From Octopus sinensis (taxonomy: Eukaryota), in assembly GCF_006345805.1 (NCBI RefSeq), contig NW_021837025.1, forward strand, positions 186,001 to 250,000: 64,000 nucleotides of DNA, written 5' to 3'. The notes under the pieces are model-generated. The model saw only the letters and a program-made list of their open reading frames with translations, searched no databases and was not told the DNA's origin. This document shows, one piece after another, positions 1 to 64,000 of the stretch. Both the position numbers and the translations under genes were made by a program. How positions within the stretch are numbered: the first letter of the stretch is position 1; the number at the start of each line of letters is the position of its first letter.

Positions 1-347
1 GAATTCGACGAATATTTTTATCGATCTTCTCAAACTTTTCCGGGCTCAATATCAATCTGTCAATATAATAGTTATGGAGTGAGAGTGCATGTTCGTTTAT
101 AGTCTTGAACAAGTTTACAGAGTTTAATTCAGTTTGGGTCAGGTTTTTAATCCTCTTTGATGCTTCTTCATAGATTTTCTCCATAACTTTATTTTTGGAG
201 TTTAAAAAAGAGCTATTTTTAGTCTATAAAGTCAGAAATTAATTTCCAAAAATCAAAAAATACTCAGAACTCATTTCTTCACTGACGTAACGCTAAGCGG
301 TATCTGGAACATAATGCGATTTAATTTAAATAAGAACAGCGTCGTTT

Positions 348-2056
348 ATGGGAAATGCCAGTGACGGCACGTATTTCTGTGCTGTCTTATATTCACAGAC
401 TAGTAGCATAAAAGGGAACATCAGACGTGTGAATCGAAAGCCTCCGGGAGACCTCGCCGCCCATTTCATCGACGAAAATGTCACAAACCCGGAAGAATCT
501 AAACCTGACGTCACGGGAATTTCCCAGTACTGGGAAGGTCAGGAAAATGTATTCTGACATTTCTAAAACATTTAAGCTTTTCGACAAAACATTCGTGCAG
601 CACAAACCCAAGTGGTTCGAAAAGAAGGGACTTTTTTCTGGTTTGGGGTACCCATAGATTGTTCGTAGAAGGCAATGTGAAAAAGGAGACAAAGAAAGAC
701 GTCGCAAAGTCCAAAAAAGACAAAAAATCCGAGGATAAACAGTCATCGGATCCCGCAAAAAAGAAGGATATCAAAACCGATCAAGTCCAAAAAATTGGGC
801 CCGAAAAGAATTTGGAAAATACCGCCAAATCTCAACCAGAGGGGACACCAGCGTCCTCTAAGAATGTCAAAGACGTCGCAAAGTCCAAAAAAGACAAAAA
901 ATGCGAGGATAAACAGTCAATGATCCTGCAAAAAAGAAAGATATCAAAACCGAGCAAGTCAAAAAGATTGGACCCGAAAAGAATTTGGAAAATGCCTCCA
1001 AATCTCAACCAGATGAGACACCAGGATCCTCCAAGAATGTCAAAGACGTCGCAAAGTCTAAAAAAGACAAAAAATACGAAGATAAACAATCAGTGGATCC
1101 TGCAAAAAAGAAAGATATCAAAACCGATCAAGTCCAAAAAATTGGGCCCGAAAAGAATTTGGACAATGCCGCCAAATCTCAACCAGATGAGACACCAGCG
1201 TCCTCCAAGAATGTCAAAGAAAAAGTTAAGGATTCAAAAAAACACGCATCCAAAGTGAACACAGAAAATGTCGAGAAGACCTCAAAGGTGAAACCTTCAA
1301 AAGTCATCGAAGAAAAGACAGAAAAAGATCAGAAAAAGAAAAAATCAATGAAAGAAAAGGAAACGAAAATCAATAAAATACCAAAAGACGATCAAAAACC
1401 TGAGATTAAAGTCTCCATCAAAGCGGAAGCCGAGAAGGTAAGCCAGTCCAACAAAGTCACACAAAATCTGAAAGAGGTCGAGACTAAGGAGAAGGAAGAC
1501 AGTAAGGGCAATAGAAAGATCCAACTGTCGAGAGCTAAAAGTGTAGGAGTTAATCCTGACCTGAACTTGGTTGACGAGGAAGTATTTACTGCTAAGCATA
1601 AGAGACGAGAATCTGTATTCCATGGTCGATAGTGACCTGTTTTAGGAAAATCAAGTCAAAAATAGTAATTTCATTGAGATTCTCTGTGAGGACATCAGTT
1701 TGTCGTCAGTCGATGAGAACAAAGAGGAAAAAAAGTTGTCCAAATTTATGTTGAAACATAGAGGTAAATTGGAAATGAAAGTGTCCTCAGATTGCCAGAA
1801 ACTTCCATTATTCCCAGAAATGGACTTTGTGATTACGGGAGATTCATCCTCGAATTTAGATGAAAATAAACAAGAGAACATCGTCCTTCGGGACAAAAAT
1901 AAGAAGAAATATGATAGCAAATCATCGTCAAAAAGCGAAAACGTACCAAAGAATAAACAATCTTCAATAAAAGTAGACAAGAATTTTAAGGAACAAAGAA
2001 CAAAGTCAACAAAACAAGTTCAGCACTCCAGTCGCAGTGAATGTCAGAATAAATAA
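348..2056 (+). CDS. Lys/Glu/Asp/Ser-rich low-complexity protein with three 58-aa repeats; multi-exon, one frameshift
   Basis: ORFs 348-557, 659-1258, 985-1632 and 1700-2056 share the strand and composition. A 31-nt GT-AG intron at 1615-1645 joins the last two in frame. The N-terminus MGNASD is a possible myristoylation motif. No recognisable domain; exon limits are uncertain. Confidence 0.5.
698..1218 (+). repeat. Three tandem copies of a 174-bp (58-codon) unit
   Basis: GACGTCGCAAAG recurs at 698, 872 and 1045 (periods 174 and 173). Copy 2 lacks one base near 920. Confidence 0.95.
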
Positions 2057-3494
2057 TAGACTAACATTAACAAACTTAATGGTTTATATGTGGATTAGTG
2101 TTTATTCCTTCCATTCGTGCCTACCAATACTGATGGATAGTATTGTTAACAAACAGTCGCATTGATTATACAGATGAACACTGATAGGACGTGTATTCAC
2201 CTCAATGTGGAGTGATAAGGAAATAACGATTTATTGACGTCATAAGTGTAAGATTATCCATCCATGCGCTAGGAAATGTTAAAAATTGTTAGGAAGGGAT
2301 AAAAATAGTGAGAAATAACATATTTGGCAAGTATACGTTTTATTTTATTAAATTTGTCGATTAGATCAACAAATAAACATATTATTAGTGGGGCAACCAC
2401 TTAGTTGAACTAAAAAATCACAATCTGACCTATTTTGATCCAAAAAAGCGAAATTTGACCAAAATGTGAACCTAAAAGAGGCAATAATTTTAAGAAACTT
2501 AAATAATAAAGAATCATAAAATGTTCGACGTTTTCCGATTTAAAATTTCTATCTTTTAGCAAAATTTAATTATCAAATACAATTTAATTTAGTTTTACCC
2601 TTCAAGCACGAATCAAATGTGCAATTAATGTTAAGTAGAACAGGTTAAGAACAAGTAAAAAATTGTTCCTATTAATATTTGCACTTGGAATCGTATCATC
2701 CACACTCTGACATACGGTTGATGCATTTGGCGAACAATTTAATGCTATTCCATTAATGAGATTGCTGATTTGAAAATGCGTAAGAGAATATTTATGAATT
2801 TTCTTTTCTGACATCAGGCTCATCAAGCAAGTCTTTTCATTCATGAATAATTCGATCATGTCATCAAGTCTTTCCGCCGACATTTTGATTCTAAAGATAA
2901 CACGAATCCAATATTATTGTAAAAACTTATTAAGGCATGACTCCGTAGTTTATATAATGGAACATTGGCTGAAACAAACGCTTTAGTTAGATGGGGTGGA
3001 AAATCATTCCTACCAACAGTAGTGAAAGGAAACGTTTGAATCCTCTTTTTGTAAAATATGTTTTAGCGTCAATTTGTGCTTATCTACAAATTATTATTAC
3101 TTCCACCAGAAATAATTAAAAATTCAGTGGGAAATTCCTTGATAATTCTCGAGGCTTTTTGATAAGTGGATTTTTAAGAGGGTTGGCCAACTTTAGTTTT
3201 TTCGCACACTATGCAGGATCCATGAAAAAATATATTCAAAAACACGGATAAAAAAATAATGAACGATGATGTAATTTAATTTTGTTGAAAAATTTTTAAT
3301 GAAAAAATTGATGAATATGGAAAAAATAATATTTCCAATCTTGATGAAACTTGCAAATATAAACCTGTTAATATTTGAAGCGACAAATTATCAAGAGACA
3401 AAAAATAGCAAAGTTTACCTAAAAACTTTTAAAATAAAATTTTTTAATAAAGAAATGTTTTTAAAGAGCATTTTTATAACAGAATAATTATGTT

Positions 3495-6400
3495 GTGCAG
3501 AGAGAAGTTTATAGTTGTTTTGGTGTGTGCATGTACGTTTCCAAGCAGTTAAGGAAAACGAAACCTACGGGCCTTCCTGCAAATAAAAAGAACTTAAAAA
3601 AGACAGGACCGTCGCCTATGGGACCTCACAATGCCACAAGAGCTAATGGTGTTAAGAAGATCTTGTTGGTGATGCTGCCAAAACTAACTTGCATTCTCTT
3701 TCTGCGATCATCGGAAATGTCAATGGTGTCTCTGAAGGCGAATGGGTGTCTCAGATTGCCCTTGCCACGAAGCAAAGACTTGGAAGGATGCCAAGAGGTG
3801 GTTGGAACCTTGTCCTGGAGAAGTTCAATGAGAAGTACTCGGCAAAGTGCTCCAGTTTATGCCAACTAAAGAGCATGGCTAGACGGAATAACAATGTGCA
3901 AGGGAGATGCGACTCTTCCAGAGTGCAAGATGATGTGGACGTAGAAATTTCCAGTTTCAGAAATTGCCTAGAGGAACTCAAATTCCAAATTGGGAAAGTT
4001 CAGTCTATTCAGAGAGACTCTCGAAAGCCAACTCCAAAGGTGCAACGAAGGATGGTAAAAACTGATATCCTGGCTGGATTAAATTCTGCAATTTATCATA
4101 TTACAAAGATGATCCGCCCCAAGATATTAATCAAATTACCGATATTCTATATGCTGCACAGTGTGCTTATTTGGCCTTAACTACGAAAGCCAGACCACAG
4201 AGCACATGGTTGGAAAACACGGAAAGAAAAATCTCTAAATTAGCAGATGAAATTGACACAGTTCGTTCCTTCTCAAACAAACCTTGCCTCAGGCAGAAAA
4301 GCAAAAGGCAATGGATGTTCTCTGCCGCTACGGATATAAGAAGTCTAAGAAGGGGGAGCTAACCAGAATTGAGACTCTATTGAATGATCTAATTAGAATC
4401 AAAAAGAAACAGATATCTATCCATTCCTCGAGGAAAAATTTCCGGAAAGACAATGCGTGTTTTGAATTAAACCGCAGAAGATTTTATCGAAACTTATCTT
4501 CGAGCAACGAAGCCACCCTGTATGGGTTTGGTGATGGTGAGTGCTTATCATTTTGGGAAGATGTCTGGAGCAAGAAAAATGGGGCCCGTAGTTTATGATT
4601 TTGTGGGTGTGAGGTGTACTGGCGGTGAAACCATGCGACCTCAATTCACAAGTGATTTTATTATGGATATGCTCAAATATGCACCTGACTGGAAGGCATG
4701 CGGATGCGACGGAACGTATAACTTTTTCTTAAAGAAGATGGATTCTTTGCATGGGTTTCTGTGTAAAGAGATAGTCCGAATAATTAATGGAGAGTACACG
4801 CCTGATAGCTGGTTTTACACTGGCGTAACTTACTTGATCCCTAAAAAAAGTGAGTGTGAGACCCCGAAGGACTTACGCCCTATAACGTGTATGCCAACTT
4901 TGTATAAACTTGTCACCAAATGTGTTAATGCCAAACTGGCCGATTTCATCGAGGCATTTGGCTTAATCTCAGATAATCAGCTTGGGACGAGAAAGCAATG
5001 TCAAGGCGCCAAAGAGCAAGCCCTCATTAACCAATGCTTAAATAAGGAGTATGGAAATGGCCTCTATTCTGCTTGGGTCGATGTGAAGAAGGCATTTGAC
5101 TCAGTTGATCACGAGTTCTTGTTCCACGTATTGGATTGCTCTGGAATACCACATTGGATTGTCAGCTTTGTAAAGAACATAGTCAAGAAGTGGACAGTAA
5201 ACTTACATATCGATGGGAAAAGAATTGGGAAAGTAAAGTTAAGCCGGGGAATACTCCAAGGAGATTCATTGTCCCCGCTGCTATTCGTTATGGCGATGGA
5301 TCCCCTAAGCAGGATGCTTAACTCCATGTTTCCCAAACTCGAAATTAGTCGGGAAGATCCCAATATGTTGACATACTCCACCAATCATTTCTTCTTTATT
5401 GACGATCTGAAAATAGTTGCCCTCAAAGAAGATGTGTTAGTCAAAATGATGGAGGCTGTTAATGGATTTTTTGAAAGTGTCGGCCTAGAGATGAATTCCG
5501 AAAAATCAGCATCTAATGTGGAATCTTTATCATGCTGTGAGACTGTCGATGGAATCAACGGATATCGCTACTTGGGTGTACTTGAAGATGGCGGAAGTAA
5601 TGTTCTCAAGAATAAAGTTATGGACTCCATATTGGAGAATGTCAAGAAGAGGATAACTATGTTGTCAAAAACAAACCTGAATGCTGTAAATTTGTTTCGT
5701 GGAATCAATGAATATGCATTATCCCTATATAATTATTATATTGGGCTAATCAATATTGAACCTTACGAATTTGATGAGATTGACCAACAAATACGCCGAT
5801 TACTTACGACTCTCAAGTTACACCTCCAGCCTGCAAATAAGGAGAGGTTGTATTTGGACCGCAAGACCCTTGGAAGAGGACTTGCCTCAATTTCTTTCAA
5901 AAGCGAATTAATGCTCTTCCAGTTTCTTAAAAGTTTGGAAAAACAGTCGACTACCTGTCTGCGGAGGTCGGGTATTCTGCGAGTAATAAAAGGAAAAAAA
6001 TGGCACTTAGCCACAATCGCAGAATTTCTTGTCTCCAAATATGCAGCTGTCGGCAGGGAAAATCTGACCATTGAGTTACTGAAGGACGCACAAAGGAAAC
6101 TCTTGCTTAACCGAATTAACAGTAAATCACTACACTCGGTGATGTTCAAATGTATGGAGGAATCAGATGTCGACATATCTACTTCTTCGCAATGGCTATC
6201 GAAAGGGAACAATGGTCCACGAAGCGAAGCAATGTACTGTCTTTTGCAAGATAGGAATTTGTTCTTTGCATACACGGGATCACTATGCGTCCACTGCAAA
6301 AAAAGCAGACTGTTGACCATCTAGCCACGCGGTGTGGTAGGATGCTAAACAGTGATTATCTCCGAAGACACAACGAAGTGGTAAAGTGTATTCATCTCCA

Positions 6401-7031
6401 CTTGTGTCGAATGTATGGAATAAAACGAAGCAGGAAATTGAAAGGACATTCAGTCGTGTCAACAATGTCGACCCAAAATGTCGAAATCAGAGTTGACACT
6501 TCAATTATGACTGAAACAAAGGTTCAATTCAATAAACCTGATATCTTCGTTTATGACAAGAGGAAAAGAGAAATTCATTTAATCGAAGTGGGAGTTACCT
6601 CGCAAGACCGTTTAAAGCAAGTTGAAGTGGAGAAATTTCACAAATATGACCTGCTTGCAAACGAACTGTCGGTTCTCTATGAAGCAAAAGTGAAGATTAT
6701 TCCAATTGTCTTGACATGGGATGGAGTTGTCTCAAAGTTCTTTAAAAGTCATATGGACAAATTATCCATTGAAGAAGGAACGAGGACATACATCCAGTCG
6801 GTTGTGCTGAAGAGGACTCTAGAGAGTATGCTTATTGAACACAGACATGGGATGAAGGTAGACAACGAGGAGTACGCCTCTGCCGCCAATCAACTTGCGG
6901 AGCTGGCATGTCGTGAGGACACTCAGTTGAACAATTACTTTGACGCAGAAATGGAAAATGATGAGAATTTGTTGCAAACTCTTCTTCCAAGCGAAGAAGA
7001 GAAATCACTGACGATCTGGATTCTTAAATAA
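3495..7031 (+). mobile_element. Near full-length non-LTR retrotransposon with RT, CCHC knuckle and restriction-like endonuclease (R4/NeSL-like), about four frameshifts
   Basis: ORF 4522-6324 has RT motifs (LRPITC, DVKKAFDSV, GILQGDSLSPLLF, FIDD, YRYLG). It is followed by CVHC..H....C, RRHNEVVKCIH, KPDI and IEVG in ORF 6285-7031. Upstream ORFs 3689-4598 form the frameshifted N-terminal part. No introns. Confidence 0.9.
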
Positions 7032-7171
7032 TTTAAGATAGAATTTACATAATTAATTTTTATTAAACATTGGTTATAGTTGTTGCAGAGAGAATTATTA
7101 GATTTGTGATGGCATAAATCTTTATTTCATTTTCAAAGAATCCCCGAAAGTCCTTCAACGAAGACGACTTA

Positions 7172-8576
7172 TTGGCCGACGTTCCCTCAGTGTGCAGACT
7201 GGAGAGTGGACTCCCAGAACAGGCCTCCGAAACCCCCAGATATCTCGAAGAAACGACTTCTAACTCGAAATATCGAAAAAGATTCGTATTTAGTGAAGAA
7301 AACTGCGATAATTCTCAAACCCTGCAAATAACTGGATCATACCAGCACCTCAGCGAGGATTCCCCGATGGTGGATTACAACCCTGACCACTTTTCCCAAC
7401 CGGCAAGTGTAGAAATGTCAGTGGCAGGTTCGATCTCCCCGCTCGAGTGACTCATTGCGTAATCTGTCCATTTATAAGGAGGGCTCGCGCGAGTGGGAGG
7501 ACGCTCTCCGAAGCCACATTGAGGCCAAAATAAAGCACAATAGTGAACTTGAGGTAATTTGCAGTCCTTAGTCCCCAGAGGAGAGGAGAGGATGAGGCAA
7601 TCCTTTTATTCGAACATGCCTTCCACACCGCCTACTCCACCGAGAAGTACTGTGAAGTATGTGGGGGGGTTATTTTCTCTCTCCTCCACTCGTGTCTGGT
7701 CTGTTCTGGTAGTTTGCTGCCACTCGATTGTAGATTGTAGACTAACCTGTCACTCCAAGTGTCTTCCCAGCCTTAAACGTGTTTGTGTGGCCAGCCAGGC
7801 AGGGGAGGGATACCCTCAGCGGATATGTCCGGATGAAGGTCTCCATCGACAGAACTACTGCTGTGCGGAATGTGATGCCCCAATATCCTATCAGAGTCAC
7901 TATTCCTTAACCAATCACCAGATGCTGCCAATCGTCCTCGAATATGTGATTTGACTGGCAAGTACTACTGCTCGAAATGCCACTGGAATGATAAAATTAT
8001 AAATCCAGTCAGAGTCCTCATTAACTGGGACATAAGGACATATCCCGTGAGCAGATCCTCCCTCCAACTTGTCTCCATTTTGAGAGACAGACCAATAATT
8101 GACCCCGAATGTCCTCTCTACTTGCCCATGCAGTGTGTTACTCTCAGAATTGGGGAGATTATGGTCTATCGACGACTGATTGGGCGGATGAGATATTATT
8201 TGTGGCAGTGCGACAAGGCTGAGGATTTGTCTCGTCAGTTGGACTCGACTGTGTATGGAATACACCGTCATGTCCTCAATGGCAGTCCCCTCCTCACTTT
8301 CAACGACGTACTCGCACTCAGAGAGGGTGTTCTCTTGTCCAGACTCGCTCATGTTTTTTCTCTGTTTTCTAATCACATTAAACTGTCATGCAGGGTTGGT
8401 GTGTGTGTTTTACAGGTTAGAAATGTCGATTGAGAGGTAAAAAGTGCGTCCTTTGCGATAATGAGGAACTCCTCTACCGATTTGATGTTTCCGCCACATT
8501 TTGTCCCCTCTGTGGTGCCATTGCTCATAGTATGTGTAGTCGAGGTGTTTCCTCCTTCTGTGACTGCCCCTCATAA
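7172..8576 (+). CDS. DEF8: DEF8-like protein (C1 domain plus Rubicon-homology zinc region), micro-introns; start uncertain
   Basis: PDEGLHRQNYCCAEC, GKYYCSKCHWND..INPVRVLINWD, HIKLSC and the C-terminal CxxC pairs match DEF8/PLEKHM RH domains. Confidence 0.75.
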
Positions 8577-8859
8577 TTTATTGACTTTAACATTTTTTTA
8601 ATTTTTGGCCGAAATAGGTCGGGTGTACCCGGAAATCCTCATTTTACTTGGATTTCATCTTAAATGTTTTTTTTAAAGTTTCAGGTGATACATAAGGCAT
8701 CTCAATCCTTATTTAGAGAGCAATAACAACCTCGAGGAAAAGACTGTTTTTTTATTTAACCCAAAATTTGCTCTTCCCAGGAAAAGGCTGTTAAACTTTA
8801 AAATTGACAACGTATTAAAATACTAAATGTATATTTATTTAGGACTATATAATTGTGGT

Positions 8860-10500
8860 TTCTATAGTACCAAAAACTACTTTGATGGGGACAATCGACT
8901 GGAAAAAATTATGTAAAAATCTAAAATTGGCTAAAAAATAGCGGCCGTGAATCTGACTGAAATTGAAAAGACACAAAACCACCCAGCAATCCAAGAAAAC
9001 TTAGCCAACATCCTCAACTGTCGTCCCGCCTCCGAATTTGTTGATCTTTTAAAGTGAACACTACAGGACATGTCGTCGGTCGATCCCAACTTCCACAAGC
9101 TCTTCAATCTGGCCCAACTAACCATAAAAAGCCTGATGGTACTCAGACGTGCTCATCCAATCTCAGGAGTCCCAGAGTTATCTGAGCGGGGTCATTGTAG
9201 CCATGGGGGACAAACTGAAGATCAGTCAAGAGGCGAGAAGTGTCCATGAATGACTAGTAGAAGTGTGAGGAGCAGAACGAGGGCAAGGAAATGGCCAATG
9301 AGAGAGCGTCTCGATATAAAAAGAAATGCACAATTCTAAACAAAATGATGAACATTCAACAGCAAATTCTGTCGAAGGGACAAGACGGGGAGTGCAATGT
9401 ATGTGGGCTGGGTTGATCCTTCAGTGTCAGTTCTGCAGCAAGAGTTTCGTGTCCCTCGACTACTTGATCCTTCACATGAAGAAACGGCATTCCGAGTGTC
9501 TCCAAAAATTCAACCCGAATGTAAATCGTGTGAATTAAGACAAGTTATTACTTTCCTGCAAAAATCACGGAATCGTAGCCAGCGAGTCAGCACAGACCGA
9601 TTTGGGAGAACTGAGAACCAAAATTGGAACACATTTTGAGACGAGGAAAGAGTCTACTAAAAAAGACGACTTTTACGAAATTCTGTCGGACCTCAAGTCA
9701 GGAATCCTAAAGGTATCCGCCCGACCTTTGTTTAGAAAGTCGATGAGAAATTTGCGAGTGACAAAATAAACGAGGAAATCGAGGTTATCAAGTTAAAATC
9801 AGAATAGGCAAAACTCCAAGTCCTGAAAACTTCGTTTGAGGGGGAGTTGAAGGACCTCTCAAAAAACCAAGAGAAAATCGTCAATCAGATAGAAAGCCTC
9901 AGTGGGGGACGAAACAGTCTCGGAAACCACATCGGGGACCTGGAGACCGACCCGAATGAAGACCAATTGCGACAAGTCGTTCAAAGTTACGAAGAAAAAG
10001 TGAGGTCTCGAAGTGAGGATTAGATTCGATTGAATGAGTCACGAGCTAAAGATCTACTGAGAAAGGAGACGGACATTTTCCAGTGCAAGTTGGACGACCA
10101 GGAGCGGCAACATGAAAGTCGAGTGGAAGAGGTGTCGTTGGATCGATTACGTAATAGCTTGTATCCATCATTGACCATCTACGTCTACAAATTAAGCGAA
10201 TGGAAGGACAGATTAAGGGAGATCACAAAAAAGTCAATTCCTCGATAGTTTACGATAAGGTGAAGACCAACGCCAAGGACCCGTTGGAAGAAAAGACACA
10301 AGTCCTCTACAGTAGACCTCCAGTCCGCACGGAAGAGAAAATGGAGAGGTAGTATGAAAACTCAGGTCTTTTCAGTCCCACTCCCCAGATCGAGTATTAC
10401 CGGAAGAGGGTCGTGGCTCTGTTCGAGAAGGAACTGCACAAGATTGGGGTGGCGGCTGTAGGAGTCCACAATGGTGATTGATAGGGTGCAAAGACACTGG
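8860..10500 (+). CDS. DZIP1: DZIP1-like ciliary protein (DZIP N-terminal domain, C2H2 finger, coiled coil); ends approximate
   Basis: IDWKKL|SAVNL..IQENLANILNC, VDPNFHKLFNLAQLTI after removing 27-29 nt introns; CQFCSKSFVSLDYLILHMKKRH finger at about 9420-9490. Confidence 0.75.
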
Positions 10501-10789
10501 AGGAGTCACAATATATAATCATAATGGACTCCATTCAAACAAGAACTAAGAATAAATTGACTGTATTGGTTTATAATATCATAGGATAAACGTTTTTTTG
10601 ATTGTCGGCAGCAAATGATGGTGGAACTCGAGAGGAGGATGGCTATCTCATCGAGTGCAAGTTTGATTAATTCGACCAACTCAATGTTTGCATCCAAAAG
10701 TAGTCCCAGAATCCCCACTTCTGTTATGTAACTGTTTTTGTTATGCTGAGCCATTTGTTCGAATATAGGACTAGTTAGGGGCCACAGTT

Positions 10790-13200
10790 AAAAATATATT
10801 TAGGCTTGTCGATTTACATAAAATAACAACAAATGATATATCAAACTCCATCGTTGACGTCCTCACAAGATTCCCTGTTGAGGAATTCAGGAATAACTTC
10901 AAAAGAGTTGAGTCGGTGAGTCCGGACTTCGTGGACCACAATATCGACCTGTCCCATCAAATCATAATCCCCACCAGTTCTGTAAAAAATCCATCAGGGA
11001 GGACAGCCTCAGACAGGTCCTCGGTAAAGTGATCAATGGAGGGCAATATTAGGAAGTAGAGTGATTCCAGATTATCCTTGATGATGGAGTAGACCTGCCA
11101 GTCAGACACATATCACCTCACTATTTCCTGCGTTATTTCCGGATGTTCGGGATTGGCCACCCAGTGATCCACTCTCTCCCCAATGTGGTGAACCAGGGAG
11201 AGTATGTTGTCCAGACAATTCTGGGTTTTCGTAAGACTTTCTTTGGCTACTTTATTTCCCATCCTTGCACACTTTTCCACTGTTTTAAACATAAATAAAA
11301 ACATACAAAAAATGTCAAGATCGAGAAATATTTCTTTCTTGTGCAGTAACTCGTAATAAAGTTGATCATAAACGGTGACACTGTTCAAAAAGCAATCTCC
11401 ATATAAAACAAACATATTGAAGACGACCAAACTCTGTCAGACAAGTCAACAACCCACTACTAAGTATATGATAATGACAGCAGTGGGCATATCAGTGGAA
11501 TCCCGCATAATACAGTTTAGAAGTGTAAACAAGCCTACAATGGAAATATTATACCCAACTATTCCATATGGACTCCCATCGAAAGTCAAGGCGATATTCT
11601 GACTTTTTTTCATAACAAAGTAGGCAGTGAAGACACCTCAGTGCCAGTCTATGGGTGGAGACCCATCAACTTACACATACATGCCACAAGGCAATTCTGC
11701 GTCTAGATTAGACTTGAGGAATTCGTCAAGGAAATCTAATAGGAGAATGGACAGTACTCATGAAGAGGAGAGGCAGTTGAAGGTTTTGATAAGACCTTTT
11801 ACGACCGGGAGGACGTTTGTGTAGGACAGTGGTGAAGGTCACTGCATGTGAGTGAATCAAGTAGTTGGCATATTCATCCTAATCTCTCACCGACTGACCC
11901 AACCCCACAAATTGTGTTGAGCACTAAAAAGCAGAGCAGACACGCCCGTCGTCTCTGAGGCTCTGCCAATTGTGTCATCAGCCTACCAGAAATGTCGAGT
12001 ACAACCATCGACATGAACTCGAGGAATATAGTCAGCACGTTCTTGGTGACTGCTTGTTTGGTTGTCTTACTTTTGACAGGCAGGAATATGTGTGACTGAG
12101 ATGTATATACCACACTACATATGTCAATGCAGCTATAAAGTCTCTGTTGAGTCGAATTCCCTGGAAGAGGGCAAAGAGAGCCGAGAAGCTCTTGGTGAGT
12201 ACTTGTAGATTGGATTCCTCCGTCTTGGTTTTTTTCCACTGGATTATCGACTAACAGTACTTTGTCAGTGAAAAATGAGAGTAGGCGAGACGAGGAGGCC
12301 AGTTTGTCTCGATAGGCCCTTTGGGTAATCACAAGTGACAAACCGATTGAACGAGTCGAGTTTATTAGCAATGTTGAGGACGTATGACTAGATAATCAAA
12401 ATTCCCCCAACCGAGAGCACTTGTTCTTGATTCATTATGGAGAGTTGTACTACAAAGTCATTGGCGGCCTGTGTGAGTGAGGGAGAGTACCTCGGAGTGC
12501 ACAGTCTGAGTAGCCAATGCCAGGAAGACGACCATATCCTCTCCCAGTCCAGGCCTATTATCTCCAATCACTTCGAGGGCGAGTTGGTATGTCCCGGCAA
12601 GCGCATTCGACAACTCTTTCGAGGGGGAGGATATTATTATCTATTCATTAAAAGAGGCAGGCAACAGTGACGAGGGAGAGGAGGATTTGGACGCACTTCC
12701 TGGCTATGAATTGGTTTTCCAGGAGGTCCTTCATGCACTGCGTCAATTTCTGTCAATATGAAAATATGGGGACTTCAAGGTTGTGCCTCAATTCATGTTC
12801 TGTGAACAAATCCCCAATTCGGTGTCTGTTGAGATGAATCAAGTCGAGGAGTATTTTTATTGACTGATTTTATGGGAGGAAATACTTCGAGAGAAGCGTA
12901 GACCACGGAAGGGTCAGAATTGGATATATTACTCACCGACTGGTCAAAAATATCTGCTAATGATTCCTATATAGTGTTATTGATACTAAAAACAACATTC
13001 CCGTCGGACTGGGCCGATATATTTATTAATTCTGGCAGAGTACGAATATTCACCATTATTCAACGACAAGCCACTATTAATATTCTCATTTAATTAATTG
13101 CAATTTAATTTAAATGTTCTAATCAACTTACCTTATTATTACCCATGTCATCTTCACAGATGTTGACAGTAACAGATCGGCCCATAGAATCGAGGTCTAT
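10790..13200 (-). CDS. ARMH3: ARMH3/C10orf76 (UPF0668, DUF1741) homolog; ends approximate
   Basis: FNMFVLYGDCFLNSVTVYDQLYYELLH matches the DUF1741 motif (NLFITYGDTFL....YDELYYEIIR). NDFVVQLSI and KSKTTKQAVTKN lie further upstream. Confidence 0.7.
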
Positions 13201-13965
13201 CAAAACAAATATTGGAACGTCCCAAAAAGATTCTGTACTATTTATTGTCTATTTTGAAGCGGACATTATCTCAAAAAACTGGAAATGATAGGACTTGTCC
13301 TTAAACATTGAGCGGACTGACAGTAGAATTGATATACCCGAAACGAGGAGGCCATGAAAACGTGATTGAGGGCACTCCATCAAGAAAGACGGCCGATGAA
13401 GTTCTATTTGAATTTTTTAGTAGATCGGATAGTCGTTAAAGGGAAACGTGATTAGAGTGCTTAGAAAGTGGTGTGATGGCAATTGATTATCGCAGAACTA
13501 GTATTTGGATGTGTCGAGATTAGTGCCATACTTAATAACTCTTCTTTTATTTCATATGAGATGCTTTGCCTGATCTGATTGATCGATTAATAAATAAATC
13601 CTCAATTTTTTAAAGAATCTGAACGAAAAAATGACTCAATTAAAAAGACAAGCAAATGGCCAATTGAAATCTCTGCCGATCCTTATACCGACGATAAGCC
13701 AGCGAGGAATGATTAGAATGTAGTTGAGCATTATGATCAGATGAATGAAAATAAGATTAAAATATTGAGTTATTTTATATAGACAGACTCTATCTCTACA
13801 AACCTTACAGTATTTTAATAAAAGACATAATCAAATGACCGGGTGTATTGCAGAGGGTGATAACTTTGAATTCACAGAATAGTCTTTGAACGATCATGAA
13901 GGGTTTTTTTAATTTTTAAGAGGAAATGAAGGAAACGAGACATTAATTTTTTTTCACTGTCTAAC

Positions 13966-15154
13966 TCAACAATTTTTTTGCGCCAAATCAACAACTTTGG
14001 GTGAAATATTATTAAAAACAGTTGAAATTGTTAATTGTATTCTAGTAAATGCGTCAAGATAATATGTTGGATTATTGGCGCGGCGGTGGAGTTTTAAGGC
14101 CTGTAGGGCCATGGTTCCTTCCCAAGATTTCTTTAAATGAGGCGATGGATAGATGTTCATTCGGTCCTTGTAGTCCTTTCCGAAATCTTTCTTGAGTTCT
14201 TTCGATTTTTTCGCGGTTCGTTTTTTTCTTGACTGACAAACCCTCCCCACAAGCATAACTAATGGAGGGTTCGATATATTGCCGGTAGATTGTTTGGGGT
14301 GTATTTTCCTGGGAACGGAGTCAAAAGCCTTATGGATATCCACTGAGCACATAACCGTTTTGGTATACGGGTTGGCAGATAGTCCACCTGAGATGAAGTT
14401 GGGATATTGCTGATCCCAACGTAGAACTTTATCAATTTGTTGGTGAAGAGAGCCGTATTATCCTCACCCGATTTATATCTCTCCGGGTTTGTGAATCTTC
14501 TTAGGGATGCCCATACTTTTGTTAGAGGGACCTCCGCATTTAGTCCCATGGCGAACTTTTCAGCCCTCCCGTACCGTTTGTCCTTTCCAGACTGTTCTAT
14601 GAATTTATTCAGTAGTCTGATCCAATGCCGACTGTCTCTAGTAAGATGTAAGCGACCTTTCAATGAGTTCCGTTCCTTGATTAGAGGTAGAATCCTCGAA
14701 GGAAATTTTCTTACTGGTTTTGAATAAATTTTCCTAATTCTTAAGATTTTCGCCCAATCAAAATTGTTCGGTTGAAATGCTTGAGGGCAATGTCGACAGA
14801 ATCGAAATCGTGTACATCAAAGTTAATCAGTGATTTGTCAATGTAATGGGCAAATTAGACCCAATCTGCGTGCCTGTAGTCGTATTTCAGGTTGGGGAAC
14901 CCCTTTCTGAGGGGCAAATTGACTTGGACTTTTATAATTAACGGATTGTGATCACTCCGTAAAGGTAACGCCCCATTTGACCAGAGGTGCAAGGTGGAAG
15001 AACAAAGGATCAGATCGGGGGAGGTAGGCTTGTCCCTGATGTTGTATAGAGTCTTGTGTGCAGTGAGGGATTGTTCAGGATTACAAGGTTGTCCAATTGC
15101 TCGAGAATAGGAGTCAGCGGTTTGTGACTTTAACCAATGACGGGTGTTTTGCAT
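13966..15154 (-). mobile_element. Decayed APE-type LINE remnant with internal deletion
   Basis: Endonuclease C-terminus (SPDLIL..SDHNP) in ORF 14855-15154 and RT motif VDIHKAFDSVP in ORF 13966-14352, with most intervening RT missing. Confidence 0.75.
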
Positions 15155-15866
15155 TCAAATCCCCAAAAATGATTAGGTTATCGAGTTTATCAAAAGGGCG
15201 TAGATCTGTGTTTCGGACACGATCCTGTTGGTGAAATGTACATATTGCAAATCATTATGTTTCCAACTGAGGTGGGAATAGTAATTGCAGAAAACTCCAA
15301 ACTCGAATTTTTTCTTCCTGACGATAATCAAAGAAGGATGAGCAAATGATTCTTTTTTCATTAATCCAATAACTGGATTTTTGCGCCACCATAAAAGGCG
15401 AATCACACGACGCATACTATAAAAAAATATGTTGGATATAAATGACCAATCATTAATGTCGACCATTGCGAATAATATTTAATTAAAATTCCAAAAAATA
15501 TTGAAATTTAAAAACCCCAAATCCTGCTTTTTAAACACATAATTCCATAACATTTTAGATTATTGCAGCCTTTAGATGAGGCTTATCTTTCTTGAATGGC
15601 CTTGGAGCGCGAAAAGGTTTCCAACCTCGGACGTTATTTAATCTTGCCACGTGTCTGACTCTTTCATAAATTATTTAGTTCTTCAGTGGAAATCAGATGG
15701 CGTAGCTGACTTTAACTGCTCAATGTAATTCTCGCAAGTGTGAATGCATTTATTCATTCCTATTTCTCAACTTTATCTTCGAATACATTTTCTGTAAATA
15801 CTTTCACTTCCTACTTATTTCCGTAAAATGATTTTTCCAAAAAAGCAAATAATTCTGAAATGCTAG

Positions 15867-15873
15867 TATATAA
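15867..15873 (+). promoter_or_regulatory. TATA box of tetraspanin gene
   Basis: TATATAA about 25-30 nt upstream of the ATG at 15896. Confidence 0.45.
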
Positions 15874-15895
15874 GGAAAGTAGGAAGGAATAAGAA

Positions 15896-16709
15896 ATGTT
15901 CACAACTGTTGGGAGATTGCTGAAAGCCATCAATGCAGCTCTTTATCTTGTAAATGGAGAATAACTAAAACGTAGGTTTTGGGCATTGCCCTTTTTGTGT
16001 CGACTACCACTTACCGCCAGCAAAATACTCAACAAGTGTTTGAACAAATGGATTCAGGGCAAGCAGTCAATATAATCTACGCTCTCACTGTTGGGAGTGG
16101 AATCGTATCGTTTTTTACATTTCTCGTGAGTGTGCTCAGCTTAGTAAAACAGGATTTGCGAGTCAAATATACCGTAAATTAAATTGTCCTCATCTGTAGC
16201 TTATTGTCGGATATTCATTGATGCTAATAATCTGCGCGTCTTCAGTGATTTTCTTTGTATATGCCTTCGTACTGGTCTGTGTGTCGTGTGGTATGTTTCC
16301 AGGTTGACGAGGTCAGCAAAGACACGATGCAAAGACTAATCGCGGAATACAACCAGACTGGGCACAGACTTTTGGACCAAATTCAATCGATTGTAATATT
16401 TTATTGAACCTCAATTTAGAACGAATGTTGCGGATTTGCAGGACCAGCGGAGTACGTTCAGGGAATCCCCTCTTCCTGCTGTTCTGTTCCACCCTGCACA
16501 ATGATGAATTCTTATAGAATGGTTAATAGTTTGATTAAAGAATGATAGGGTTGTGGTTGGGTCTACTCCATGGCGCTCATTACAGTGTTTAAAATTATAA
16601 TAAGGATAATCATGTTTATCATTTTTAACACAGTATATATCATTGATACATCTCTTAGATTCTTGGAATGATGCATCTCTCCTACACAATACACCTACAA
16701 AGAGGATGA
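15896..16709 (+). CDS. Tetraspanin
   Basis: After removing 26-28 nt introns: four hydrophobic segments and a large loop with CCG, PSSCC and GC motifs. Confidence 0.85.
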
Positions 16710-16961
16710 TTTTTATATAATTCTGTCTTCATTTTTTAATGTAAAATAATTCTCTTCGTGGTTTTGACCTCTCATATAGTTCTTATTGCTATAAGCACAG
16801 TGACTATTTTGTATGTCAATTGACTCTTCTTTTGGATGGTCTGTACTTCACATATAAATGTTGAATAAATATAATTGAAAGCAAAATATATAAAAACATT
16901 ACCATCTGGAAACAAATTATAATTAAGATACTATTTAAGTTGGGAAATATTACCAATTTAC

Positions 16962-17935
16962 ATGATTTTTTTAATTATTTTAGTCCTGATAAAGAACTCA
17001 GATGGGTCATGTAACATTCATAAACAGAAAAAAATATGCATGAAGGAAACATGCTACATATACTATCCCAAGGCATTTTTCAGTCACAAATCAGCACGAG
17101 TTCTTTGTGAATTGTCGGGAAAACAACTTGCCACAGTCGACAACAAACAAGAACTAAGAACTATTAGAAGTAAGTTTTTTCTCTAATCAGGATTCCTCAA
17201 AAATATAAAAACAAACTCAATCGCCATTTGGCTTGACTACACCGACAAAAAAACAGAAGGAGACTTCAGAGACAGTAAAGGATATGTTATGGTTCGCATT
17301 CCACTCAGATTTGCAGAAATATTCAAATTGGCTTAGAAAAGTACTTCCTGCCACAAATAGATATACAAATTGTGCGGCAATGAACCTTCTCTCCTGGAAG
17401 TGGTTTGACTACGGCTGTCACGTCCGACTGCCAGTCTTGTGCAAATATACAAATCCTGCTTTTAAAGCGATATCTCGTCTGACGACTGCAACTCCAACGA
17501 CAATCAAAGTAGAACTCAAAAATGAGAACACAATTCAAATGACAAAGGCGTGTGGAAACCACATTGCCTCTTTGGCCAATGACCACCAACTGTCGACATG
17601 TGCGATCACAAAAAAAGAATTTTTGGGGAATATTAACTACACATTTTCCAAGCCAAATAAATTGGAACAAATCACAATTTACAGTGGTGATAACGAAGAT
17701 GGTATTGACTTGATAAATGCTGGTTTTGCTAGAACAGTCGAGGTTTTTTGATATTTTTGTTGAGGACTCGCAAAATAAAATGCTGCATTGTGCCAAAGTG
17801 GGGTCTGAACGACTGTGGAAAAACTCAAAAAACGTTTTCCGTTGTAATAGAACAATTTTATCAGCCAAGAAAATTATTTTCAAAAGCTATCAGCCGTGGG
17901 ATGCCTTGTCTCTGTGCGAAATAGAGATACAGTAA
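16962..17935 (+). CDS. Secreted C-type lectin domain plus F-type-lectin/discoidin-like domain protein (paralog 1)
   Basis: Signal peptide; CYIY, ARVLC..SGKQLATV, IWLD, YSNW, NCAAM, KWFDYGC..LPVLC; C-terminal LSLCEIEI. Introns of 21, 25 and 31 nt. Confidence 0.8.
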
Positions 17936-18480
17936 CTGTCCTAATTAATTACTAACATTTGGGTTGTCAGTATTAACAAATGCCTATTTTTTATAGTCCA
18001 GGGATTCCAGGGTCACTCAGTATTAACTTTGATGGATTGCACTAACCACAAAATTATTCCTACACTTTTAATTCATCTCTTTTGCAATAAGATGATTTAT
18101 AGACTATTTAATTTTATAAAGTTGGAATGCTTATTTAGAAAAAAAATAAATATTTGAATATATGATAATTAAACTAAAATTAAAGAATTTTTCAGGGGTT
18201 ATAAAAGTAAAATAAAGACATTTAAAATGCTAGTTCGTCACGTGGTTTACTTTTTAAATAAATGGCAGAGTAAATTACTGGGAAAAAGGTCAGTCTTCAC
18301 CGACAACACCGTCATAACAAAACTGGCAAATGGATTTCGTGTGGCCACTGAGCGCCTGGACATTCCCACAGCGACAGTACGACTATTCTTGACGAGGCAG
18401 GTGGGACTATTCCTCGATGCAGGATCCCGCTATGAAAACCAGCAGAATAACGGAGTTGCACACTTCTTGGAACATATGCT

Positions 18481-19852
18481 GGTACTTTTGTCGAAGTGGT
18501 CGCAGTTTTTTTAGAAGATAATTAAAATTAATTAATTTTTTTAGTGAAAAATAGATTATTTAATTTATAACCCTCTATCAATAATTTAAATGGTTATTAA
18601 AATTATTTAAAATTTATTTAACCAATTTAGTCATTTTTAGTACGCGGCATCCAAATTCCAGGACTGTAGAAGGAATTTATGTCTTTTACAATCTGTGCAA
18701 AACATTCCTTATAGTTCTGTATTTGTTTTCGCCACATAAATTCTGAAAAAATAACTAACTAAAAAAACCTGCGAAATAAGATCCCAGATGATGTCTTACA
18801 GCTCCTCTTTGAGCTTTATTCTTGCATTTTGCACTTCCCCACATTCGTTCTACTGTCTGGGTGTGCACTCCCGTCGTTGGATCCACAAAGAATTTTCTGA
18901 ATATATTATATTTCCTTACTTATGGTTAACGGTTTCGTGTGTGTAGCCGTTTTCAACCAATTGATCAGTTGAATACCCTAAATGTTAATCAAATAATGCT
19001 AACCTTTCCAGCAGTCACTATAAATAATGCTTCCCACCTCGACATATCGAATTACTAGACTGAGCAGTGTTTCTCTGCTCCTATCCGCGACTGGTTGCAG
19101 AAAACACTGTTTGGTGGCTCGACAAATACCACCGAAGACCCACTGTTTTGGTAAAACTCTTCCAGAGTTGTTTTTCCGTTTGGAAAACATACTCTCGTCT
19201 ACCTCCACAATCATACCAGGACCACCTGAAATAAACATTAATAATACCAATTTTGCCGTCAGATCTTTTAACAAGTGCGTCCACACAGACTTCACGTAAA
19301 AAACATAGCCCAATCGACATATGTATGTTCACCCCAATTGTATTCGTGATGAAGCCATTTGAAGGTATGCCTATCGTAACTCCATAAGTATATGTAGGCG
19401 ATGACATCCTCAAATGGCAATCTACAATTCTCTAACCAGGTATCTAGAATTATTTGAGAGAAATTATACCTTTTTTAATAGAACATTGGACTCTACAACC
19501 AACTCTTGAGCATTTCCAATTGAGCTTCGGTCCCAAGACTAATTCCATCTGATGTCCCTTCGGACATATGCAGAAAATGCACTGCATCCTCCTTACTTAT
19601 TGGGAGCTGTCGGAATTTGATGTTGCATAAGTCCACAACAGAATTTTCCATGTGACCTATAGTGCCAGTTTATATCAATATTAGGTACATGCTCGCCATA
19701 ATATTAAAAAATAGAAAATAAATTAGTAAAAAATTTAATAATATTTTAAATTATTGATAGAGCGACTTAAATAAAATATAATATATTCCACCTCAAAATT
19801 ATTAGATTTTTAAAAGGCCTAAAAAAACTGCGACCACTTCGACAAAAGTACC
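18481..19852 (-). mobile_element. Merlin (IS1016/IS1595-related) DNA transposon, 1372 bp
   Basis: Perfect 34-bp TIRs GGTACTTTTGTCGAAGTGGTCGCAGTTTTTTTAG; 8-bp TSD CATATGCT at 18473-18480 and 19853-19860. Confidence 0.95.
18627..19651 (-). pseudogene. Merlin DDE transposase with five micro-introns, one internal deletion and one homopolymer frameshift
   Basis: CPKGH..WKC..GC..SIK, REVC, KIGGPGMIVEVDES, QWVFGG, IYSDCWKGY, VNH..FVDP.TGVHTQTVERMW and SYFAEFMWR appear after removing introns at 19444-19469, 19226-19247, 18978-19003, 18897-18919 and 18743-18768. Confidence 0.9.
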
Positions 19853-21259
19853 CATATGCTCTTCAAAGGCTCCACTCGGAGGAGTCAGATGGACTTGGAA
19901 CTGGAAGTCGAGTCCATCGGAGCCCACCTGAACGCCTACACTGGATAACAACCTCCAAGAAGTGGTGTTTGACCATCTGCACGCTGTGGCCTTCCACGAC
20001 TCGTCCTTGGCCTACACAATATTGGGTCCCCCCGAGAACATCCGCTCCATCACTCGAGAACACTTGTTGGACTACGTCGCCCAGCATTACACGGCCGACA
20101 GACTTGTCCTGGCTGCCTCGGGGGGTGTCTTGGTTGTCCTCACACTGCAGGGGTCGACCACCAGCACTTGGTCACATTGGCTCGCACACACTTCGGCCAT
20201 TTGGAGACGTCTGTAAAGAAGCCAAGTCCGCCGTATGTCTTCAGAGGATGCGATGTTGGGGGAGTCCTACATTCTAGATTAAAGTGTGTGACCCAGCATT
20301 GGGAGTTGTCCATGTGGCCATGGCAGTTGAGGGGCCTTCGTGGAGTTCTCCCGACAGTCTTCCTCTGATGGTGGCGAATGCGTTGGTGGGGATGTGGGAC
20401 TCCAGTCAAGTGAGTGGACTCAACATGGCCTCCCGTCTGTCTAAACGAGTCGAGGAGGGGCGTCTGGCCTACTCATTCCAGTCGTTCAACACGTGCTACT
20501 CTGATACGGGACTGTGGTGGGACTTGTCTCTCATGTTAGGGGAGTCTACTTTGTCTCAGACCAGCAAAATGCTTATGAAATGGTCAAGGCAGTCACGGAG
20601 GAGTGGTCTGTATAATTCCTATATTCTTAGGAAGAGGATATGTTCTTCCGTGGGGGACCTCGAAGTACAGAATGCCAAGAACCTACTGAAGGCTACTCTT
20701 CTGTACAACCTGGACGGGTCCACGCCTATATGTGAGGACATTGGGAGGTGTGGTGTCTGATTAATCCCAGACATCTTCTGTTCTACGGGCGGAGAGTGCC
20801 ATTTGCCGAGTTTGACGCGAGGATTAACGACATTGACTCGTCCGCTGTTCGGGATATTTGTTCGCGCTACATTCGATTCAAGGAACCCGTCTTGGCTGCT
20901 GTCGGTTTGTCTCATCTTCTCAGTTTAAAGGACCCACCCAAAATATTCCCGATTATTCCGTTATTCGTCCCACCTTGTCTTGGTGATTTTCAGTTTTTAA
21001 AATTATGTATTATTTCCACTAGTTTTACTGCGATTTCGTGATTATCTGGTTATACTACGAGCACTTTGTACATTTTATTTACAGTCAACTCTCGTTAATC
21101 CGAAAAATTCAAATCGACTTTCCCTTCGGATTATGAAAGATTCTAAAATTTATAAAAAGATTCGAATCCGGACCTCTGAATAATGAGCAAAACTCTTATT
21201 CTAATATCAGAGCAGAAATGTAATTAAGTCAAATAATTATCTTTAATTAATGTTTCTTC

Positions 21260-21640
21260 TTTTAGAATAGCTACTCCGCTGACATGTTACGTATCGACAC
21301 CTCTCCTTTTCTTATTGTAATAAGAGAGTCAACTCCTCTGACGGGTTTACTGACATTCCCAGTTCCTCTCTTATAGCGATAAGACTATTCGTCTTCTCCG
21401 AAACTTGATGGCTGTCAACACTCTTTCCATGTTGAGTTTCCAGCATTGATGGAAAATGGTATAGACTCCTTAATGCCAACTCTGACCAATAGTTCAGTTT
21501 TAGACAATAGCCTGTGTATCATGCACAGACTGTGTTAATCGATAATGTCTTTCAACACGGTAAGTAATTTACTCTTGTTGATAATGTCAAAAGACTTATT
21601 TATGTCTAAAAATTGTTGAGAACCGCTTATAGAAACGAAT
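21260..21640 (-). mobile_element. RTE-like reverse transcriptase remnant
   Basis: LDINKSFDIINKSKLLTVLKDII...LLSKTELLVRVG resembles the RT fragment at 54350-54600. Confidence 0.55.
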
Positions 21641-23555
21641 TTTTGTTGAAAATTTTGTATTAATTCATTTAAAACAGTCCTAAAAGAATATCAGTATTAA
21701 ATGATTTTAAACAGTGAACTAATTAAGTTTCACAATCATTTTGTTTTATTTTTTTAATTAAGTTCAAAAGCATGTAATTGGCCTATTGTTAGGATTTATT
21801 TTATTTATTGAACCAGAAAATAAGAAATGTTGAAAGTGGTTTAAACTCAAATTAAATACATTTTTCGTATTTTAAATAAATTGTTAGTTATTTATAAATA
21901 TGGTTGACGAATCTCTACCGCACCCTTGTCTTCATTGTACCTCAAAACAATCAAAATTTTGCTCATATTTTTTAGATAATTTTTAACTTTTGCCAAAGTT
22001 TAATTTATAAACAAATCTGCCACAAATAATTTACAAATAAATCGAAAAAATGTAATTGAGGAAAAAATGTAATCAATTAAGAACTTTTATCGCTACTCAA
22101 CCCATGCCAAAATAATTGCCAAAATAACACCTCTCTCCCACCAAATTACCACTTTGTCCCGATTGCTGTGGAGACAAGTGGAGTGATAGGGACGGCCGGA
22201 GTATCGCTTCTGACCAAAATTGGGAAGTGCATCCACAAGTGCACGAAGGACCACCGCCAAATCGGCTGGCTGTACCAGAGGATATCGATCGCAATCTTGC
22301 GAGGTAACTCGCTTGCAATCCGAGGTGCAGCCACTGCTGACACTTAATTAGCTATTTTGAAGAACTCTTTTTAAATACCTTTTAAATTGGGATTATAGTA
22401 ACTTTTGGATTCTGAATCTGGACAAGTTTTCAAAGAAAATCATAAAAAAATCTGCTAAATAGCTATCCTTATAAGAAGTCAGATGCTTTTCAACAATAAA
22501 GCCGTAATGATTTGTGTGTGCCTAAGACGTCTCATATTGACGGGGCACAGATGCAGTTGCAAATTTTACCATTCTCGGAATATGTCTGCCGCGGCGTTAT
22601 TAATCCCTATTCGCTTTGAATGAAAGAATTCGCCAAAATAGCCGAGTTTCAATATTAGCTATTTTTCGGAATCATGATGAACTTTCTGGTAGAAATCGAG
22701 AGATTCTTGGTCTGAGATGTAAAATTCATCAACTAGCCGTACAGTGTAAATATGCATGATAAAGGGTCACGTATTTTCAATCCAGAAAAGTCTTTTCAAA
22801 CTAATTTACATGATACGAATGAGGTCATATAATTCTCCCTATTATAAAACCTAAATATAAAAAATCGAGGTAATTTTCAAAAAAAAGTAATGCGAAAATG
22901 TATTGTGATCGGTTTTATTTTGGACCGACATGCTCAGATTATAATAAAATTATGCTTTTTTAAATTTCTCCACTAAAAAATAATAATATAAAAAAATACA
23001 AACCTTAATTAAAGCGTGCATAATGGTTCTAGTGGATTTAACAAGAGAAGAATTGAAAATAATCTTGATATTAAGAATAATATATTAATTGATTCCAATA
23101 TGAACAAAAGAGACAAGCATCGCCTTAAAAAAATCGAAAATTTTTTTAATTTTGTTGACGAAAAGGCATATTTTGTAAAGAATAACAAAAATTTTGGTTT
23201 TTTTTGTTCGGAAGAGAGAGAACTTAAGCTAAAAACTATCAAAATAAGCTAATATATTGAACTTAAAGCTATTACATAATGAAAATTATTTTGGGCGTGA
23301 TCGGATGTTAAGCCTGTTAAGAAATAAAATTTACTGCGTTAAACGTTCTGAAATCTGCGATGTAATTAAATCATGTGTTGAGGCCAGGTAATATTTTTCA
23401 TTTACAAATAGTCAAAGAATTTTATGTGTACGAAGCCTAGTATTACTCCAATTATTGCGAAAAGACCTCGAGATAGATATATCGCGGATCTCGTAGATCT
23501 AAGGAGATATTCTAAAATAAACGATTCATATTCGTCTTAATCAATTCATTTTCAA

Positions 23556-23750
23556 AATTTGCAGTAGTCGAACTATCTAAAACAAAATCTGCTGAGGAAA
23601 TTGCTCAACTTTTTTGAAGATTTTTTACACATACGGACCTCCAGTCATTCTACATACAGACAATGGATTGGAGTTCAAAAATTCAAAGATGGATGAACTT
23701 GCTAGAAAATTTAACATCAAGCGAGTATTCGGCAGACCACGATGCCCGTA
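23556..23750 (+). mobile_element. Integrase-core fragment (Ginger/KRBA2-like or Gypsy)
   Basis: KSAEEIAQLF*RFFYTYGPPVILHTDNGLEF...KRVFGRPRCP* is an rve motif with stops. Confidence 0.7.
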
Positions 23751-23870
23751 GATTCAGGATTTAATTTTTTATATAAAGATTTAATCAATCAATCAAATTT
23801 AATATTCTTTTAGTTATCGTTTTTTTAAAATATTTAATAAATAGTTTTAACAAAGTAACATTTAAATACA

Positions 23871-24625
23871 TTATTCTGCCATCTCGACATCTTGTGTGTG
23901 TTCCCTCTCAACATATGGCACATGGGCAGGGACCAGCGGCAAGATGACATCCTACATAATATGGACTACACCACCGACCTCATCCTCAATCAAGCACTCA
24001 TATTCATCCCTCACATCGTCGTCGGTCACATCACCCCCCACCACAGCAGAACTGATTAATCGACTTATCTCCTACTTTGTACAATTTAATGACAACATTC
24101 TGTTTTTCAACCGCCTCCTGACTATCAAGCAGAATATTCTCGGCATCCTCAATCGACAGCAACTAAAATGATGTGGAGAATATGCCTGGTTGAGGTGCTT
24201 CAGTGCCTCGTTTCCTTGTTTTAGACAATCGAAAATTCGAGTTTCCATTTGCTTGTTTTCTATTTGTCTGGTCTTTATTTTTAAATAAAATTTAAATACA
24301 AGTTGTTCGATGTTGTCCAAGTTTTGTTCTGTCCTCTCCGCAGTCTTCTCGGTTTGCTTCTTCTTCCTGAGAATGAGTTTGGCACGTCTGTGAGGATTTA
24401 TGTATTTGACTACTCTCTATTTCCCGATTGGAGTAGTTTTATTGCGAGATTTCTGTCTTTTTGAATTGCACTGATCAGTCTCCGCTGGTGGCATTTAAGC
24501 TGATCTCTTTGATTCTTCAATTGCTATTTGGGGCTGTTATTTGAATGCTTTATTGATACCAATATTATTTTGTCCGTTTCGGTGATTCTAGTGACTGCTT
24601 TCTTATGGGAAAAGACACCACCCAT
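23871..24625 (-). CDS. CHMP6: ESCRT-III subunit CHMP6/Vps20
   Basis: MGGVFSHKKAVTRITETDKIIL|QLKNQRDQLK, RAKLILRKKK, LKQGNEALKHLNQ|LLSIEDAENILLDSQEAVEKQ, LPLVP. Introns of 23-36 nt, including GC-AG at 24163-24185. Confidence 0.9.
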
Positions 24626-24742
24626 CAACACAAGGGCAATTAATATTTGAAAATATATCATCTCAATTTTAACTCAAATTATACTTTGTTTTAATTTTGT
24701 TAATATTGTTAGTATAATAAATGAGTAATATTTAGTGGTCAG

Positions 24743-25231
24743 TCATTTCTTGGACTCCTCCTCCTCGATCGGTTCGGGCTCTATGACAGGCTCCTCAACT
24801 TGCTTCTCTTCAGGCAGTATCTTGGATAGTATAATATTGGCTATTATTTCTTTAGATATGTCTTTCATCATATCAGACAGAATAGTCATCTTCTCACTCA
24901 TTCTTGAAATTGGCGTCAATTTTGGTTTTCTTTCCGTCTTCTCTTTACGCAGTTTTCTTTTCAGCCGCGACCGTGATTTTCTTGAGGGCCTGAATCTCCT
25001 CGATTTTTTAAAAGGCGATTTTTTTCGGAATCGTCTTCTCAAATACTACGATTTTATTTACTAAATGACCCTTTTATCTATCTCGTGGTCATCCTCCAAG
25101 TCGCCTTCCTCCATCAAATCCTCCTCTGACTCCTCATTCGGTATTTTTTCTTTTTCGTCGAATTCTTCAACTTGGTTGATCGTACATTTCACAGTGCTGA
25201 ACGCAAGAAGACTGAAAACTAGGAACATCAT
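24743..25231 (-). CDS. Orphan secreted 154-aa protein: signal peptide, acidic pro-region, KR, Arg/Lys-rich segment, acidic tail
   Basis: MMFLVFSLLAFSTVKC..EEFDEKEK..EESEEDLMEEGDLEDDHEIDKR, then a 24-nt GT-AG intron, then YLRRRFRKKSPFKKSRRFRPSRKSRSRLKRKLRKEK..EEEESKK*. Confidence 0.8.
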
Positions 25232-25263
25232 TTAGTTTCAATTTTGTTATTTTTCGTTCAGTA

Positions 25264-25269
25264 TTTATA
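25264..25269 (-). promoter_or_regulatory. TATA box of the secreted-protein gene
   Basis: TATAAA on the minus strand about 33 nt upstream of the ATG at 25231. Confidence 0.5.
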
Positions 25270-26455
25270 GGAAAAAAATGTAACAAATGTATTTATTCGT
25301 AATATATTACTTCATCAGGTCAGAACAAGCCAAATTTCTCCCAAATGTGTTTTTGATTTTATTCGAATCTGTTTATTTAAAAATTGCAATTTTTATAGAG
25401 GAAAATCCATTTAAATTTGCCTGACATTCTAAAATGACTAAAATTGTTGTGTCATTATCCACATCTGTTATGAGTTGTGTGTTTTTTACATTCAATTGAC
25501 CTCACTTGGTCTAAAATCTGGTCAGAACATTTTATGACTCGAGTATTCGGGTCTTAACAACTTAAATGCTCCTTCATTTAATTAACAATTTCCGATCTTT
25601 ATGTTGTAATTACCCAAAATAGTAATTTCCGCATTTAGTTTTGTTTTTGCATTTCAAGCAAGTCGAACAGCTTGAACGAACAAGTTTATTTTGATTGGAT
25701 TTATCGGATTGGTCTATCTTAGCGAAATGTTGTATTAAAATTGCTCACTCAGATAGTCAACTTGATGAAACATGTTTGAGATTTGTTCGATTTTACATTT
25801 GATTAATCATTTTTAGACATTTTATTCATTTTTGTCCGACAATTCATTTCCTTTCCGAGTCCTGTGTTACTGAAATTGGGCTTTGATGACTCGAGAATGT
25901 CTGATATCGTTACTTAAGCACGCCCTGATTCCCATCAACGCTGCTGAATTAATTTACGACTGGCTGATTTAAATGACTAACACCATCGTGACTCACGAAC
26001 ATTTGAGGTATAGTCGCATTATGGCATGTTACACATTTCCTAAAAAGTCAATCAAAGCATGGGCCGGGCACAGTGGGGGGCCCTCTCCTCCAGCTGTAGT
26101 GCTGTATTTATACTTGTATGATGATAATTGTAATTAGAGAATAGTACTATTTGTGACTGCAATATAAGCTGGGTAAATAAATAGTAACTTTTAATTAATC
26201 AAGTCGTTAATATTCCGATGAATATTATATTTAGAGAAGCCACAAATTGGCTCTTTCACATGCGATTATTTCATATTGCAGCAATTAGTCCTCTCCTCTT
26301 AATTATCTCTTTGCAATTATGCTACTATTTGTTCTATTGTGCCCCCTCATTAGCACTTGTCAGACTAAATCTTACTGATAATAATGTTTGCTGTCATATT
26401 TATTGCCAGGTTCCATTTGTGTGTCCATTAGTGTGGTTACATTCTATTTCTAGAA

Positions 26456-27975
26456 ATGAATCAGAGAATATTCGGCACAGTTTTGGACAATAAAGTGGAC
26501 AGAGAAATACCCCTAAAAAGTGGGTGTCAATTTCCCACCAAAAGCACATGTCGCCACTTTAAAGAACCAGTAAAAACAGAAATCACTACACCTCTAATCA
26601 CAGACAACAGTAAAACGACGCAAACTAACAACCAAGAGAAACAAATCGTGAGTATGAGTCACGACAGAAGCATTGGAATATCGATTTTAAAACTAACAAT
26701 ATCTCCGGGAAAACACGGTTTTGGGTTTTCAGTGACCTCGTCAATACCTCCAACAATCTGTGTCATCTGTGCAGAGTCCTCAGCCGCACGTGGGGGACTG
26801 AAAGTGGGGGACCAAATAGTGGAGATCAACGGACGTTCGAGCAGCGAGTACAAACTAAGCGAGATTATTCGACTGATATTGTAATACGCATGCTTAGTCT
26901 ATTGATAATTTATATCGCTGTGGCAGCATCAAGGTTTTTCTTGAAAGCCAAATGTCGATACGCGATATAACTAATCTCACGCTCTATTTGTCTAGAAATC
27001 ACCAAGACAGTCTGTTTCTTGTGGTTTCCCGTACTTTTATGGTTTCCGCCAATGCTCCTGGAGTCCCATCTGATCTCTCCAAGTCTCCCAGGATCTTTTC
27101 TCTGCTTAGAAAGGCACTCAAGTCTATTTCTCTTCCCAAGAAGAAACAGCTTCCAGTCAATGACCACGTAGTTCACAACAACGTACTCAGAGTGGAGGAA
27201 TGGCTCAGAAGACCTGCACAGGACCCTCCAAGACATACTGACATCTCTTTCGACAGTACATTCTATGTTCCTGAAAACCATTCCACGTGCAGGGAAGAAG
27301 AAATTGAACTCAAAAATGAAATAACAAATCAGTCTTGTCCAACTATTGTCAATTCCGACAATATTTCGGCACCTATTTTGAGTCCCCTCTCAGATTCGCT
27401 GACGGATTTTTCAAGTTCTTTGGACTCCCTGCTTCCCGTCCAAACTCCTTTCAACAGTCATCTGCTTAAGTTGATTGATGCCGAGATGCACGTTTTGGGA
27501 AGGATTTCTGAGTTGAGAGAAAATAATTTGCTTGCTTTGAAGTTTGGAGTTGATGAAAGTGTTTTGAAAAATTTTATTAACATTTTTCTCCAAGAGGTTT
27601 GATGTTGATAATATTGTAGATAAATCGTTTGACGAAAAAACGAATTAATGAAATTAATAGAATTTTGACTAACACTGAAAATGAGGCCTATAACGACGTG
27701 GTGGCAGTTTATGGAGAACAGGTTTTTGTGGGGTTTTTAACAATTAGATTGATACAATTCGTTTTTTGTACTCTTCGTATGCAGGTGTCTTATCCTCCAA
27801 AAACTACAAAAAGGACTCTCTCTTTATGATCCCAGTTGAGGGCTTGAAGATCATAGAAGAGGAGCTTGATACAATCAAACCGCATATCACTAACAGCGAC
27901 CACTCACTCGAACTGATCTTGAAAGTCATTCGAGCCAGTGTAGCCAGCTGTTTTTGTGCATTTCGACAACAATAA
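26456..27975 (+). CDS. PDZ-domain protein with Ser-rich linker and possible degenerate DH-like C-terminal domain
   Basis: PDZ motifs GFGFSV, SSAARGGLKVGDQIVEING. Introns of 46 nt (26881-26926), 23 nt and 26 nt join four ORFs in frame to the stop at 27975. Confidence 0.7.
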
Positions 27976-28989
27976 GTGTTTTATGAAAGTTTTATTTACT
28001 GAAAATTGTTTTATTAAATCAGATGTTTTAATGTGTCCTTAATTGTTTGGTTTCGAGTTTAATTCAAATAGTGATTTCAGCTGTATGGCCTGCTTATTGC
28101 TCTTTTTTATAATTGGTTGACTCGTTTATTAGATTTATGTAATTCATATTGAGACGCTCACTGATAAAAATAGTTTCTCAGGGGGTTATTGATTTAAACT
28201 ACTGTGATAATCATTTTTCGATTATTAATAATATTTATACAAAAGGTTGAACAAACATTAGGAAACCATAAGTAAATTTTTTGAAGGATTGTTCTATTCT
28301 CTTGGTCAGATTTTTAACTTGATCAGTTTAGTGAGAATAGTTAGGAATATTAATTAAATATTCATTTTACATAAATCATGAATCTACATTCAGTGCATTG
28401 AATTTGATAATAATCAATTTCATGACCAGAAAAATCCTCCTTTACATAAAAATGTTAATTCACTGACTATACTCAATGACTTAAGAAAATTGTGTATTTT
28501 TATTGAACAAAAGAATAAAACAGTAAAGACTCAACTCATTCCATTCCCATGGCCTAGACTGTGGAATACTAACAAGTTACTCTTCGTTCATCCCTAGTGA
28601 ATATGCTCACAAAATCAGTCATTTCTCTCTCCTGTCCCTTCGACGAGTTTTCGTGAGGATGAAGACTGGATTGTGTCCTTTTCTTATTTGATGACCTTCG
28701 ACGAGCTGTCTTTGAGTTAATACTTTTGGAAACAAATCCAGATTTTTTCTATAAATAAAAATTTAACAACACACTAAACGATGTCGTATGGCATTATTTT
28801 CCCGCTTAAAATTATTTTTATTTTTTATAAATAGAAATTGTGTCAAACTAAATGTTAAATCAAAACTAGAATAATATAAATGTCAATTTAAGAGATAATT
28901 AATAGTTATTCAGTTTCTGTTTTCCTTATTTGTAGTGTTTTATTTCATCAACCTTAACCTCTTAGGGCCCACGTTCAGTGCACGGATGG

Positions 28990-29215
28990 GCAGATTCAGA
29001 GGTTACCTTTTCAACAGGCATCGATAACCCGTACCTTTTCTCGGCTTGCATGCTTTCTAAGGTCTTCCGCAACACCATGTCTGGATGTATGCCTTCACCC
29101 TGTCCTCCAGATGGTTTTTGAAGTATTTTGACACTATTCCGTCCCAGGTAATGACGACAGGGACAATCTTTACTTTCGCCCGATGGATCGCTCCCAGTTC
29201 ATTCGCCCGTTTCTA
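28990..29215 (-). mobile_element. 3-prime fragment of a related RLE-type retrotransposon
   Basis: ANELGAIHRAKVKIVPVVITWDGIVSKYFKNHL is homologous to the end of ORF 6285-7031. Confidence 0.75.
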
Positions 29216-30329
29216 ATGAAATAAATCAATTTGAAAAGCTTAACTTTTAATGCTTTTTGACGGAAGATTCCTTTTCTATTTCGGGTACATTAATTAAAGC
29301 CATCGCGAATAAAATATCGACAATATTGAATTATCGAACATCTTTTAAAGCTTTAAACGGTTGGTTAGACAGATATTAGAAACATATGAAATGATGGATA
29401 AGTTAGAAAATCTTTTGAGACACTCCAAAAATATCATGAGTTTGGATTTCAACTTAGAAAGGATTTAAAAAATAAGAAAAGTTTGAAATTGACTCATTAT
29501 TTCAAAAAAATGTTTTAAAAAGAATATTTATTAATTAATCAAATGAAAAATTCAATAGTTTGAACCAGACCCCTGTTTGGAAGGGCACCCCTGCTTTCTG
29601 GGGCATTCTGGTACCCCACCCCGGGGTTAGACTGTATTTAGTTCTTTCAAAATTTGATTATGTTTTCTCAATTTTTTAAATTTCACTTGTAAATTATCTG
29701 CAGAGGCTTTATCTGCAGAGGCTCTTCCTTACAAACCTTTCGAAAGCAATTTGTTTTATAAGCCGTTCAATGGAACTGGGCTTTGCAGCCTTCTGCTGTA
29801 GGTTCGAAATCTTTTGCAGATTTGATGGAGGCAGATATTATCCCAGGTTTCACAAGCATTATCAGTGGAGGTTTCGACCTATTGCTTGAGGGACACCGAT
29901 TGGTAACAGTTTAGAAATAGAGTTTATTTGGTTATGATTTGCAAGCCCTCGACGTCCACTTAAGAAGTTTGCTAGTCATAGTTTGAGGTTCGGGTAGATA
30001 TTTGAGGTAAACATTTTACAGATGAGGTTTTTACCGGGGACTAAATCAAACGCCTTTTGTATGTCTACTGAGCAAAGAGTTGTTTCTTCTGGATAGGCAG
30101 GGTTTTAAAGCCTTTGTGGATAAAATTAGAGAGTTTTTTTCAGAAATGAAGATATAAATAGTCTTTTCTTAAAACCATGTTGGAACCGTACAAGTGCGAG
30201 AGACGGTTAAATCAGTTTTAATATTAGTTTCTCCAGATTTTCCCTGAGAATTCGTCCAAACAGCTCGGCTGTCAATTGCTAGTTGTCGTAGATGAGTTGA
30301 CTTGTGTAAGAGTTCACCTCCTTATTTCT

Positions 30330-30955
30330 TAAGCATTCCAAGATATCCTCCTGGAGACTCTCAGTCTCCGCCATTATTCACAATATACTTGAAACCCGCT
30401 ATGAGGGAACTGAGACTATTATACCAAGGAAAAATAGTGATTTATGGCAATGATGTCGACCTAATCTCTGAAGAGAAAGCACTTCTGGAAAATGTACTAA
30501 AAAAAGCAGCAGATATACTTGAAAAATGTTTCTTCACTGTCAACAGGAAAAAACAGAATGGATAGGACAAATGAACATCCACTCAAAAAAAATTGAGAAA
30601 TATTAAGAACTCGGCTCTCTATTAGGAAACAGTGAAGATATCATACGAAGAAATACCCTGGCAAACGCGGCATTACACAGGCTGAAAAACCTATGGCTAA
30701 AACGAAAAGGAAATAGCATAAATAAGATAATGCTATACGACACATTTATCAAACCAATCCTCCTATACAACTCTATGACCTGGGGCACAATAAGAGAAGA
30801 ATTGGAAAAGCTTAACTCGTTTCGCAGGAATCATCTAAGAAACATAACTGGAATGTCCTGGCCATCCAAAATCCTGCAGAGTTGACAGGACAATAAGTGT
30901 GACTGTACCCAAATAAGTCGCGAAATCATTAGCTCTCGTTGGAGACTTTTTGGAA
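30330..30955 (+). mobile_element. RTE-like RT remnant
   Basis: PGDSQSPPLFTIYL, YGNDVDL, KLGSLLG, IKPILLYNSMTWG, SRWRLFG with frameshifts. Confidence 0.75.
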
Positions 30956-31732
30956 ACGGCCATTTTGAAAATTGACTAAATTTTGAAAAAATTTTTTTCC
31001 GTGCCTTCTGGAATATTCCTTATCACATTGTCAAAATTGATGCAAAAAGTGTCTAAATTGAATTGAAAATGGTATAGTTCAATCAGAACCAAGATTGAGT
31101 CATTGTTTGTGATTATCTCTTTGCGGATTATTCTGATTTTCGTACCATAAATAATTTACAATTCTCACAAATCATATTTATCCTTTTTCTCCAATTAGAC
31201 CTGTTTCAAGCCACATTGGATTCACATCTAATTCAGAACAACTATCAGAATCCCTCATTTGTCAGGAAACTTTTAATCAAAACAAAAAATCAAATTTAGA
31301 AAGGCAATTTAACACAAAGCAAGAAAATTTGTTTCATTGTGTAGTAAAATTTTTAAGACATCTGTTAATAGTAATTGAGTATTAAACCAATGAAATGTGT
31401 AATCTTTGATTTATTTTTACAGAAAGGTTTATGCAAAATTTAGCAAAATGTTACACGATACAGAATTTCGTATAAATTAATTAAAGAATTGAACAAATGA
31501 ATTTTTGAATTCCCAAGTTTAGAATATTAAAAATGTCATTTCTTAATGGTGATAAATTAAATATCTATTGTCTAGTTGACCGGGCGAGGGGCTGACTCGA
31601 TCGAAAAAGAGTACTCTCACAAGGCATTAAAAAACCTATCTCAATTCACGCCTGTAGACATCCGAGACCCAATTAAAAATTAAAAAAATTCGTGAACAAT
31701 AATTAAATTAGGAATTAATTTGTGTAAATTAT

Positions 31733-33271
31733 TTAAAACAAGGAGATAGTCTCACTAGCCGAAGGACCGAGACTGATCCACCTGACTAGAAATAAGAAAA
31801 AAGTGTGACCTCTGAGTCTGCTTAGTGTCTCAACACACCTCACATACTCCTGGGCGTTCACAGGCAAGTCCTCAAAGCGGGATATTGCCCGAATGTCACA
31901 ACACCACCCCGGTAGTTTGTGGTAGACAACCTCGACTTTGGCCAACTCCTCACAATTGGCTGAACCAATCACTCCCAAACCAAACCAGGGACATGGTCGA
32001 TAGTGAAGCCATCCAGAAGGTAGTGACTGCCCACGTATAGCTCCTCCAGGTCACTGAGGACATCCAATTTGGTAAGGGCAATACTAAACACACTAAAATA
32101 GAGAAAATACAAACTAAATCCATTCACGATGGCCGAATAGCGCATAACATGACAGTCCAGCCACCCACAACGTCTCACTCGGCCTGTGGTCACTCCAATC
32201 TCCTTCCCCTTCTGCTGCAACATCTCTGCTGCCTCCTAAGCCAGTCACTACTCCAACTACATCACTCAGTTCGGTGGGGAAGGGCCCACTACCAACTCTC
32301 GTCGAATATGCCTTGAACACCCCGATTATGTCACCCACGTGTTTCGGAGGTATCCCCAACCCCGTGAAAACACCACCAACCGCACAGTTCGATGACGTCA
32401 CATTGGGATAGGTCCCTTATATATATAATCGATAATCCACCAAAATCGATATCCAGCATGAATCCGTTGGCCCCTTCGACCAGGATGGATTTGCCTTCCT
32501 CGATTTTGCGATTCAAAAAAATGGAGGTGTCGGTGACTGTGGCTTTGAAGTAGTCCCTGTACTCCTGTCCAGTCACCCAGGGGGGGCCAACCTTGTAGGT
32601 CTCCAGTTCGGCCTCCACGTCGACGGACAGAGAGGGGAACATTGCCTTCTGCACATCCACCAGACTGACAAATCTGCTCGATTAACACACACATTCACTT
32701 TTCTTCAAAAATAGCCCAATCGCCAACCAAATCAGCCAGTTTGAGGACAGTTCGATTGACTTTGGAGGAATAGCAGGGACCAATCCCCTTCTTAGTTGTG
32801 CCTATTCTGTCCTATAAAGACTGGACTGTACTTTTTGTGGTCCCTCAACTGCTCTTGTGCTGCGTCCACGTCCTTAAACATTTGGAATACTTTTATATGA
32901 ATTGTACTCTCACCAATGGGGGCTCTGTTTGAGATTATTAGACGACTTCTCAGGTCTTTGAGTCCTTTCATTTCGGCCTGTTCGATTTCGTGTTTGAGGT
33001 CGGTGAGGGACACGACGACTCCATTTCCTGGGGATGTGACTAGTGGGGTACCGATGACTCCCACGACTGACTGGTGACACACGCCGGAAGGGAGGAGGTG
33101 GAAGAAATATGTTTGTCCACCAAAGACCACGGTATGGCCGGCATTGGAGCCTCCCTGACATCTGCAGACGTAGTCGTAGGTCGGGGAGAGTTGGTCCACC
33201 ATCTTACCCTTCCCCTCGTCTCCCCATTGGCCACCTAATATTATATCCACACGTCCTGGTCTAGAATTCAT
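31733..33271 (-). CDS. ADSS: Adenylosuccinate synthetase, 428 aa, ten introns of 24-27 nt
   Basis: [81 protein letters not shown]. The 1539-nt span minus 252 intron nt gives 429 codons. Confidence 0.97.
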
Positions 33272-33799
33272 ATTTTTTGAATTTATATCGTGAGTTTAAA
33301 TAATAGAATTTTTACGTATAAATTGATTTAAATTAAATTAAATCTATTTTTCCAGACAATAATTTGTCAGTTTTTCAAAATAAGATTCCTGTTGCTCTCC
33401 CACGTGTCACACCAGGCATTCCAATATTCATAAATAACCACCAAACCCCGAGGGACTGGATGTTTCTGGAACATTCTAGAAATGCCTACTGAAGGACTTT
33501 GATTGCACCTGCCACAGCAATGACGCTTGTCAGACAGAAGGACACAGGCAGCTGTTGTAAGCACGTCAAGAAGGACAATTGACCAATTTAATTTACAATT
33601 TATCATGAAATTAGAATATAGCTACATCGCGTGAAATAAAAAGTGATAAAGCCAATCAGGAACTGCCTGCGGAGAGAATTGAGAAACAGTTCCCCAATGA
33701 ACAGCTAGACACACTCAAAAAGTCGCAGGGGTCGTTTCTAATTCTTCCGAGGTGGTGGCCTTTCTCGGTGAGTAAACGAAGAGTTGATTATCTTATCGT

Positions 33800-35480
33800 A
33801 CTTAAGGTTTTTAATCAGACTGGTTCAAAAATGAATCTGTCAGAGAAGGATCTGTATTTTTTGGCTTTCCGACTTCGATTGAGGACGCAAGAAGGCATGA
33901 TAGGCAAAAGTGTCAGAGTATGTCGCGTCCCAGACGATAGCTCTACCGTACTTATAAGTCTTTTTTTTTGCCATCTTTCCTGTTGAGACCACCCGCGAGG
34001 GGATCCCGGTTGCTTCAAATAGGTGCTTTGCAATGCTGTTTAGCCTAGCGTGTCTGTGAATTCTCCCTTGGGTTATAAGGCAGGAGAGCGGGTGTAGATC
34101 TTTGCAGTCTATATAGGCCCTAAAACGGCATTGGTGAGGCTGGCAAATGTCCAAGGCGAGTCGAAAAAAGATTCCAATTCTTAAGCACTCTGGATATACC
34201 AAGGTTCCTGCTGCAGGATGGATAGGCGTTAATCCAAGCATGGAGATGCTCCTGACAATAGCCAAGCACGGCGGTGTTGGTCTCCATAAGACATCAGGTT
34301 CCGAAAAGACCGAGAGCTGCTGCCCTCCGCCCATTCGTGCATTTTTCGGGGGTTTTGAGTCCGCTAGCTGTCCACAACAATGCCCCGTATAAATGCTTGT
34401 TGTCAGTGAGGGATCCGGAGGGAAGAGGAAGGATCTAGACCAGCGGTTCTCAATGCGGCCCCCGGGGCCGCATCTGGCCCCCAGGATTTTTTTTGCGGCC
34501 CCTCTAGAGTAACTAACTTTTTGAATTTTTTAATAATGTTAAAATTTATTATTTATTCTTAAGGTTAAACATATCCATAATTGGTGATTTAATTAATCAA
34601 TTTGAAGCACGTTTTGGGGTACATTTATATAATTTAATTTTAGACTTTTAAAGAATTCCTTCCTTTAACTTATTCCAGATTTCAAACTTAATAAACAAAT
34701 AGTACTTCTTTTTAAATACAACGCCTTTTGTAGATTTTTTAGCTTTTATTTCTTTATAAAGAAAATGGAAATTAAAAAAAGAAAAAAAAGTCCAAAAACT
34801 CATTACCATCAGCAGTGCTGCACTTCGATTGCAGCGAGTTACCGGCTTGAAAAAATATAAAAATATATTAACATATTTTTTTGTGCGGCCCGCGAAGCTA
34901 ATCTTAATTATCGATTTGGCCCTTGAGCTAAAAAGGTTGAGAACCCCTGATCTAGACTACAAAAGACCTGCATCGGTGTGAGGAAAGAAAGCATGGCAAG
35001 TAGAGAAAAGAGGTGGACTGGAATTCGAGACCTCCATGCCTAATAGGCAGGATAGTCTGTTTCCAGCCCTTGTCGTCGAAATTTAAATTGGAAATCTGAA
35101 CAGAGTATTTCTCAGAAACGAATTGTCGAACTCTGTCCGGAAAACGGAAACAGTGTGAATTACAAAGTGCGTACTCCAAACGAGGAAAAGCAAAAAAGTT
35201 CTTCAGTAGAAGGAAAGCCAATGTCTAGTTTGACTAAGATTCGGGGATGTGAACTCTCGGACGCATGAACCGCTGTCTCACAGCCTGAGGGGACCCTAAC
35301 TCCAAGTTTTAGCAGATAAAAAGCTATTAAAAGTTTCGACCAGCCTTAAAGCCAGGCGACAAAAAACGTTCCCGACGACGATTGGGCGAACACCGCAGAT
35401 TTTTTAGAAAAAAAACAGATGGGCGGAAAAGATAAGTCCACGAGCGAAAGCAGATAATTCTGAAGACAAACAGTTGTTGA
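33800..35480 (-). mobile_element. Decayed CRE-clade non-LTR retrotransposon interrupted by a hAT MITE
   Basis: GVRPIVVGNVF.RL, LVKLD, LPIRHGGL, HPLSC...GRIHRHARLN, AIVWDATYSDT. Confidence 0.75.
34441..34949. mobile_element. Non-autonomous Buster-type hAT element (MITE), 509 bp
   Basis: TIRs CAGCGGTTCTCAA / CAGGGGTTCTCAA; 8-bp TSD ATCTAGAC (34433-34440 and 34950-34957); no coding capacity. Confidence 0.92.
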
Positions 35481-35977
35481 CTAGTTCCGTGATTGAGGCA
35501 GGGGGCTGGGGCTTGTTGGGCCAATCGCAGGGGAAATGAGATTGCAAAGGTGACTTGGGAGGAGGCCCTCAATTCCTCCACTACTGAGAGCACAGCTGTC
35601 GTTCGTGGGTCTCTGAGGGGGGCCTTAAATTGGATAAATAGAAATGGCCTGAGGTCTGCAGATGCTGGGGATTTCTACTCTCCAATGTGCAAATTACATT
35701 TTTGGTCGATAGGAGTATGTCGTAGTGCTGGAGTTTATATTATCTTCGGGATCGAACAGCTTTGCGGCTTCGACATGGATAAATTGAAAAGAGTAAGAAA
35801 GAATATGATGAATAAAATGGAAAAAAGGATCAAAGGAATGATAACGATTGAGCAGAAATGCTACAAAAAGATAATAACATGAGAATCAAGACACCATAAA
35901 AAGAATCGACAAACTATAAAATAATTTACAAACAGCTAAAAAATAAATAACTAAATTAAATATATTTGGTGGTTAGC

Positions 35978-37832
<1,855 letters not shown>

Positions 37833-37901
37833 TTTTGTTATTAAAAGCCGATTAAATGACACTTTTTATTAGAAAAGAATTCCTTTTAGAGTATTTAAGG
37901 A

Positions 37902-38939
37902 CTATTGAGTTAATTCATCTGCAATTTTGTGGGATGTCAGTTTGTCCCAGTCAATGAGTGTTTGAGTTATTGGAAGACCTCTGCGGAGAGCTTTGAAGTT
38001 CTTTTCTAACATTTCAGTAAAGTTATCATCGAGTTTGTATTGGTAGTTGTCCTCCGCCTTCCTGATTCTCTGCACAATTTTGTCGACCAGTTCTTGCTCG
38101 TTCTAAACACATTTCTTATAAAACTCAACATTTCCTGACACTTGAAACTCTTTTTTGGAGTTGGAAATAAACTGGACGTTTCCATTCTCAAAGTAGTGAG
38201 TCTGGGCTACAATTGAGGGGATTACTTGCAGACGCATATCCCCTCGCATGCTGGTCTCGAAAGTGGAAGGATCAATGTCGATTATCCACTGAGACCGCAT
38301 CCTCGCATTTCTGTCATGTCCGAATATATAAACGTGTATTTGCTGTCCATGTAAAGATGGCTTTCGATGCAGGCCTTGAGGGACACACAGTCGGCTGATC
38401 TGCTGCTGACGATGAGGCACTCTCCCCCCTCGTAAAAGTCCTCCACGTAGGCTTTGAGGGAGTTTTGGAGAAGGGAGTGGTAGGGCTCCACCAATTCCAA
38501 TTTCTCCTTTTTTATGTCGCTGGTCTTCATTGTGAGGGAGTCCAGGCTGGGCTGATTAACGGGTTTGGCCACCTGAAGGACTTTTGGCTGAGGGGGTCGT
38601 AGAATCGGTTGGTGTTGGGGATCATGTTGTAGGGGGTCAGGAGCACCTGGGTGACTAAGTGACCTCACTTTGTAGTCCAGTCCATGCACCGACGTTTGGC
38701 AGAACTGCTGACTGTGGTAGAACATGAGGCGTCTAGGAAATGTTGGGAGGTTGATTACTGTTGGAATACGGGCTTGAGGGAGTTGTCGTTCTGCAGGAGG
38801 ATTGTCAGGTCTGGGAATATCACGTGTGGGCAACCATTCACGATCGACTGGTGTTCCCCCGGGGGGATCATCGACACAAAGTAGTCAATTATGCACTTGA
38901 ATGAACAAGGATGGCTACCTTGATTTCTTCTAATCTCAT
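37902..38939 (-). CDS. CAPZA: F-actin capping protein alpha subunit
   Basis: PPGEH..IVNDL..LL.ND, RMRSQW, LQTHYFENGNVQF, FKALRRGLPITQTLIDWDKL. Introns of 22-27 nt. Confidence 0.92.
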
Positions 38940-39064
38940 TATGGATTATCCATTTTGAATTTATATTATTAAATTTATTTTTTTATAATTTATTAATCTA
39001 AAATATTATATTAAAATTGGTTGGAGTTTTATTGGGCTCTTACTGTGGAGATGTGACTCTAAAA

Positions 39065-41230
39065 CAGTGGTTCTCAACGGTGGGCGATTCGCCCCCAGGG
39101 GCGATTTTTTCTGCCAGGGGGGCGATGGCTGATTGCTAATATTTGAAAAATTAAAATCTTATGTTAGAAGTCGATAATCTTTGAAAAAATAAAAATATAT
39201 AATCGAGTCTAATAATATTTATAATATAATGATATTTGGTACTTTTGTCGAAGTGGTCGCAGTTTTTTTAAGAAGATAATTAAAATTAATTAATTTTTTT
39301 AGTGAAAAATAGATATTTAATTTATAACCCTCTATCAATAATTTAAATGGTTATTAAAATTATTTAAAAATTTATTTAACCAATTTAGTCATTTTAGTAC
39401 GCGGCATCCAAATTCCAGGACTGTAGAAGGAATTTATTTTGAAAGGATATCCACATTTTGCAGAAAATGCACTGCATCCTCCTTACTTATTGGGAGCTGT
39501 CGGAATATAAATTAGTAAAAAATTTAATAATATTTTAAATTATTGATAGAGCGACTTAAATAAATATAATATATTCCACCTCAAAAATTATTAGATTTTT
39601 TAAAAGGCCTAAAAAACTGCGACCACTTCGACAAAAGTACCGATATTTTTATTATATTTTATTTAATTTCTAAGCGTGATTTCTAGTTATCTTTATGGGT
39701 CGTGTTCAAAAAAAGTCAGAATGTATAAGATGAATATATTTTTTTGGATTTATTAAAGATCCTCAAGATCCTAATAAACCACTTTGTCTTCAATGTGGTA
39801 CAATTTTTTCGAATGAGGCAATGAAACCGTCTCGTTTGATTGAACATTTAAAGCGAAAACATCATAATTCAATTGGAAAAAAGCCAGACTTTTTTCTAGA
39901 ATTAAAAAAGAATTTTGAAAATAAAAACACCTTACCGTCAATCTTTAATAAAAATATATCTCAAAATGTCTCTGGATTATCTTATTCATATAAAGTTGCA
40001 GAGATAATCGCAAAAACTGGTTGCATTATTATTTTAATTTATAGGTAATGCCCGTTCGATTGCAGAAAATGTCATCCGTCCTTGTTTAAATTTATTTATA
40101 AACGATATCTTACAAAAAGATTCTTCAAATATTATGAAGACTATCCATTAAGCAACGACACTATACGAAGAAGAATTGATGAAATTTCTAATGAAATTGA
40201 ACAATCTTTAATTTTATTTCTCAGAAAACGCAAGTTTTCAGTCCAACATGACGAATCAGTTGTCGTTGATAATCAGTCAATTTTGATGGCATATGTAAGG
40301 TATTACTTTTTATAAATACTTTTTATAAAGATATTTCGATGATGATTCTATTTTGCAAGAAGAGTTATTATTTGCAAAATCTTTGTGATATTATTTGATG
40401 CAATTGTTGATTTTTTAAGATTACAAGAAGAATTTAAATTGTTTGATTCCTGCAAAATTCATAGAAAAAATATTTTTAATTTAAATTGGATTTTAAAAAA
40501 TTAAATGAAGTTTCATTGGCTTTACAAGGAGATTATGTTAATTTAATTGATTGCAAACGAATTATAAATACATTCATTGAAAAAATTCAATTTTACAAAT
40601 TTAATTTAAGTAATAGAAAATTTGGAAAATTCGATTTTTATGACCACACTTTTGATGACAACGATCTGAAAATTTATGAATTTCATTTAGAATCTTTGGA
40701 ACAAGATTTGAAAAAAAGATTTGAAGATTTAATTAATTTAAACTTTTCTGATTGGATGATTAATCCTTGGTTTCCCATTAATTATGATTCTGATGATGAA
40801 TGTCAAGAAGAATTAATAGAACTAAAAAACGCCGAAGAACTGAAATTAAAAATGAAAACCTGACACAATTCTGGGGAGAAAAATCTATAAAAATGAAATT
40901 CCCGAAATTATGGGAAAAAATGATGCCAATAATATTATGTTTTCCTACGTTATACTGCGTAGAGAGAGGATTCAGCACTCTGAATAGTATGATCGGAAAA
41001 AAAAGAAACAAACTAAATATAAAAGAAAGAGGCGACATTAGAATTACACTTACGAAAAGAAGTACAAATTTTGAAAAACTTGTCAATCTTCATCAACCAC
41101 AAGGATCTCATTAAAACTCTTATTTTTTAAATAAAAATTTTTACTAATGAAATAAGGGGGCGATATAAAAATTGGAGGGACGAAAAAAATTCCAAGGGGG
41201 CGATACAAAAATAAAGGTTGAGAACCACTG
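39065..41230 (+). mobile_element. Buster-type hAT transposon with decayed, internally deleted transposase
   Basis: TIR CAGTGGTTCTCAAC at both ends; TSD CTCTAAAA (39057-39064 and 41231-41238); empty site visible in unit 2. Motifs PLCLQC..SNEAMKPSRLIEHLKRKH, LSNDTIRRRI, FSVQHDES, YCVERGFS, DIRITLT. Confidence 0.93.
39238..39641. mobile_element. Merlin deletion derivative (404 bp) nested in the hAT element
   Basis: Same TIRs and subterminal sequence as 18481-19852; flanked by a GATATTT direct repeat (7 bp). Confidence 0.93.
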
Positions 41231-41376
41231 CTCTAAAAGACGCGTGCAAAGGGTCCTTGCTGAAGGGCATATCTTTTTGGATAGAATTGGTTTTTTTAAG
41301 GTCTATAATTTCAACTTTTTAAAATTAATTAGAATTATTTAATAATTTTAAATTTAAAAATTTTTTTATTTGTAAA

Positions 41377-42311
41377 ATGAAGAGGTTGTCAATGGTTGTT
41401 GTAAAATATAATTAGCGGAGTGGACTTGGCCTACACAGTATTCAAAGCAGCCATCAACGAACGTCTAGCATACCCCCACCCAGTCTATATTCTCCACGGC
41501 TTCCAAAGCAGCAGGACTCGCTGGTCCCCGGTGGCCGAGGAACTGTCCAGGAAGGGGATAGAGGTACAACTCTTTATACAAGACAAGACAATCACCGTGG
41601 AAGCACGGAATCACGGAGACAGTCCCTACGTCGACGACCACAGCCACCAAAACATGATTAAGGACGTGGAGAGACTTCGAATAAAGTTGGGTCACTCCAA
41701 AATAAGCATTGTGGGCCACAGCATGGGAGGGATCACCGGAATGTTCTACGCCCTCGAATATGTAGTCCCCCACCCACACCGAAGGGTCCCTCCTTGGCCG
41801 ATTTGGTGGTTGTGGACATCACTTTGGCCCCCCGTGGTGGAGGGAGTCCCCACTTCGAGACCATTTCCCGAATTCGGATACCAGAAGACCCCACAATGAC
41901 CCGGGAACAAGTCGTCGAGCACATTCTAGCCAACACAGAATCACTCATTTCTGTTTTCGTTCTTTCTTATACTCAGAGAAGTGCTCTTGAGAATTTTTTG
42001 AGTGCCAAACTGGTTTTTAAGGAGGGGAAATATCAGTTTACTTTCAATGAAATGCTGGCCAGAAGAGGACACCAAATTGGGAGTATTCCTCCAGGAGTGT
42101 GTCCCAAAAAAGTGCTGTTTGTAGGGGGAGGTGACTCCACGTACATGACGTTGGTCCACTTTTGTCACGTGCAGTTCCGAGGGATTGGAAATGACGCAAA
42201 AAACACTTTCCGAACCAGCAAGTGGTGTACATTGAGAATTGTGGACATTTGGTTTTCGAGGACGATTTTGAGGCATTTACTAAGACTGTGGTCGACTTTT
42301 TGGTTGGGTGA
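41377..42311 (+). CDS. ABHD11: ABHD11-like alpha/beta hydrolase, copy 1
   Basis: ILHGF, VEARNHGDSP, GHSMGG nucleophile elbow, VVVDI, VLFVGGGDS, CGH. Introns of 23-31 nt. Confidence 0.82.
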
Positions 42312-42462
42312 CTAATTTGGTTTATTTGTTGTTTAATAAAGAGTGTTTACTAAGACTGTGGCATTTACTAAGACTGTGGTCGGGCTCTTACTGTGGGGAT
42401 GTGACTCTAAAAGACACGTGCAAAGGGTCCTTGCTGAAGGGCGTACCCTTTTGGATAGAATT

Positions 42463-43115
42463 ATTATTATTTAACCCAAGAATCACCAACAGTTAATTAG
42501 GGTAATTAATTAGGTGATTCCAACAATCCTCAAAATCTTTCTCAGCTTTTCCCGATGTTGGACTCTGGACCCAACGCAAGTGCGGGACGGGCGGGGAGCA
42601 GTTTTTGTGAGGAATTGGAGTGGGGTGATGTGCTTTAGAACCCAAGCGGCGCAGGCATAGCCAATTGTTGGTTCGATGAATTGTTTGTAGAGAGTGCCGA
42701 GAGCCGCGAACGGTGTCTTTAGTCCACCAAAAATCGATTTGATTAGTCCAATCTTTCTTTGACTGGATCCGATGGCCTTCTCTAAATGGGCAGTAAAACA
42801 CATGTGGGTGTCAAAAGTGACCCCCAGAATTTTAGGGTTCTTCGTGAATGGAATCTTTTCGTTGTCCAGAAAAAGATCAACAGTAAGGCTTCCAAGTCTC
42901 TTGTTCGACGTAAATAGGGTAGTGGACGATTTTTCGGGGGAGATGTTCATCCTGTTTTGATATAGCCAAGTTCGAATTTCTAATAAAAGATCTTGTGTTC
43001 TTTTGGAAGCTTTCGAGAGGTCTTGGTCACGTGATTTAATGAGTAGGTCGTCAGCGTAGGCGAGAATGATTGAGTCTTCCATTTCAGGGTTAGGGATGTC
43101 GGATAGGTATAAATT
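42463..43115 (-). mobile_element. 5-prime-truncated LINE (Jockey/I-like) insertion
   Basis: RT end (YADDL, EKSSTTLF, PKILGVTFD), (TAA)n-like tail and 5-bp GAATT duplication (42458-42462 and 43116-43120). Absent from the homologous site in unit 1. Confidence 0.88.
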
Positions 43116-43254
43116 GAATTGGTTTTTTTAAAGGTCTATAATTTCAACTTTTTAAAATTAATTAGAATTTTTTGATTATTTAATTTATTTTAAATTTAAA
43201 AATTATTTTATTTCTAAATAAAATTTCTAAAATGAAAAAAAAACAAAATATAAA

Positions 43255-44187
43255 ATGAATAGGTTGTCAATGGTTGCGGTAAAATATAATTAGCGGAGTC
43301 GACTTGGCCTACACAGTATTCAAAGCAGCCATCAACGAACGTCAAGCATACCCCCACCCAGTCTATATTCTCCACGGATTCCAAAGCAGCAGGACTCGCT
43401 GGTACCCGGTGGCCGAGGAACTGTCCAGGAAGGGCATAGAGGTACAACTCTTTATACAAGACAAGACAATCACCGTGGAAGCACGAAATCACGGAGACAG
43501 TCCCTACGTCGACGACCACAGCCACCAAAACATGATTAAGGACGTGGAGAGACTTCGAATAAAGTTGGGTCACTCCAAAATAAGCATTGTGGGCCACAGC
43601 ATGGGAGGGATCACCGGAATGTTCTACGCCCTCGAATATGTAGTCCCCCACCCACACCGAAGGGTCCCTCCTTGGCCGATTTGGTGGTTGTGGACATCAC
43701 TTTGGCCCCCCGTGTTGGAAGGAGTCCCTACTTCGAGACCATTTCCCAAATTCGGATACCAGAAGACCCCACAATGACCCGGGAACAAGTCGTCGAGCAC
43801 ATTCTAGCCAACACAGAATCACTCATTCCTGTTTTCGTTCTTTTTATACTCAGAGAAGTGCTCTTGAGAATTTTTTGAGTGATACACTGGTTTTTAAGGA
43901 GGGGAAATATCAGTTTACTTTCAATGAAATGCTGATTAGACGGAGACCCCAAATGGAGAGTATTTCTCCAGGAGTGTGTTCCAAAAAAGTGCTGTTTGTG
44001 GGGGGAGGTGACTCCACGTTAATGACGTTGGTCCACTTTTGTCACGTGCAGTTCCGAGGGATTGGAAATGACGAAAAAACACTTTCCGAACCAGCAAGTG
44101 GTGTACATTGAGAAATGTGGACATTTGGTTTTCGAGGACGATTTTGAGGCATTTACTAAAACTGTGGTCGACTTTTTGGTTGGGTGA
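43255..44187 (+). CDS. ABHD11: ABHD11-like alpha/beta hydrolase, copy 2
   Basis: Same exon structure and catalytic motifs as copy 1; one intron is 23 nt versus 24 nt in copy 1. Confidence 0.82.
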
Positions 44188-44257
44188 CCAATTTGGTTTA
44201 TTTGTTGTTTAATAAAGAGTGTTAGTAATAACGAGAGCCGTGATTATATTTACTAAA

Positions 44258-45281
44258 TTATGCCTCGATTTCACAGAAGGATAAATAGTCCCCGTATTGG
44301 TAGCTTTCGAGCATCACTTTGGCGACCATTGAGGTGAGATTGGCACATTTGAACATGTTTTTGGAGTGTGGCCAGAGTCTGTCAGAACCGACTTTGGCGC
44401 AGTGATGTTTGATGTTGTTGGTGGAGAGAGCAAAGACGTCGAAATACCTCGACATTTCTGCAAATAAGTGAAGGAGTGTTACCAGGCATGTTTATCCCAC
44501 TGTGGATAGTAATTTGCTGTATAGTCTTGGGAACCCCCAATGTGTAGTTAATCTTGCCATAAAAATTCCCCTGAGTCACCACACACGTAGCCATGTTTAA
44601 GTCATGTCCATATGTCGTGTAACTGTAGTTTCCATACATGCTTGTCATTTGTATTGTGTTCGGCGGTGGTGTCGTCGTCGGCGTAGTAGTCGTGGTTGTT
44701 GTAGTGGTAGTAGGGGTCGTAGTAGTAGTAGGGGTGGTAGTAGTAGGAGTGGTAGTAGGGGTGGTCGGGGGTGAGTAGTTTGGGTCGACGTATTTGCAGA
44801 CAGCGGGGAGTCTCGCAAAGCAAATGTAGTCGAACCACTTGCCTGTAAAAATGTCCATTCCAGCACAGTTTTCGAACTGATTTCTGCCACTTGGTTCATT
44901 TTGATACCAATTAGAATATGTCTGAGTATTAATATATAAATAGACCAATCCATTCCCATTGCTGTCCTTGAATATCCCCTCATTGTTGATATCATCGTAG
45001 TCCAACCAAACTGCCACAGACCTGGTCTTTATGTTTCGAAGGATGGCTAAAATAGTCCCCAAACCCTCACATATCAGCGAGTCCTTTTCTGCCGAACTTC
45101 CAACAGTCACCAACTCCCTCCCGACTGTTGTGCAGAGAGTCCTCGCCCCCGAGTGGGTGACGTAGTCCTTCGCGTAGATTTGATAACAAAATCCATTCGC
45201 ACACGAAGTTTGGGGGGTGGAAATTATGCAGATTCCACAGACCTTCCTGGCCAGTAATACAAACAGCACAAATTCGAACAT
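44258..45281 (-). CDS. Secreted C-type lectin, Thr/Pro mucin-like linker and F-type-lectin-like domain (paralog 2)
   Basis: Signal peptide; CYQI, ARTLC, VWLD, YSNW..NEPSG, ENCAGM, KWFDYIC..LPAVC; (PTTT)n linker at about 44660-44775; LSFCEIE. Three introns at the same positions as paralog 1. Confidence 0.85.
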
Positions 45282-45589
45282 CACTCTCCGCCTGGCAGAG
45301 GGTATTTAAGGCTGCGGATATTGGTCTTCCAGATGGCATTGGGAGTATAAATAAACTCATTAATTGACAATTAATATTATTCTTGTTGTGCTTGTTTGAC
45401 AGACAACACATGTCTATTACTTTGGAATGTCACTTTTATTATTTTTGGTAACAGGGATATTTAGAAAAGTCATGTGATTGGGGGATAATTGATTATATAT
45501 ATTTAATTATATACAAAATGTGAATGAAATAATATAATAATTTAACAATAAAATATACACTTTTAAAAGTCCGGTTATCGTTATTTGTC

Positions 45590-46933
45590 ATGTCACTCCG
45601 CAAACATTCCTGTTCGTCCAAAAAAAGCAAAGAAGAGTCCAATTTCTGGGACATTGGAGGATACACCCCAACCTGTCGTCGAATAACCAACGGAATAAAA
45701 TCACTCGACGACCTGAGAACATATTTGGGGGAGAGAGCCCAATTAGCCCAGAACTACGCGAAAGAACTGAACGAACTGTCCAACAAATGGAAAGGAAAAC
45801 TCTCAAAATGTAAGCAAAGCAAAGCAGCACACAGCAATCCCCATAGCGACGGCCATATTTATGATAACCTGATAGCCCAGGAATACGCCACAGCCCGACA
45901 GTTGTGGGAAGAATTGCTGGAGGAACCCACAAAAACGTGTTCAGTCCAAGTCGAGTTGGGGAGGGCACTCAATTCGAGACAGGGACAAGTAAAGAAGTGG
46001 ATAGTGGACAAACAGAGGGAGTTATTCCACAACAAGAACATGAAGGACCACCAAAGTCGATTCCAGACAGTGAGGGGGTGAGTAATGGGGTAGGCACAGA
46101 AGGAGTGGGCTGTGAGGGTCACCAATATGAGGAAGGCCAGGGAGGAGTACGACTGTGCCTGTCGGAGAGTCCACAATTTTGAATTGAAGAGGAATATAAG
46201 CACGTGTGATCAGGGAGTGGTCCAAGACAGTGTCAAACAACAGGAAAAGGCCACAAAACTAAAGAAACAGCAACAGGATGCCAAAATGGTGTATATTGAG
46301 GCCATTCGACTGGTGAATGAGCGGAGGGAGTGCTACTCGCAGGAAATGATGAGAATATTCGAGTCCTGTCAGCAGGTGGAGAAGGAGAGGATTGACTACT
46401 TCTCCAGCATTGCCCTCCTCATGGCGGATCTCCTCCACAAACATAACTGTGTGGACATGTCTGCTGTTTATTCCGCAATCCAGGGAAGACTGACGGAGGC
46501 GGACCCTGAGAGGAGTCTGAAGTACTGGTTTGATGTGAGAGGCCCCTCCTCCCCTCTGCCGGTCTTCGAGTTCCAGGAGTCGAACATCAACGAGGATGTG
46601 GAGATATTGGTGGCCAAGTCAGTCCGCCACTCCGCCCCGGCCGAGACATGTTCATACAGGCAGAAGAACAGTGTGGAGACGAATGGAGGTAAGCAAGGGA
46701 GTGAGACGTACTCCCCTGGGGAGGAACAGCCGGTGGTGGCACTGTACGACTACGAGGCGGGGGAGGGGGATGAGTTGTCCTTCCGAGCTGGTTTGTGATG
46801 GGACTGACTGGCAGGGCAGAGAATGATGCGGTTCAGTCAGGAGGACGAGAATGGGTGGGTTAAGTGTATGGATGACCAGGGACAGTATGGATTCGTCCCC
46901 TCCAAGTTCATAAGGGATCAGTTACTCCTCTAG
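45590..46933 (+). CDS. PACSIN: PACSIN/syndapin (F-BAR plus SH3)
   Basis: NFWDIGGY..T.RRI..G, ERAQL..NYAKEL.E...KW, QQVEKERIDYF, VALYDYEAGEGDELSF, ENGW, GFVPSKF. Confidence 0.9.
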
Positions 46934-47041
46934 TGATTTATTACTAACATTTATCAATCTAGTTTGCATATTTTGGTTGCTTATCAGGGTGGTTGTGATT
47001 AATTGATTAGAAATGGTTGATTATTTGGTGCATTGCCCACA

Positions 47042-47723
47042 TTATATATTAGCAGTTGTAAACATGAAGCCACAAAAGACATGAGAGCCCCACAGTGGAT
47101 GTGCCACGTATTTGCAGCAGCCGTAGTACTCCACTGCAAGGCCTGCCAGGACAACAAAATCCTCGTCCGTGTCCATCAGAATGTCCTCCCCCCTCTCCGT
47201 CAGTCCCTATGGCACATAATAGTCAATATAAACAGGCAGTCCACTAGCGGGGTCGACATAGTCAAACCAGTCATTCCCCAGCACATCCCTCAGTCCCTTG
47301 GCCCTCTCCACGAACTATTAAATAAGGAATAAGCATACATCCCGGCACAGACCAAGTCGTTCGTGGGCACTCTCCAGTGAGTAATAAACCATGTTATTGA
47401 CAGTGTGGTAGCAGACAGTGATCATCGTCACTAATCCCTGTCCTCTCAGCTCTGGGAATGCTCTCTCCAGTTCTGTCTATTGCACAGTTGGCTGTACTTT
47501 CTTTCACGTGGGAATCACTGCAGGGAGTCACGGCCAGTTCTGGGTGGAGGACTGTGGGAGTGTCGGTTGGTGAGTTGCTGGTTATAAAAGGATTGAATTT
47601 AAAGTTTTTGATTATTTTTTGTATTTTTGTGTTATTTTGGGGGAGGGTTTGTGGTATGGGTTGACTTGGAAAGGGGATTCGTGTTCGCCTTAAATGTCTA
47701 TACTTGTCACAACGTCTGAACAT
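47042..47723 (-). CDS. MMADHC: Cobalamin trafficking protein CblD
   Basis: Spliced C-terminus KFVERAKGLRDVL..DWFDYVDPASGL...DTDEDF..G..VEYYGCCKYVAHPLWGSHVFCGFMFT matches MMADHC (WADFIDPSSGL...GCCKVIRHSLWGTHV). Confidence 0.82.
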
Positions 47724-47798
47724 TAAAATGTAATATTATTTTATAATTAATAAACAATTATTTAATTATAAAAATAAATTCAAATATTATTTTGTTTC

Positions 47799-49473
47799 AT
47801 GTGTGACGACACCCAATCAGACTCAATAAAGTACATATATAAAGACCCTCAATGGACATGTCCCTGCAAGACTGACGACTACATCGAGGTCATAAAGGAC
47901 GGCACCCTCCTCGAGCGAATAGACCTCAAAAACACAAGCAAACTAATACTTGGACGACTCGAATCATCCCAAATCCGCCTCGACAACCCCTCAATTTCCC
48001 GCCATCACGCTGTAATCCAAAACTCCCCCCAAGGCTGGTTCATTTTCGACCTGGAAAGCACCCACGGCACATTCATCAACAAAAAACGCATTCCAGTCAG
48101 AATCTACGTCCCCTTCAAACCTGGCCACATTGCCAAATTCGGAACCAGTTCCCGCCTTTTTGTCCTCCACGTACACGTGGTCTCTCAGTCCCCAGGGCCT
48201 GGAAGAGGAGGTGGAGGAACCCCTTTCAATCACCCAAATAAAGCAGCAACGACTGATCCCCTCCCCCAGACTGCCCGACCCCCCGAAGGAGGAGGAATGT
48301 GAGGAGAGAGTGCCCTGTGTGTGGGGATTTGGTGAGGAGGAGTGGATTATTGGCAGGGGAGGACGCCATGGATGAGGGAGTGGACGAATCAGTCTTCATG
48401 GGGGACCCCAAGAAGACGTTGAGGGACTTTATGGAGAAGGATGGTGGAAATATGCCCTCATATCAGTTCTTTGACGGAGGGGAGGGGCAATTGGGCTGCA
48501 GATTGAGGTTTGGGGGACTGGCTGAGGAGATTGGTGTTGGACGAGGAAGTGGTGGTGGCTGAGGCTGTGTGTTGGGGGAATAAGAAGGAGTGTGTCCTCC
48601 AATGTGCTGTCGAGGCCTGTCGCCTTCTCAATGCCCGAGGACTGCTGGCCGAACAGTCAGCAGGGCGACCGAAGGCTGAGAGGAACTGGGAGGCGAATGA
48701 CTACTACGACAGTGACGAGGACACATATTTGGACAGGACGGGCACAATTGAGCGGAAGAGACTGATGAGGATGCAGAGAGCGGGTTGCCAGCCCGTCATC
48801 AACGAGAACTACCACAGTCTGGTTGTGAGTTGGGAATATTGGCAGATGGTTAAATTGGAGGAGGTTGAGGGACATATTGACAACCGGGAGTGGGAGTTGG
48901 AGAGAGCTGGTTGTTTTATGTGTGGAGTGTAGCCAATGCTGGACGGATGAGAGGGGACTGTATGATGGATGCATTGGACGTGTATATGAACACTATCAAG
49001 TCTGGTGGAGCCGATTCGAGGACGAGGGTGAGAATAAAGGCAGATCTCATCAACCTTCGGGCAGAACACCGCAAGCTGATTAGTCTGGTCAACATTGCCC
49101 GTCCTCCCGGCACTCTCCCCCTCGACCACACAGATAGACTGTCCCGGGTGGCTTGTCTGTCTCACTGGTTTAGAAGAAGACTGACAAAGTCCTGGTGGAG
49201 ACCATTCAGGCCGGCCCAGAGGAAGTCAAGCCGAAAAAAGTAGAGGACTCTTCTTGTGTGGAGCCAAAGCGGAAGGAAGTAAGGAAAGTGGTTTCTAAGC
49301 CGAAACGACTTCGAATCCTGAAGACTGCGGAAACGGTGATTGAGGAGTACCCCACCTTCTCAGCTGACCCCGACTATGCAATGTGGTTGCCTCCTTCTGG
49401 TTGGTTTGTGTGGACACTCTTAGAGGATGTGGGGGATGGCCACACACATCTCAATGAAAAGTACGGATATTGA
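47799..49473 (+). CDS. SLC4A1AP: Kanadaptin (FHA-domain protein)
   Basis: FHA (LGR, PSISRHHAVIQ, DLESTHGTFINK), DPKKTLRDF, YYDSDEDTYLDRTG, C-terminus DPDYAMWLPP..GDGHTHLNEKYGY. Confidence 0.92.
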
Positions 49474-49555
49474 CATTCTCTTTTTAACATATTTTTTTAA
49501 TTTCGGAGAAAATGACTTGGCCTAATATAAGTCCTGATTCCGATATATTTTTAAA

Positions 49556-50453
49556 ATGAGAAGAATTTGTACTGTATGGAATATAGTTAAGACTTTATTG
49601 ATATCTATAATCAGCACATTTGAGGTTGGTGGAGGGACTGTCCTGTAGATGGTCTACCTGAGCATAATCGTGATTGCCTCCTATTCGCTTTATTTCTCGC
49701 ACCAGGAATTCGGACTCCAGCTTGGATCCACTCCCGTGGTCATTTTCGCGATTGTGATGATCGGCATTCCAACGGTGGCAGCCAGTCTGAACTTGTTGGG
49801 CGTGATTGGGGTTTTGAGGGAAAACACGGTCTTGTTGGGCTATGTATTATTCCCTGTTAATTATAAGTTCTACCGAATCATGCTTTGTGTGTTTTTTGTA
49901 TTTTCTCTGATATGTGCAGTGTCGATCATTTACTTGGGAATGCCCAGTTTTCAGAACGAGGTCTACAAGTTTGGACTGAACAATATCGGAATGTACCTCA
50001 TCAACTCATACGACAGTGATCCAAATATTCAGGCAGTCGGTGACTACATCCAGCAATGGGTTCTCTGGTTAGTACATTCTAGTTCAACTGCTGCGGACTG
50101 ACCTCGATGGACGACTGGAATGCCAGTTCACTTTTCAACTGCATTTTGATTAAAAACGTCTACCACCACTGCAGTGCCCCTTTCTCTTGTTGTGCTGATT
50201 TTATAAAAAAGAAAAATTTTAATTGTGGCAGAAATGCGAGGGTAGTGACTTTTATTTATATTTTAAGATAACCAACAGACTTGCCCTGTTTTCTGAGGGA
50301 TGTGGGACTGTCATTCGAAACCTTTGTAGTAAAAATGAGATGAAAATTAGCATTTCGTTATTTATCTATCTTGTGTTTTTGGTATTGTATATGTCAGTTT
50401 TTTTAGTTCTTTTTTATAATTGGAATTTTTTTATTAAGAAGGTCAATTGTTGA
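49556..50453 (+). CDS. TspanC8-type tetraspanin
   Basis: GVIGVLRENT.LL; large loop with eight Cys (CCG..DDWN..FNC..HC..PFSCC..NCG..EGC); four TM segments after splicing. Confidence 0.82.
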
Positions 50454-50523
50454 TAAAAGGTATTAATATTAAATACTAATTTAACTTGGTTATTAATCTA
50501 AAACTTTGTTAATATATTTTAAA

Positions 50524-53471
50524 ATGTTTTCTTGTGGTGCAATATTGTTTTTGTTGTGTTTATCACATCTATCTGGTCAAAAGTGCCAAAGTTGTATCTA
50601 TAATATCCAATTTAGTATATGTCGTGACATTTGAAGGATATTTCACTCCACATTTTCTCCACAAACTGATAACTCGTCATCTCAGTCAATCACACGATTG
50701 GCATATTCTTCCACGAAACAACACAAGAACATTCACTGACTTTATACAGATATGTGTTAGTCGTTCCCACATCAATTCAAGTCCTGCTTTACCCCTCCAC
50801 AGCCAATATATCCCTTAAAAAGAATTTCTCTCCAACACTATTATCGATTATTTTCCAAACCAGCTAATTTTCCCGCCTCAATCCACAACATTGCCCAAGC
50901 ATTGGGAGCCCCCTCTATTTGGAAGACAGGGACAGGGAAGGGGGTCAAATTGGCCGTGTTCGACACTGGACTGACCGACAGACACAATTATTTTTCCCGC
51001 CAAAAAATAATCGATAATGTGGATTGGACAGACGAGGGGACCTCCAGAGACTGTGAGTGATCATTTAAACCAGCCCAGTGAACGGACATGGGACATTCAT
51101 GGCAGGGCTGATAGGGGGAGGGGAGGACTCGGTGGCCCCCCAAGTCGACCTTCTCATCATGAAGGTCTTCACCAGCAATCAAGTTGACTGTCCCCACCTC
51201 ACAAGGTCTCCAATACGGGCTGGTTCCTGGACTCCTTCAACTACGTGCTGTCCCATGGAGTGGACATAATTAACCTCAGCATTGGAGGACCTGACTTTAC
51301 CGATTTGCCCTTTGTGGATAAAGTTGTGTGGAGTAGTACAGGCAGGTTAGAGAAGTGGTGGCTGGAGGGGTCATTGTGGTGTCCGCTGCGGGAAATGACG
51401 GGCCAGTCTTTGGGAGTCACAACAGTCCGGCAGACCAGTCGGAAGTCATCAGTGTTGGCAGTATTGGATTGGATGGCCGAATCTCCTCATTTTCTTCACG
51501 TGGGATGACTCTGTGGGAACTTCCGTGGGGGATAGGTCGTACTAAGCCCGATTTGGTGACCTTTGGGGAAGGAGTGGTGGGGTTGGGGATCACCACTCCG
51601 CGGACAAGTCTAAGCGGGAGTAGTGTGTCCGCGGCTATTGTCTCGGGCAGTCTGGCTCTCCTCCGTTCCGTGATTCCTCTCAACCCCGGAAGTGCCCGAC
51701 AGATTCTGGTCGAGTCGGCTGTGTTGGGGGATGAGGGAATCACGGAACAGGGAGGTGGGAGGCTGGATCTCCTCAGTGCTGTCGAACATGCGAGAAAATA
51801 TATTCCTCGAGTCAGTCTGCATCCGTCCTACATTGATTGGAGGGATTGTTTATACATGTCTGACATATGTGGACAGTCTCTGTACGAAGGAGGACTCCCA
51901 GTCTTCATCAACGTGTCCATAATCAATGGTCTGAGTGTCACTAGTCGAATCACTTCCCCCGTAATTAAGCATAAAGGACGTGTAGCCTACGTGGGAGTAT
52001 AGTTCAGTGGGAGGACAGTTCATTCAGGTCGGGGTGGACTATTCACAGGTCATTTATCCTTATTTTGGGTATCTGGCCTTGTCCTTGTCTGCATTGCCGG
52101 GGGCTGTTTCCGGGGAGGTGGAGGGGAGTGTCGTGTTATTTGTGGACTCGTTGGGGGAGACTCAAAGAGTGGTTCTCCCCCTTCGAATATCTGTCGTGTC
52201 TCCCCCTCCTCGGAAGTAAGATTGGAGTGTTATTGGAAGTAGACGTATTCTGTGGGATCAGTACCACAGCATTGGATATCCCCACGGAATAGTCCCCTCT
52301 GATTTCCTGGGAGACGTGTCCTTTGATCGGTGGTTGTGTGCTGCTCATTTGCAGTCACGGGGACACAATTTACACTAACTTTCGGGAGTTGATTACTGCA
52401 TTGAGACAGGAGGGGTATTTTGTGGATGTTTTGAGTATTTTGTGTATTTATGGAGTAGCCACCCGGGTGACCTGTCCTTCTGTCAATCTTTCTGCATATG
52501 GTTGTGTGTTCTATTCATTGTAGGACTGTTCATGGTTGTGGACCCAGAGGACGACTTTGGTCAAGCTGAAATCACTTATATCAACGATTCTATTAAAAAT
52601 GGACTGTCTCTTTTCATTGTGGCGGATTGGTACAGTGACGTGATCCTCCAGAGACTGAGACAGCCTCCAATGTCTGGATTGGTGTGTTATTGGTAGATAT
52701 CCAATCATCGGGGGAGCCAATGTGCCTGCCTTGAATCGTCTTCTCCGTCCATTTGGGATTGCCTTTGGGTGGGGATTTATTCTTAGTTGTAGAGAGGGGG
52801 CACTATCTGGGGCATTTTTCTACAAGGGGGGCAAAGGTGGTGTGCTGTGAGTCACTTTTAGTATATATTGATGGGGGAGTGCCTATAATTCGGTTTCCTT
52901 CTGAGGGACGACTTTTTTCTGTTCCTCTTTTTGACAAAAGCAAAATGTCGAGTGATATGCGGACTGATCATTATATTGCTGGATTAGTCGAGAATGTCGG
53001 TGGGGGAGTCATTTCAGTCCTCGGGGACTCCTCCTGCCTCGACAGTGCTGGGCTGAGTTGTCTCTCAATGGCCATTTCCCTTGTCGGTCATTCTTTATCT
53101 CATCCACGCATTTCGTTGCCCGAGTTTATTCGCCCTCCACAAGTAGTCGAGTCCGAGGATGTCATTTTTGAGTGCAAAGGTGGGCATTGGTGACTTACAA
53201 GATTGTGGAGACCTTTCCCTACTTCGGGCCAATGTTCCGAAATGTGGGATCCTCACAATTCCGGCCAGGTCTGTGGAATCGAATGTCCCGTTGTGTTATT
53301 CAGTCTATTAGTAGATTCAAGGTCGCCACTAAGCCGTCGGGTTGGAATAATATTTCGTTTATTGCTGAGTCATCTGATGCACGTGAATATCACGGGAGTG
53401 TTCTGTTTGGGGTGTTCTGTGTTATTATTTGTTTATTACTTCTCATTCGTGTATGCATGCGAATGTGTTGA
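50524..53471 (+). CDS. MBTPS1: Site-1 protease (subtilisin/kexin isozyme 1)
   Basis: Signal peptide; [17 protein letters not shown] prodomain; [58 protein letters not shown]; C-terminal TM. Confidence 0.95.
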
Positions 53472-53946
53472 GGTTATTTTGCTAAATTGTGGATATTCTA
53501 CGGTGAATGTACAGTGCCTACAAATCAGGGTTGTTAAAAATCATGATTTTTATTTTAAAAATAAGATTTTTGGATTTAGACAATGCTAGATCTTTTATTA
53601 ATATTAAATAATTTTAATTTATTGTTTAAAATGCAATAAAAATGTATGGAGGATATAATAAAAGCAAAAAAATTTTACTCTCGCTTTTTGGGGCAATATG
53701 ATAAAAACGGTGCCTCAAACCGAGGTCGTACTGTACTAATTTTGTAGAAAGTCCAAGATGTGATATGAACGGATTAATACACGTGGGGAACTGGCTACAT
53801 TTTACCTTGAATAATCTTGATCAAAAATTTTAAAAATTAATTATTTTTTTCACCTACGGGTATCACCTTCAGCAGATTTAAATGAAAATGCTTTTTTACA
53901 TCAACTTGATTATTGCATAAATCTTTAATTATTTCGGGATTTAGAC

Positions 53947-56400
53947 CAGTGGTTCTCAACCTTTTTTAAGTCAGCACCCTTTTTTGACACAATTTTAAAG
54001 CTTAAAAATTTTAGCGCCCCCTTATTATCTAATTTATTTTTTCAATCATAGATTTATTTGTCAATATTTTCAACAATTGGCCGGAATTATCAGTTCCCTT
54101 ACTGGTTGAGCTGGTAACGTAGCTCTATTGCACAATGTGCTTCCTCGCGAATTTCTGTCTGTTATATGACTCATTTATATGTAATACTGCTTTTCAGCAC
54201 CCTGCACGTCACAAGACGGCATGGACTGGTCGAAGGATGAATAGCACAGGAGAATCAATCTATATATACAATCAAATTGATTATATTCTCTGTCGGATGA
54301 ACGACAAAAGCTTTTTGTTCGACTCACGCTCTTATGGAGGATCTGATCACAAAATCACGCTTTTGGAAATTGAAATGTCCAGGGCTCTTAGCACAATAAA
54401 CAGGACAAAGCTGATTGAGGTGTTACAACGCTTTTTGGATGAAGGTTCGGTTAGAGTAATTAGATTGATTCTCGCCAACACTGAACTTGAAGTAAGAATA
54501 AGAGAACACAAATCGATGAGTTTTGAAACGACACTGGGAACGCCTCAGGGAGACTTATTATCTCCATTGCTATTCGTAATATACTTGGAGTCGGCCTTAC
54601 AAGATCTAAGACCATATTACAAAGGTGAACCGAGGAAAAAATTTATGACGTGGACGTGATACCCGAAGACAAATCCTCATTAATAGAACTTCTCGAACTT
54701 GCACCGGAGCAATTAAGAAAATGGTTCCTTTATGTAAACAAAGAAAAAACTAATCTTGTGGAAGTAACAAGATAAAATGACAAAATCAATGAAAGATGGC
54801 GCAATGTACGACAACTTGGCTCTCTTCTGGGAGACAGTGAGGATATTGCAAGGATAAAAATGCTGGCATCTGCAGAAATGCACAAACTCTGGAAGAATGG
54901 CTATCATATGGATCAGCGAATGTTCAACTCCGGATAAGGCTTTACAATAGCTTTGTGAGACCCGTGTTAATGTATAACTTCTCCACTTTGGGTTGCACAA
55001 ATACGGAACTGACACGTCTTAACAGTTTCTACAGAGGACAATTGAGAAAACTGTTCAAAATGGAGTGGCCCTATAGAATATCTTGGGAGTCGTTATACAG
55101 AAAGTGTTCTACAAGGCCACTTTCCATTGACATTGCTGAATCCCGCTGGAAGCTATTTGGACACAGACTGCGAATGGACCACTCCGCACCCGCAAATACG
55201 GTGATGGAGGATTAATTCCAATGCGACAAACCACGGTTCCGGGGACGCCTTATTATTTTTTTCAGAATTAAAAAAAATTAAACATTTTAATGACTACTTG
55301 TGCCTGAAGAGAATTTGTTAGTTTCTTTATGTCAGCTGCACTATTTGACAGATTCAGTCTCAAATCTTTTCTATTCACAATTTGTTATTTATCTGTTGAA
55401 CAAGCAATAATATTGTCAAAGAATATTTCGTGTCTCCACAAATATTTTTCAACAGTTTTAGAGATTGTTAGTTCTCTTGTTTCGACTTTAAGATGTTCAA
55501 AAAAGTAGAAATTCTTCTTGAATTACATCATTTTGATTAATAAAACGTATGTAAATTAATAAAAATGCAACACTATCGGTAAATGTCGATTCATTAATTT
55601 GAATCGAAAATTTTGTTGTTCTTAAAAATGCACATAAAGTTTCTTCGATATCAGATACCATTTCATCAATTCTGGAAGAGACTGAACTATTGCTCAAAAA
55701 AATTGATGAAATTATTTGTTCAGAATCGAAATCAACCATTAAATTGGTATTATATTAAAGACTTCATGAGGTTTTCCTGATTTCTCTATCTATTGTGATA
55801 TTTTGTATGATACTAATAGGCCTTTTTCAAGTATCTTCGAATTTTTGTGAATATTTGATTAATCATAAATTTTCATAATTATATTTTAAATTAGAAAAGT
55901 AATTAATATCCGCATCAGGTTTCTCAGGATGACAAATCTTGAAATGATTTAGGATTCTTGAGAGCTTCATTCCTTCATTTGTAAAGACCTTTTTACACAT
56001 GAGACACATAGGAAATGAATTGTTATGGTCTTGGAATATCACTCCAAACTTTAGGTGTTCATTCGAATATATACGTCGATTATTTTTTATCAGACATCTA
56101 TTGTATCGTTAATATCTCTGTCGCAAGATGTAAACAAAATGTTGACATTTCGCTCAGGCCGGCCACACTTTTTTATAGAAAGATCAAAACAGAAAAAGAA
56201 CATGTTACCAAAGAACTAACTAATCCAAACGAAGTCATGTGTCTCTTCTTCTCCATTTTGCTCACCTAATTTTTGTTGTATGACTGTTGAAGATATCCGG
56301 TTCCGCAGTGATAACACGTCACTTGTTAATCCGGGTTGCATATTGGATGAAGGAACCTTCATGAAACCAAAAAAGTCAGACATCTATAAAATATTAAATG
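53947..56400 (-). mobile_element. Decayed Buster-type hAT element; one TIR seen, other end lost
   Basis: CAGTGGTTCTCAACC at 53947 preceded by ATTTAGAC. Minus-strand transposase remnants LSNSSVSSRIDEM..KFSIQINES..LLIYIRF..QEEFLL. Confidence 0.7.
54135..55250 (+). mobile_element. RTE-clade LINE remnant nested in the hAT element
   Basis: NQIDYIL, SDH, GTPQGDLLSPLLFVIYLE, QLGSLLG, RPVLMY, SRWKLFGH.LRM. Confidence 0.82.
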
Positions 56401-56559
56401 CAATTAACAAATATTTATTAATATTATCAGTAATTCAATAAGTTTAGCAATATCTGTATCAATATCGGATCTGTGTTCTTCACAAATTCTTGAAATTTTT
56501 TTTAGTAATTAGGCAGTGAAAAGAAATAGAAATAACTAGAGTGTCGCAGACTTAAGAGT

Positions 56560-57460
56560 CAGTCCGGCGAAGACGTACTGCAAATCAGGAGGCAGTTCCC
56601 GCGAAGAATCGAGACCGAGACTAAAGCCATCTCGTCATCCTCTGGTCATTGGTCTTTGATGCAATTTTTTCGCCAACCAGCCGTAACAACTTCTCAGCTT
56701 CTTTACCGACCGTCGAAGGCGAGGGGCACGAACTCATAGGCCTCCGAAAGCTGAGCGTATTTCGACATTTTCTTTTCCTCCGCAAGCGCGCGAGCATAGC
56801 CTGGCGAACATCCCGTCCTGGACAACAATGTCTCCTACAGGGAATCCACACAGGTCAGATCCCAAACAAGAGACCTACCTCCCCTGAATGGGAATGTAGT
56901 CATCCTGTCGGGACGTTTTCCATCACCCCGAAAGAGCCCAACCCAACCAACCGGTTCCAGGATAAACGGAAATCCCGGGGAATCAAAAGCCCTCTTGATC
57001 ACTTCATTGAGTCGAGAATGGCGCGGAAAACAACCAGCACTCCTCTTACAAGACAAGGCGTGTAATCCGTTTGAAGTAATCATGAAACCACATCGGCAAC
57101 AGTGCGGATGGCATATATCAAGTCCAAGTCGAATACACACTACGATGCAAACAGCCTCGTTCTTCAATAGTATAGACCGTTGGACGCCAACTGGAGAGCG
57201 TTTGGCCAGTCACCTGTGCTGGGCTGGCAGACGCAGTTCAAGGAAGCTAGCTGCATCAGATCGGCTTGCAAGCTAAGTGAACATCTGATGACATCCCAAC
57301 TCTTCTGCGAAAAATCAAGTCCGAGCGATCTCCATTCGCCAACAGCAACAGAGTATTCCGTAAGCTTGCCGAGTTCGGGTGAGTTTATAAGAACAGAGCG
57401 AACGAAATTTCCAGAAGCGGACAGCGAGGAGAGATAGCAAGATCTGTACAAGAAGGAACC
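56560..57460 (-). mobile_element. CRE-clade retrotransposon 3-prime region
   Basis: IRLGLDICHPHCCRCG..GLHALSC....G..PRH..LNEVIKRA, DGKRPD, LVWDLTCVD. Confidence 0.8.
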
Positions 57461-57829
57461 CTGATACCCCCAAAGCGGAGCGGGAGCGCAACACGAGAAC
57501 GTCCCACCTTAGTAAACAAGGTGTTCAGAAGGAATTGCAACGACAACGCAAAAGAGTCATCCAAAACAAGAAGTTCTTGATGTTAACTATAAAATGGAGA
57601 AGAGCAAAGCAAATAGGTCAGCCGAAGGATATAAAGAAAGTTTTTCTCTGCAAAACATATAGAGAAATTAACACTGCCATGTTCAACTGCCACTTTGCTT
57701 GCACTCAGACGCTGCATTACTCAATCCCGTCAGCAGACTGTTCTATTTGAACAATAAAGTAGTTGCTGAATCGAAGCTAAATACGAGGCAATCTCAACTT
57801 AGATTTATTGACAGATTTTTGTTAATTTT

Positions 57830-58960
57830 ATCGTTTCACTTTTTTGTTATAAGTAAATTTAACGACTTGTTTAATATACTCTGTTCGGTTTTTGGACGAG
57901 GGGTCAGTATCCCTCGTCCCTGGAGCAAATGGTCGTTGTTTTAAACATTTCTTTAAAGAGGTCCGCAATGAGTGAATGTAGGTTTTCACTTCCATACTTA
58001 AGTAGTTTTGGTCCTTGCCCATCTAGTCTTTGACTTTTATTGTTTTTGAGCATAGCACATGGTCTTTGAACTACTTCAAAAGTTATTTCCAACTTCAATT
58101 TCCTGGGATAGCCAGTAAATTCTAAAATCCCTTTGCTGATTTAAACAATTTCTTGAAATGAACGGCAATTAATACTGCTGCTTTTGTAGAATCTGCGATT
58201 CGTCTTCCATCTTCGTTATTTATGAACAGAGGTTGTAAGAGCTTCCATTGCCTGAATCTGTATCTCAGTCTCAATCCTTGATATAGAGGAAACACACGTT
58301 TTGACTTTCTTTATATTTTTTCTTTCGCAGCTAAGATATTCTTTGATGTGTTTGTCATCCGTATTTAAATATTGTAGCTTAATAGATTGTTATTTCTTTA
58401 CAAGGTTGTTCCACTTGGTGATGTGGTGTCAATTTCTGTGTATAGAAGATGTTTCTCCGCTGTTCCCGTATTGATTTTTGCATTTGCTTCTAGAGTTTGG
58501 GGATTGGTTGACTTGTTTCTACAGTTTTCAGATACGTATCAAGGTATTTCCTGTAATTATCCTTCGTTTGTTGTATTGACATTTTTTTTCCTCTTGTGAA
58601 TAACATGTGCCCCTTTGGTATTATTTTTGTCCCTGATTAGATGTTTATCAATGTCAATAATCGACCCCCCCATATGATTTTGCGTCAATGAAAAATGCTC
58701 ATCTTTAGCTCAACAAATTATGTAATCAATCTGGTTGTAAATGTTTACAAATTCGAGAATTCTTCCTACACCCTGTCTTTGTAGTTTTATCTATTGCAAG
58801 ATGGATAAACGCGGTGTTGAATATAAAAAAATCAGTTTTCCTGACAAAAATTGAAAGCAATGTTTCACCGACGTTCCGTATTCCTTCTCCGTGTTTTCTC
58901 ATAAAGGTTTAATTCCTTTTATTCCCACTTTAGCTTTAGTTTGGCATATTTTTACCATTG
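57830..58960 (-). mobile_element. RTE-like LINE remnant (endonuclease end and RT start)
   Basis: FFIFNTAF..., AKSYGG, and LKNNKSQRLDG..KLLKYG, similar to 54150-54350. Confidence 0.6.
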
Positions 58961-59689
58961 TAAGCATTTATTGTTTGGATATCTATTTACTGTTTTTTTA
59001 TTAAGGTTGTAGGAAATAATATAAGCCTAGTTTTACGTAATATGCAAGATCAAAGACTTTGAACAGTAAAAAAGTCTGAATCTTTTGGTAAGACCCACTT
59101 TAAACTTGAAATGGTATAGAAGGATCTTAATCTGATACAATACGACCATCCACGAAACAACACTAAAATTTTCATGCAGAGAAAAGTAAACAAAATTGAT
59201 TGGCATTTTAAGAAAATAAATATTGGCGATTTATTAAGTCTTTTTTTAAACCATGGACAAGATATCGGATATCCTTTATGCTGCACAATCAGCCTATCTG
59301 TTCTTAACGTATAAAACATTTTTTTTACTTTAATAAAGTAATGGAAATGATGATGAAATAAGTTGAATTGTTTATTAACGTAGATCGACGATTTAATCGT
59401 ATGATCAAGAATATAAATTTTCCGTCAATCCTCTCCGAAGGTATTACTCCGATGTGTTAGAGGCTCGGAAAATCCAATTACTTCACATTTATCTCCATTT
59501 AATAAAATCCCAGTTTTCGCAAATTCGGATTTTATCCTCGATAACTCCTCCAAAATCACTTCAAAAGGACCCTAAAAGTGACGTAGTCCAAAAACCAAAA
59601 ATTGACCAGCGAGGAAGTGGTGCATGCAACATAATCGACACAGACAGCGGATATAAGAGGTCACCCTGTTGGATTCCACACTCTGACCT

Positions 59690-60150
59690 AATGACTGCCG
59701 AAGAACAGTGGGCTGCTTAGCATGGAATATGCAAGAGAAACTATTGAAAATAACTCAGGACAGCGTTCGGCGACTGCCTCAAGCATGTGGTCCCTCCTGA
59801 CGTCATTAAAAGCGTTCTTGCATCAAGTTTGAAAAAGAAGAAAACATTCTTTGGCTTGAAAAACAACAACTGGCGAATAGCGTGGGATAGTGCTTTGCAA
59901 GCCCCTTTAATACTGACGCCGAATTGATAAGGCAAGAACTCAATTGGGGACAACACATGAGACATTATCTTGGAATCCAGGCGTCTGAATACGTTCCCAA
60001 CTTCGATCGGGCGTAATTCGCCATCACTCTTGCGAAGGGCCATAAGATTGGCAGAAAAGAGGAGATCCTTTGCTACTGCAGGTAAAGAGCCAGTAATGAT
60101 CCGAGTACAAAGCCGATTGAACATAATAGAGCACTCCCTGAATCAACTGT
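59690..60150 (-). mobile_element. CRE-clade RT fragment
   Basis: FSANLMALRKSDGELRPIEVGNVFRRL, YQFGV..G, FKLDARNAFN. Confidence 0.8.
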
Positions 60151-60290
60151 CAGAGAGAAAGTGAGGTCCCTCAAATGGATCGACTTAATTCCATAAATCC
60201 TACCACTGCTGAAAAGAAGGATCCTTTTTTTGTCAAATAAAATCAAAAATTTAAATAAAATAACTCTGTTACAAATTAAATAAAGAAAAT

Positions 60291-61513
60291 TTATAAGCAT
60301 TTTCGTACAAGTGAATGTCCGAAATTATCATGAGAACTAATTTCCTCCACAAAGACGTCGACTGGAACTTGGGTGACCTTAAGAACAGCCCGACGAAGGT
60401 CAGTATCGGCAGAAGTATTATTAGTAATGCCCCGATTCATGTCTTGGGAATAACTAGTTTGTTTAAAAGACAGCAGGGATTGGTCAGTCTTCAATGTGTT
60501 CAGAATTCCTTTCCGAGAGGGCAGGTTGACAGTCAGTCGAAAGAACACGTGGTTGTCCACAGACCTCTTCCATAAACTTTTGGCCTGTCTTTGATTCTTC
60601 ATTCGATATGTTTGTGTTGTGTATTTCCCTTTTTGTCCGAACTTGACAATAAAGTGGAGTCCTCTGTAGGACAGTTTGACAATCTTTAGCCACGTGAATC
60701 GGAACATCCTGAGACTGTCCAAATATATCACAATTCCAATGCAGCCCACTCCGAATGTAACTGCCAGTCCGTCGATTACTTCCCCCTCAAAAAATTCGAA
60801 ACTATAGCGTGGAAGTTTTCTGACAATGTCGAGGAAGTGCACGTCGGCCTCCGTGTTGGTAAGTTGATTCAACATTTTGTGGGCCTCCCGAATTGTGGCC
60901 AAGTATTCCATCGAGGGATTATCCATCAGAACGTAATTGATGGCCTTCTTCTGGTAGTCTTCGGTCATTTGGTACTCTCCCAACTCACTCTGAAGACAGT
61001 AGGAGGCCAAAAGTATCTGCACTCCGAAAGAACATTCGATTTTGTTTTCTTCAATGTCTTTCCGGAGTTGGAGACACAGCATGTACTTGGTCAGTTCATT
61101 CCCCACTTTGGTGGGGTCAGGGGGATAATACTTGACCCCAAACACCACAATCTCGTCTAAAATATTTGACCATAGCAGACACCTTTGATCGGCTTGTCCA
61201 TATTTAGCCATTTTCTCTCACTGAATCCCCGAGTAACGTAGAAGGAGAAAAAGTTGAAGTCCGTTATTCTGTGTTGGTCACAGAACATGTTCAACACAGT
61301 TTGTGCTAATGTGTTCTTCTAAAAACAATTTTTCAGTACAAATACGTCTTTGTCGATTGTGAACTGCTCTCCAGTCAGATGTATTACTACACAAGGCTTT
61401 GAAATGCCACTTAGTTTTTCTGGTCGTCTATTTTTGGGTGTTTTGTTCGTGTTTGTGGGCATCATTCGGTAAGAACTGTCGAAAGAAAGGTTGCTCATGT
61501 TAAAAGTAGACAT
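60291..61513 (-). CDS. Band 4.1-family FERM-domain protein; 3-prime end uncertain
   Basis: FGVKYYPPDP, TKYMLCLQLRKDI, LLASYCLQSELG, EAD..FL..VRKLPRY, FTWLKIVKLSY, LWKRSVDNHVFFRL. Confidence 0.88.
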
Positions 61514-61869
61514 TGTATAATAGAGTTTCCTTATTAAAGTTTCCTTCCTTTTTAAGCAATTACTTATCTATTTCAATTGGTTAACCATTTTAGAAATATT
61601 AATAAATTATTTAATTTGATATTTTATAATTTAACAAGTTATATTTCTTCGTTGCCAGATTATTAACAAATAAAATATTTTATACTTTTTTAAAAATAAA
61701 ATAAAACTTGGAAATTCCTATGAATGTTTGGCTCATGAATACAATATGGTTTTTGTGGTGTCAAAAACTCAAAATAATCTTGACATTTAAAATAATGATA
61801 CCGATACTCCACGTTTATATCACTACATCTGACTAAACAGTCAAAACCTGTGTGCATCTCAACGAATGT

Positions 61870-62020
61870 GCTTATTTATGCTAATGACGTTATTATTACG
61901 GACAAAGCAGTCCTTCCAGCAACATCGGAAATGAAACTAAAAATCCACTTAGAGCAAATAAAGCAGTGGATGGCAGTGAAGTACTTGACTCTGTCAATTG
62001 AGAAGTGCATGCTCACTTGA
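61870..62020 (+). mobile_element. Short LINE RT remnant
   Basis: LIYANDVII...LEQIKQWM...LTLSIEKC, a degenerate YADD region. Confidence 0.5.
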
Positions 62021-63809
62021 GTATCATTAAGAAGTGCAAAAGAAACTATTCCTATGAATGGTGACCTTGTAAAAAGCCAGTTTCTAGAGAAGAGAAGGAA
62101 ATAGCCATGGACGACTTAGTGAGTAAGGCCTCCTACTGGCCCTTAGCTTTATGTTCGGTATCTCTTTGCAAAAATAAACTTATCTTATGAATTGTATCGA
62201 CATATTAAAATGTCCATTTTAAGACATGAATGCATTTTAGTTACAAAAATGACAGATATTTATTTCCACTGACAAAACTCCATATTTTAAAAATCGTATA
62301 ATCTTAGATACCAATTTTGGCTAATTAATAGGAATGTGCTGTTTTTCATACCTTAGGTTTTCTCAAGTAATACAAAAAAACATAAATTGTACATTTGTTT
62401 ATCAAATATTGCTGAAATAAAAATAAAATATTTAGTCATACCTCTTTCCCCTCTCCTTTTTTTCTTCTGTACAGGAATGAGCACTCAAACGCTTCTACCC
62501 AAGTGTGTTAAGTAACCATTGTGGTATTTGGTGTTAGTTAATCGCATGTCACATAAAATAAAATGAGCTTTAGACTGGTGTTTTAGTTCTAACTCGGTTA
62601 CGAAATCGTATTTCCTTCTCTTCTTCATTTCCACTATCGGCAAACGACCACGATAACATTCTCCTCGGTTACCTTGTTGCGATCAACGGTCAACACTGTC
62701 CCACTTTTTCTGTTAAAGAAATTTCTATCTTGCATTATAAGAATAATAAATTTCCCCAAAAATAAGTTCAATAATAAACAAGACAAGTCTTATTCATTAG
62801 AATTGAAAATGAACTTTCCTAACTCCATAGCTAAAATTTGCCATGTTTTATGACCTTTAAAAAGATATCGTAATTTATAAGTGTTAAAAGTGCAGAGAAT
62901 AATTTACTCAAAGATAAGAAAATTTGACAAAACAAAATTCAATTTCTCAAATCTATTCCATGCAAACTGCAACATTTGTAGAAATAATATTCCCCAGTTG
63001 ATTATCAAATCGTACCAAGTCCATTATGACAAGTCAATACACGAGAGTGCCGAACATAAAATCAATCTTTGTAATAATTTAATAGTTTCCTGGATACACA
63101 ATCAGTAGCTCAAATGAGAACAGATCGACACCTCGGATTGCATATTCTCACATTTCTTAAACTCTACGCAGTACTGGCTTGTGTATGACCGTTGCTACTC
63201 AATTATAGGTCGACGGGGTCCTCCGAGTTGGCTTCTTTGCTGCGGAATACAAGGTTCCCTTTATCTCGTACTACTGCGTGTATTTGGACTTTTACGACCT
63301 TCCCTTCTCCTCATACCTCAGTCTGTCTGTTTTCGGAGCCCACACTTTAAAGGTAGCCCTCTCAGTCTTCGCCCTGGGGTCTTCCCTCCTTGTTTTTTTC
63401 GCAATCTCAAAGGTCAGTCTTGGACTTAGATGATTCAGAGAAATTCTAAGTTTCTGATCCCTCAAATAATTTCACACGTGATCACAGATGTGTTTGTCGT
63501 GATGCAATACTCCCGTCCAACTTGGATGGTATATATGAGTCGACTTTTCCATTGGTCACAAGCACACACATCCCCGAATCCTATAGTGATTTTTTATGCG
63601 TATGTCACTGCAATGCTACTTCTTTCGGTTGAATAGTGTCTCCCTTATCCCCTCAGGCTTATATGTTCTGGGGTCTCTTTGATGGCTACAAGTTTCTGTC
63701 CTCAAGAGTAGCCAAAGTTGACGATGCATATCTTCCTTAATTAATCTAATCTAACACTTTTTAATATAATATTTGAATATACAATAAAAATAGTTTGAAG
63801 AAGACGACA

Positions 63810-64000
63810 GGATTCCCCTTGCCACGAAGCAAAGACTTGGCAGGAGGTGCCTGGAACCATGTCTTGTAGAAATTTAATTAGAAGTTCTCGGCAAAGTCAC
63901 CAGTTTATGCCGACTGAAGAATATGGCTAGATGGAATAACAATGTGGAAGGAAGATGCGACTCTGGCAGAGTGCAAAGCGACGTGGACGTTGAAATCTCC
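63810..64000 (+). mobile_element. Decayed second copy of the RLE element 5-prime coding region, running off the window
   Basis: Collinear nucleotide similarity to 3753-3955 (CCTTGCCACGAAGCAAAGACTTGG...ATGGCTAGA.GGAATAACAATGTG). Confidence 0.85.

Follow-up and report, generated by a model that had tools for sequence, protein, structure and literature searches.

A PMPCB-type beta-MPP gene carrying a Merlin insertion and a nearby coding deletion, probably a freshly inactivated copy from a likely dicyemid

The window, a 64-kb stretch of DNA that we analysed as a whole and that contains no Ns, carries on its forward strand a gene of the beta-MPP (PMPCB) type. Exon 1 (18227-18376) opens with an ATG at 18227 and encodes a short basic presequence and the start of the M16 domain. 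It is followed by an intron of 24 nt with GT..AG borders (18377-18400). Exon 2 is found in two parts separated by a DNA transposon. The part before the insertion (18401-18480) reads GVAHFLEHM, in which the HxxEH zinc-binding and catalytic motif is present as HFLEH (18461-18475), and the part after it (19861-19942) is 70-80% identical to orthologues. The remainder of the gene continues in a shifted frame at 19944-20986, with exons at 19944-20124, 20151-20254, 20278-20516, 20540-20605, 20631-20747, 20771-20904 and 20931-20986, the last of which ends in a stop codon at 20984-20986. Downstream of 19944 the introns measure 26, 23, 23, 25, 23 and 26 nt (the 25-nt intron, at 20606-20630, is the fifth of the gene), and all seven introns fall within 23-26 nt.

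We compared these introns with the PMPCB intron maps of an annelid (Owenia), amphioxus (Branchiostoma), a mollusc (Gigantopelta) and a sponge (Dysidea). All seven were found at ancestral metazoan PMPCB positions and phases, namely (with a caret for the intron) TAT^VG in phase 0, AAG^G in phase 1, GSE^I in phase 0, GL^W in phase 2, E^W (EEW^K) in phase 2, IG^R in phase 2 and AV^G in phase 1. The first of these, TAT^VG, has the same position and phase in Owenia, Gigantopelta and Dysidea. Because every intron is ancestral in both respects, the locus is the native, intron-bearing beta-MPP gene, and a processed pseudogene or retrocopy is ruled out. At least four further ancestral PMPCB introns have been lost from the window gene (FK^G, ENI^K and ARI-D/E^AV among them), and the transposon inserted two codons before the former FK^G site.

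Within the M16 family, the window gene shares its fold and family with UQCRC1 (core 1), the metazoan paralogue of beta-MPP, and solved core-1 chains match it strongly (305 bits). However, UQCRC1 representatives carry YF[VL]EH where the window gene has HFLEH, and the 298-residue piece that lies beyond the frameshift (the C piece), which is 51-54% identical to animal PMPCB, reaches 332 bits with the representative of the PMPCB cluster and 273 bits with that of core 1 (YFVEH). A phylogenetic tree placed the gene in the metazoan clade (93/89) and outside the core-1 pair, in a clade whose base is poorly resolved, and on a long branch (0.86, compared with 0.1-0.4 in the tree). Aligned with 103 animal PMPCB orthologues, the gene spans 171 highly conserved columns, of which it keeps 139 and differs in 32; this fits a fast-evolving lineage and would by itself be no sign of relaxed selection. 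The gene is thus beta-MPP-like, not core-1-like. A preliminary description made from the DNA letters had called it beta-MPP, and the HFLEH motif, the difference in bit scores and a tree that does not group it with core 1 all uphold that identification.

The transposon occupies 18481-19852. It is 1372 bp long and ends in terminal inverted repeats of 34 nt (18481-18514 and 19819-19852) that are 100% complementary. A perfect 8-bp target duplication, CATATGCT, flanks it on the left (18473-18480) and on the right (19853-19860), starting with the codon for the second His in HFLEH. The empty site before insertion would read …GAACATATGCTCTTCAAAGG…. The reverse strand of the element carries a transposase gene (18627-19587) with six exons and five introns of 26, 22, 26, 23 and 26 nt, whose product matches the IS1595/ISXO2-type DDE transposases (PF12762, E=1.6e-19; NCBIfam NF033547, 79.8 bits with a cut-off of 75). 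By its inverted ends, 8-bp duplication and transposase, the insert qualifies as a Merlin element. Merlin elements are reportedly, as Feschotte set out in 2004, the eukaryotic relatives of bacterial IS1016/IS1595. With that superfamily the window element shares an IS1595-type DDE transposase, inverted repeats that start with GG, the 8-bp duplication and the existence of short derivatives, but it differs in its five transposase introns of 22-26 nt, which are in the style of the host genes, and in one extra base that breaks the transposase frame. The coding bases of the transposase come to 838, one too many, at a run of six A (T6 on the coding strand) at 19298-19303. Because the IS1595 profile match runs on into the downstream frame, from DALVKRS…, that stretch is taken as coding and not as an intron; the extra base may be real or a sequencing error.

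The element has a relative in the window. A 25-nt piece of the Merlin end occurs four times in the window, where 0.00 occurrences are expected by chance, and these are the ends of two elements. The second element is a non-autonomous derivative of 404 bp (39238-39641), which has the same ends and a deleted interior and lies in intergenic AT-rich DNA. Its 25-nt ends are identical to those of the full element, it is flanked by a repeat GATATTT (7/8 bases), and over about 390 bases the two differ by eight one-base indels and one substitution, an unusual ratio. A second copy with identical ends indicates that the family is young, and it is now active in this genome or was active very recently. The host-style transposase introns suggest that it has also been long resident there.

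The second lesion lies 82 bases beyond the Merlin duplication. At 19943 a single extra G stands between AYT, where the exon-2 reading ends, and DNNLQEVVF, which is in a different frame, and 152 coding bases are missing. When the flanks were joined in silico, the exon-2 frame ran into the G and then a stop, and the frame of the C piece opened at 19944. Measured against solved structures, the piece before the junction (the N piece) ends at residue 90 of the core-1 chain and the C piece starts at residue 142, so exactly 51 residues are missing, and the alignment with the 103 animal PMPCB orthologues identifies them as the segment SREQ…ILREMQEV. Of the 202 columns with a conservation of 95% or more, 31 fall in this segment. 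Its loss is also visible in the domain matches: Peptidase_M16_C (PF05193) is complete (profile positions 1-181 of 181, E=4.4e-39), whereas the N piece matches Peptidase_M16 (PF00675) only over profile positions 1-68 of 149, compared with 1-148 in an intact orthologue. The zinc site of beta-MPP is HxxEHx76E, mutating any of the ligands abolishes activity, and MPP-beta is essential (PMC8835746). Counted on the alignment, the distal ligand, a Glu 76 residues past the second His (the E of LREMQ), falls inside the gap.

The breakpoints speak to how the deletion arose. It comprises 152 coding bases (51 codons minus one base) together with up to two ancestral intron positions or micro-introns. The 5' breakpoint is inside an ancestral exon, the 3' breakpoint is 5 bases beyond the ancestral REMQ^EV intron, and the ancestral position PK^AV lies within the deleted segment. 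With both breakpoints in coding sequence, the deletion appears to be a plain genomic event. Exon skipping and cDNA-mediated conversion were considered and rejected, as the breakpoints are off the intron positions and the PK^AV position is inside the gap; a transposon excision footprint at 19943 was rejected as well, there being neither a duplicated target nor a remnant of an end. The preliminary description had read both lesions in essentially this form, with a Merlin and its 8-bp duplication right after HFLEH, and with AYT joined through an extra G at 19943 and about 51 residues missing, the third zinc ligand among them. The perfect ends, the two copies of the duplication, the in silico join, the core-1 structures and the orthologue alignment bear out each of these points.

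We asked whether the copy could still work. As it stands, the spliced beta-MPP frame ends at a stop inside the transposon end. Removing the Merlin in frame by splicing would need contrived introns of more than 1.3 kb (for example from a GC donor at 18478 to an acceptor at 19848), and we rejected this since introns in this DNA measure about 25 nt and the frames would still be shifted. At 19943, the two frames cannot be linked by any GT/GC..AG intron of 15-70 nt. A tblastn search of the window with seven orthologues found nothing credible for the missing 51-codon segment (the best match, at E=0.03, is a stop-containing AT-rich stretch), as the preliminary description had also reported, and no second M16 gene was found in the 64 kb. 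Because the deletion removes the codon for the distal Glu and shifts the frame, the window copy cannot yield an active peptidase even without the transposon. The gene therefore resembles PMPCB/Mas1 (M16B) in its N-terminal M16 region with HFLEH, its full M16_C domain and its ancestral introns, but differs from it by the transposon, the 51-residue deletion that includes the distal Glu and the frameshift, which leave no active enzyme possible.

An intact counterpart was sought in protein collections. Word-indexed searches with the C piece, its first 61 residues and the N piece found no protein of the source species, and a source-species PMPCB was likewise absent from a full HMMER scan of 1.84 billion representatives and from an exact look-up of nine window ORFs. 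The best protein matches show 51-54% identity along the full C piece and no more than 81% along short fragments; the source species is simply missing from the collections searched. We infer a working counterpart from the essentiality of the gene and not from observation.

The state of the rest of the gene constrains the time of inactivation. In 1206 coding bases and seven introns there is no other stop, frameshift or splice-site loss. In a simple neutral simulation, the probability of staying this clean was 0.16-0.06 at 1% divergence and 0.03-0.004 at 2%, dropping below 0.05 beyond about 1.5-2% neutral divergence. On this model, neutral decay since inactivation would be under about 2%, of the same order as the allelic variation that has been reported in Dicyema japonicum. 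Because the remaining gene is without decay, both lesions would be no older than ordinary allelic variation. It had been claimed that the other exons and micro-introns are intact and stop-free and that the disabling is very recent. Both claims hold up, the first on the undamaged bases and introns just described and the second on two independent lesions with no other damage, the perfect transposon ends and duplication, and the simulation.

The indels between the two Merlin elements raised the suspicion of a generally poor assembly. This suspicion found no support elsewhere in the window. A neighbouring gene on the reverse strand, AdSS (adenylosuccinate synthetase, 31939-33271), is contiguous and appears intact, each change of frame being bridged by one of four out-of-frame introns of exactly 25 nt (an E. 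coli PurA sequence served as the probe, and as a probe only). An alpha/beta-hydrolase gene is present as a tandem duplicate (41373-42347 and 43251-44223; 96.3% identical over 975 bases), and this pair differs by 34 substitutions as against 2 gaps. The window does not, on these comparisons, appear to be generally error-ridden.

The size of the introns bears on the origin of the DNA. Animal introns of 22-26 nt are found only in myxobolid myxozoans and in D. japonicum (PMC13644364). The D. japonicum assembly has 36.7% GC, 48.9% repeats and 5,012 genes, in a strongly reduced genome (PMC6736024), and the GC and repeat content of the window are consistent with those values. Myxozoan proteins were not found among the matches. 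The source of the window DNA is likely a dicyemid, judging by these features; the guess to that effect in the preliminary description is plausible on intron size, GC, repeats and the lack of a myxozoan relative, but stays unproven. The published D. japonicum assembly was built from short reads of pooled animals with 1.24% heterozygosity, was gap-closed, and was reduced to one haplotype with HaploMerger (PMC6736024), which relies only on sequence similarity when it chooses between haplotypes and makes no use of read depth (PMC8178825). By analogy with that assembly, the window was presumably assembled in the same manner. Neither M16 peptidases nor Merlin are mentioned in the supplement to the D. 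japonicum genome paper (PMC6736024).

We consider it probable, at about 0.62, that this is the native PMPCB-type locus of an animal, probably a dicyemid, whose introns are ultra-short, that it has been freshly inactivated, and that an intact counterpart lies outside the window, most likely on the other haplotype. A Merlin of a recently active family would have entered exon 2, duplicating 8 bp from the second His codon of HFLEH, and a genomic deletion 82 bases downstream would have taken 152 coding bases, the distal Glu codon included, and shifted the frame. Because the lesions seem no older than allelic variation, the function would be supplied by an intact counterpart elsewhere. That counterpart would be the other haplotype, and the window copy a recessive null in a heterozygous, largely clonally propagating population. 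A null allele can reach a reference of this kind because the published D. japonicum assembly was pooled, heterozygous and merged to one haplotype; the present one would have entered through the pooling of animals, the 1.24% heterozygosity and the similarity-based reduction of haplotypes. The locus is like the transposon-insertion null alleles and young unitary pseudogenes of heterozygous drafts in its perfect duplication and ends, its lack of secondary decay and its normal neighbourhood, but it differs from them in the independent deletion 82 bases away and in affecting a normally indispensable gene. For a simple polymorphism, it is somewhat unexpected that one haplotype should carry two independent lesions within 90 bases of each other, and this counts against the null-haplotype reading.

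A single cause for both lesions would be more economical, given that they are only 82 bases apart. The Merlin insertion could be real and probably heterozygous, while the loss of 152 bases and the stray G could stem from faulty assembly or gap closing where contigs broke around the insertion. The way in which the D. japonicum assembly was made (short reads from pooled animals, gap closing, merging of haplotypes) would allow such an error, and the breakpoints match neither intron positions nor any repeat. However, the window has no Ns and its coding sequence is sound elsewhere, and although a misjoin with clean sequence on both sides is possible, nothing in the sequence points to one; we regard this explanation as unlikely. 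No likelier is a dead PMPCB paralogue with a working gene elsewhere in the genome, which ranks below a null haplotype as a reading. A dead paralogue predicts the same lack of decay as an allele does, and the recent tandem duplication of the hydrolase gene shows that duplication occurs in this DNA. Yet the 64 kb contain no second M16 gene, a copy that keeps its ancestral introns, its own start and its flanks would need a large segmental duplication, and the genome, with 5,012 genes, is reported to be strongly reduced.

The remaining readings treat this as the only dicyemid beta-MPP locus, so that either the presequence peptidase has just been lost and another M16 protein has replaced it, or a germline-type form was sequenced. 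Even with both versions counted, we find this very improbable. A true loss of the sole beta-MPP, with presequence cleavage either relaxed or carried out by a different M16 protein (for example a core-1 paralogue whose active site is retained), has precedents in the extremely reduced parasites Encephalitozoon and Entamoeba, which lost MPP, and in metazoans the degenerate motif of core 1 still has some activity (PMC3673636). The long branch and the 32 of 171 conserved columns that differ could also be read in its favour. But the precedents are confined to parasites with mitosomes (PMC3673636), and the mitochondria of dicyemids still respire and have genes of their own (PMC6543705); dicyemids are known to evolve fast, with which the long branch agrees, and a gene otherwise free of decay was under selection until very recently. 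We give such a loss hardly any credence. Dicyemids are reported to rearrange DNA in the soma, to eliminate chromatin and to contain small DNA circles by the thousand (PMC6543705, citing Noto 2003 and Awata 2006), and on that account the locus could be present in the window in a germline-type form, with rearrangement or repair taking place in the nuclei of somatic cells. The most that excision could do, however, is take out the Merlin, and it could never restore 51 codons that are found nowhere in the window. Nothing points, moreover, to a general system in which genes are interrupted, because this gene is the only interrupted one in the window, the other Merlin copy is intergenic and AdSS, the one neighbour checked in detail, is uninterrupted. 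Somatic repair is the least credible of the readings considered. Among the options offered by the preliminary description, a dead allele or paralogue and a rare haplotype fit best, and a relaxed need for MPP and a germline form repaired in the soma gained no positive support.

Most likely an intact counterpart exists, in which case the locus is a textbook young null allele and probably ordinary. It would then illustrate that reference sequences can carry broken alleles of essential genes, which calls for caution in claims of gene loss from reduced parasite genomes. Should there be no intact copy, respiring mitochondria in an animal that lacks a canonical beta-MPP would be unprecedented. A difference between soma and germline at this locus, if true, would provide the first sequence-level handle on chromatin elimination in dicyemids.

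Several other loci were seen in the window. A retroelement at 4522-7031 has an open frame of 600 residues with an RVT_1 match (E=7e-31), followed by an ORF of 248 residues. Reverse-transcriptase fragments lie between the two alpha/beta-hydrolase copies (42510-43082, reverse strand) and at 54135-54659. Tandem repeats with a period of 174 bp and about 91% identity are found at 695-1220, inside a Lys/Glu-rich ORF (659-1632). On the reverse strand, a C-type lectin gene (44382-45284; Lectin_C, E=6e-10) has a long Thr/Pro-rich linker, and an ORF at 17233-17751 has motifs similar to those of the lectin gene and no Pfam match. These loci bring to mind the genes for lectins and endocytosis that have been discussed in D. 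japonicum.

Follow-up and report, generated by a model that had tools for sequence, protein, structure and literature searches.

Transposase genes whose introns are spliced by the host are well known, the P element being an example, and Laski, Rio and Rubin reportedly described in 1986 that the third intron of the Drosophila P element is spliced only in the germ line. The Merlin element analyzed here resembles the P element in having a transposase gene with introns that the host is predicted to splice, and thereby a transposase supply dependent on host splicing. The P element differs in that it belongs to another superfamily, has introns of normal size and is under a tissue-specific control shown by experiment. 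A second comparison is offered by the Tc1/mariner elements Sardine, Thon and Anchois of Paramecium, which are likewise DNA transposons with predicted host-type introns in a micro-intron host, but which belong to another superfamily and reside in a ciliate that removes them by programmed DNA elimination (PMC3464196). For the DDE transposase ORF of Anchois the paper mentions only one potential intron, and it gives no numbers for the other ORFs (PMC3464196).

The Merlin superfamily (Feschotte 2004; PMC8101967) is defined by GG termini, the 5′-GG ends of the inverted repeats being its hallmark, by an 8- or 9-bp target duplication and by a DDE domain of the IS1595 type (PMC8101967). The element that we analyzed shares with it the GG termini, an 8-bp duplication, the IS1595-type DDE domain and a predicted product of ~300 aa; what sets it apart is a coding region that holds five introns of 22–26 nt. 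The bacterial IS1595 and IS1016 elements have a homologous DDE domain (PF12762) and an 8-bp duplication (PMC8101967), but are prokaryotic and have no introns. The words 'intron', 'Dicyema' and 'Mesozoa' do not occur in the Merlin survey (PMC8101967), and neither a dicyemid Merlin nor Merlin introns are mentioned in PMC8101967, PMC6736024 or PMC6543705.

The element lies in a 64,000-nt stretch of DNA (the window) filed under Octopus sinensis. Since the ORF at 60291–61211 is recorded on VCDQ01003981.1 of the Octopus sinensis assembly GCA_006345805.1, we infer that the window corresponds to VCDQ01003981.1:186001-250000 of that assembly. Among 5.8 billion proteins no homologue of this ORF was found at E≤1e-5, and it thus has no cephalopod orthologue; the protein itself is present in NCBI nr and UniRef. 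An exact look-up of ten host ORFs found only the FERM ORF on record. The conserved animal genes of the window have introns shorter than 30 bp. Among animals, such introns have been recorded only in Dicyema japonicum and myxobolid myxozoans (PMC13644364), and the median dicyemid intron measures 27 bp (PMC6543705). In D. japonicum, a species studied in material from O. sinensis, a coding sequence of 1,155 bp has 6.2 introns (~5.4 per kb), and the genome is 36.7% G+C with 49% repeats and many LINE copies (PMC6736024). From the gene structure, the source assembly and the lack of a cephalopod orthologue, we conclude that the contig is probably DNA of a dicyemid parasite that stands within the octopus assembly and the protein databases.

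Eight host introns were delimited in the window (Table 1). A de novo scan for GT..AG segments that join long open frames revealed no enrichment over control dinucleotide pairs; its output served only as a list of candidates, for which conserved motifs and Pfam coordinates provided the check. In the SH3 domain, the profile coordinates adjoin roughly across the host intron. Three of the eight introns belong to a plus-strand peptidase M16 gene (mitochondrial processing peptidase beta-like, 18227–20950), and the Merlin element interrupts an exon of this gene directly after HFLEHM. The left flank stops at position 40 of the M16 Pfam profile, the right flank begins at position 40, and the joined flanks restore HFLEHMLFKGS. 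Separately from this insertion, ~50 profile positions of the M16 gene are missing after AHLNAYT, with a change of frame, and the distal zinc-binding Glu would be expected within the absent part. It looks as if this copy of the host gene is dead, or as if the Merlin insertion is a polymorphic allele.

The element has perfect 34-bp terminal inverted repeats with GGTAC at the 5′ end (the terminal repeat of the family is also given as GGTACTTTTGTCGAAGTGGTCGCAG), and the 8-bp duplication CATATGCT is found on either side of it. The exon 3 piece alone matched Pfam DDE_Tnp_IS1595 (PF12762) with an E value of 2e-6 (28.3 bits, cut-off 27), and a search of 1.8 billion representative proteins with this piece yielded 3849 homologues (best identity, 64%), of which 779 had an E value of 1e-10 or lower. 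All three catalytic residues (D, D and E) are present, VEVDES, YSDCW and TVERMW matching conserved columns in an alignment of 16 homologues. The element is therefore a textbook Merlin in its terminal repeats, target duplication and DDE domain, and because the repeats are identical and the duplication is intact, the copy is young. A perfect 15-nt inverted match was also observed between 18899–18913, inside intron 4, and 19774–19788, in the subterminal region; a meaning for this match was considered and dropped, as it is within chance for A+T-rich DNA.

Table 1. Coordinates of the Merlin element, its transposase gene, its deletion derivative and the host introns of the window
Feature	Position	Strand	Evidence or remark
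Merlin-type DNA transposon, complete, 1372 bp	18481–19852	- (transposase)	34-bp inverted repeats and 8-bp direct duplication
Target-site duplication CATATGCT, left copy	18473–18480	+	identical to 19853–19860
Terminal inverted repeat, transposase 3′ side, GGTACTTTTGTCGAAGTGGTCGCAGTTTTTTTAG	18481–18514	+	100% complementary to 19819–19852; begins GG
Candidate polyadenylation signal, AATAAA hexamer	18613–18618	-	9 nt past the stop codon; putative function
Exon 6, stop codon TAA at 18629–18627	18627–18742	-	reading frame
Intron 5, 26 nt, phase 1	18743–18768	-	junction YFA-E-FMWR
Exon 5, catalytic Glu (HTQTVERMWG)	18769–18896	-	aligned to homologues
Intron 4, 23 nt, phase 2	18897–18919	-	junction VNH-K-KFFVDP; position and phase as the 43-nt intron of L004
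Exon 4, YSTDQLVENGYTHETVNH	18920–18977	-	exon pieces aligned to homologues
Intron 3, 26 nt, phase 1	18978–19003	-	junction DCWK-G-Y
Exon 3, first and second catalytic Asp (VEVDES, YSDCW)	19004–19225	-	Pfam DDE_Tnp_IS1595
Intron 2, 22 nt, phase 1	19226–19247	-	splits KIG / GPG
Exon 2	19248–19443	-	second frame break, T6 run 19298–19303
Intron 1, 26 nt, GTATAA...TCTAG, phase 1	19444–19469	-	junction SIKK-D-TW
Exon 1, ATG at 19651–19649	19470–19651	-	frame break at ~19567, ~10 residues missing relative to homologues
Terminal inverted repeat, transposase 5′ side	19819–19852	-	partner of 18481–18514
Target-site duplication CATATGCT, right copy	19853–19860	+	identical to 18473–18480
MITE, 404-bp internal-deletion derivative of the Merlin family	39238–39641	.	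identical 25-nt termini
Host intron, M16 peptidase, 24 nt	18377–18400	+	motif continuity
Host intron, M16 peptidase, 26 nt	20125–20150	+	motif continuity
Host intron, M16 peptidase, 23 nt	20748–20770	+	motif continuity
Host intron, adenylosuccinate synthetase, 25 nt	32674–32698	-	motif continuity
Host intron, F-actin capping protein alpha, 27 nt	38103–38129	-	motif continuity and adjoining Pfam profile coordinates
Host intron, F-BAR/SH3 gene, 24 nt	46070–46093	+	motif continuity
Host intron, F-BAR/SH3 gene, 24 nt	46791–46814	+	motif continuity
Host intron, Subtilase, 26 nt	51053–51078	+	motif continuity

An initial annotation of this DNA had proposed that the transposase gene is interrupted by five GT-AG introns. 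Re-reading of the sequence confirmed the five segments at the coordinates of Table 1, with lengths of 26, 22, 26, 23 and 26 nt and with GT at the start and AG at the end of all five, and the motifs quoted for their removal (SIKK/DTW, KIG/GPG, DCWK/GY, VNHK/KFFVDP and YFA/EFMWR) were reproduced exactly. The exon pieces were searched separately, and the joins were judged in local alignments only. When eight exon pieces were added as fragments to the alignment of 16 full-length Merlin homologues, each of the five junctions appeared as one empty column, to which the residue of the split codon belongs (D, G, G, K and E), and no insertion or deletion at the five junctions was observed in this alignment. 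In a tblastn comparison of 25 homologues with the element, the frame switched at every segment and the homologue coordinates remained continuous. For example, residues 32–64 of P0062 matched up to 19468 and its residues 65–108 from 19441, and residues 82–156, 156–174 and 178–219 of P0007 matched exons 3, 4 and 5. No residue is lost at the junctions, hence the five segments are inserted sequence and not intronised coding sequence. Four of the five lie in phase 1. No length among the five is divisible by 3, and in four of the five cases retention would lead at once to an in-frame stop; this is the pattern that, as argued in PMC3464196, is expected of introns with detectable retention, and with n=5 introns it is not significant alone.

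The lengths of the Merlin introns (22–26 nt) are close to those of the eight host introns (23–27 nt). Their density, five in 0.9 kb or ~5.5 per kb, is that of a host gene as the initial annotation had claimed, the value for D. japonicum being ~5.4 per kb. The same annotation had called them host-style, which is borne out by length and boundaries but not by composition: the Merlin introns have 21% G+C (18–23% each), against 41% in the Merlin exons and 26–58% in the eight host introns, a small sample, and they resemble the element's own non-coding ends (12–22%). This A+T-richness, together with two frame-breaking lesions that strictly make the copy a pseudogene, would fit the view that the five segments are small random insertions in a decaying transposase pseudogene rather than introns. 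We regard this explanation as very improbable. With the element's own dinucleotide frequencies, the chance that five arbitrary inserts all begin with GT and end with AG is ~4e-13; all five segments fall within the host intron size class, and the removal of each restores both the frame and exact colinearity with the homologues. Moreover, the two real lesions have no GT-AG ends, and in an element as young as this one, with identical repeats and an intact duplication, five independent insertions after landing are implausible. On the evidence of boundaries, lengths and colinearity, we take the five segments to be genuine spliceosomal GT-AG introns, whose splicing we infer. It is highly probable that the element at 18481–19852 is a Merlin of a micro-intron animal, most probably a dicyemid in Octopus sinensis, and that its transposase is split by five spliceosomal introns.

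The initial annotation had expected a canonical Merlin protein once the five segments are removed. Frame and colinearity are indeed restored at the five junctions, but two lesions remain: the length of the resulting message, 902 nt, is not divisible by 3, and the message is read in three successive frames (frame 0, MENSVV...AVHFLH; frame 1, CPKGHQMEL...VDWAMFF; frame 2, LREVC...TKND-stop). The first lesion, at ~19567, consists of 10 residues that every homologue in the 16-homologue alignment has and the window copy lacks; the gap lies between ...AVHFLH and CPKGH.... The second, at 19298–19303, is one surplus T in ATGTTTTTTACG, a T6 run, and parts DWAMF from LREVC. The T run could be a long-read homopolymer error, and one may ask whether the copy is intact in the animal and both breaks are errors of a long-read assembly. 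An extra T in such a run is a typical error of this kind, and the title of Li et al. 2020 indicates that the O. sinensis assembly was built from PacBio reads. The first break, however, lies in the non-repetitive context CTGCATATGTCC, where the ~10 residues missing relative to every homologue denote a deletion and not a base-calling slip, and errors at both sites are accordingly an unlikely account of the broken frame. Programmed frameshifting was also considered for both breaks and rejected, since both require a +1 shift and the first coincides with the 10-residue deletion. With two frame-breaking lesions, the window copy has no open transposase frame after splicing; it lacks a full transposase and is non-autonomous as assembled.

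If the five segments are spliceosomal introns, an intact member of the family would be transcribed from within the element, and its pre-mRNA would be spliced by the host, for whose spliceosome 22–26 nt would be the only size class routinely handled. The translated DDE transposase, ~300 aa long, would have a Cys/His DNA-binding region at its N terminus. This enzyme would attach to the 34-bp inverted repeats and move the element by excision and reinsertion, in a cut-and-paste reaction with an 8-bp duplication. The window copy and the MITE listed in Table 1 would be mobile only in trans, with transposase from another copy. The MITE arose by two internal deletions; of the coding region it retains no more than the ends, without any intron site, and its flanking duplication has 7 matching bases only (GATATTT). 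Three observations favor recent activity of the family, namely the identity of the repeats, the intact state of the duplication and the existence of the MITE; an intact source copy presumably exists. The initial annotation had advised recovering an autonomous master copy, and no other copy of the family was obtained: ten ORF variants of the element were absent from the sequence collection by exact look-up, the terminal repeat had 0 matches when metagenome contigs were scanned for it, and in a word-based protein search the best match to the 104-aa Merlin ORF had 68% identity.

The intron density, equal to that of host genes, would also fit a domesticated host gene that derives from a Merlin transposase and is no longer mobile, and Merlin-like domesticated genes have been proposed in ciliates (PMC8101967). 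Such an origin is extremely improbable here. The locus has perfect terminal repeats and a target duplication, is inserted in the exon of another gene and has a deletion derivative with identical termini 20 kb away; in addition, its reading frame is broken.

Several other elements were observed in the window. A non-LTR retrotransposon at 3689–7031 (+) carries a 600-aa RT ORF (RVT_1, E 7e-31) that overlaps the 248-aa ORF after it, and has no micro-introns; the uninterrupted reverse-transcriptase ORF agrees with the statement of the initial annotation that the retroelements of the window are intronless. A degenerate hAT-like transposase remnant at 39821–41114 (+) adjoins the MITE. It is spread over several frames, with a weak Dimer_Tnp_hAT match (E 0.005), the motif PLSNDTIRRRIDE and a candidate GT-AG segment of 21 nt at 40045–40065, and it may be a second DNA-transposon gene with micro-introns. 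Two near-identical alpha/beta-hydrolase-like ORFs, at 41420–41899 and 43304–43777 (+), lie ~1.9 kb apart with a reverse-transcriptase fragment (42510–43082, -) between them, an arrangement suggestive of a local, retroelement-associated duplication. At 659–1632 (+), a Lys/Asp/Glu-rich repetitive coding-like sequence with KSKKDKK...SQPDETP units runs in two overlapping frames.

The introns of the Merlin were then compared with the genomic DNA of six relatives, L001, L003, L004, L005, L006 and L007. L003 (GCA_001040885.1) is a single ORF of 873 nt without introns, and L005 (Trichonephila clavata), L001 (ENA metagenome) and the protein P0155 (ENA assembly) are contiguous over sites 2–5. L004 (Logan SRR26324622) has one GT-AG intron of 43 nt, located 2 nt after VNH at the position and phase of intron 4, and lacks the other four; its spliced product is open (289 aa). 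L007 (ENA ERZ27277143) has introns of 45, 39 and 38 nt and an open spliced product of 293 aa, and L006 (Logan SRR14454025) has introns of 42 and 46 nt. Two of the sites in L006 and L007 fall upstream of sites 2 and 4, by 7 and 11 nt respectively, and with these offsets they do not hold the same introns as sites 2 and 4; for the third site of L007 there is no equivalent in the window Merlin. The 39-nt intron is found in L007 and not in L006, so that its presence is polymorphic between close copies of one family. In a maximum-likelihood tree the relatives and the window protein fell into one clade of nine with a support of 92/96, the internal order of which was not resolved, and for L004, L006 and L007 the identity was 58–59% over ~180 residues.

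L004, L006 and L007 thus belong to the clade of the window Merlin and also have short GT-AG introns, but these are 38–46 nt long instead of 22–26 nt and number one to three instead of five. The premise that Merlins are intronless is valid for the bacterial relatives but not for this eukaryotic clade, in which introns of 43 nt (L004) and 38–46 nt (L006 and L007) occur. Introns thus recur in this Merlin clade in a lineage-specific manner, and their sizes vary between hosts.

That annotation had left two possibilities, the generation of micro-introns in the element or their shrinkage along with the host, and had advised a comparison of intron positions with other Merlins. The answer is mixed, since the site of intron 4 is shared with L004 and sites 1, 2, 3 and 5 are unshared. 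Because it matches the 43-nt intron of L004 in codon position and phase, intron 4 may have been inherited and shortened, a shared ancestry that is not proven by the tree, which does not resolve L004 as the sister lineage. Introns 1, 2, 3 and 5 were seen in none of the relatives examined; they look lineage-specific and would have been gained in the lineage of the element, the direction (gain rather than loss) being our reading of their distribution. One could propose instead that all five introns are old in the Merlin lineage and shrank with the host, with no gain, and that the intron-free relatives lost theirs, as the shared position and phase of intron 4 and the presence of introns in several members of the clade might indicate. 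With introns 1, 2, 3 and 5 missing from L004, L007, L001, L003, L005 and P0155, and in a clade without internal resolution, many independent losses would be needed, and the introns of L006 and L007 near sites 2 and 4 do not help, being offset by 7 and 11 nt. We therefore find it unlikely that all five are old. A more specific form of the gain reading, namely that introns 1, 2, 3 and 5 arose in the mobile element during its residence in dicyemids and were born micro-sized instead of being shrunk, is put forward tentatively, as a possibility that we hold to be somewhat less probable than its negation.

If introns 1, 2, 3 and 5 were indeed born micro-sized, intron gain would still be active in the dicyemid genome, despite the introns of host genes being regarded as old and positionally conserved, and the Merlin family would be a datable record of the origin of new micro-introns. 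It is reasonable to expect that a conventional spliceosome would be unable to remove introns of 22–26 nt, which would strand the element in its host. Likewise, as the initial annotation had proposed, expression might depend on splicing by the host micro-spliceosome, and this dependence might be a barrier to horizontal escape and allow tissue-specific control. At the level of databases, a 373-kb contig filed as Octopus sinensis probably belongs to a kidney parasite of the octopus, and gene finders that disallow introns shorter than 30 nt will miss or fragment transposases of this type. The window Merlin offers a clean natural example of introns of a selfish element that conform to the extreme intron-size constraint of the host, and through relatives with zero, one and three introns the question of gain or shortening can be put for each intron. 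The element is of interest chiefly for its four unshared introns, which may be recent gains: should they have originated in dicyemids, the family could serve as a system for studying how a micro-intron animal has recently acquired introns.

Follow-up and report, generated by a model that had tools for sequence, protein, structure and literature searches.

Genes in the 64-kb stretch of DNA analyzed here (the window) show a strand asymmetry that follows gene orientation, extends to silent sites and introns, and changes sign a short distance from the start codon. With a probability of roughly 60%, we interpret it as a gene-anchored asymmetry that acts on nucleotides in two regimes and is linked to transcription. 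In the first regime, the sense strand is enriched in C and A over the first ~300–500 nt downstream of the start; in the second, it is enriched in G and T as far as the stop, the kind of non-template excess conventionally associated with transcription. In the gene body, C-to-T and A-to-G changes may build up on the exposed non-template strand, and the zone of initiation and early elongation would have the opposite balance of changes. Falling C with rising T, and falling A with rising G, on the sense strand are what strand-biased transitions are expected to produce. The asymmetry is probably mutational and not selected, although weak selection on nucleotides would look alike in sequence, and the geometry of the skew together with published precedent suggests transcription as its cause.

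Skew along the genes of the window

The sample comprised about 19 non-transposon genes in the single 64-kb window. A positive keto gradient, running from C+A-rich to G+T-rich on the sense strand, was found in 16 of the 19 (11 significant), and a positive G-versus-C gradient (C-rich to G-rich) in 15. Averaged across the window, GC skew was about −0.1 within 300 nt of the start, rising to +0.1 to +0.25 further on; on the coding strand, those 300 nt gave −0.08 to −0.11 when all sites were taken and −0.21 for four-fold sites alone, and the 3′ third gave +0.08 at all sites. For the 13 genes outside 45590–53471 the shift persisted (position 3, p=6e-9; four-fold sites, p=2e-4; introns, p=1e-5), and a LINE-type RT ORF, serving as control, showed no gradient (rho −0.03). 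The focal genes, those inside that interval, are the strongest cases in the window. Per-gene tests agreed with the original prediction both for ADSS, GK, CAPZA, ABHD11 and MBTPS1, to which it had ascribed the same polarity, and for the genes where it had called the pattern weak, namely DEF8 (rho −0.007) and the FERM gene (rho +0.005). Little or no gradient was detected by the per-gene test in a zinc-finger coiled-coil gene and a putative M16 peptidase, and one lectin gene had a reversed gradient; a poly-Thr/Pro linker accounts for the reversed skew of one gene. Housekeeping-type genes showed the pattern more than the lectin, tetraspanin and FERM genes, a contrast that is only suggestive of a relation between amplitude and germ-line expression. 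The host of this DNA is probably a dicyemid, with introns of ~25 nt and bilaterian-type proteins, and the genome is highly compact (genes of 0.7–2.6 kb, AT-rich spacers of 70–350 nt).

Between 45.6 and 49 kb, the GC skew of 200-nt windows ranged from −0.44 to +0.56, with a null SD of ~0.1 for windows of this size (~100 G+C each). Hand counts given earlier for six 60-nt lines proved exact (C19/G12 at 45841, G27/C8 at 46801, C25/G9 at 47161, G28/C9 at 47521, C23/G6 at 47941 and G30/C5 at 48481); of the accompanying claim of a period of about 1–3 kb, the swings were recovered, but the period itself is mere gene spacing. Pfam confirmed the identities of PACSIN (FCH and SH3), MMADHC, the FHA protein (SLC4A1AP-like), MBTPS1, the FGGY kinase (GK), CAPZA, ABHD, FERM and tetraspanin, and that of ADSS was confirmed against PDB.

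On the plus strand, the PACSIN-like gene has a C/A-rich 5′ zone at 45590..45900, where GC skew is weak and AT skew strong (+0.35 to +0.45), and a body and 3′ end at 45901..46933 that are G-rich in sense by both the window profile and the change-point test. Its skew switches from −0.13 to +0.24 at a change point 311 nt from the ATG (p=0.005 by permutation), and the body contains two G-rich introns of ~24–30 nt, GTGAGGGGGTGAGTAATGGGGTAG and GTTTGTGATGGGACTGACTGGCAG. The convergent (tail-to-tail) AT-rich spacer that follows at 46934..47041 (108 nt, 31% GC) has a top-strand GC skew of +0.32 in its left flank and −0.25 in its right one. MMADHC (Pfam match 3.7e-24) occupies the minus strand, its body and 3′ end at 47042..47540 being G-rich in sense and C-rich on top (sense skew +0.17 past the change point), and its 5′ zone at 47541..47723 strongly C/A-rich in sense (GC skew −0.59) and G/T-rich on top; the change point is 183 nt from the ATG (p=0.005), with a G-versus-C position rho of 0.235 (p=2e-5). 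A divergent (head-to-head) spacer at 47724..47798 (75 nt, 7% GC; top-strand flanks +0.26 left and −0.34 right) is presumably a bidirectional promoter and coincides with an imperfect palindrome, the inverted repeat 47719–47750 / 47762–47793. At both spacers the left flank is thus G-rich and the right flank C-rich, as had been claimed. In the plus-strand FHA-domain gene (SLC4A1AP/kanadaptin-like; FHA match 2e-16), a C/A-rich 5′ zone at 47799..48284 (GC skew −0.33) with a C-rich first intron gives way 486 nt from the ATG (p=0.005) to a G-rich body at 48285..49473, where GC skew is +0.30, 200-nt windows reach +0.56 and the introns are G/T-rich.

The tetraspanin gene (49649..50271, plus strand; Pfam Tetraspanin) had no significant gradient along its length (rho 0.021, p=0.74), and its 100-bp ends differed in the end-to-end test (+0.45, p=0.014). 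For MBTPS1 (site-1 protease, plus strand), the C-rich 5′ zone at 50619..50920 had a GC skew of −0.45, with first exon boundaries uncertain and 5′ windows reaching −0.39 to −0.52; past the change point, placed 302 nt downstream of the ATG (p=0.005), the window profile and change-point test showed a body, 50921..53471, that is G/T-rich for >2 kb, and all introns from ~0.28 of the gene onward are G/T-rich. The gene model ends at 53193, and the last, transmembrane exon probably lies within the ORF to 53471. Outside the focal interval, ADSS (31733..33271, minus strand) has the same polarity, and reading the minus strand confirmed the predicted counts of 11 C and 3 G in its first intron (gtaccccactagtcacatccccag, 33051–33028) and 11 G and 1 C in a late one (gtttggtttgggagtgattggttcag, 31985–31960).

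Silent sites and introns

For site classes under different constraint, we set the keto skew of the first ~400 nt, or of 450 nt in the case of introns, against that of the remainder of the gene. The shift was 0.06 at positions 1 and 2 (−0.07 versus −0.01), 0.25 at position 3 (−0.17 versus +0.09; p=3e-24), 0.24 at four-fold sites (−0.22 versus +0.02; p=1e-10) and 0.32 in introns. Because it grows as constraint falls, the asymmetry acts at the nucleotide level and not at the protein level, which is what the original prediction had held, and within the 64-kb window the skew persists at the four-fold and intronic sites that had been proposed as the check. GC skew at four-fold sites was −0.19 in the first ~400 nt and −0.01 in the remainder (p=5e-4); in introns it was −0.24 within 450 nt and +0.30 beyond (p=5e-11), and the 45 introns of Pfam-supported genes, all frame-obligate, went from −0.25 to +0.37 (p=2e-8). 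AT skew also moved, from −0.05 to −0.46 along the gene in introns and through +0.18, −0.09 and −0.20 in successive gene thirds at position 3, and introns beyond 450 nt combined a GC skew of +0.30 to +0.37 with an AT skew of −0.26 to −0.28. At four-fold sites, the first 300 nt had base frequencies of G.22, C.34, A.29 and T.16, compared with G.26–.33, C.23–.30, A.19–.24 and T.20–.28 further on, a transition-type exchange. The GC skew of gene bodies does no more than return to ~0 at four-fold sites; a clearly positive value is seen in introns alone. The o/e ratio of CpG matches that of GpC, so decay of methylated CpG is not the driver.

These results leave amino-acid composition, chance, or gene-sized circles and amplicons as extremely improbable sources of the pattern. 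Positions 1 and 2 do shift slightly in GC skew (+0.03 to +0.10, p=6e-3), and the poly-Thr/Pro linker shows that composition can determine the skew of one gene; however, the shift at positions 1 and 2 is not significant outside the focal genes, that at silent sites and introns is four- to five-fold larger, and the permutation p of 0.005 in four focal genes speaks against chance. A search of 45300–53700 for direct repeats or conserved junction motifs at gene ends returned only short AT-rich or compositional matches. With no direct repeats flanking the genes of that interval and no length-scaled mid-gene switch, the amplicons and circles put forward earlier as a candidate find no support.

Position of the switch and polarity of the spacers

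The C/A-rich 5′ zone covers ~300–500 nt and is followed by a G/T plateau up to the stop codon. Position-3 keto skew in the first 400 nt was −0.20 to −0.31, and genes of at least 1300 nt gave −0.31 in the first 400 nt, +0.12 in the middle and +0.12 in the last 400 nt. Change points in the four longest significant genes fell at 281–486 nt, and the scaling of the switch point with gene length that had been suggested as a check was not seen (rho −0.19). A step model anchored on the 5′ end (dLL 73.5) outperformed a symmetric model (56.7) by 17 log-likelihood units, and this fixed-distance step was only marginally ahead of a scaled step (69.8) and a linear gradient (69.6), beating the scaled step in 141 of 200 gene bootstraps.

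Given the sizes of genes and spacers in this genome, the two regimes alternate along the DNA as a square wave, first C/A and then G/T, such that tandem, divergent and convergent spacers would all be preceded by G and followed by C on the top strand. The AT-rich spacers themselves are unskewed, reading +0.02 at −100..0 nt and +0.02 at 0..+100 nt past the stop. For the nine annotated spacers, the left flank was G-rich in five and the right flank C-rich in six; a spacer scan independent of annotation gave a weak signal, the flanks averaging +0.04 and −0.05. All-site GC skew on the outward-running strand was ~−0.09 at 5′ and 3′ gene ends alike.

This last value would suit a symmetric process centered on spacers and independent of gene orientation, whether origins firing in nearly every spacer, their leading strands C/A-rich, or breakage and resection at each spacer, as would the reverse-complement symmetric polarity (G left, C right) of the tandem, convergent and divergent focal spacers and the somewhat greater G/T-richness of introns in the last 400 nt compared with middle ones (+0.49 versus +0.23, n=150). 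We nevertheless consider such a process improbable. The like polarity of tail-to-tail and head-to-head spacers follows from the sense-strand 5′C to 3′G rule and is therefore not independent evidence for it; the symmetric model, with three parameters, is the one that fell 17 units behind; long genes have equal skew in their middle and at the 3′ end, which the 5′ zone exceeds 2.6-fold in strength; the switch stays at 281–486 nt in genes of 1.3–2.6 kb without scaling with length; and the polarity, present in only 5–6 of the 9 spacers, is opposite to that of the classical G/T-rich leading strand. Eukaryotic replication skews, moreover, are small and spread over many kb. Skew jumps at bacterial origins and in human skew N-domains share with the window abrupt sign changes of GC and TA skew along the chromosome, but here the period is that of gene spacing and the spacer polarity is reversed, and a switch at replication origins should ignore gene orientation, whereas the shape here is asymmetric with it. 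The skew pattern gives no indication that each spacer holds a replication origin. Such origins, DSB resection at the spacers and gene-sized circles, all among the original candidates, would produce spacer symmetry or a mid-gene switch scaling with length, and neither is supported by the model fits and change points. Among the four candidates offered, an asymmetry linked to transcription and changing sign within the gene gives the best fit and has a fungal precedent (PMC3315797).

Another reading, which we regard as possible though unlikely, assigns the body to transcription-associated mutagenesis and the 5′ zone to promoter-centered single-strand exposure of the template strand. Candidate sources of such exposure are strong promoter-proximal antisense transcription or 5′-to-3′ resection from meiotic breaks, which may be placed in the nucleosome-free AT-rich promoter. 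Resection tracts in yeast are comparable in length to the 300–500 nt of the 5′ zone. The sign would also fit, in that the bottom strand would stay single-stranded to the right of a break and C-to-T and A-to-G changes on it would make the top strand C/A-rich. The greater strength of the 5′ zone relative to the body plateau (−0.31 versus +0.12) suggests a separate process, and both divergent genes at the 75-nt spacer have a 5′ zone. On the other hand, the spacer itself is unskewed (+0.02 at −100..0 nt), and a skew of like sign occurs at the TSS of plants and fungi with no such cause shown there (PMC555766). Somewhat more doubtful still is that the ~400-nt C/A zone is a separate promoter-centered footprint of germ-line template exposure lying atop ordinary G/T enrichment; if so, raw sequence would map promoters and the break or antisense landscape gene by gene, and would offer a mechanistic handle on the long-unexplained start-site C>G skew of plants, fungi and invertebrates.

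Comparison with known transcription-associated skews

The two-regime pattern shares features with several described systems. In mammals, the G+T excess associated with transcription peaks toward the 5′ end. Touchon et al. 2004 and Green et al. 2003 reportedly described such an excess for metazoan genes and introns, on their non-template strands. Introns of the window beyond ~400 nt likewise have G>C (+0.30) and T>A (−0.26) as a plateau along the gene, but the metazoan asymmetry keeps one sign throughout and is maximal near the 5′ end, whereas here the first 400 nt are reversed. Since the 5′ zone is opposite in sign to the classical G+T excess, one transcription-coupled process cannot explain both regimes.

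The closest precedent is found in fungi, where most unicellular species have opposite GC skews at the 5′ and 3′ ends of genes, four-fold sites included, ascribed to phases of transcription (PMC3315797). Common to both are a C bias of the coding strand at gene 5′ ends that turns into a G bias toward 3′ ends, skew at four-fold sites, a slight shift of amino-acid usage and, plausibly, a three-regime shape of ramp, plateau and ramp. In the end-shuffle test of that study, applied to 100-bp gene ends, 8 of the 19 genes here were significant, compared with 33% of Candida albicans genes. A transcription-anchored 5′C/3′G skew is therefore already known in fungi, and what differs here is the flip in AT skew, which at position 3 reverses along the gene (+0.18 to −0.20) where the fungal one is flat and positive, and the unskewed spacers: skew in most fungi is strongest in promoters and UTRs (5′ UTR), while the flanks here, anchored on ATG and stop with the TSS unmapped, read +0.02. 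The window also differs in that its DNA is from an animal with ~25-nt introns that carry the strongest signal, and in that the effect on silent sites clearly exceeds that on replacement sites, the two having similar magnitudes in fungi (PMC3315797).

Selection on the transcript or on transcription could shape skew in three ways, all of which together seem about as improbable as a process centered on spacers. C+A sequence lacks self-complementarity, and a C/A-rich 5′ part unable to self-pair might leave the mRNA start unstructured. Alternatively, a C-rich start and C-poor end could pace RNA polymerase II (the CTP-limitation idea, PMC3315797), or G-rich 3′ ends could aid R-loop-assisted termination where spacers are ~100 nt. 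Of the two hypotheses put forward for fungi, one is adaptive (PMC3315797), and the extreme compactness of this genome, with spacers of 70–350 nt, means that control of read-through would matter. However, introns, which mRNA lacks, show the largest effect; neither G-runs in gene bodies (z=1.5) nor 5′–3′ complementarity (z −1.6 to +2.2) exceeded composition; the A-to-T exchange is not predicted by CTP limitation; and the G/T state is a 2-kb plateau and not a 3′-terminal feature.

Plants and fungi are reported to have more C than G at the TSS (PMC555766), and C-bias there is attributed to invertebrates in work cited by PMC3315797. The sense-strand C excess near the gene start is shared, reaching −0.45 in MBTPS1 and −0.59 in MMADHC. 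The TSS bias is a peak within ±100 bp in pyrimidine-rich sequence (PMC555766), whereas the zone described here extends 300–500 nt into the coding region, as measured from the ATG, and is rich in C+A.

Gene content and likely source of the locus

The window is a very compact animal locus with a GC content of 39.6%, and Pfam domains bore out the gene names that had been assigned from the sequence alone: PACSIN (45590-46933, + strand; FCH and SH3), MMADHC (47042-47723, -), an SLC4A1AP-like gene with an FHA domain (47799-49473, +; the FHA gene), a tetraspanin (49649-50271, +) and MBTPS1 (50619-53193/53471, +), together with FGGY kinase, CAPZA, ABHD and FERM genes. Pfam also identified a C-type lectin, and ADSS aligned over its full length to the mouse and human ADSS structures. 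None of the window's own proteins had an entry in the protein collection searched, where the closest match was 26% identical for PACSIN and the closest matches for ADSS were protostome proteins at 52-56% identity. A predicted lysine-rich protein at 348-2056 (+), of no obvious family, carries three near-identical internal repeats of ~50 residues (KKDIKTDQVQKIGPEKNLEN..SQP..TP.SSKNVK).

The window's introns have GT..AG borders and, for the most part, a length of 22-28 nt. The only animals for which such short introns have been reported are myxobolid cnidarians (myxozoans) and Dicyema japonicum (PMC13644364), the latter having a genome of 36.7% GC that holds many LINEs and averages 6.2 introns per gene (PMC6736024). 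The DNA is therefore likely of dicyemid source. These ultra-short spliceosomal introns, of which 46070-46099, 46791-46814 and 33051-33028 (-) are examples, have weak GT..YAG signals, and some are stop-free with a length that is a multiple of three (for example, a 24-nt ADSS intron), so that an ORF-based model passes straight through them.

Intergenic spacers span 70-350 nt at 7-31% GC. Across the window, GC content falls into three tiers (exons ~47%, intron cores ~38-40%, spacers ~25-30%), with an abrupt climb from 25% to 44% within 100 nt at the start codon. The spacer between the divergent MMADHC and FHA genes (47724-47798) is 75 nt long with 7% GC and overlaps an imperfect palindrome (47719-47750 / 47762-47793); an entire bidirectional promoter thus appears to fit in ~75 nt.

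Skew reversal along genes, at silent sites and in introns

The original prediction described a gene-by-gene flip from C/A-rich to G/T-rich DNA, and its six 60-nt base counts were all exact on recount. Over 44-55 kb, top-strand GC skew in 200-nt windows ranged from -0.44 to +0.56 and was opposed by AT skew, giving successive C+A-rich and G+T-rich blocks. Swings of this size are not noise, the null SD being ~0.1 for a window that holds about 100 G+C. PACSIN, MMADHC, the FHA gene and MBTPS1 each reached p = 0.005 when their change points were tested by permutation. The rule common to genes is one of the sense strand, with a C/A-rich 5′ end followed by G/T-rich sequence.

Gene statistics came from a small sample, the 19 non-transposon genes in the window, using approximate models from a purpose-built, small dynamic-programming gene finder that read through the in-frame stop-free introns of ADSS, mis-modelled the CAPZA N-terminus and missed the last MBTPS1 exon. 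With these models, the G-versus-C gradient was positive in 15 of the 19 genes (7 individually significant) and the G+T gradient in 16 (11 significantly). The focal genes are extreme cases, the pooled profile lying near -0.1 over the initial 300 nt and at +0.1 to +0.25 past 700 nt. DEF8 and the FERM gene, where the pattern had been called weak, were flat, as was a LINE-type reverse-transcriptase (RT) ORF of 826 aa (4522-7031, +), which has no 5′-to-3′ gradient. A Snf7/CHMP6-like ORF (24075-24416, -) scored too low in the gene finder to enter the statistics; its flanks show the expected polarity (top strand, -0.33 on the 3′ side and +0.08 on the 5′ side). The only significantly reversed gradient belongs to the lectin gene at 44258-45281 (-) and arises from its long Thr/Pro linker (ACN/CCN codons); a paralogous C-type-lectin gene lies at 17040-17935 (+), the C-terminal domain being common to both.

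The asymmetry is not protein-level. Keto skew (G+T versus C+A) was compared between the initial ~400 nt of each gene (450 nt in the case of introns) and the remainder; it shifted by 0.06 at codon positions 1+2, by 0.25 at third positions, by 0.24 at four-fold sites and by 0.32 within intron cores. Intron GC skew moved from -0.24 to +0.30 (p = 5e-11), and from -0.25 to +0.37 (p = 2e-8) in the 45 introns from genes with Pfam support, every one of which is frame-obligate; intron skew also tracks the skew in adjacent exons (rho 0.39, p = 5e-4), and the two ADSS introns cited originally had the composition stated. Removal of the interval in which the flip was first noted (45590-53471) and of one ABHD11 duplicate left the effect in place (p = 6e-9 at position 3, 2e-4 at four-fold sites and 1e-5 in introns), with the shift at positions 1+2 no longer significant. 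Within the window, therefore, the skew persists at just those four-fold and intronic sites where its loss, or an amino-acid explanation, had been named as refutation. Four-fold base frequencies were G.22, C.34, A.29 and T.16 at the start, and about G.26-.33, C.23-.30, A.19-.24 and T.20-.28 later, an exchange of C for T and A for G on the sense strand.

Geometry of the switch and candidate causes

Seven genes are 1300 nt or longer. Their keto skew at position 3 was -0.31 over the initial 400 nt and +0.12 both in the middle and over the final 400 nt, so that a short but strong 5′ zone gives way to a plateau. Introns hinted at a further 3′-ward increase (+0.23 to +0.49, n = 150). Among significant genes, the four longest had their change points at 281-486 nt; position did not scale with gene length (rho -0.19). 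In a likelihood comparison of shape models on 8425 silent sites, dLL was 73.5 for a fixed step (475 nt), 69.8 for a scaled step, 69.6 for a linear gradient and 56.7 for a spacer-symmetric model. The last is clearly worse than the fixed step; on the question of whether the switch scales with gene length or sits at a fixed distance, the preference for a fixed distance, which won 141 of 200 gene bootstraps, is only modest.

Spacers had been described as G-rich on the left and C-rich on the right, which held at the focal spacers and, more widely, at only 5-6 of 9 annotated ones. Since the sense-strand rule is reverse-complement symmetric, it predicts this polarity at all spacers (tandem, convergent and divergent alike), and the match between tail-to-tail and head-to-head spacers thus lends no independent support to a spacer-centred process. 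An annotation-free scan of low-GC "spacers" gave a weak signal (mean flank skews +0.04 and -0.05), as many AT-rich stretches are transposon remnants rather than intergenic spacers. Degraded remnants of retrotransposons and hAT-like elements form the long AT-rich stretches; the RT ORF and decayed RT fragments at 13969-14816 (-), 30296-30882 (+), 54123-55212 (+) and 59744-60142 (-) make up much of the AT-rich DNA without gene models, and two long AT-rich stretches hold ORF fragments whose translations resemble BED-zinc-finger/hAT-type transposases (39734-41111, +; 55500-56108, -; e.g. QCGTIFSNEAMKPSRLIEHLKRKHH), one being a C-terminal dimerisation-like piece.

Three of the causes proposed originally fit this geometry poorly: gene-sized circles, resection at each spacer, and replication origins in nearly all spacers. 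No direct repeats were found at gene flanks when sought for circles or amplicons. The evidence favors a gene-anchored regime of strand-biased substitution, probably linked to transcription, with two phases along the gene. In the gene body, the plateau agrees in sign with the classical excess of G+T on the non-template strand; the 5′ zone is opposite in sign and needs a second cause. Candidates for the latter are a repair or mutation regime specific to initiation or early elongation, of the kind proposed for fungi, and promoter-centred single-strand exposure through break resection or antisense transcription. Skew that is strongest in introns, together with the A/T exchange, points to strand-biased transitions, and transcript-level selection is hard to reconcile with a signal peaking in introns. 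Gene bodies showed no excess of G-run, G-quadruplex or R-loop motifs over local composition (z = 1.5), a check for CpG decay gave no methylation signature (CpG o/e of 0.63-0.71 equalled GpC o/e of 0.62-0.64), and specific 5′-3′ mRNA complementarity did not exceed composition, duplex energies equalling those of shuffles. The ABHD11-like tandem duplicates (41377-42474 and 43255-44187, both +) were set aside as a guide to substitution direction, as differences between two copies cannot be polarised. The copies have near-identical 5′ exons and introns, with an RT fragment on the opposite strand between them (42510-43082, -), and the 3′ end of the upstream copy looks degraded.

Comparison with known systems

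McLean and Tirosh described exactly this 5′C/3′G rule in most unicellular fungi, including at four-fold sites, with transcription-phase-specific mutation or repair, or selection, as candidate causes (PMC3315797). Start-site C>G skew is also known from plants and fungi (PMC555766). Gene-internal reversal has been recorded mainly in unicellular fungi. An animal lineage with a reversal visible by eye would carry the phenomenon beyond fungi, and a genome of thousands of short, intron-rich genes would let mutation be told cleanly from coding constraint. The skew also offers a cheap orientation and start-site cue for annotating compact genomes, and cautions against taking periodic flips as replication origins. 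Our literature search turned up nothing on nuclear strand skew in dicyemids: all matches dealt with mitochondrial genomes, and skew goes unmentioned in the papers on the Dicyema genome and on short introns.

The pattern is real, belongs to a known class of gene-anchored asymmetries and is unusually vivid in the focal genes; new here are another lineage and a transition-type A/T component. By the fungal authors' own test, 8 of 19 genes were significant, compared with 33% in C. albicans (PMC3315797). AT skew is flat and positive in fungi, whereas here it reverses along genes; skew is strongest in fungal spacers and UTRs but absent there in the window; and silent and replacement sites, similar in magnitude in fungi (PMC3315797), differ here, with the larger skew at silent sites.
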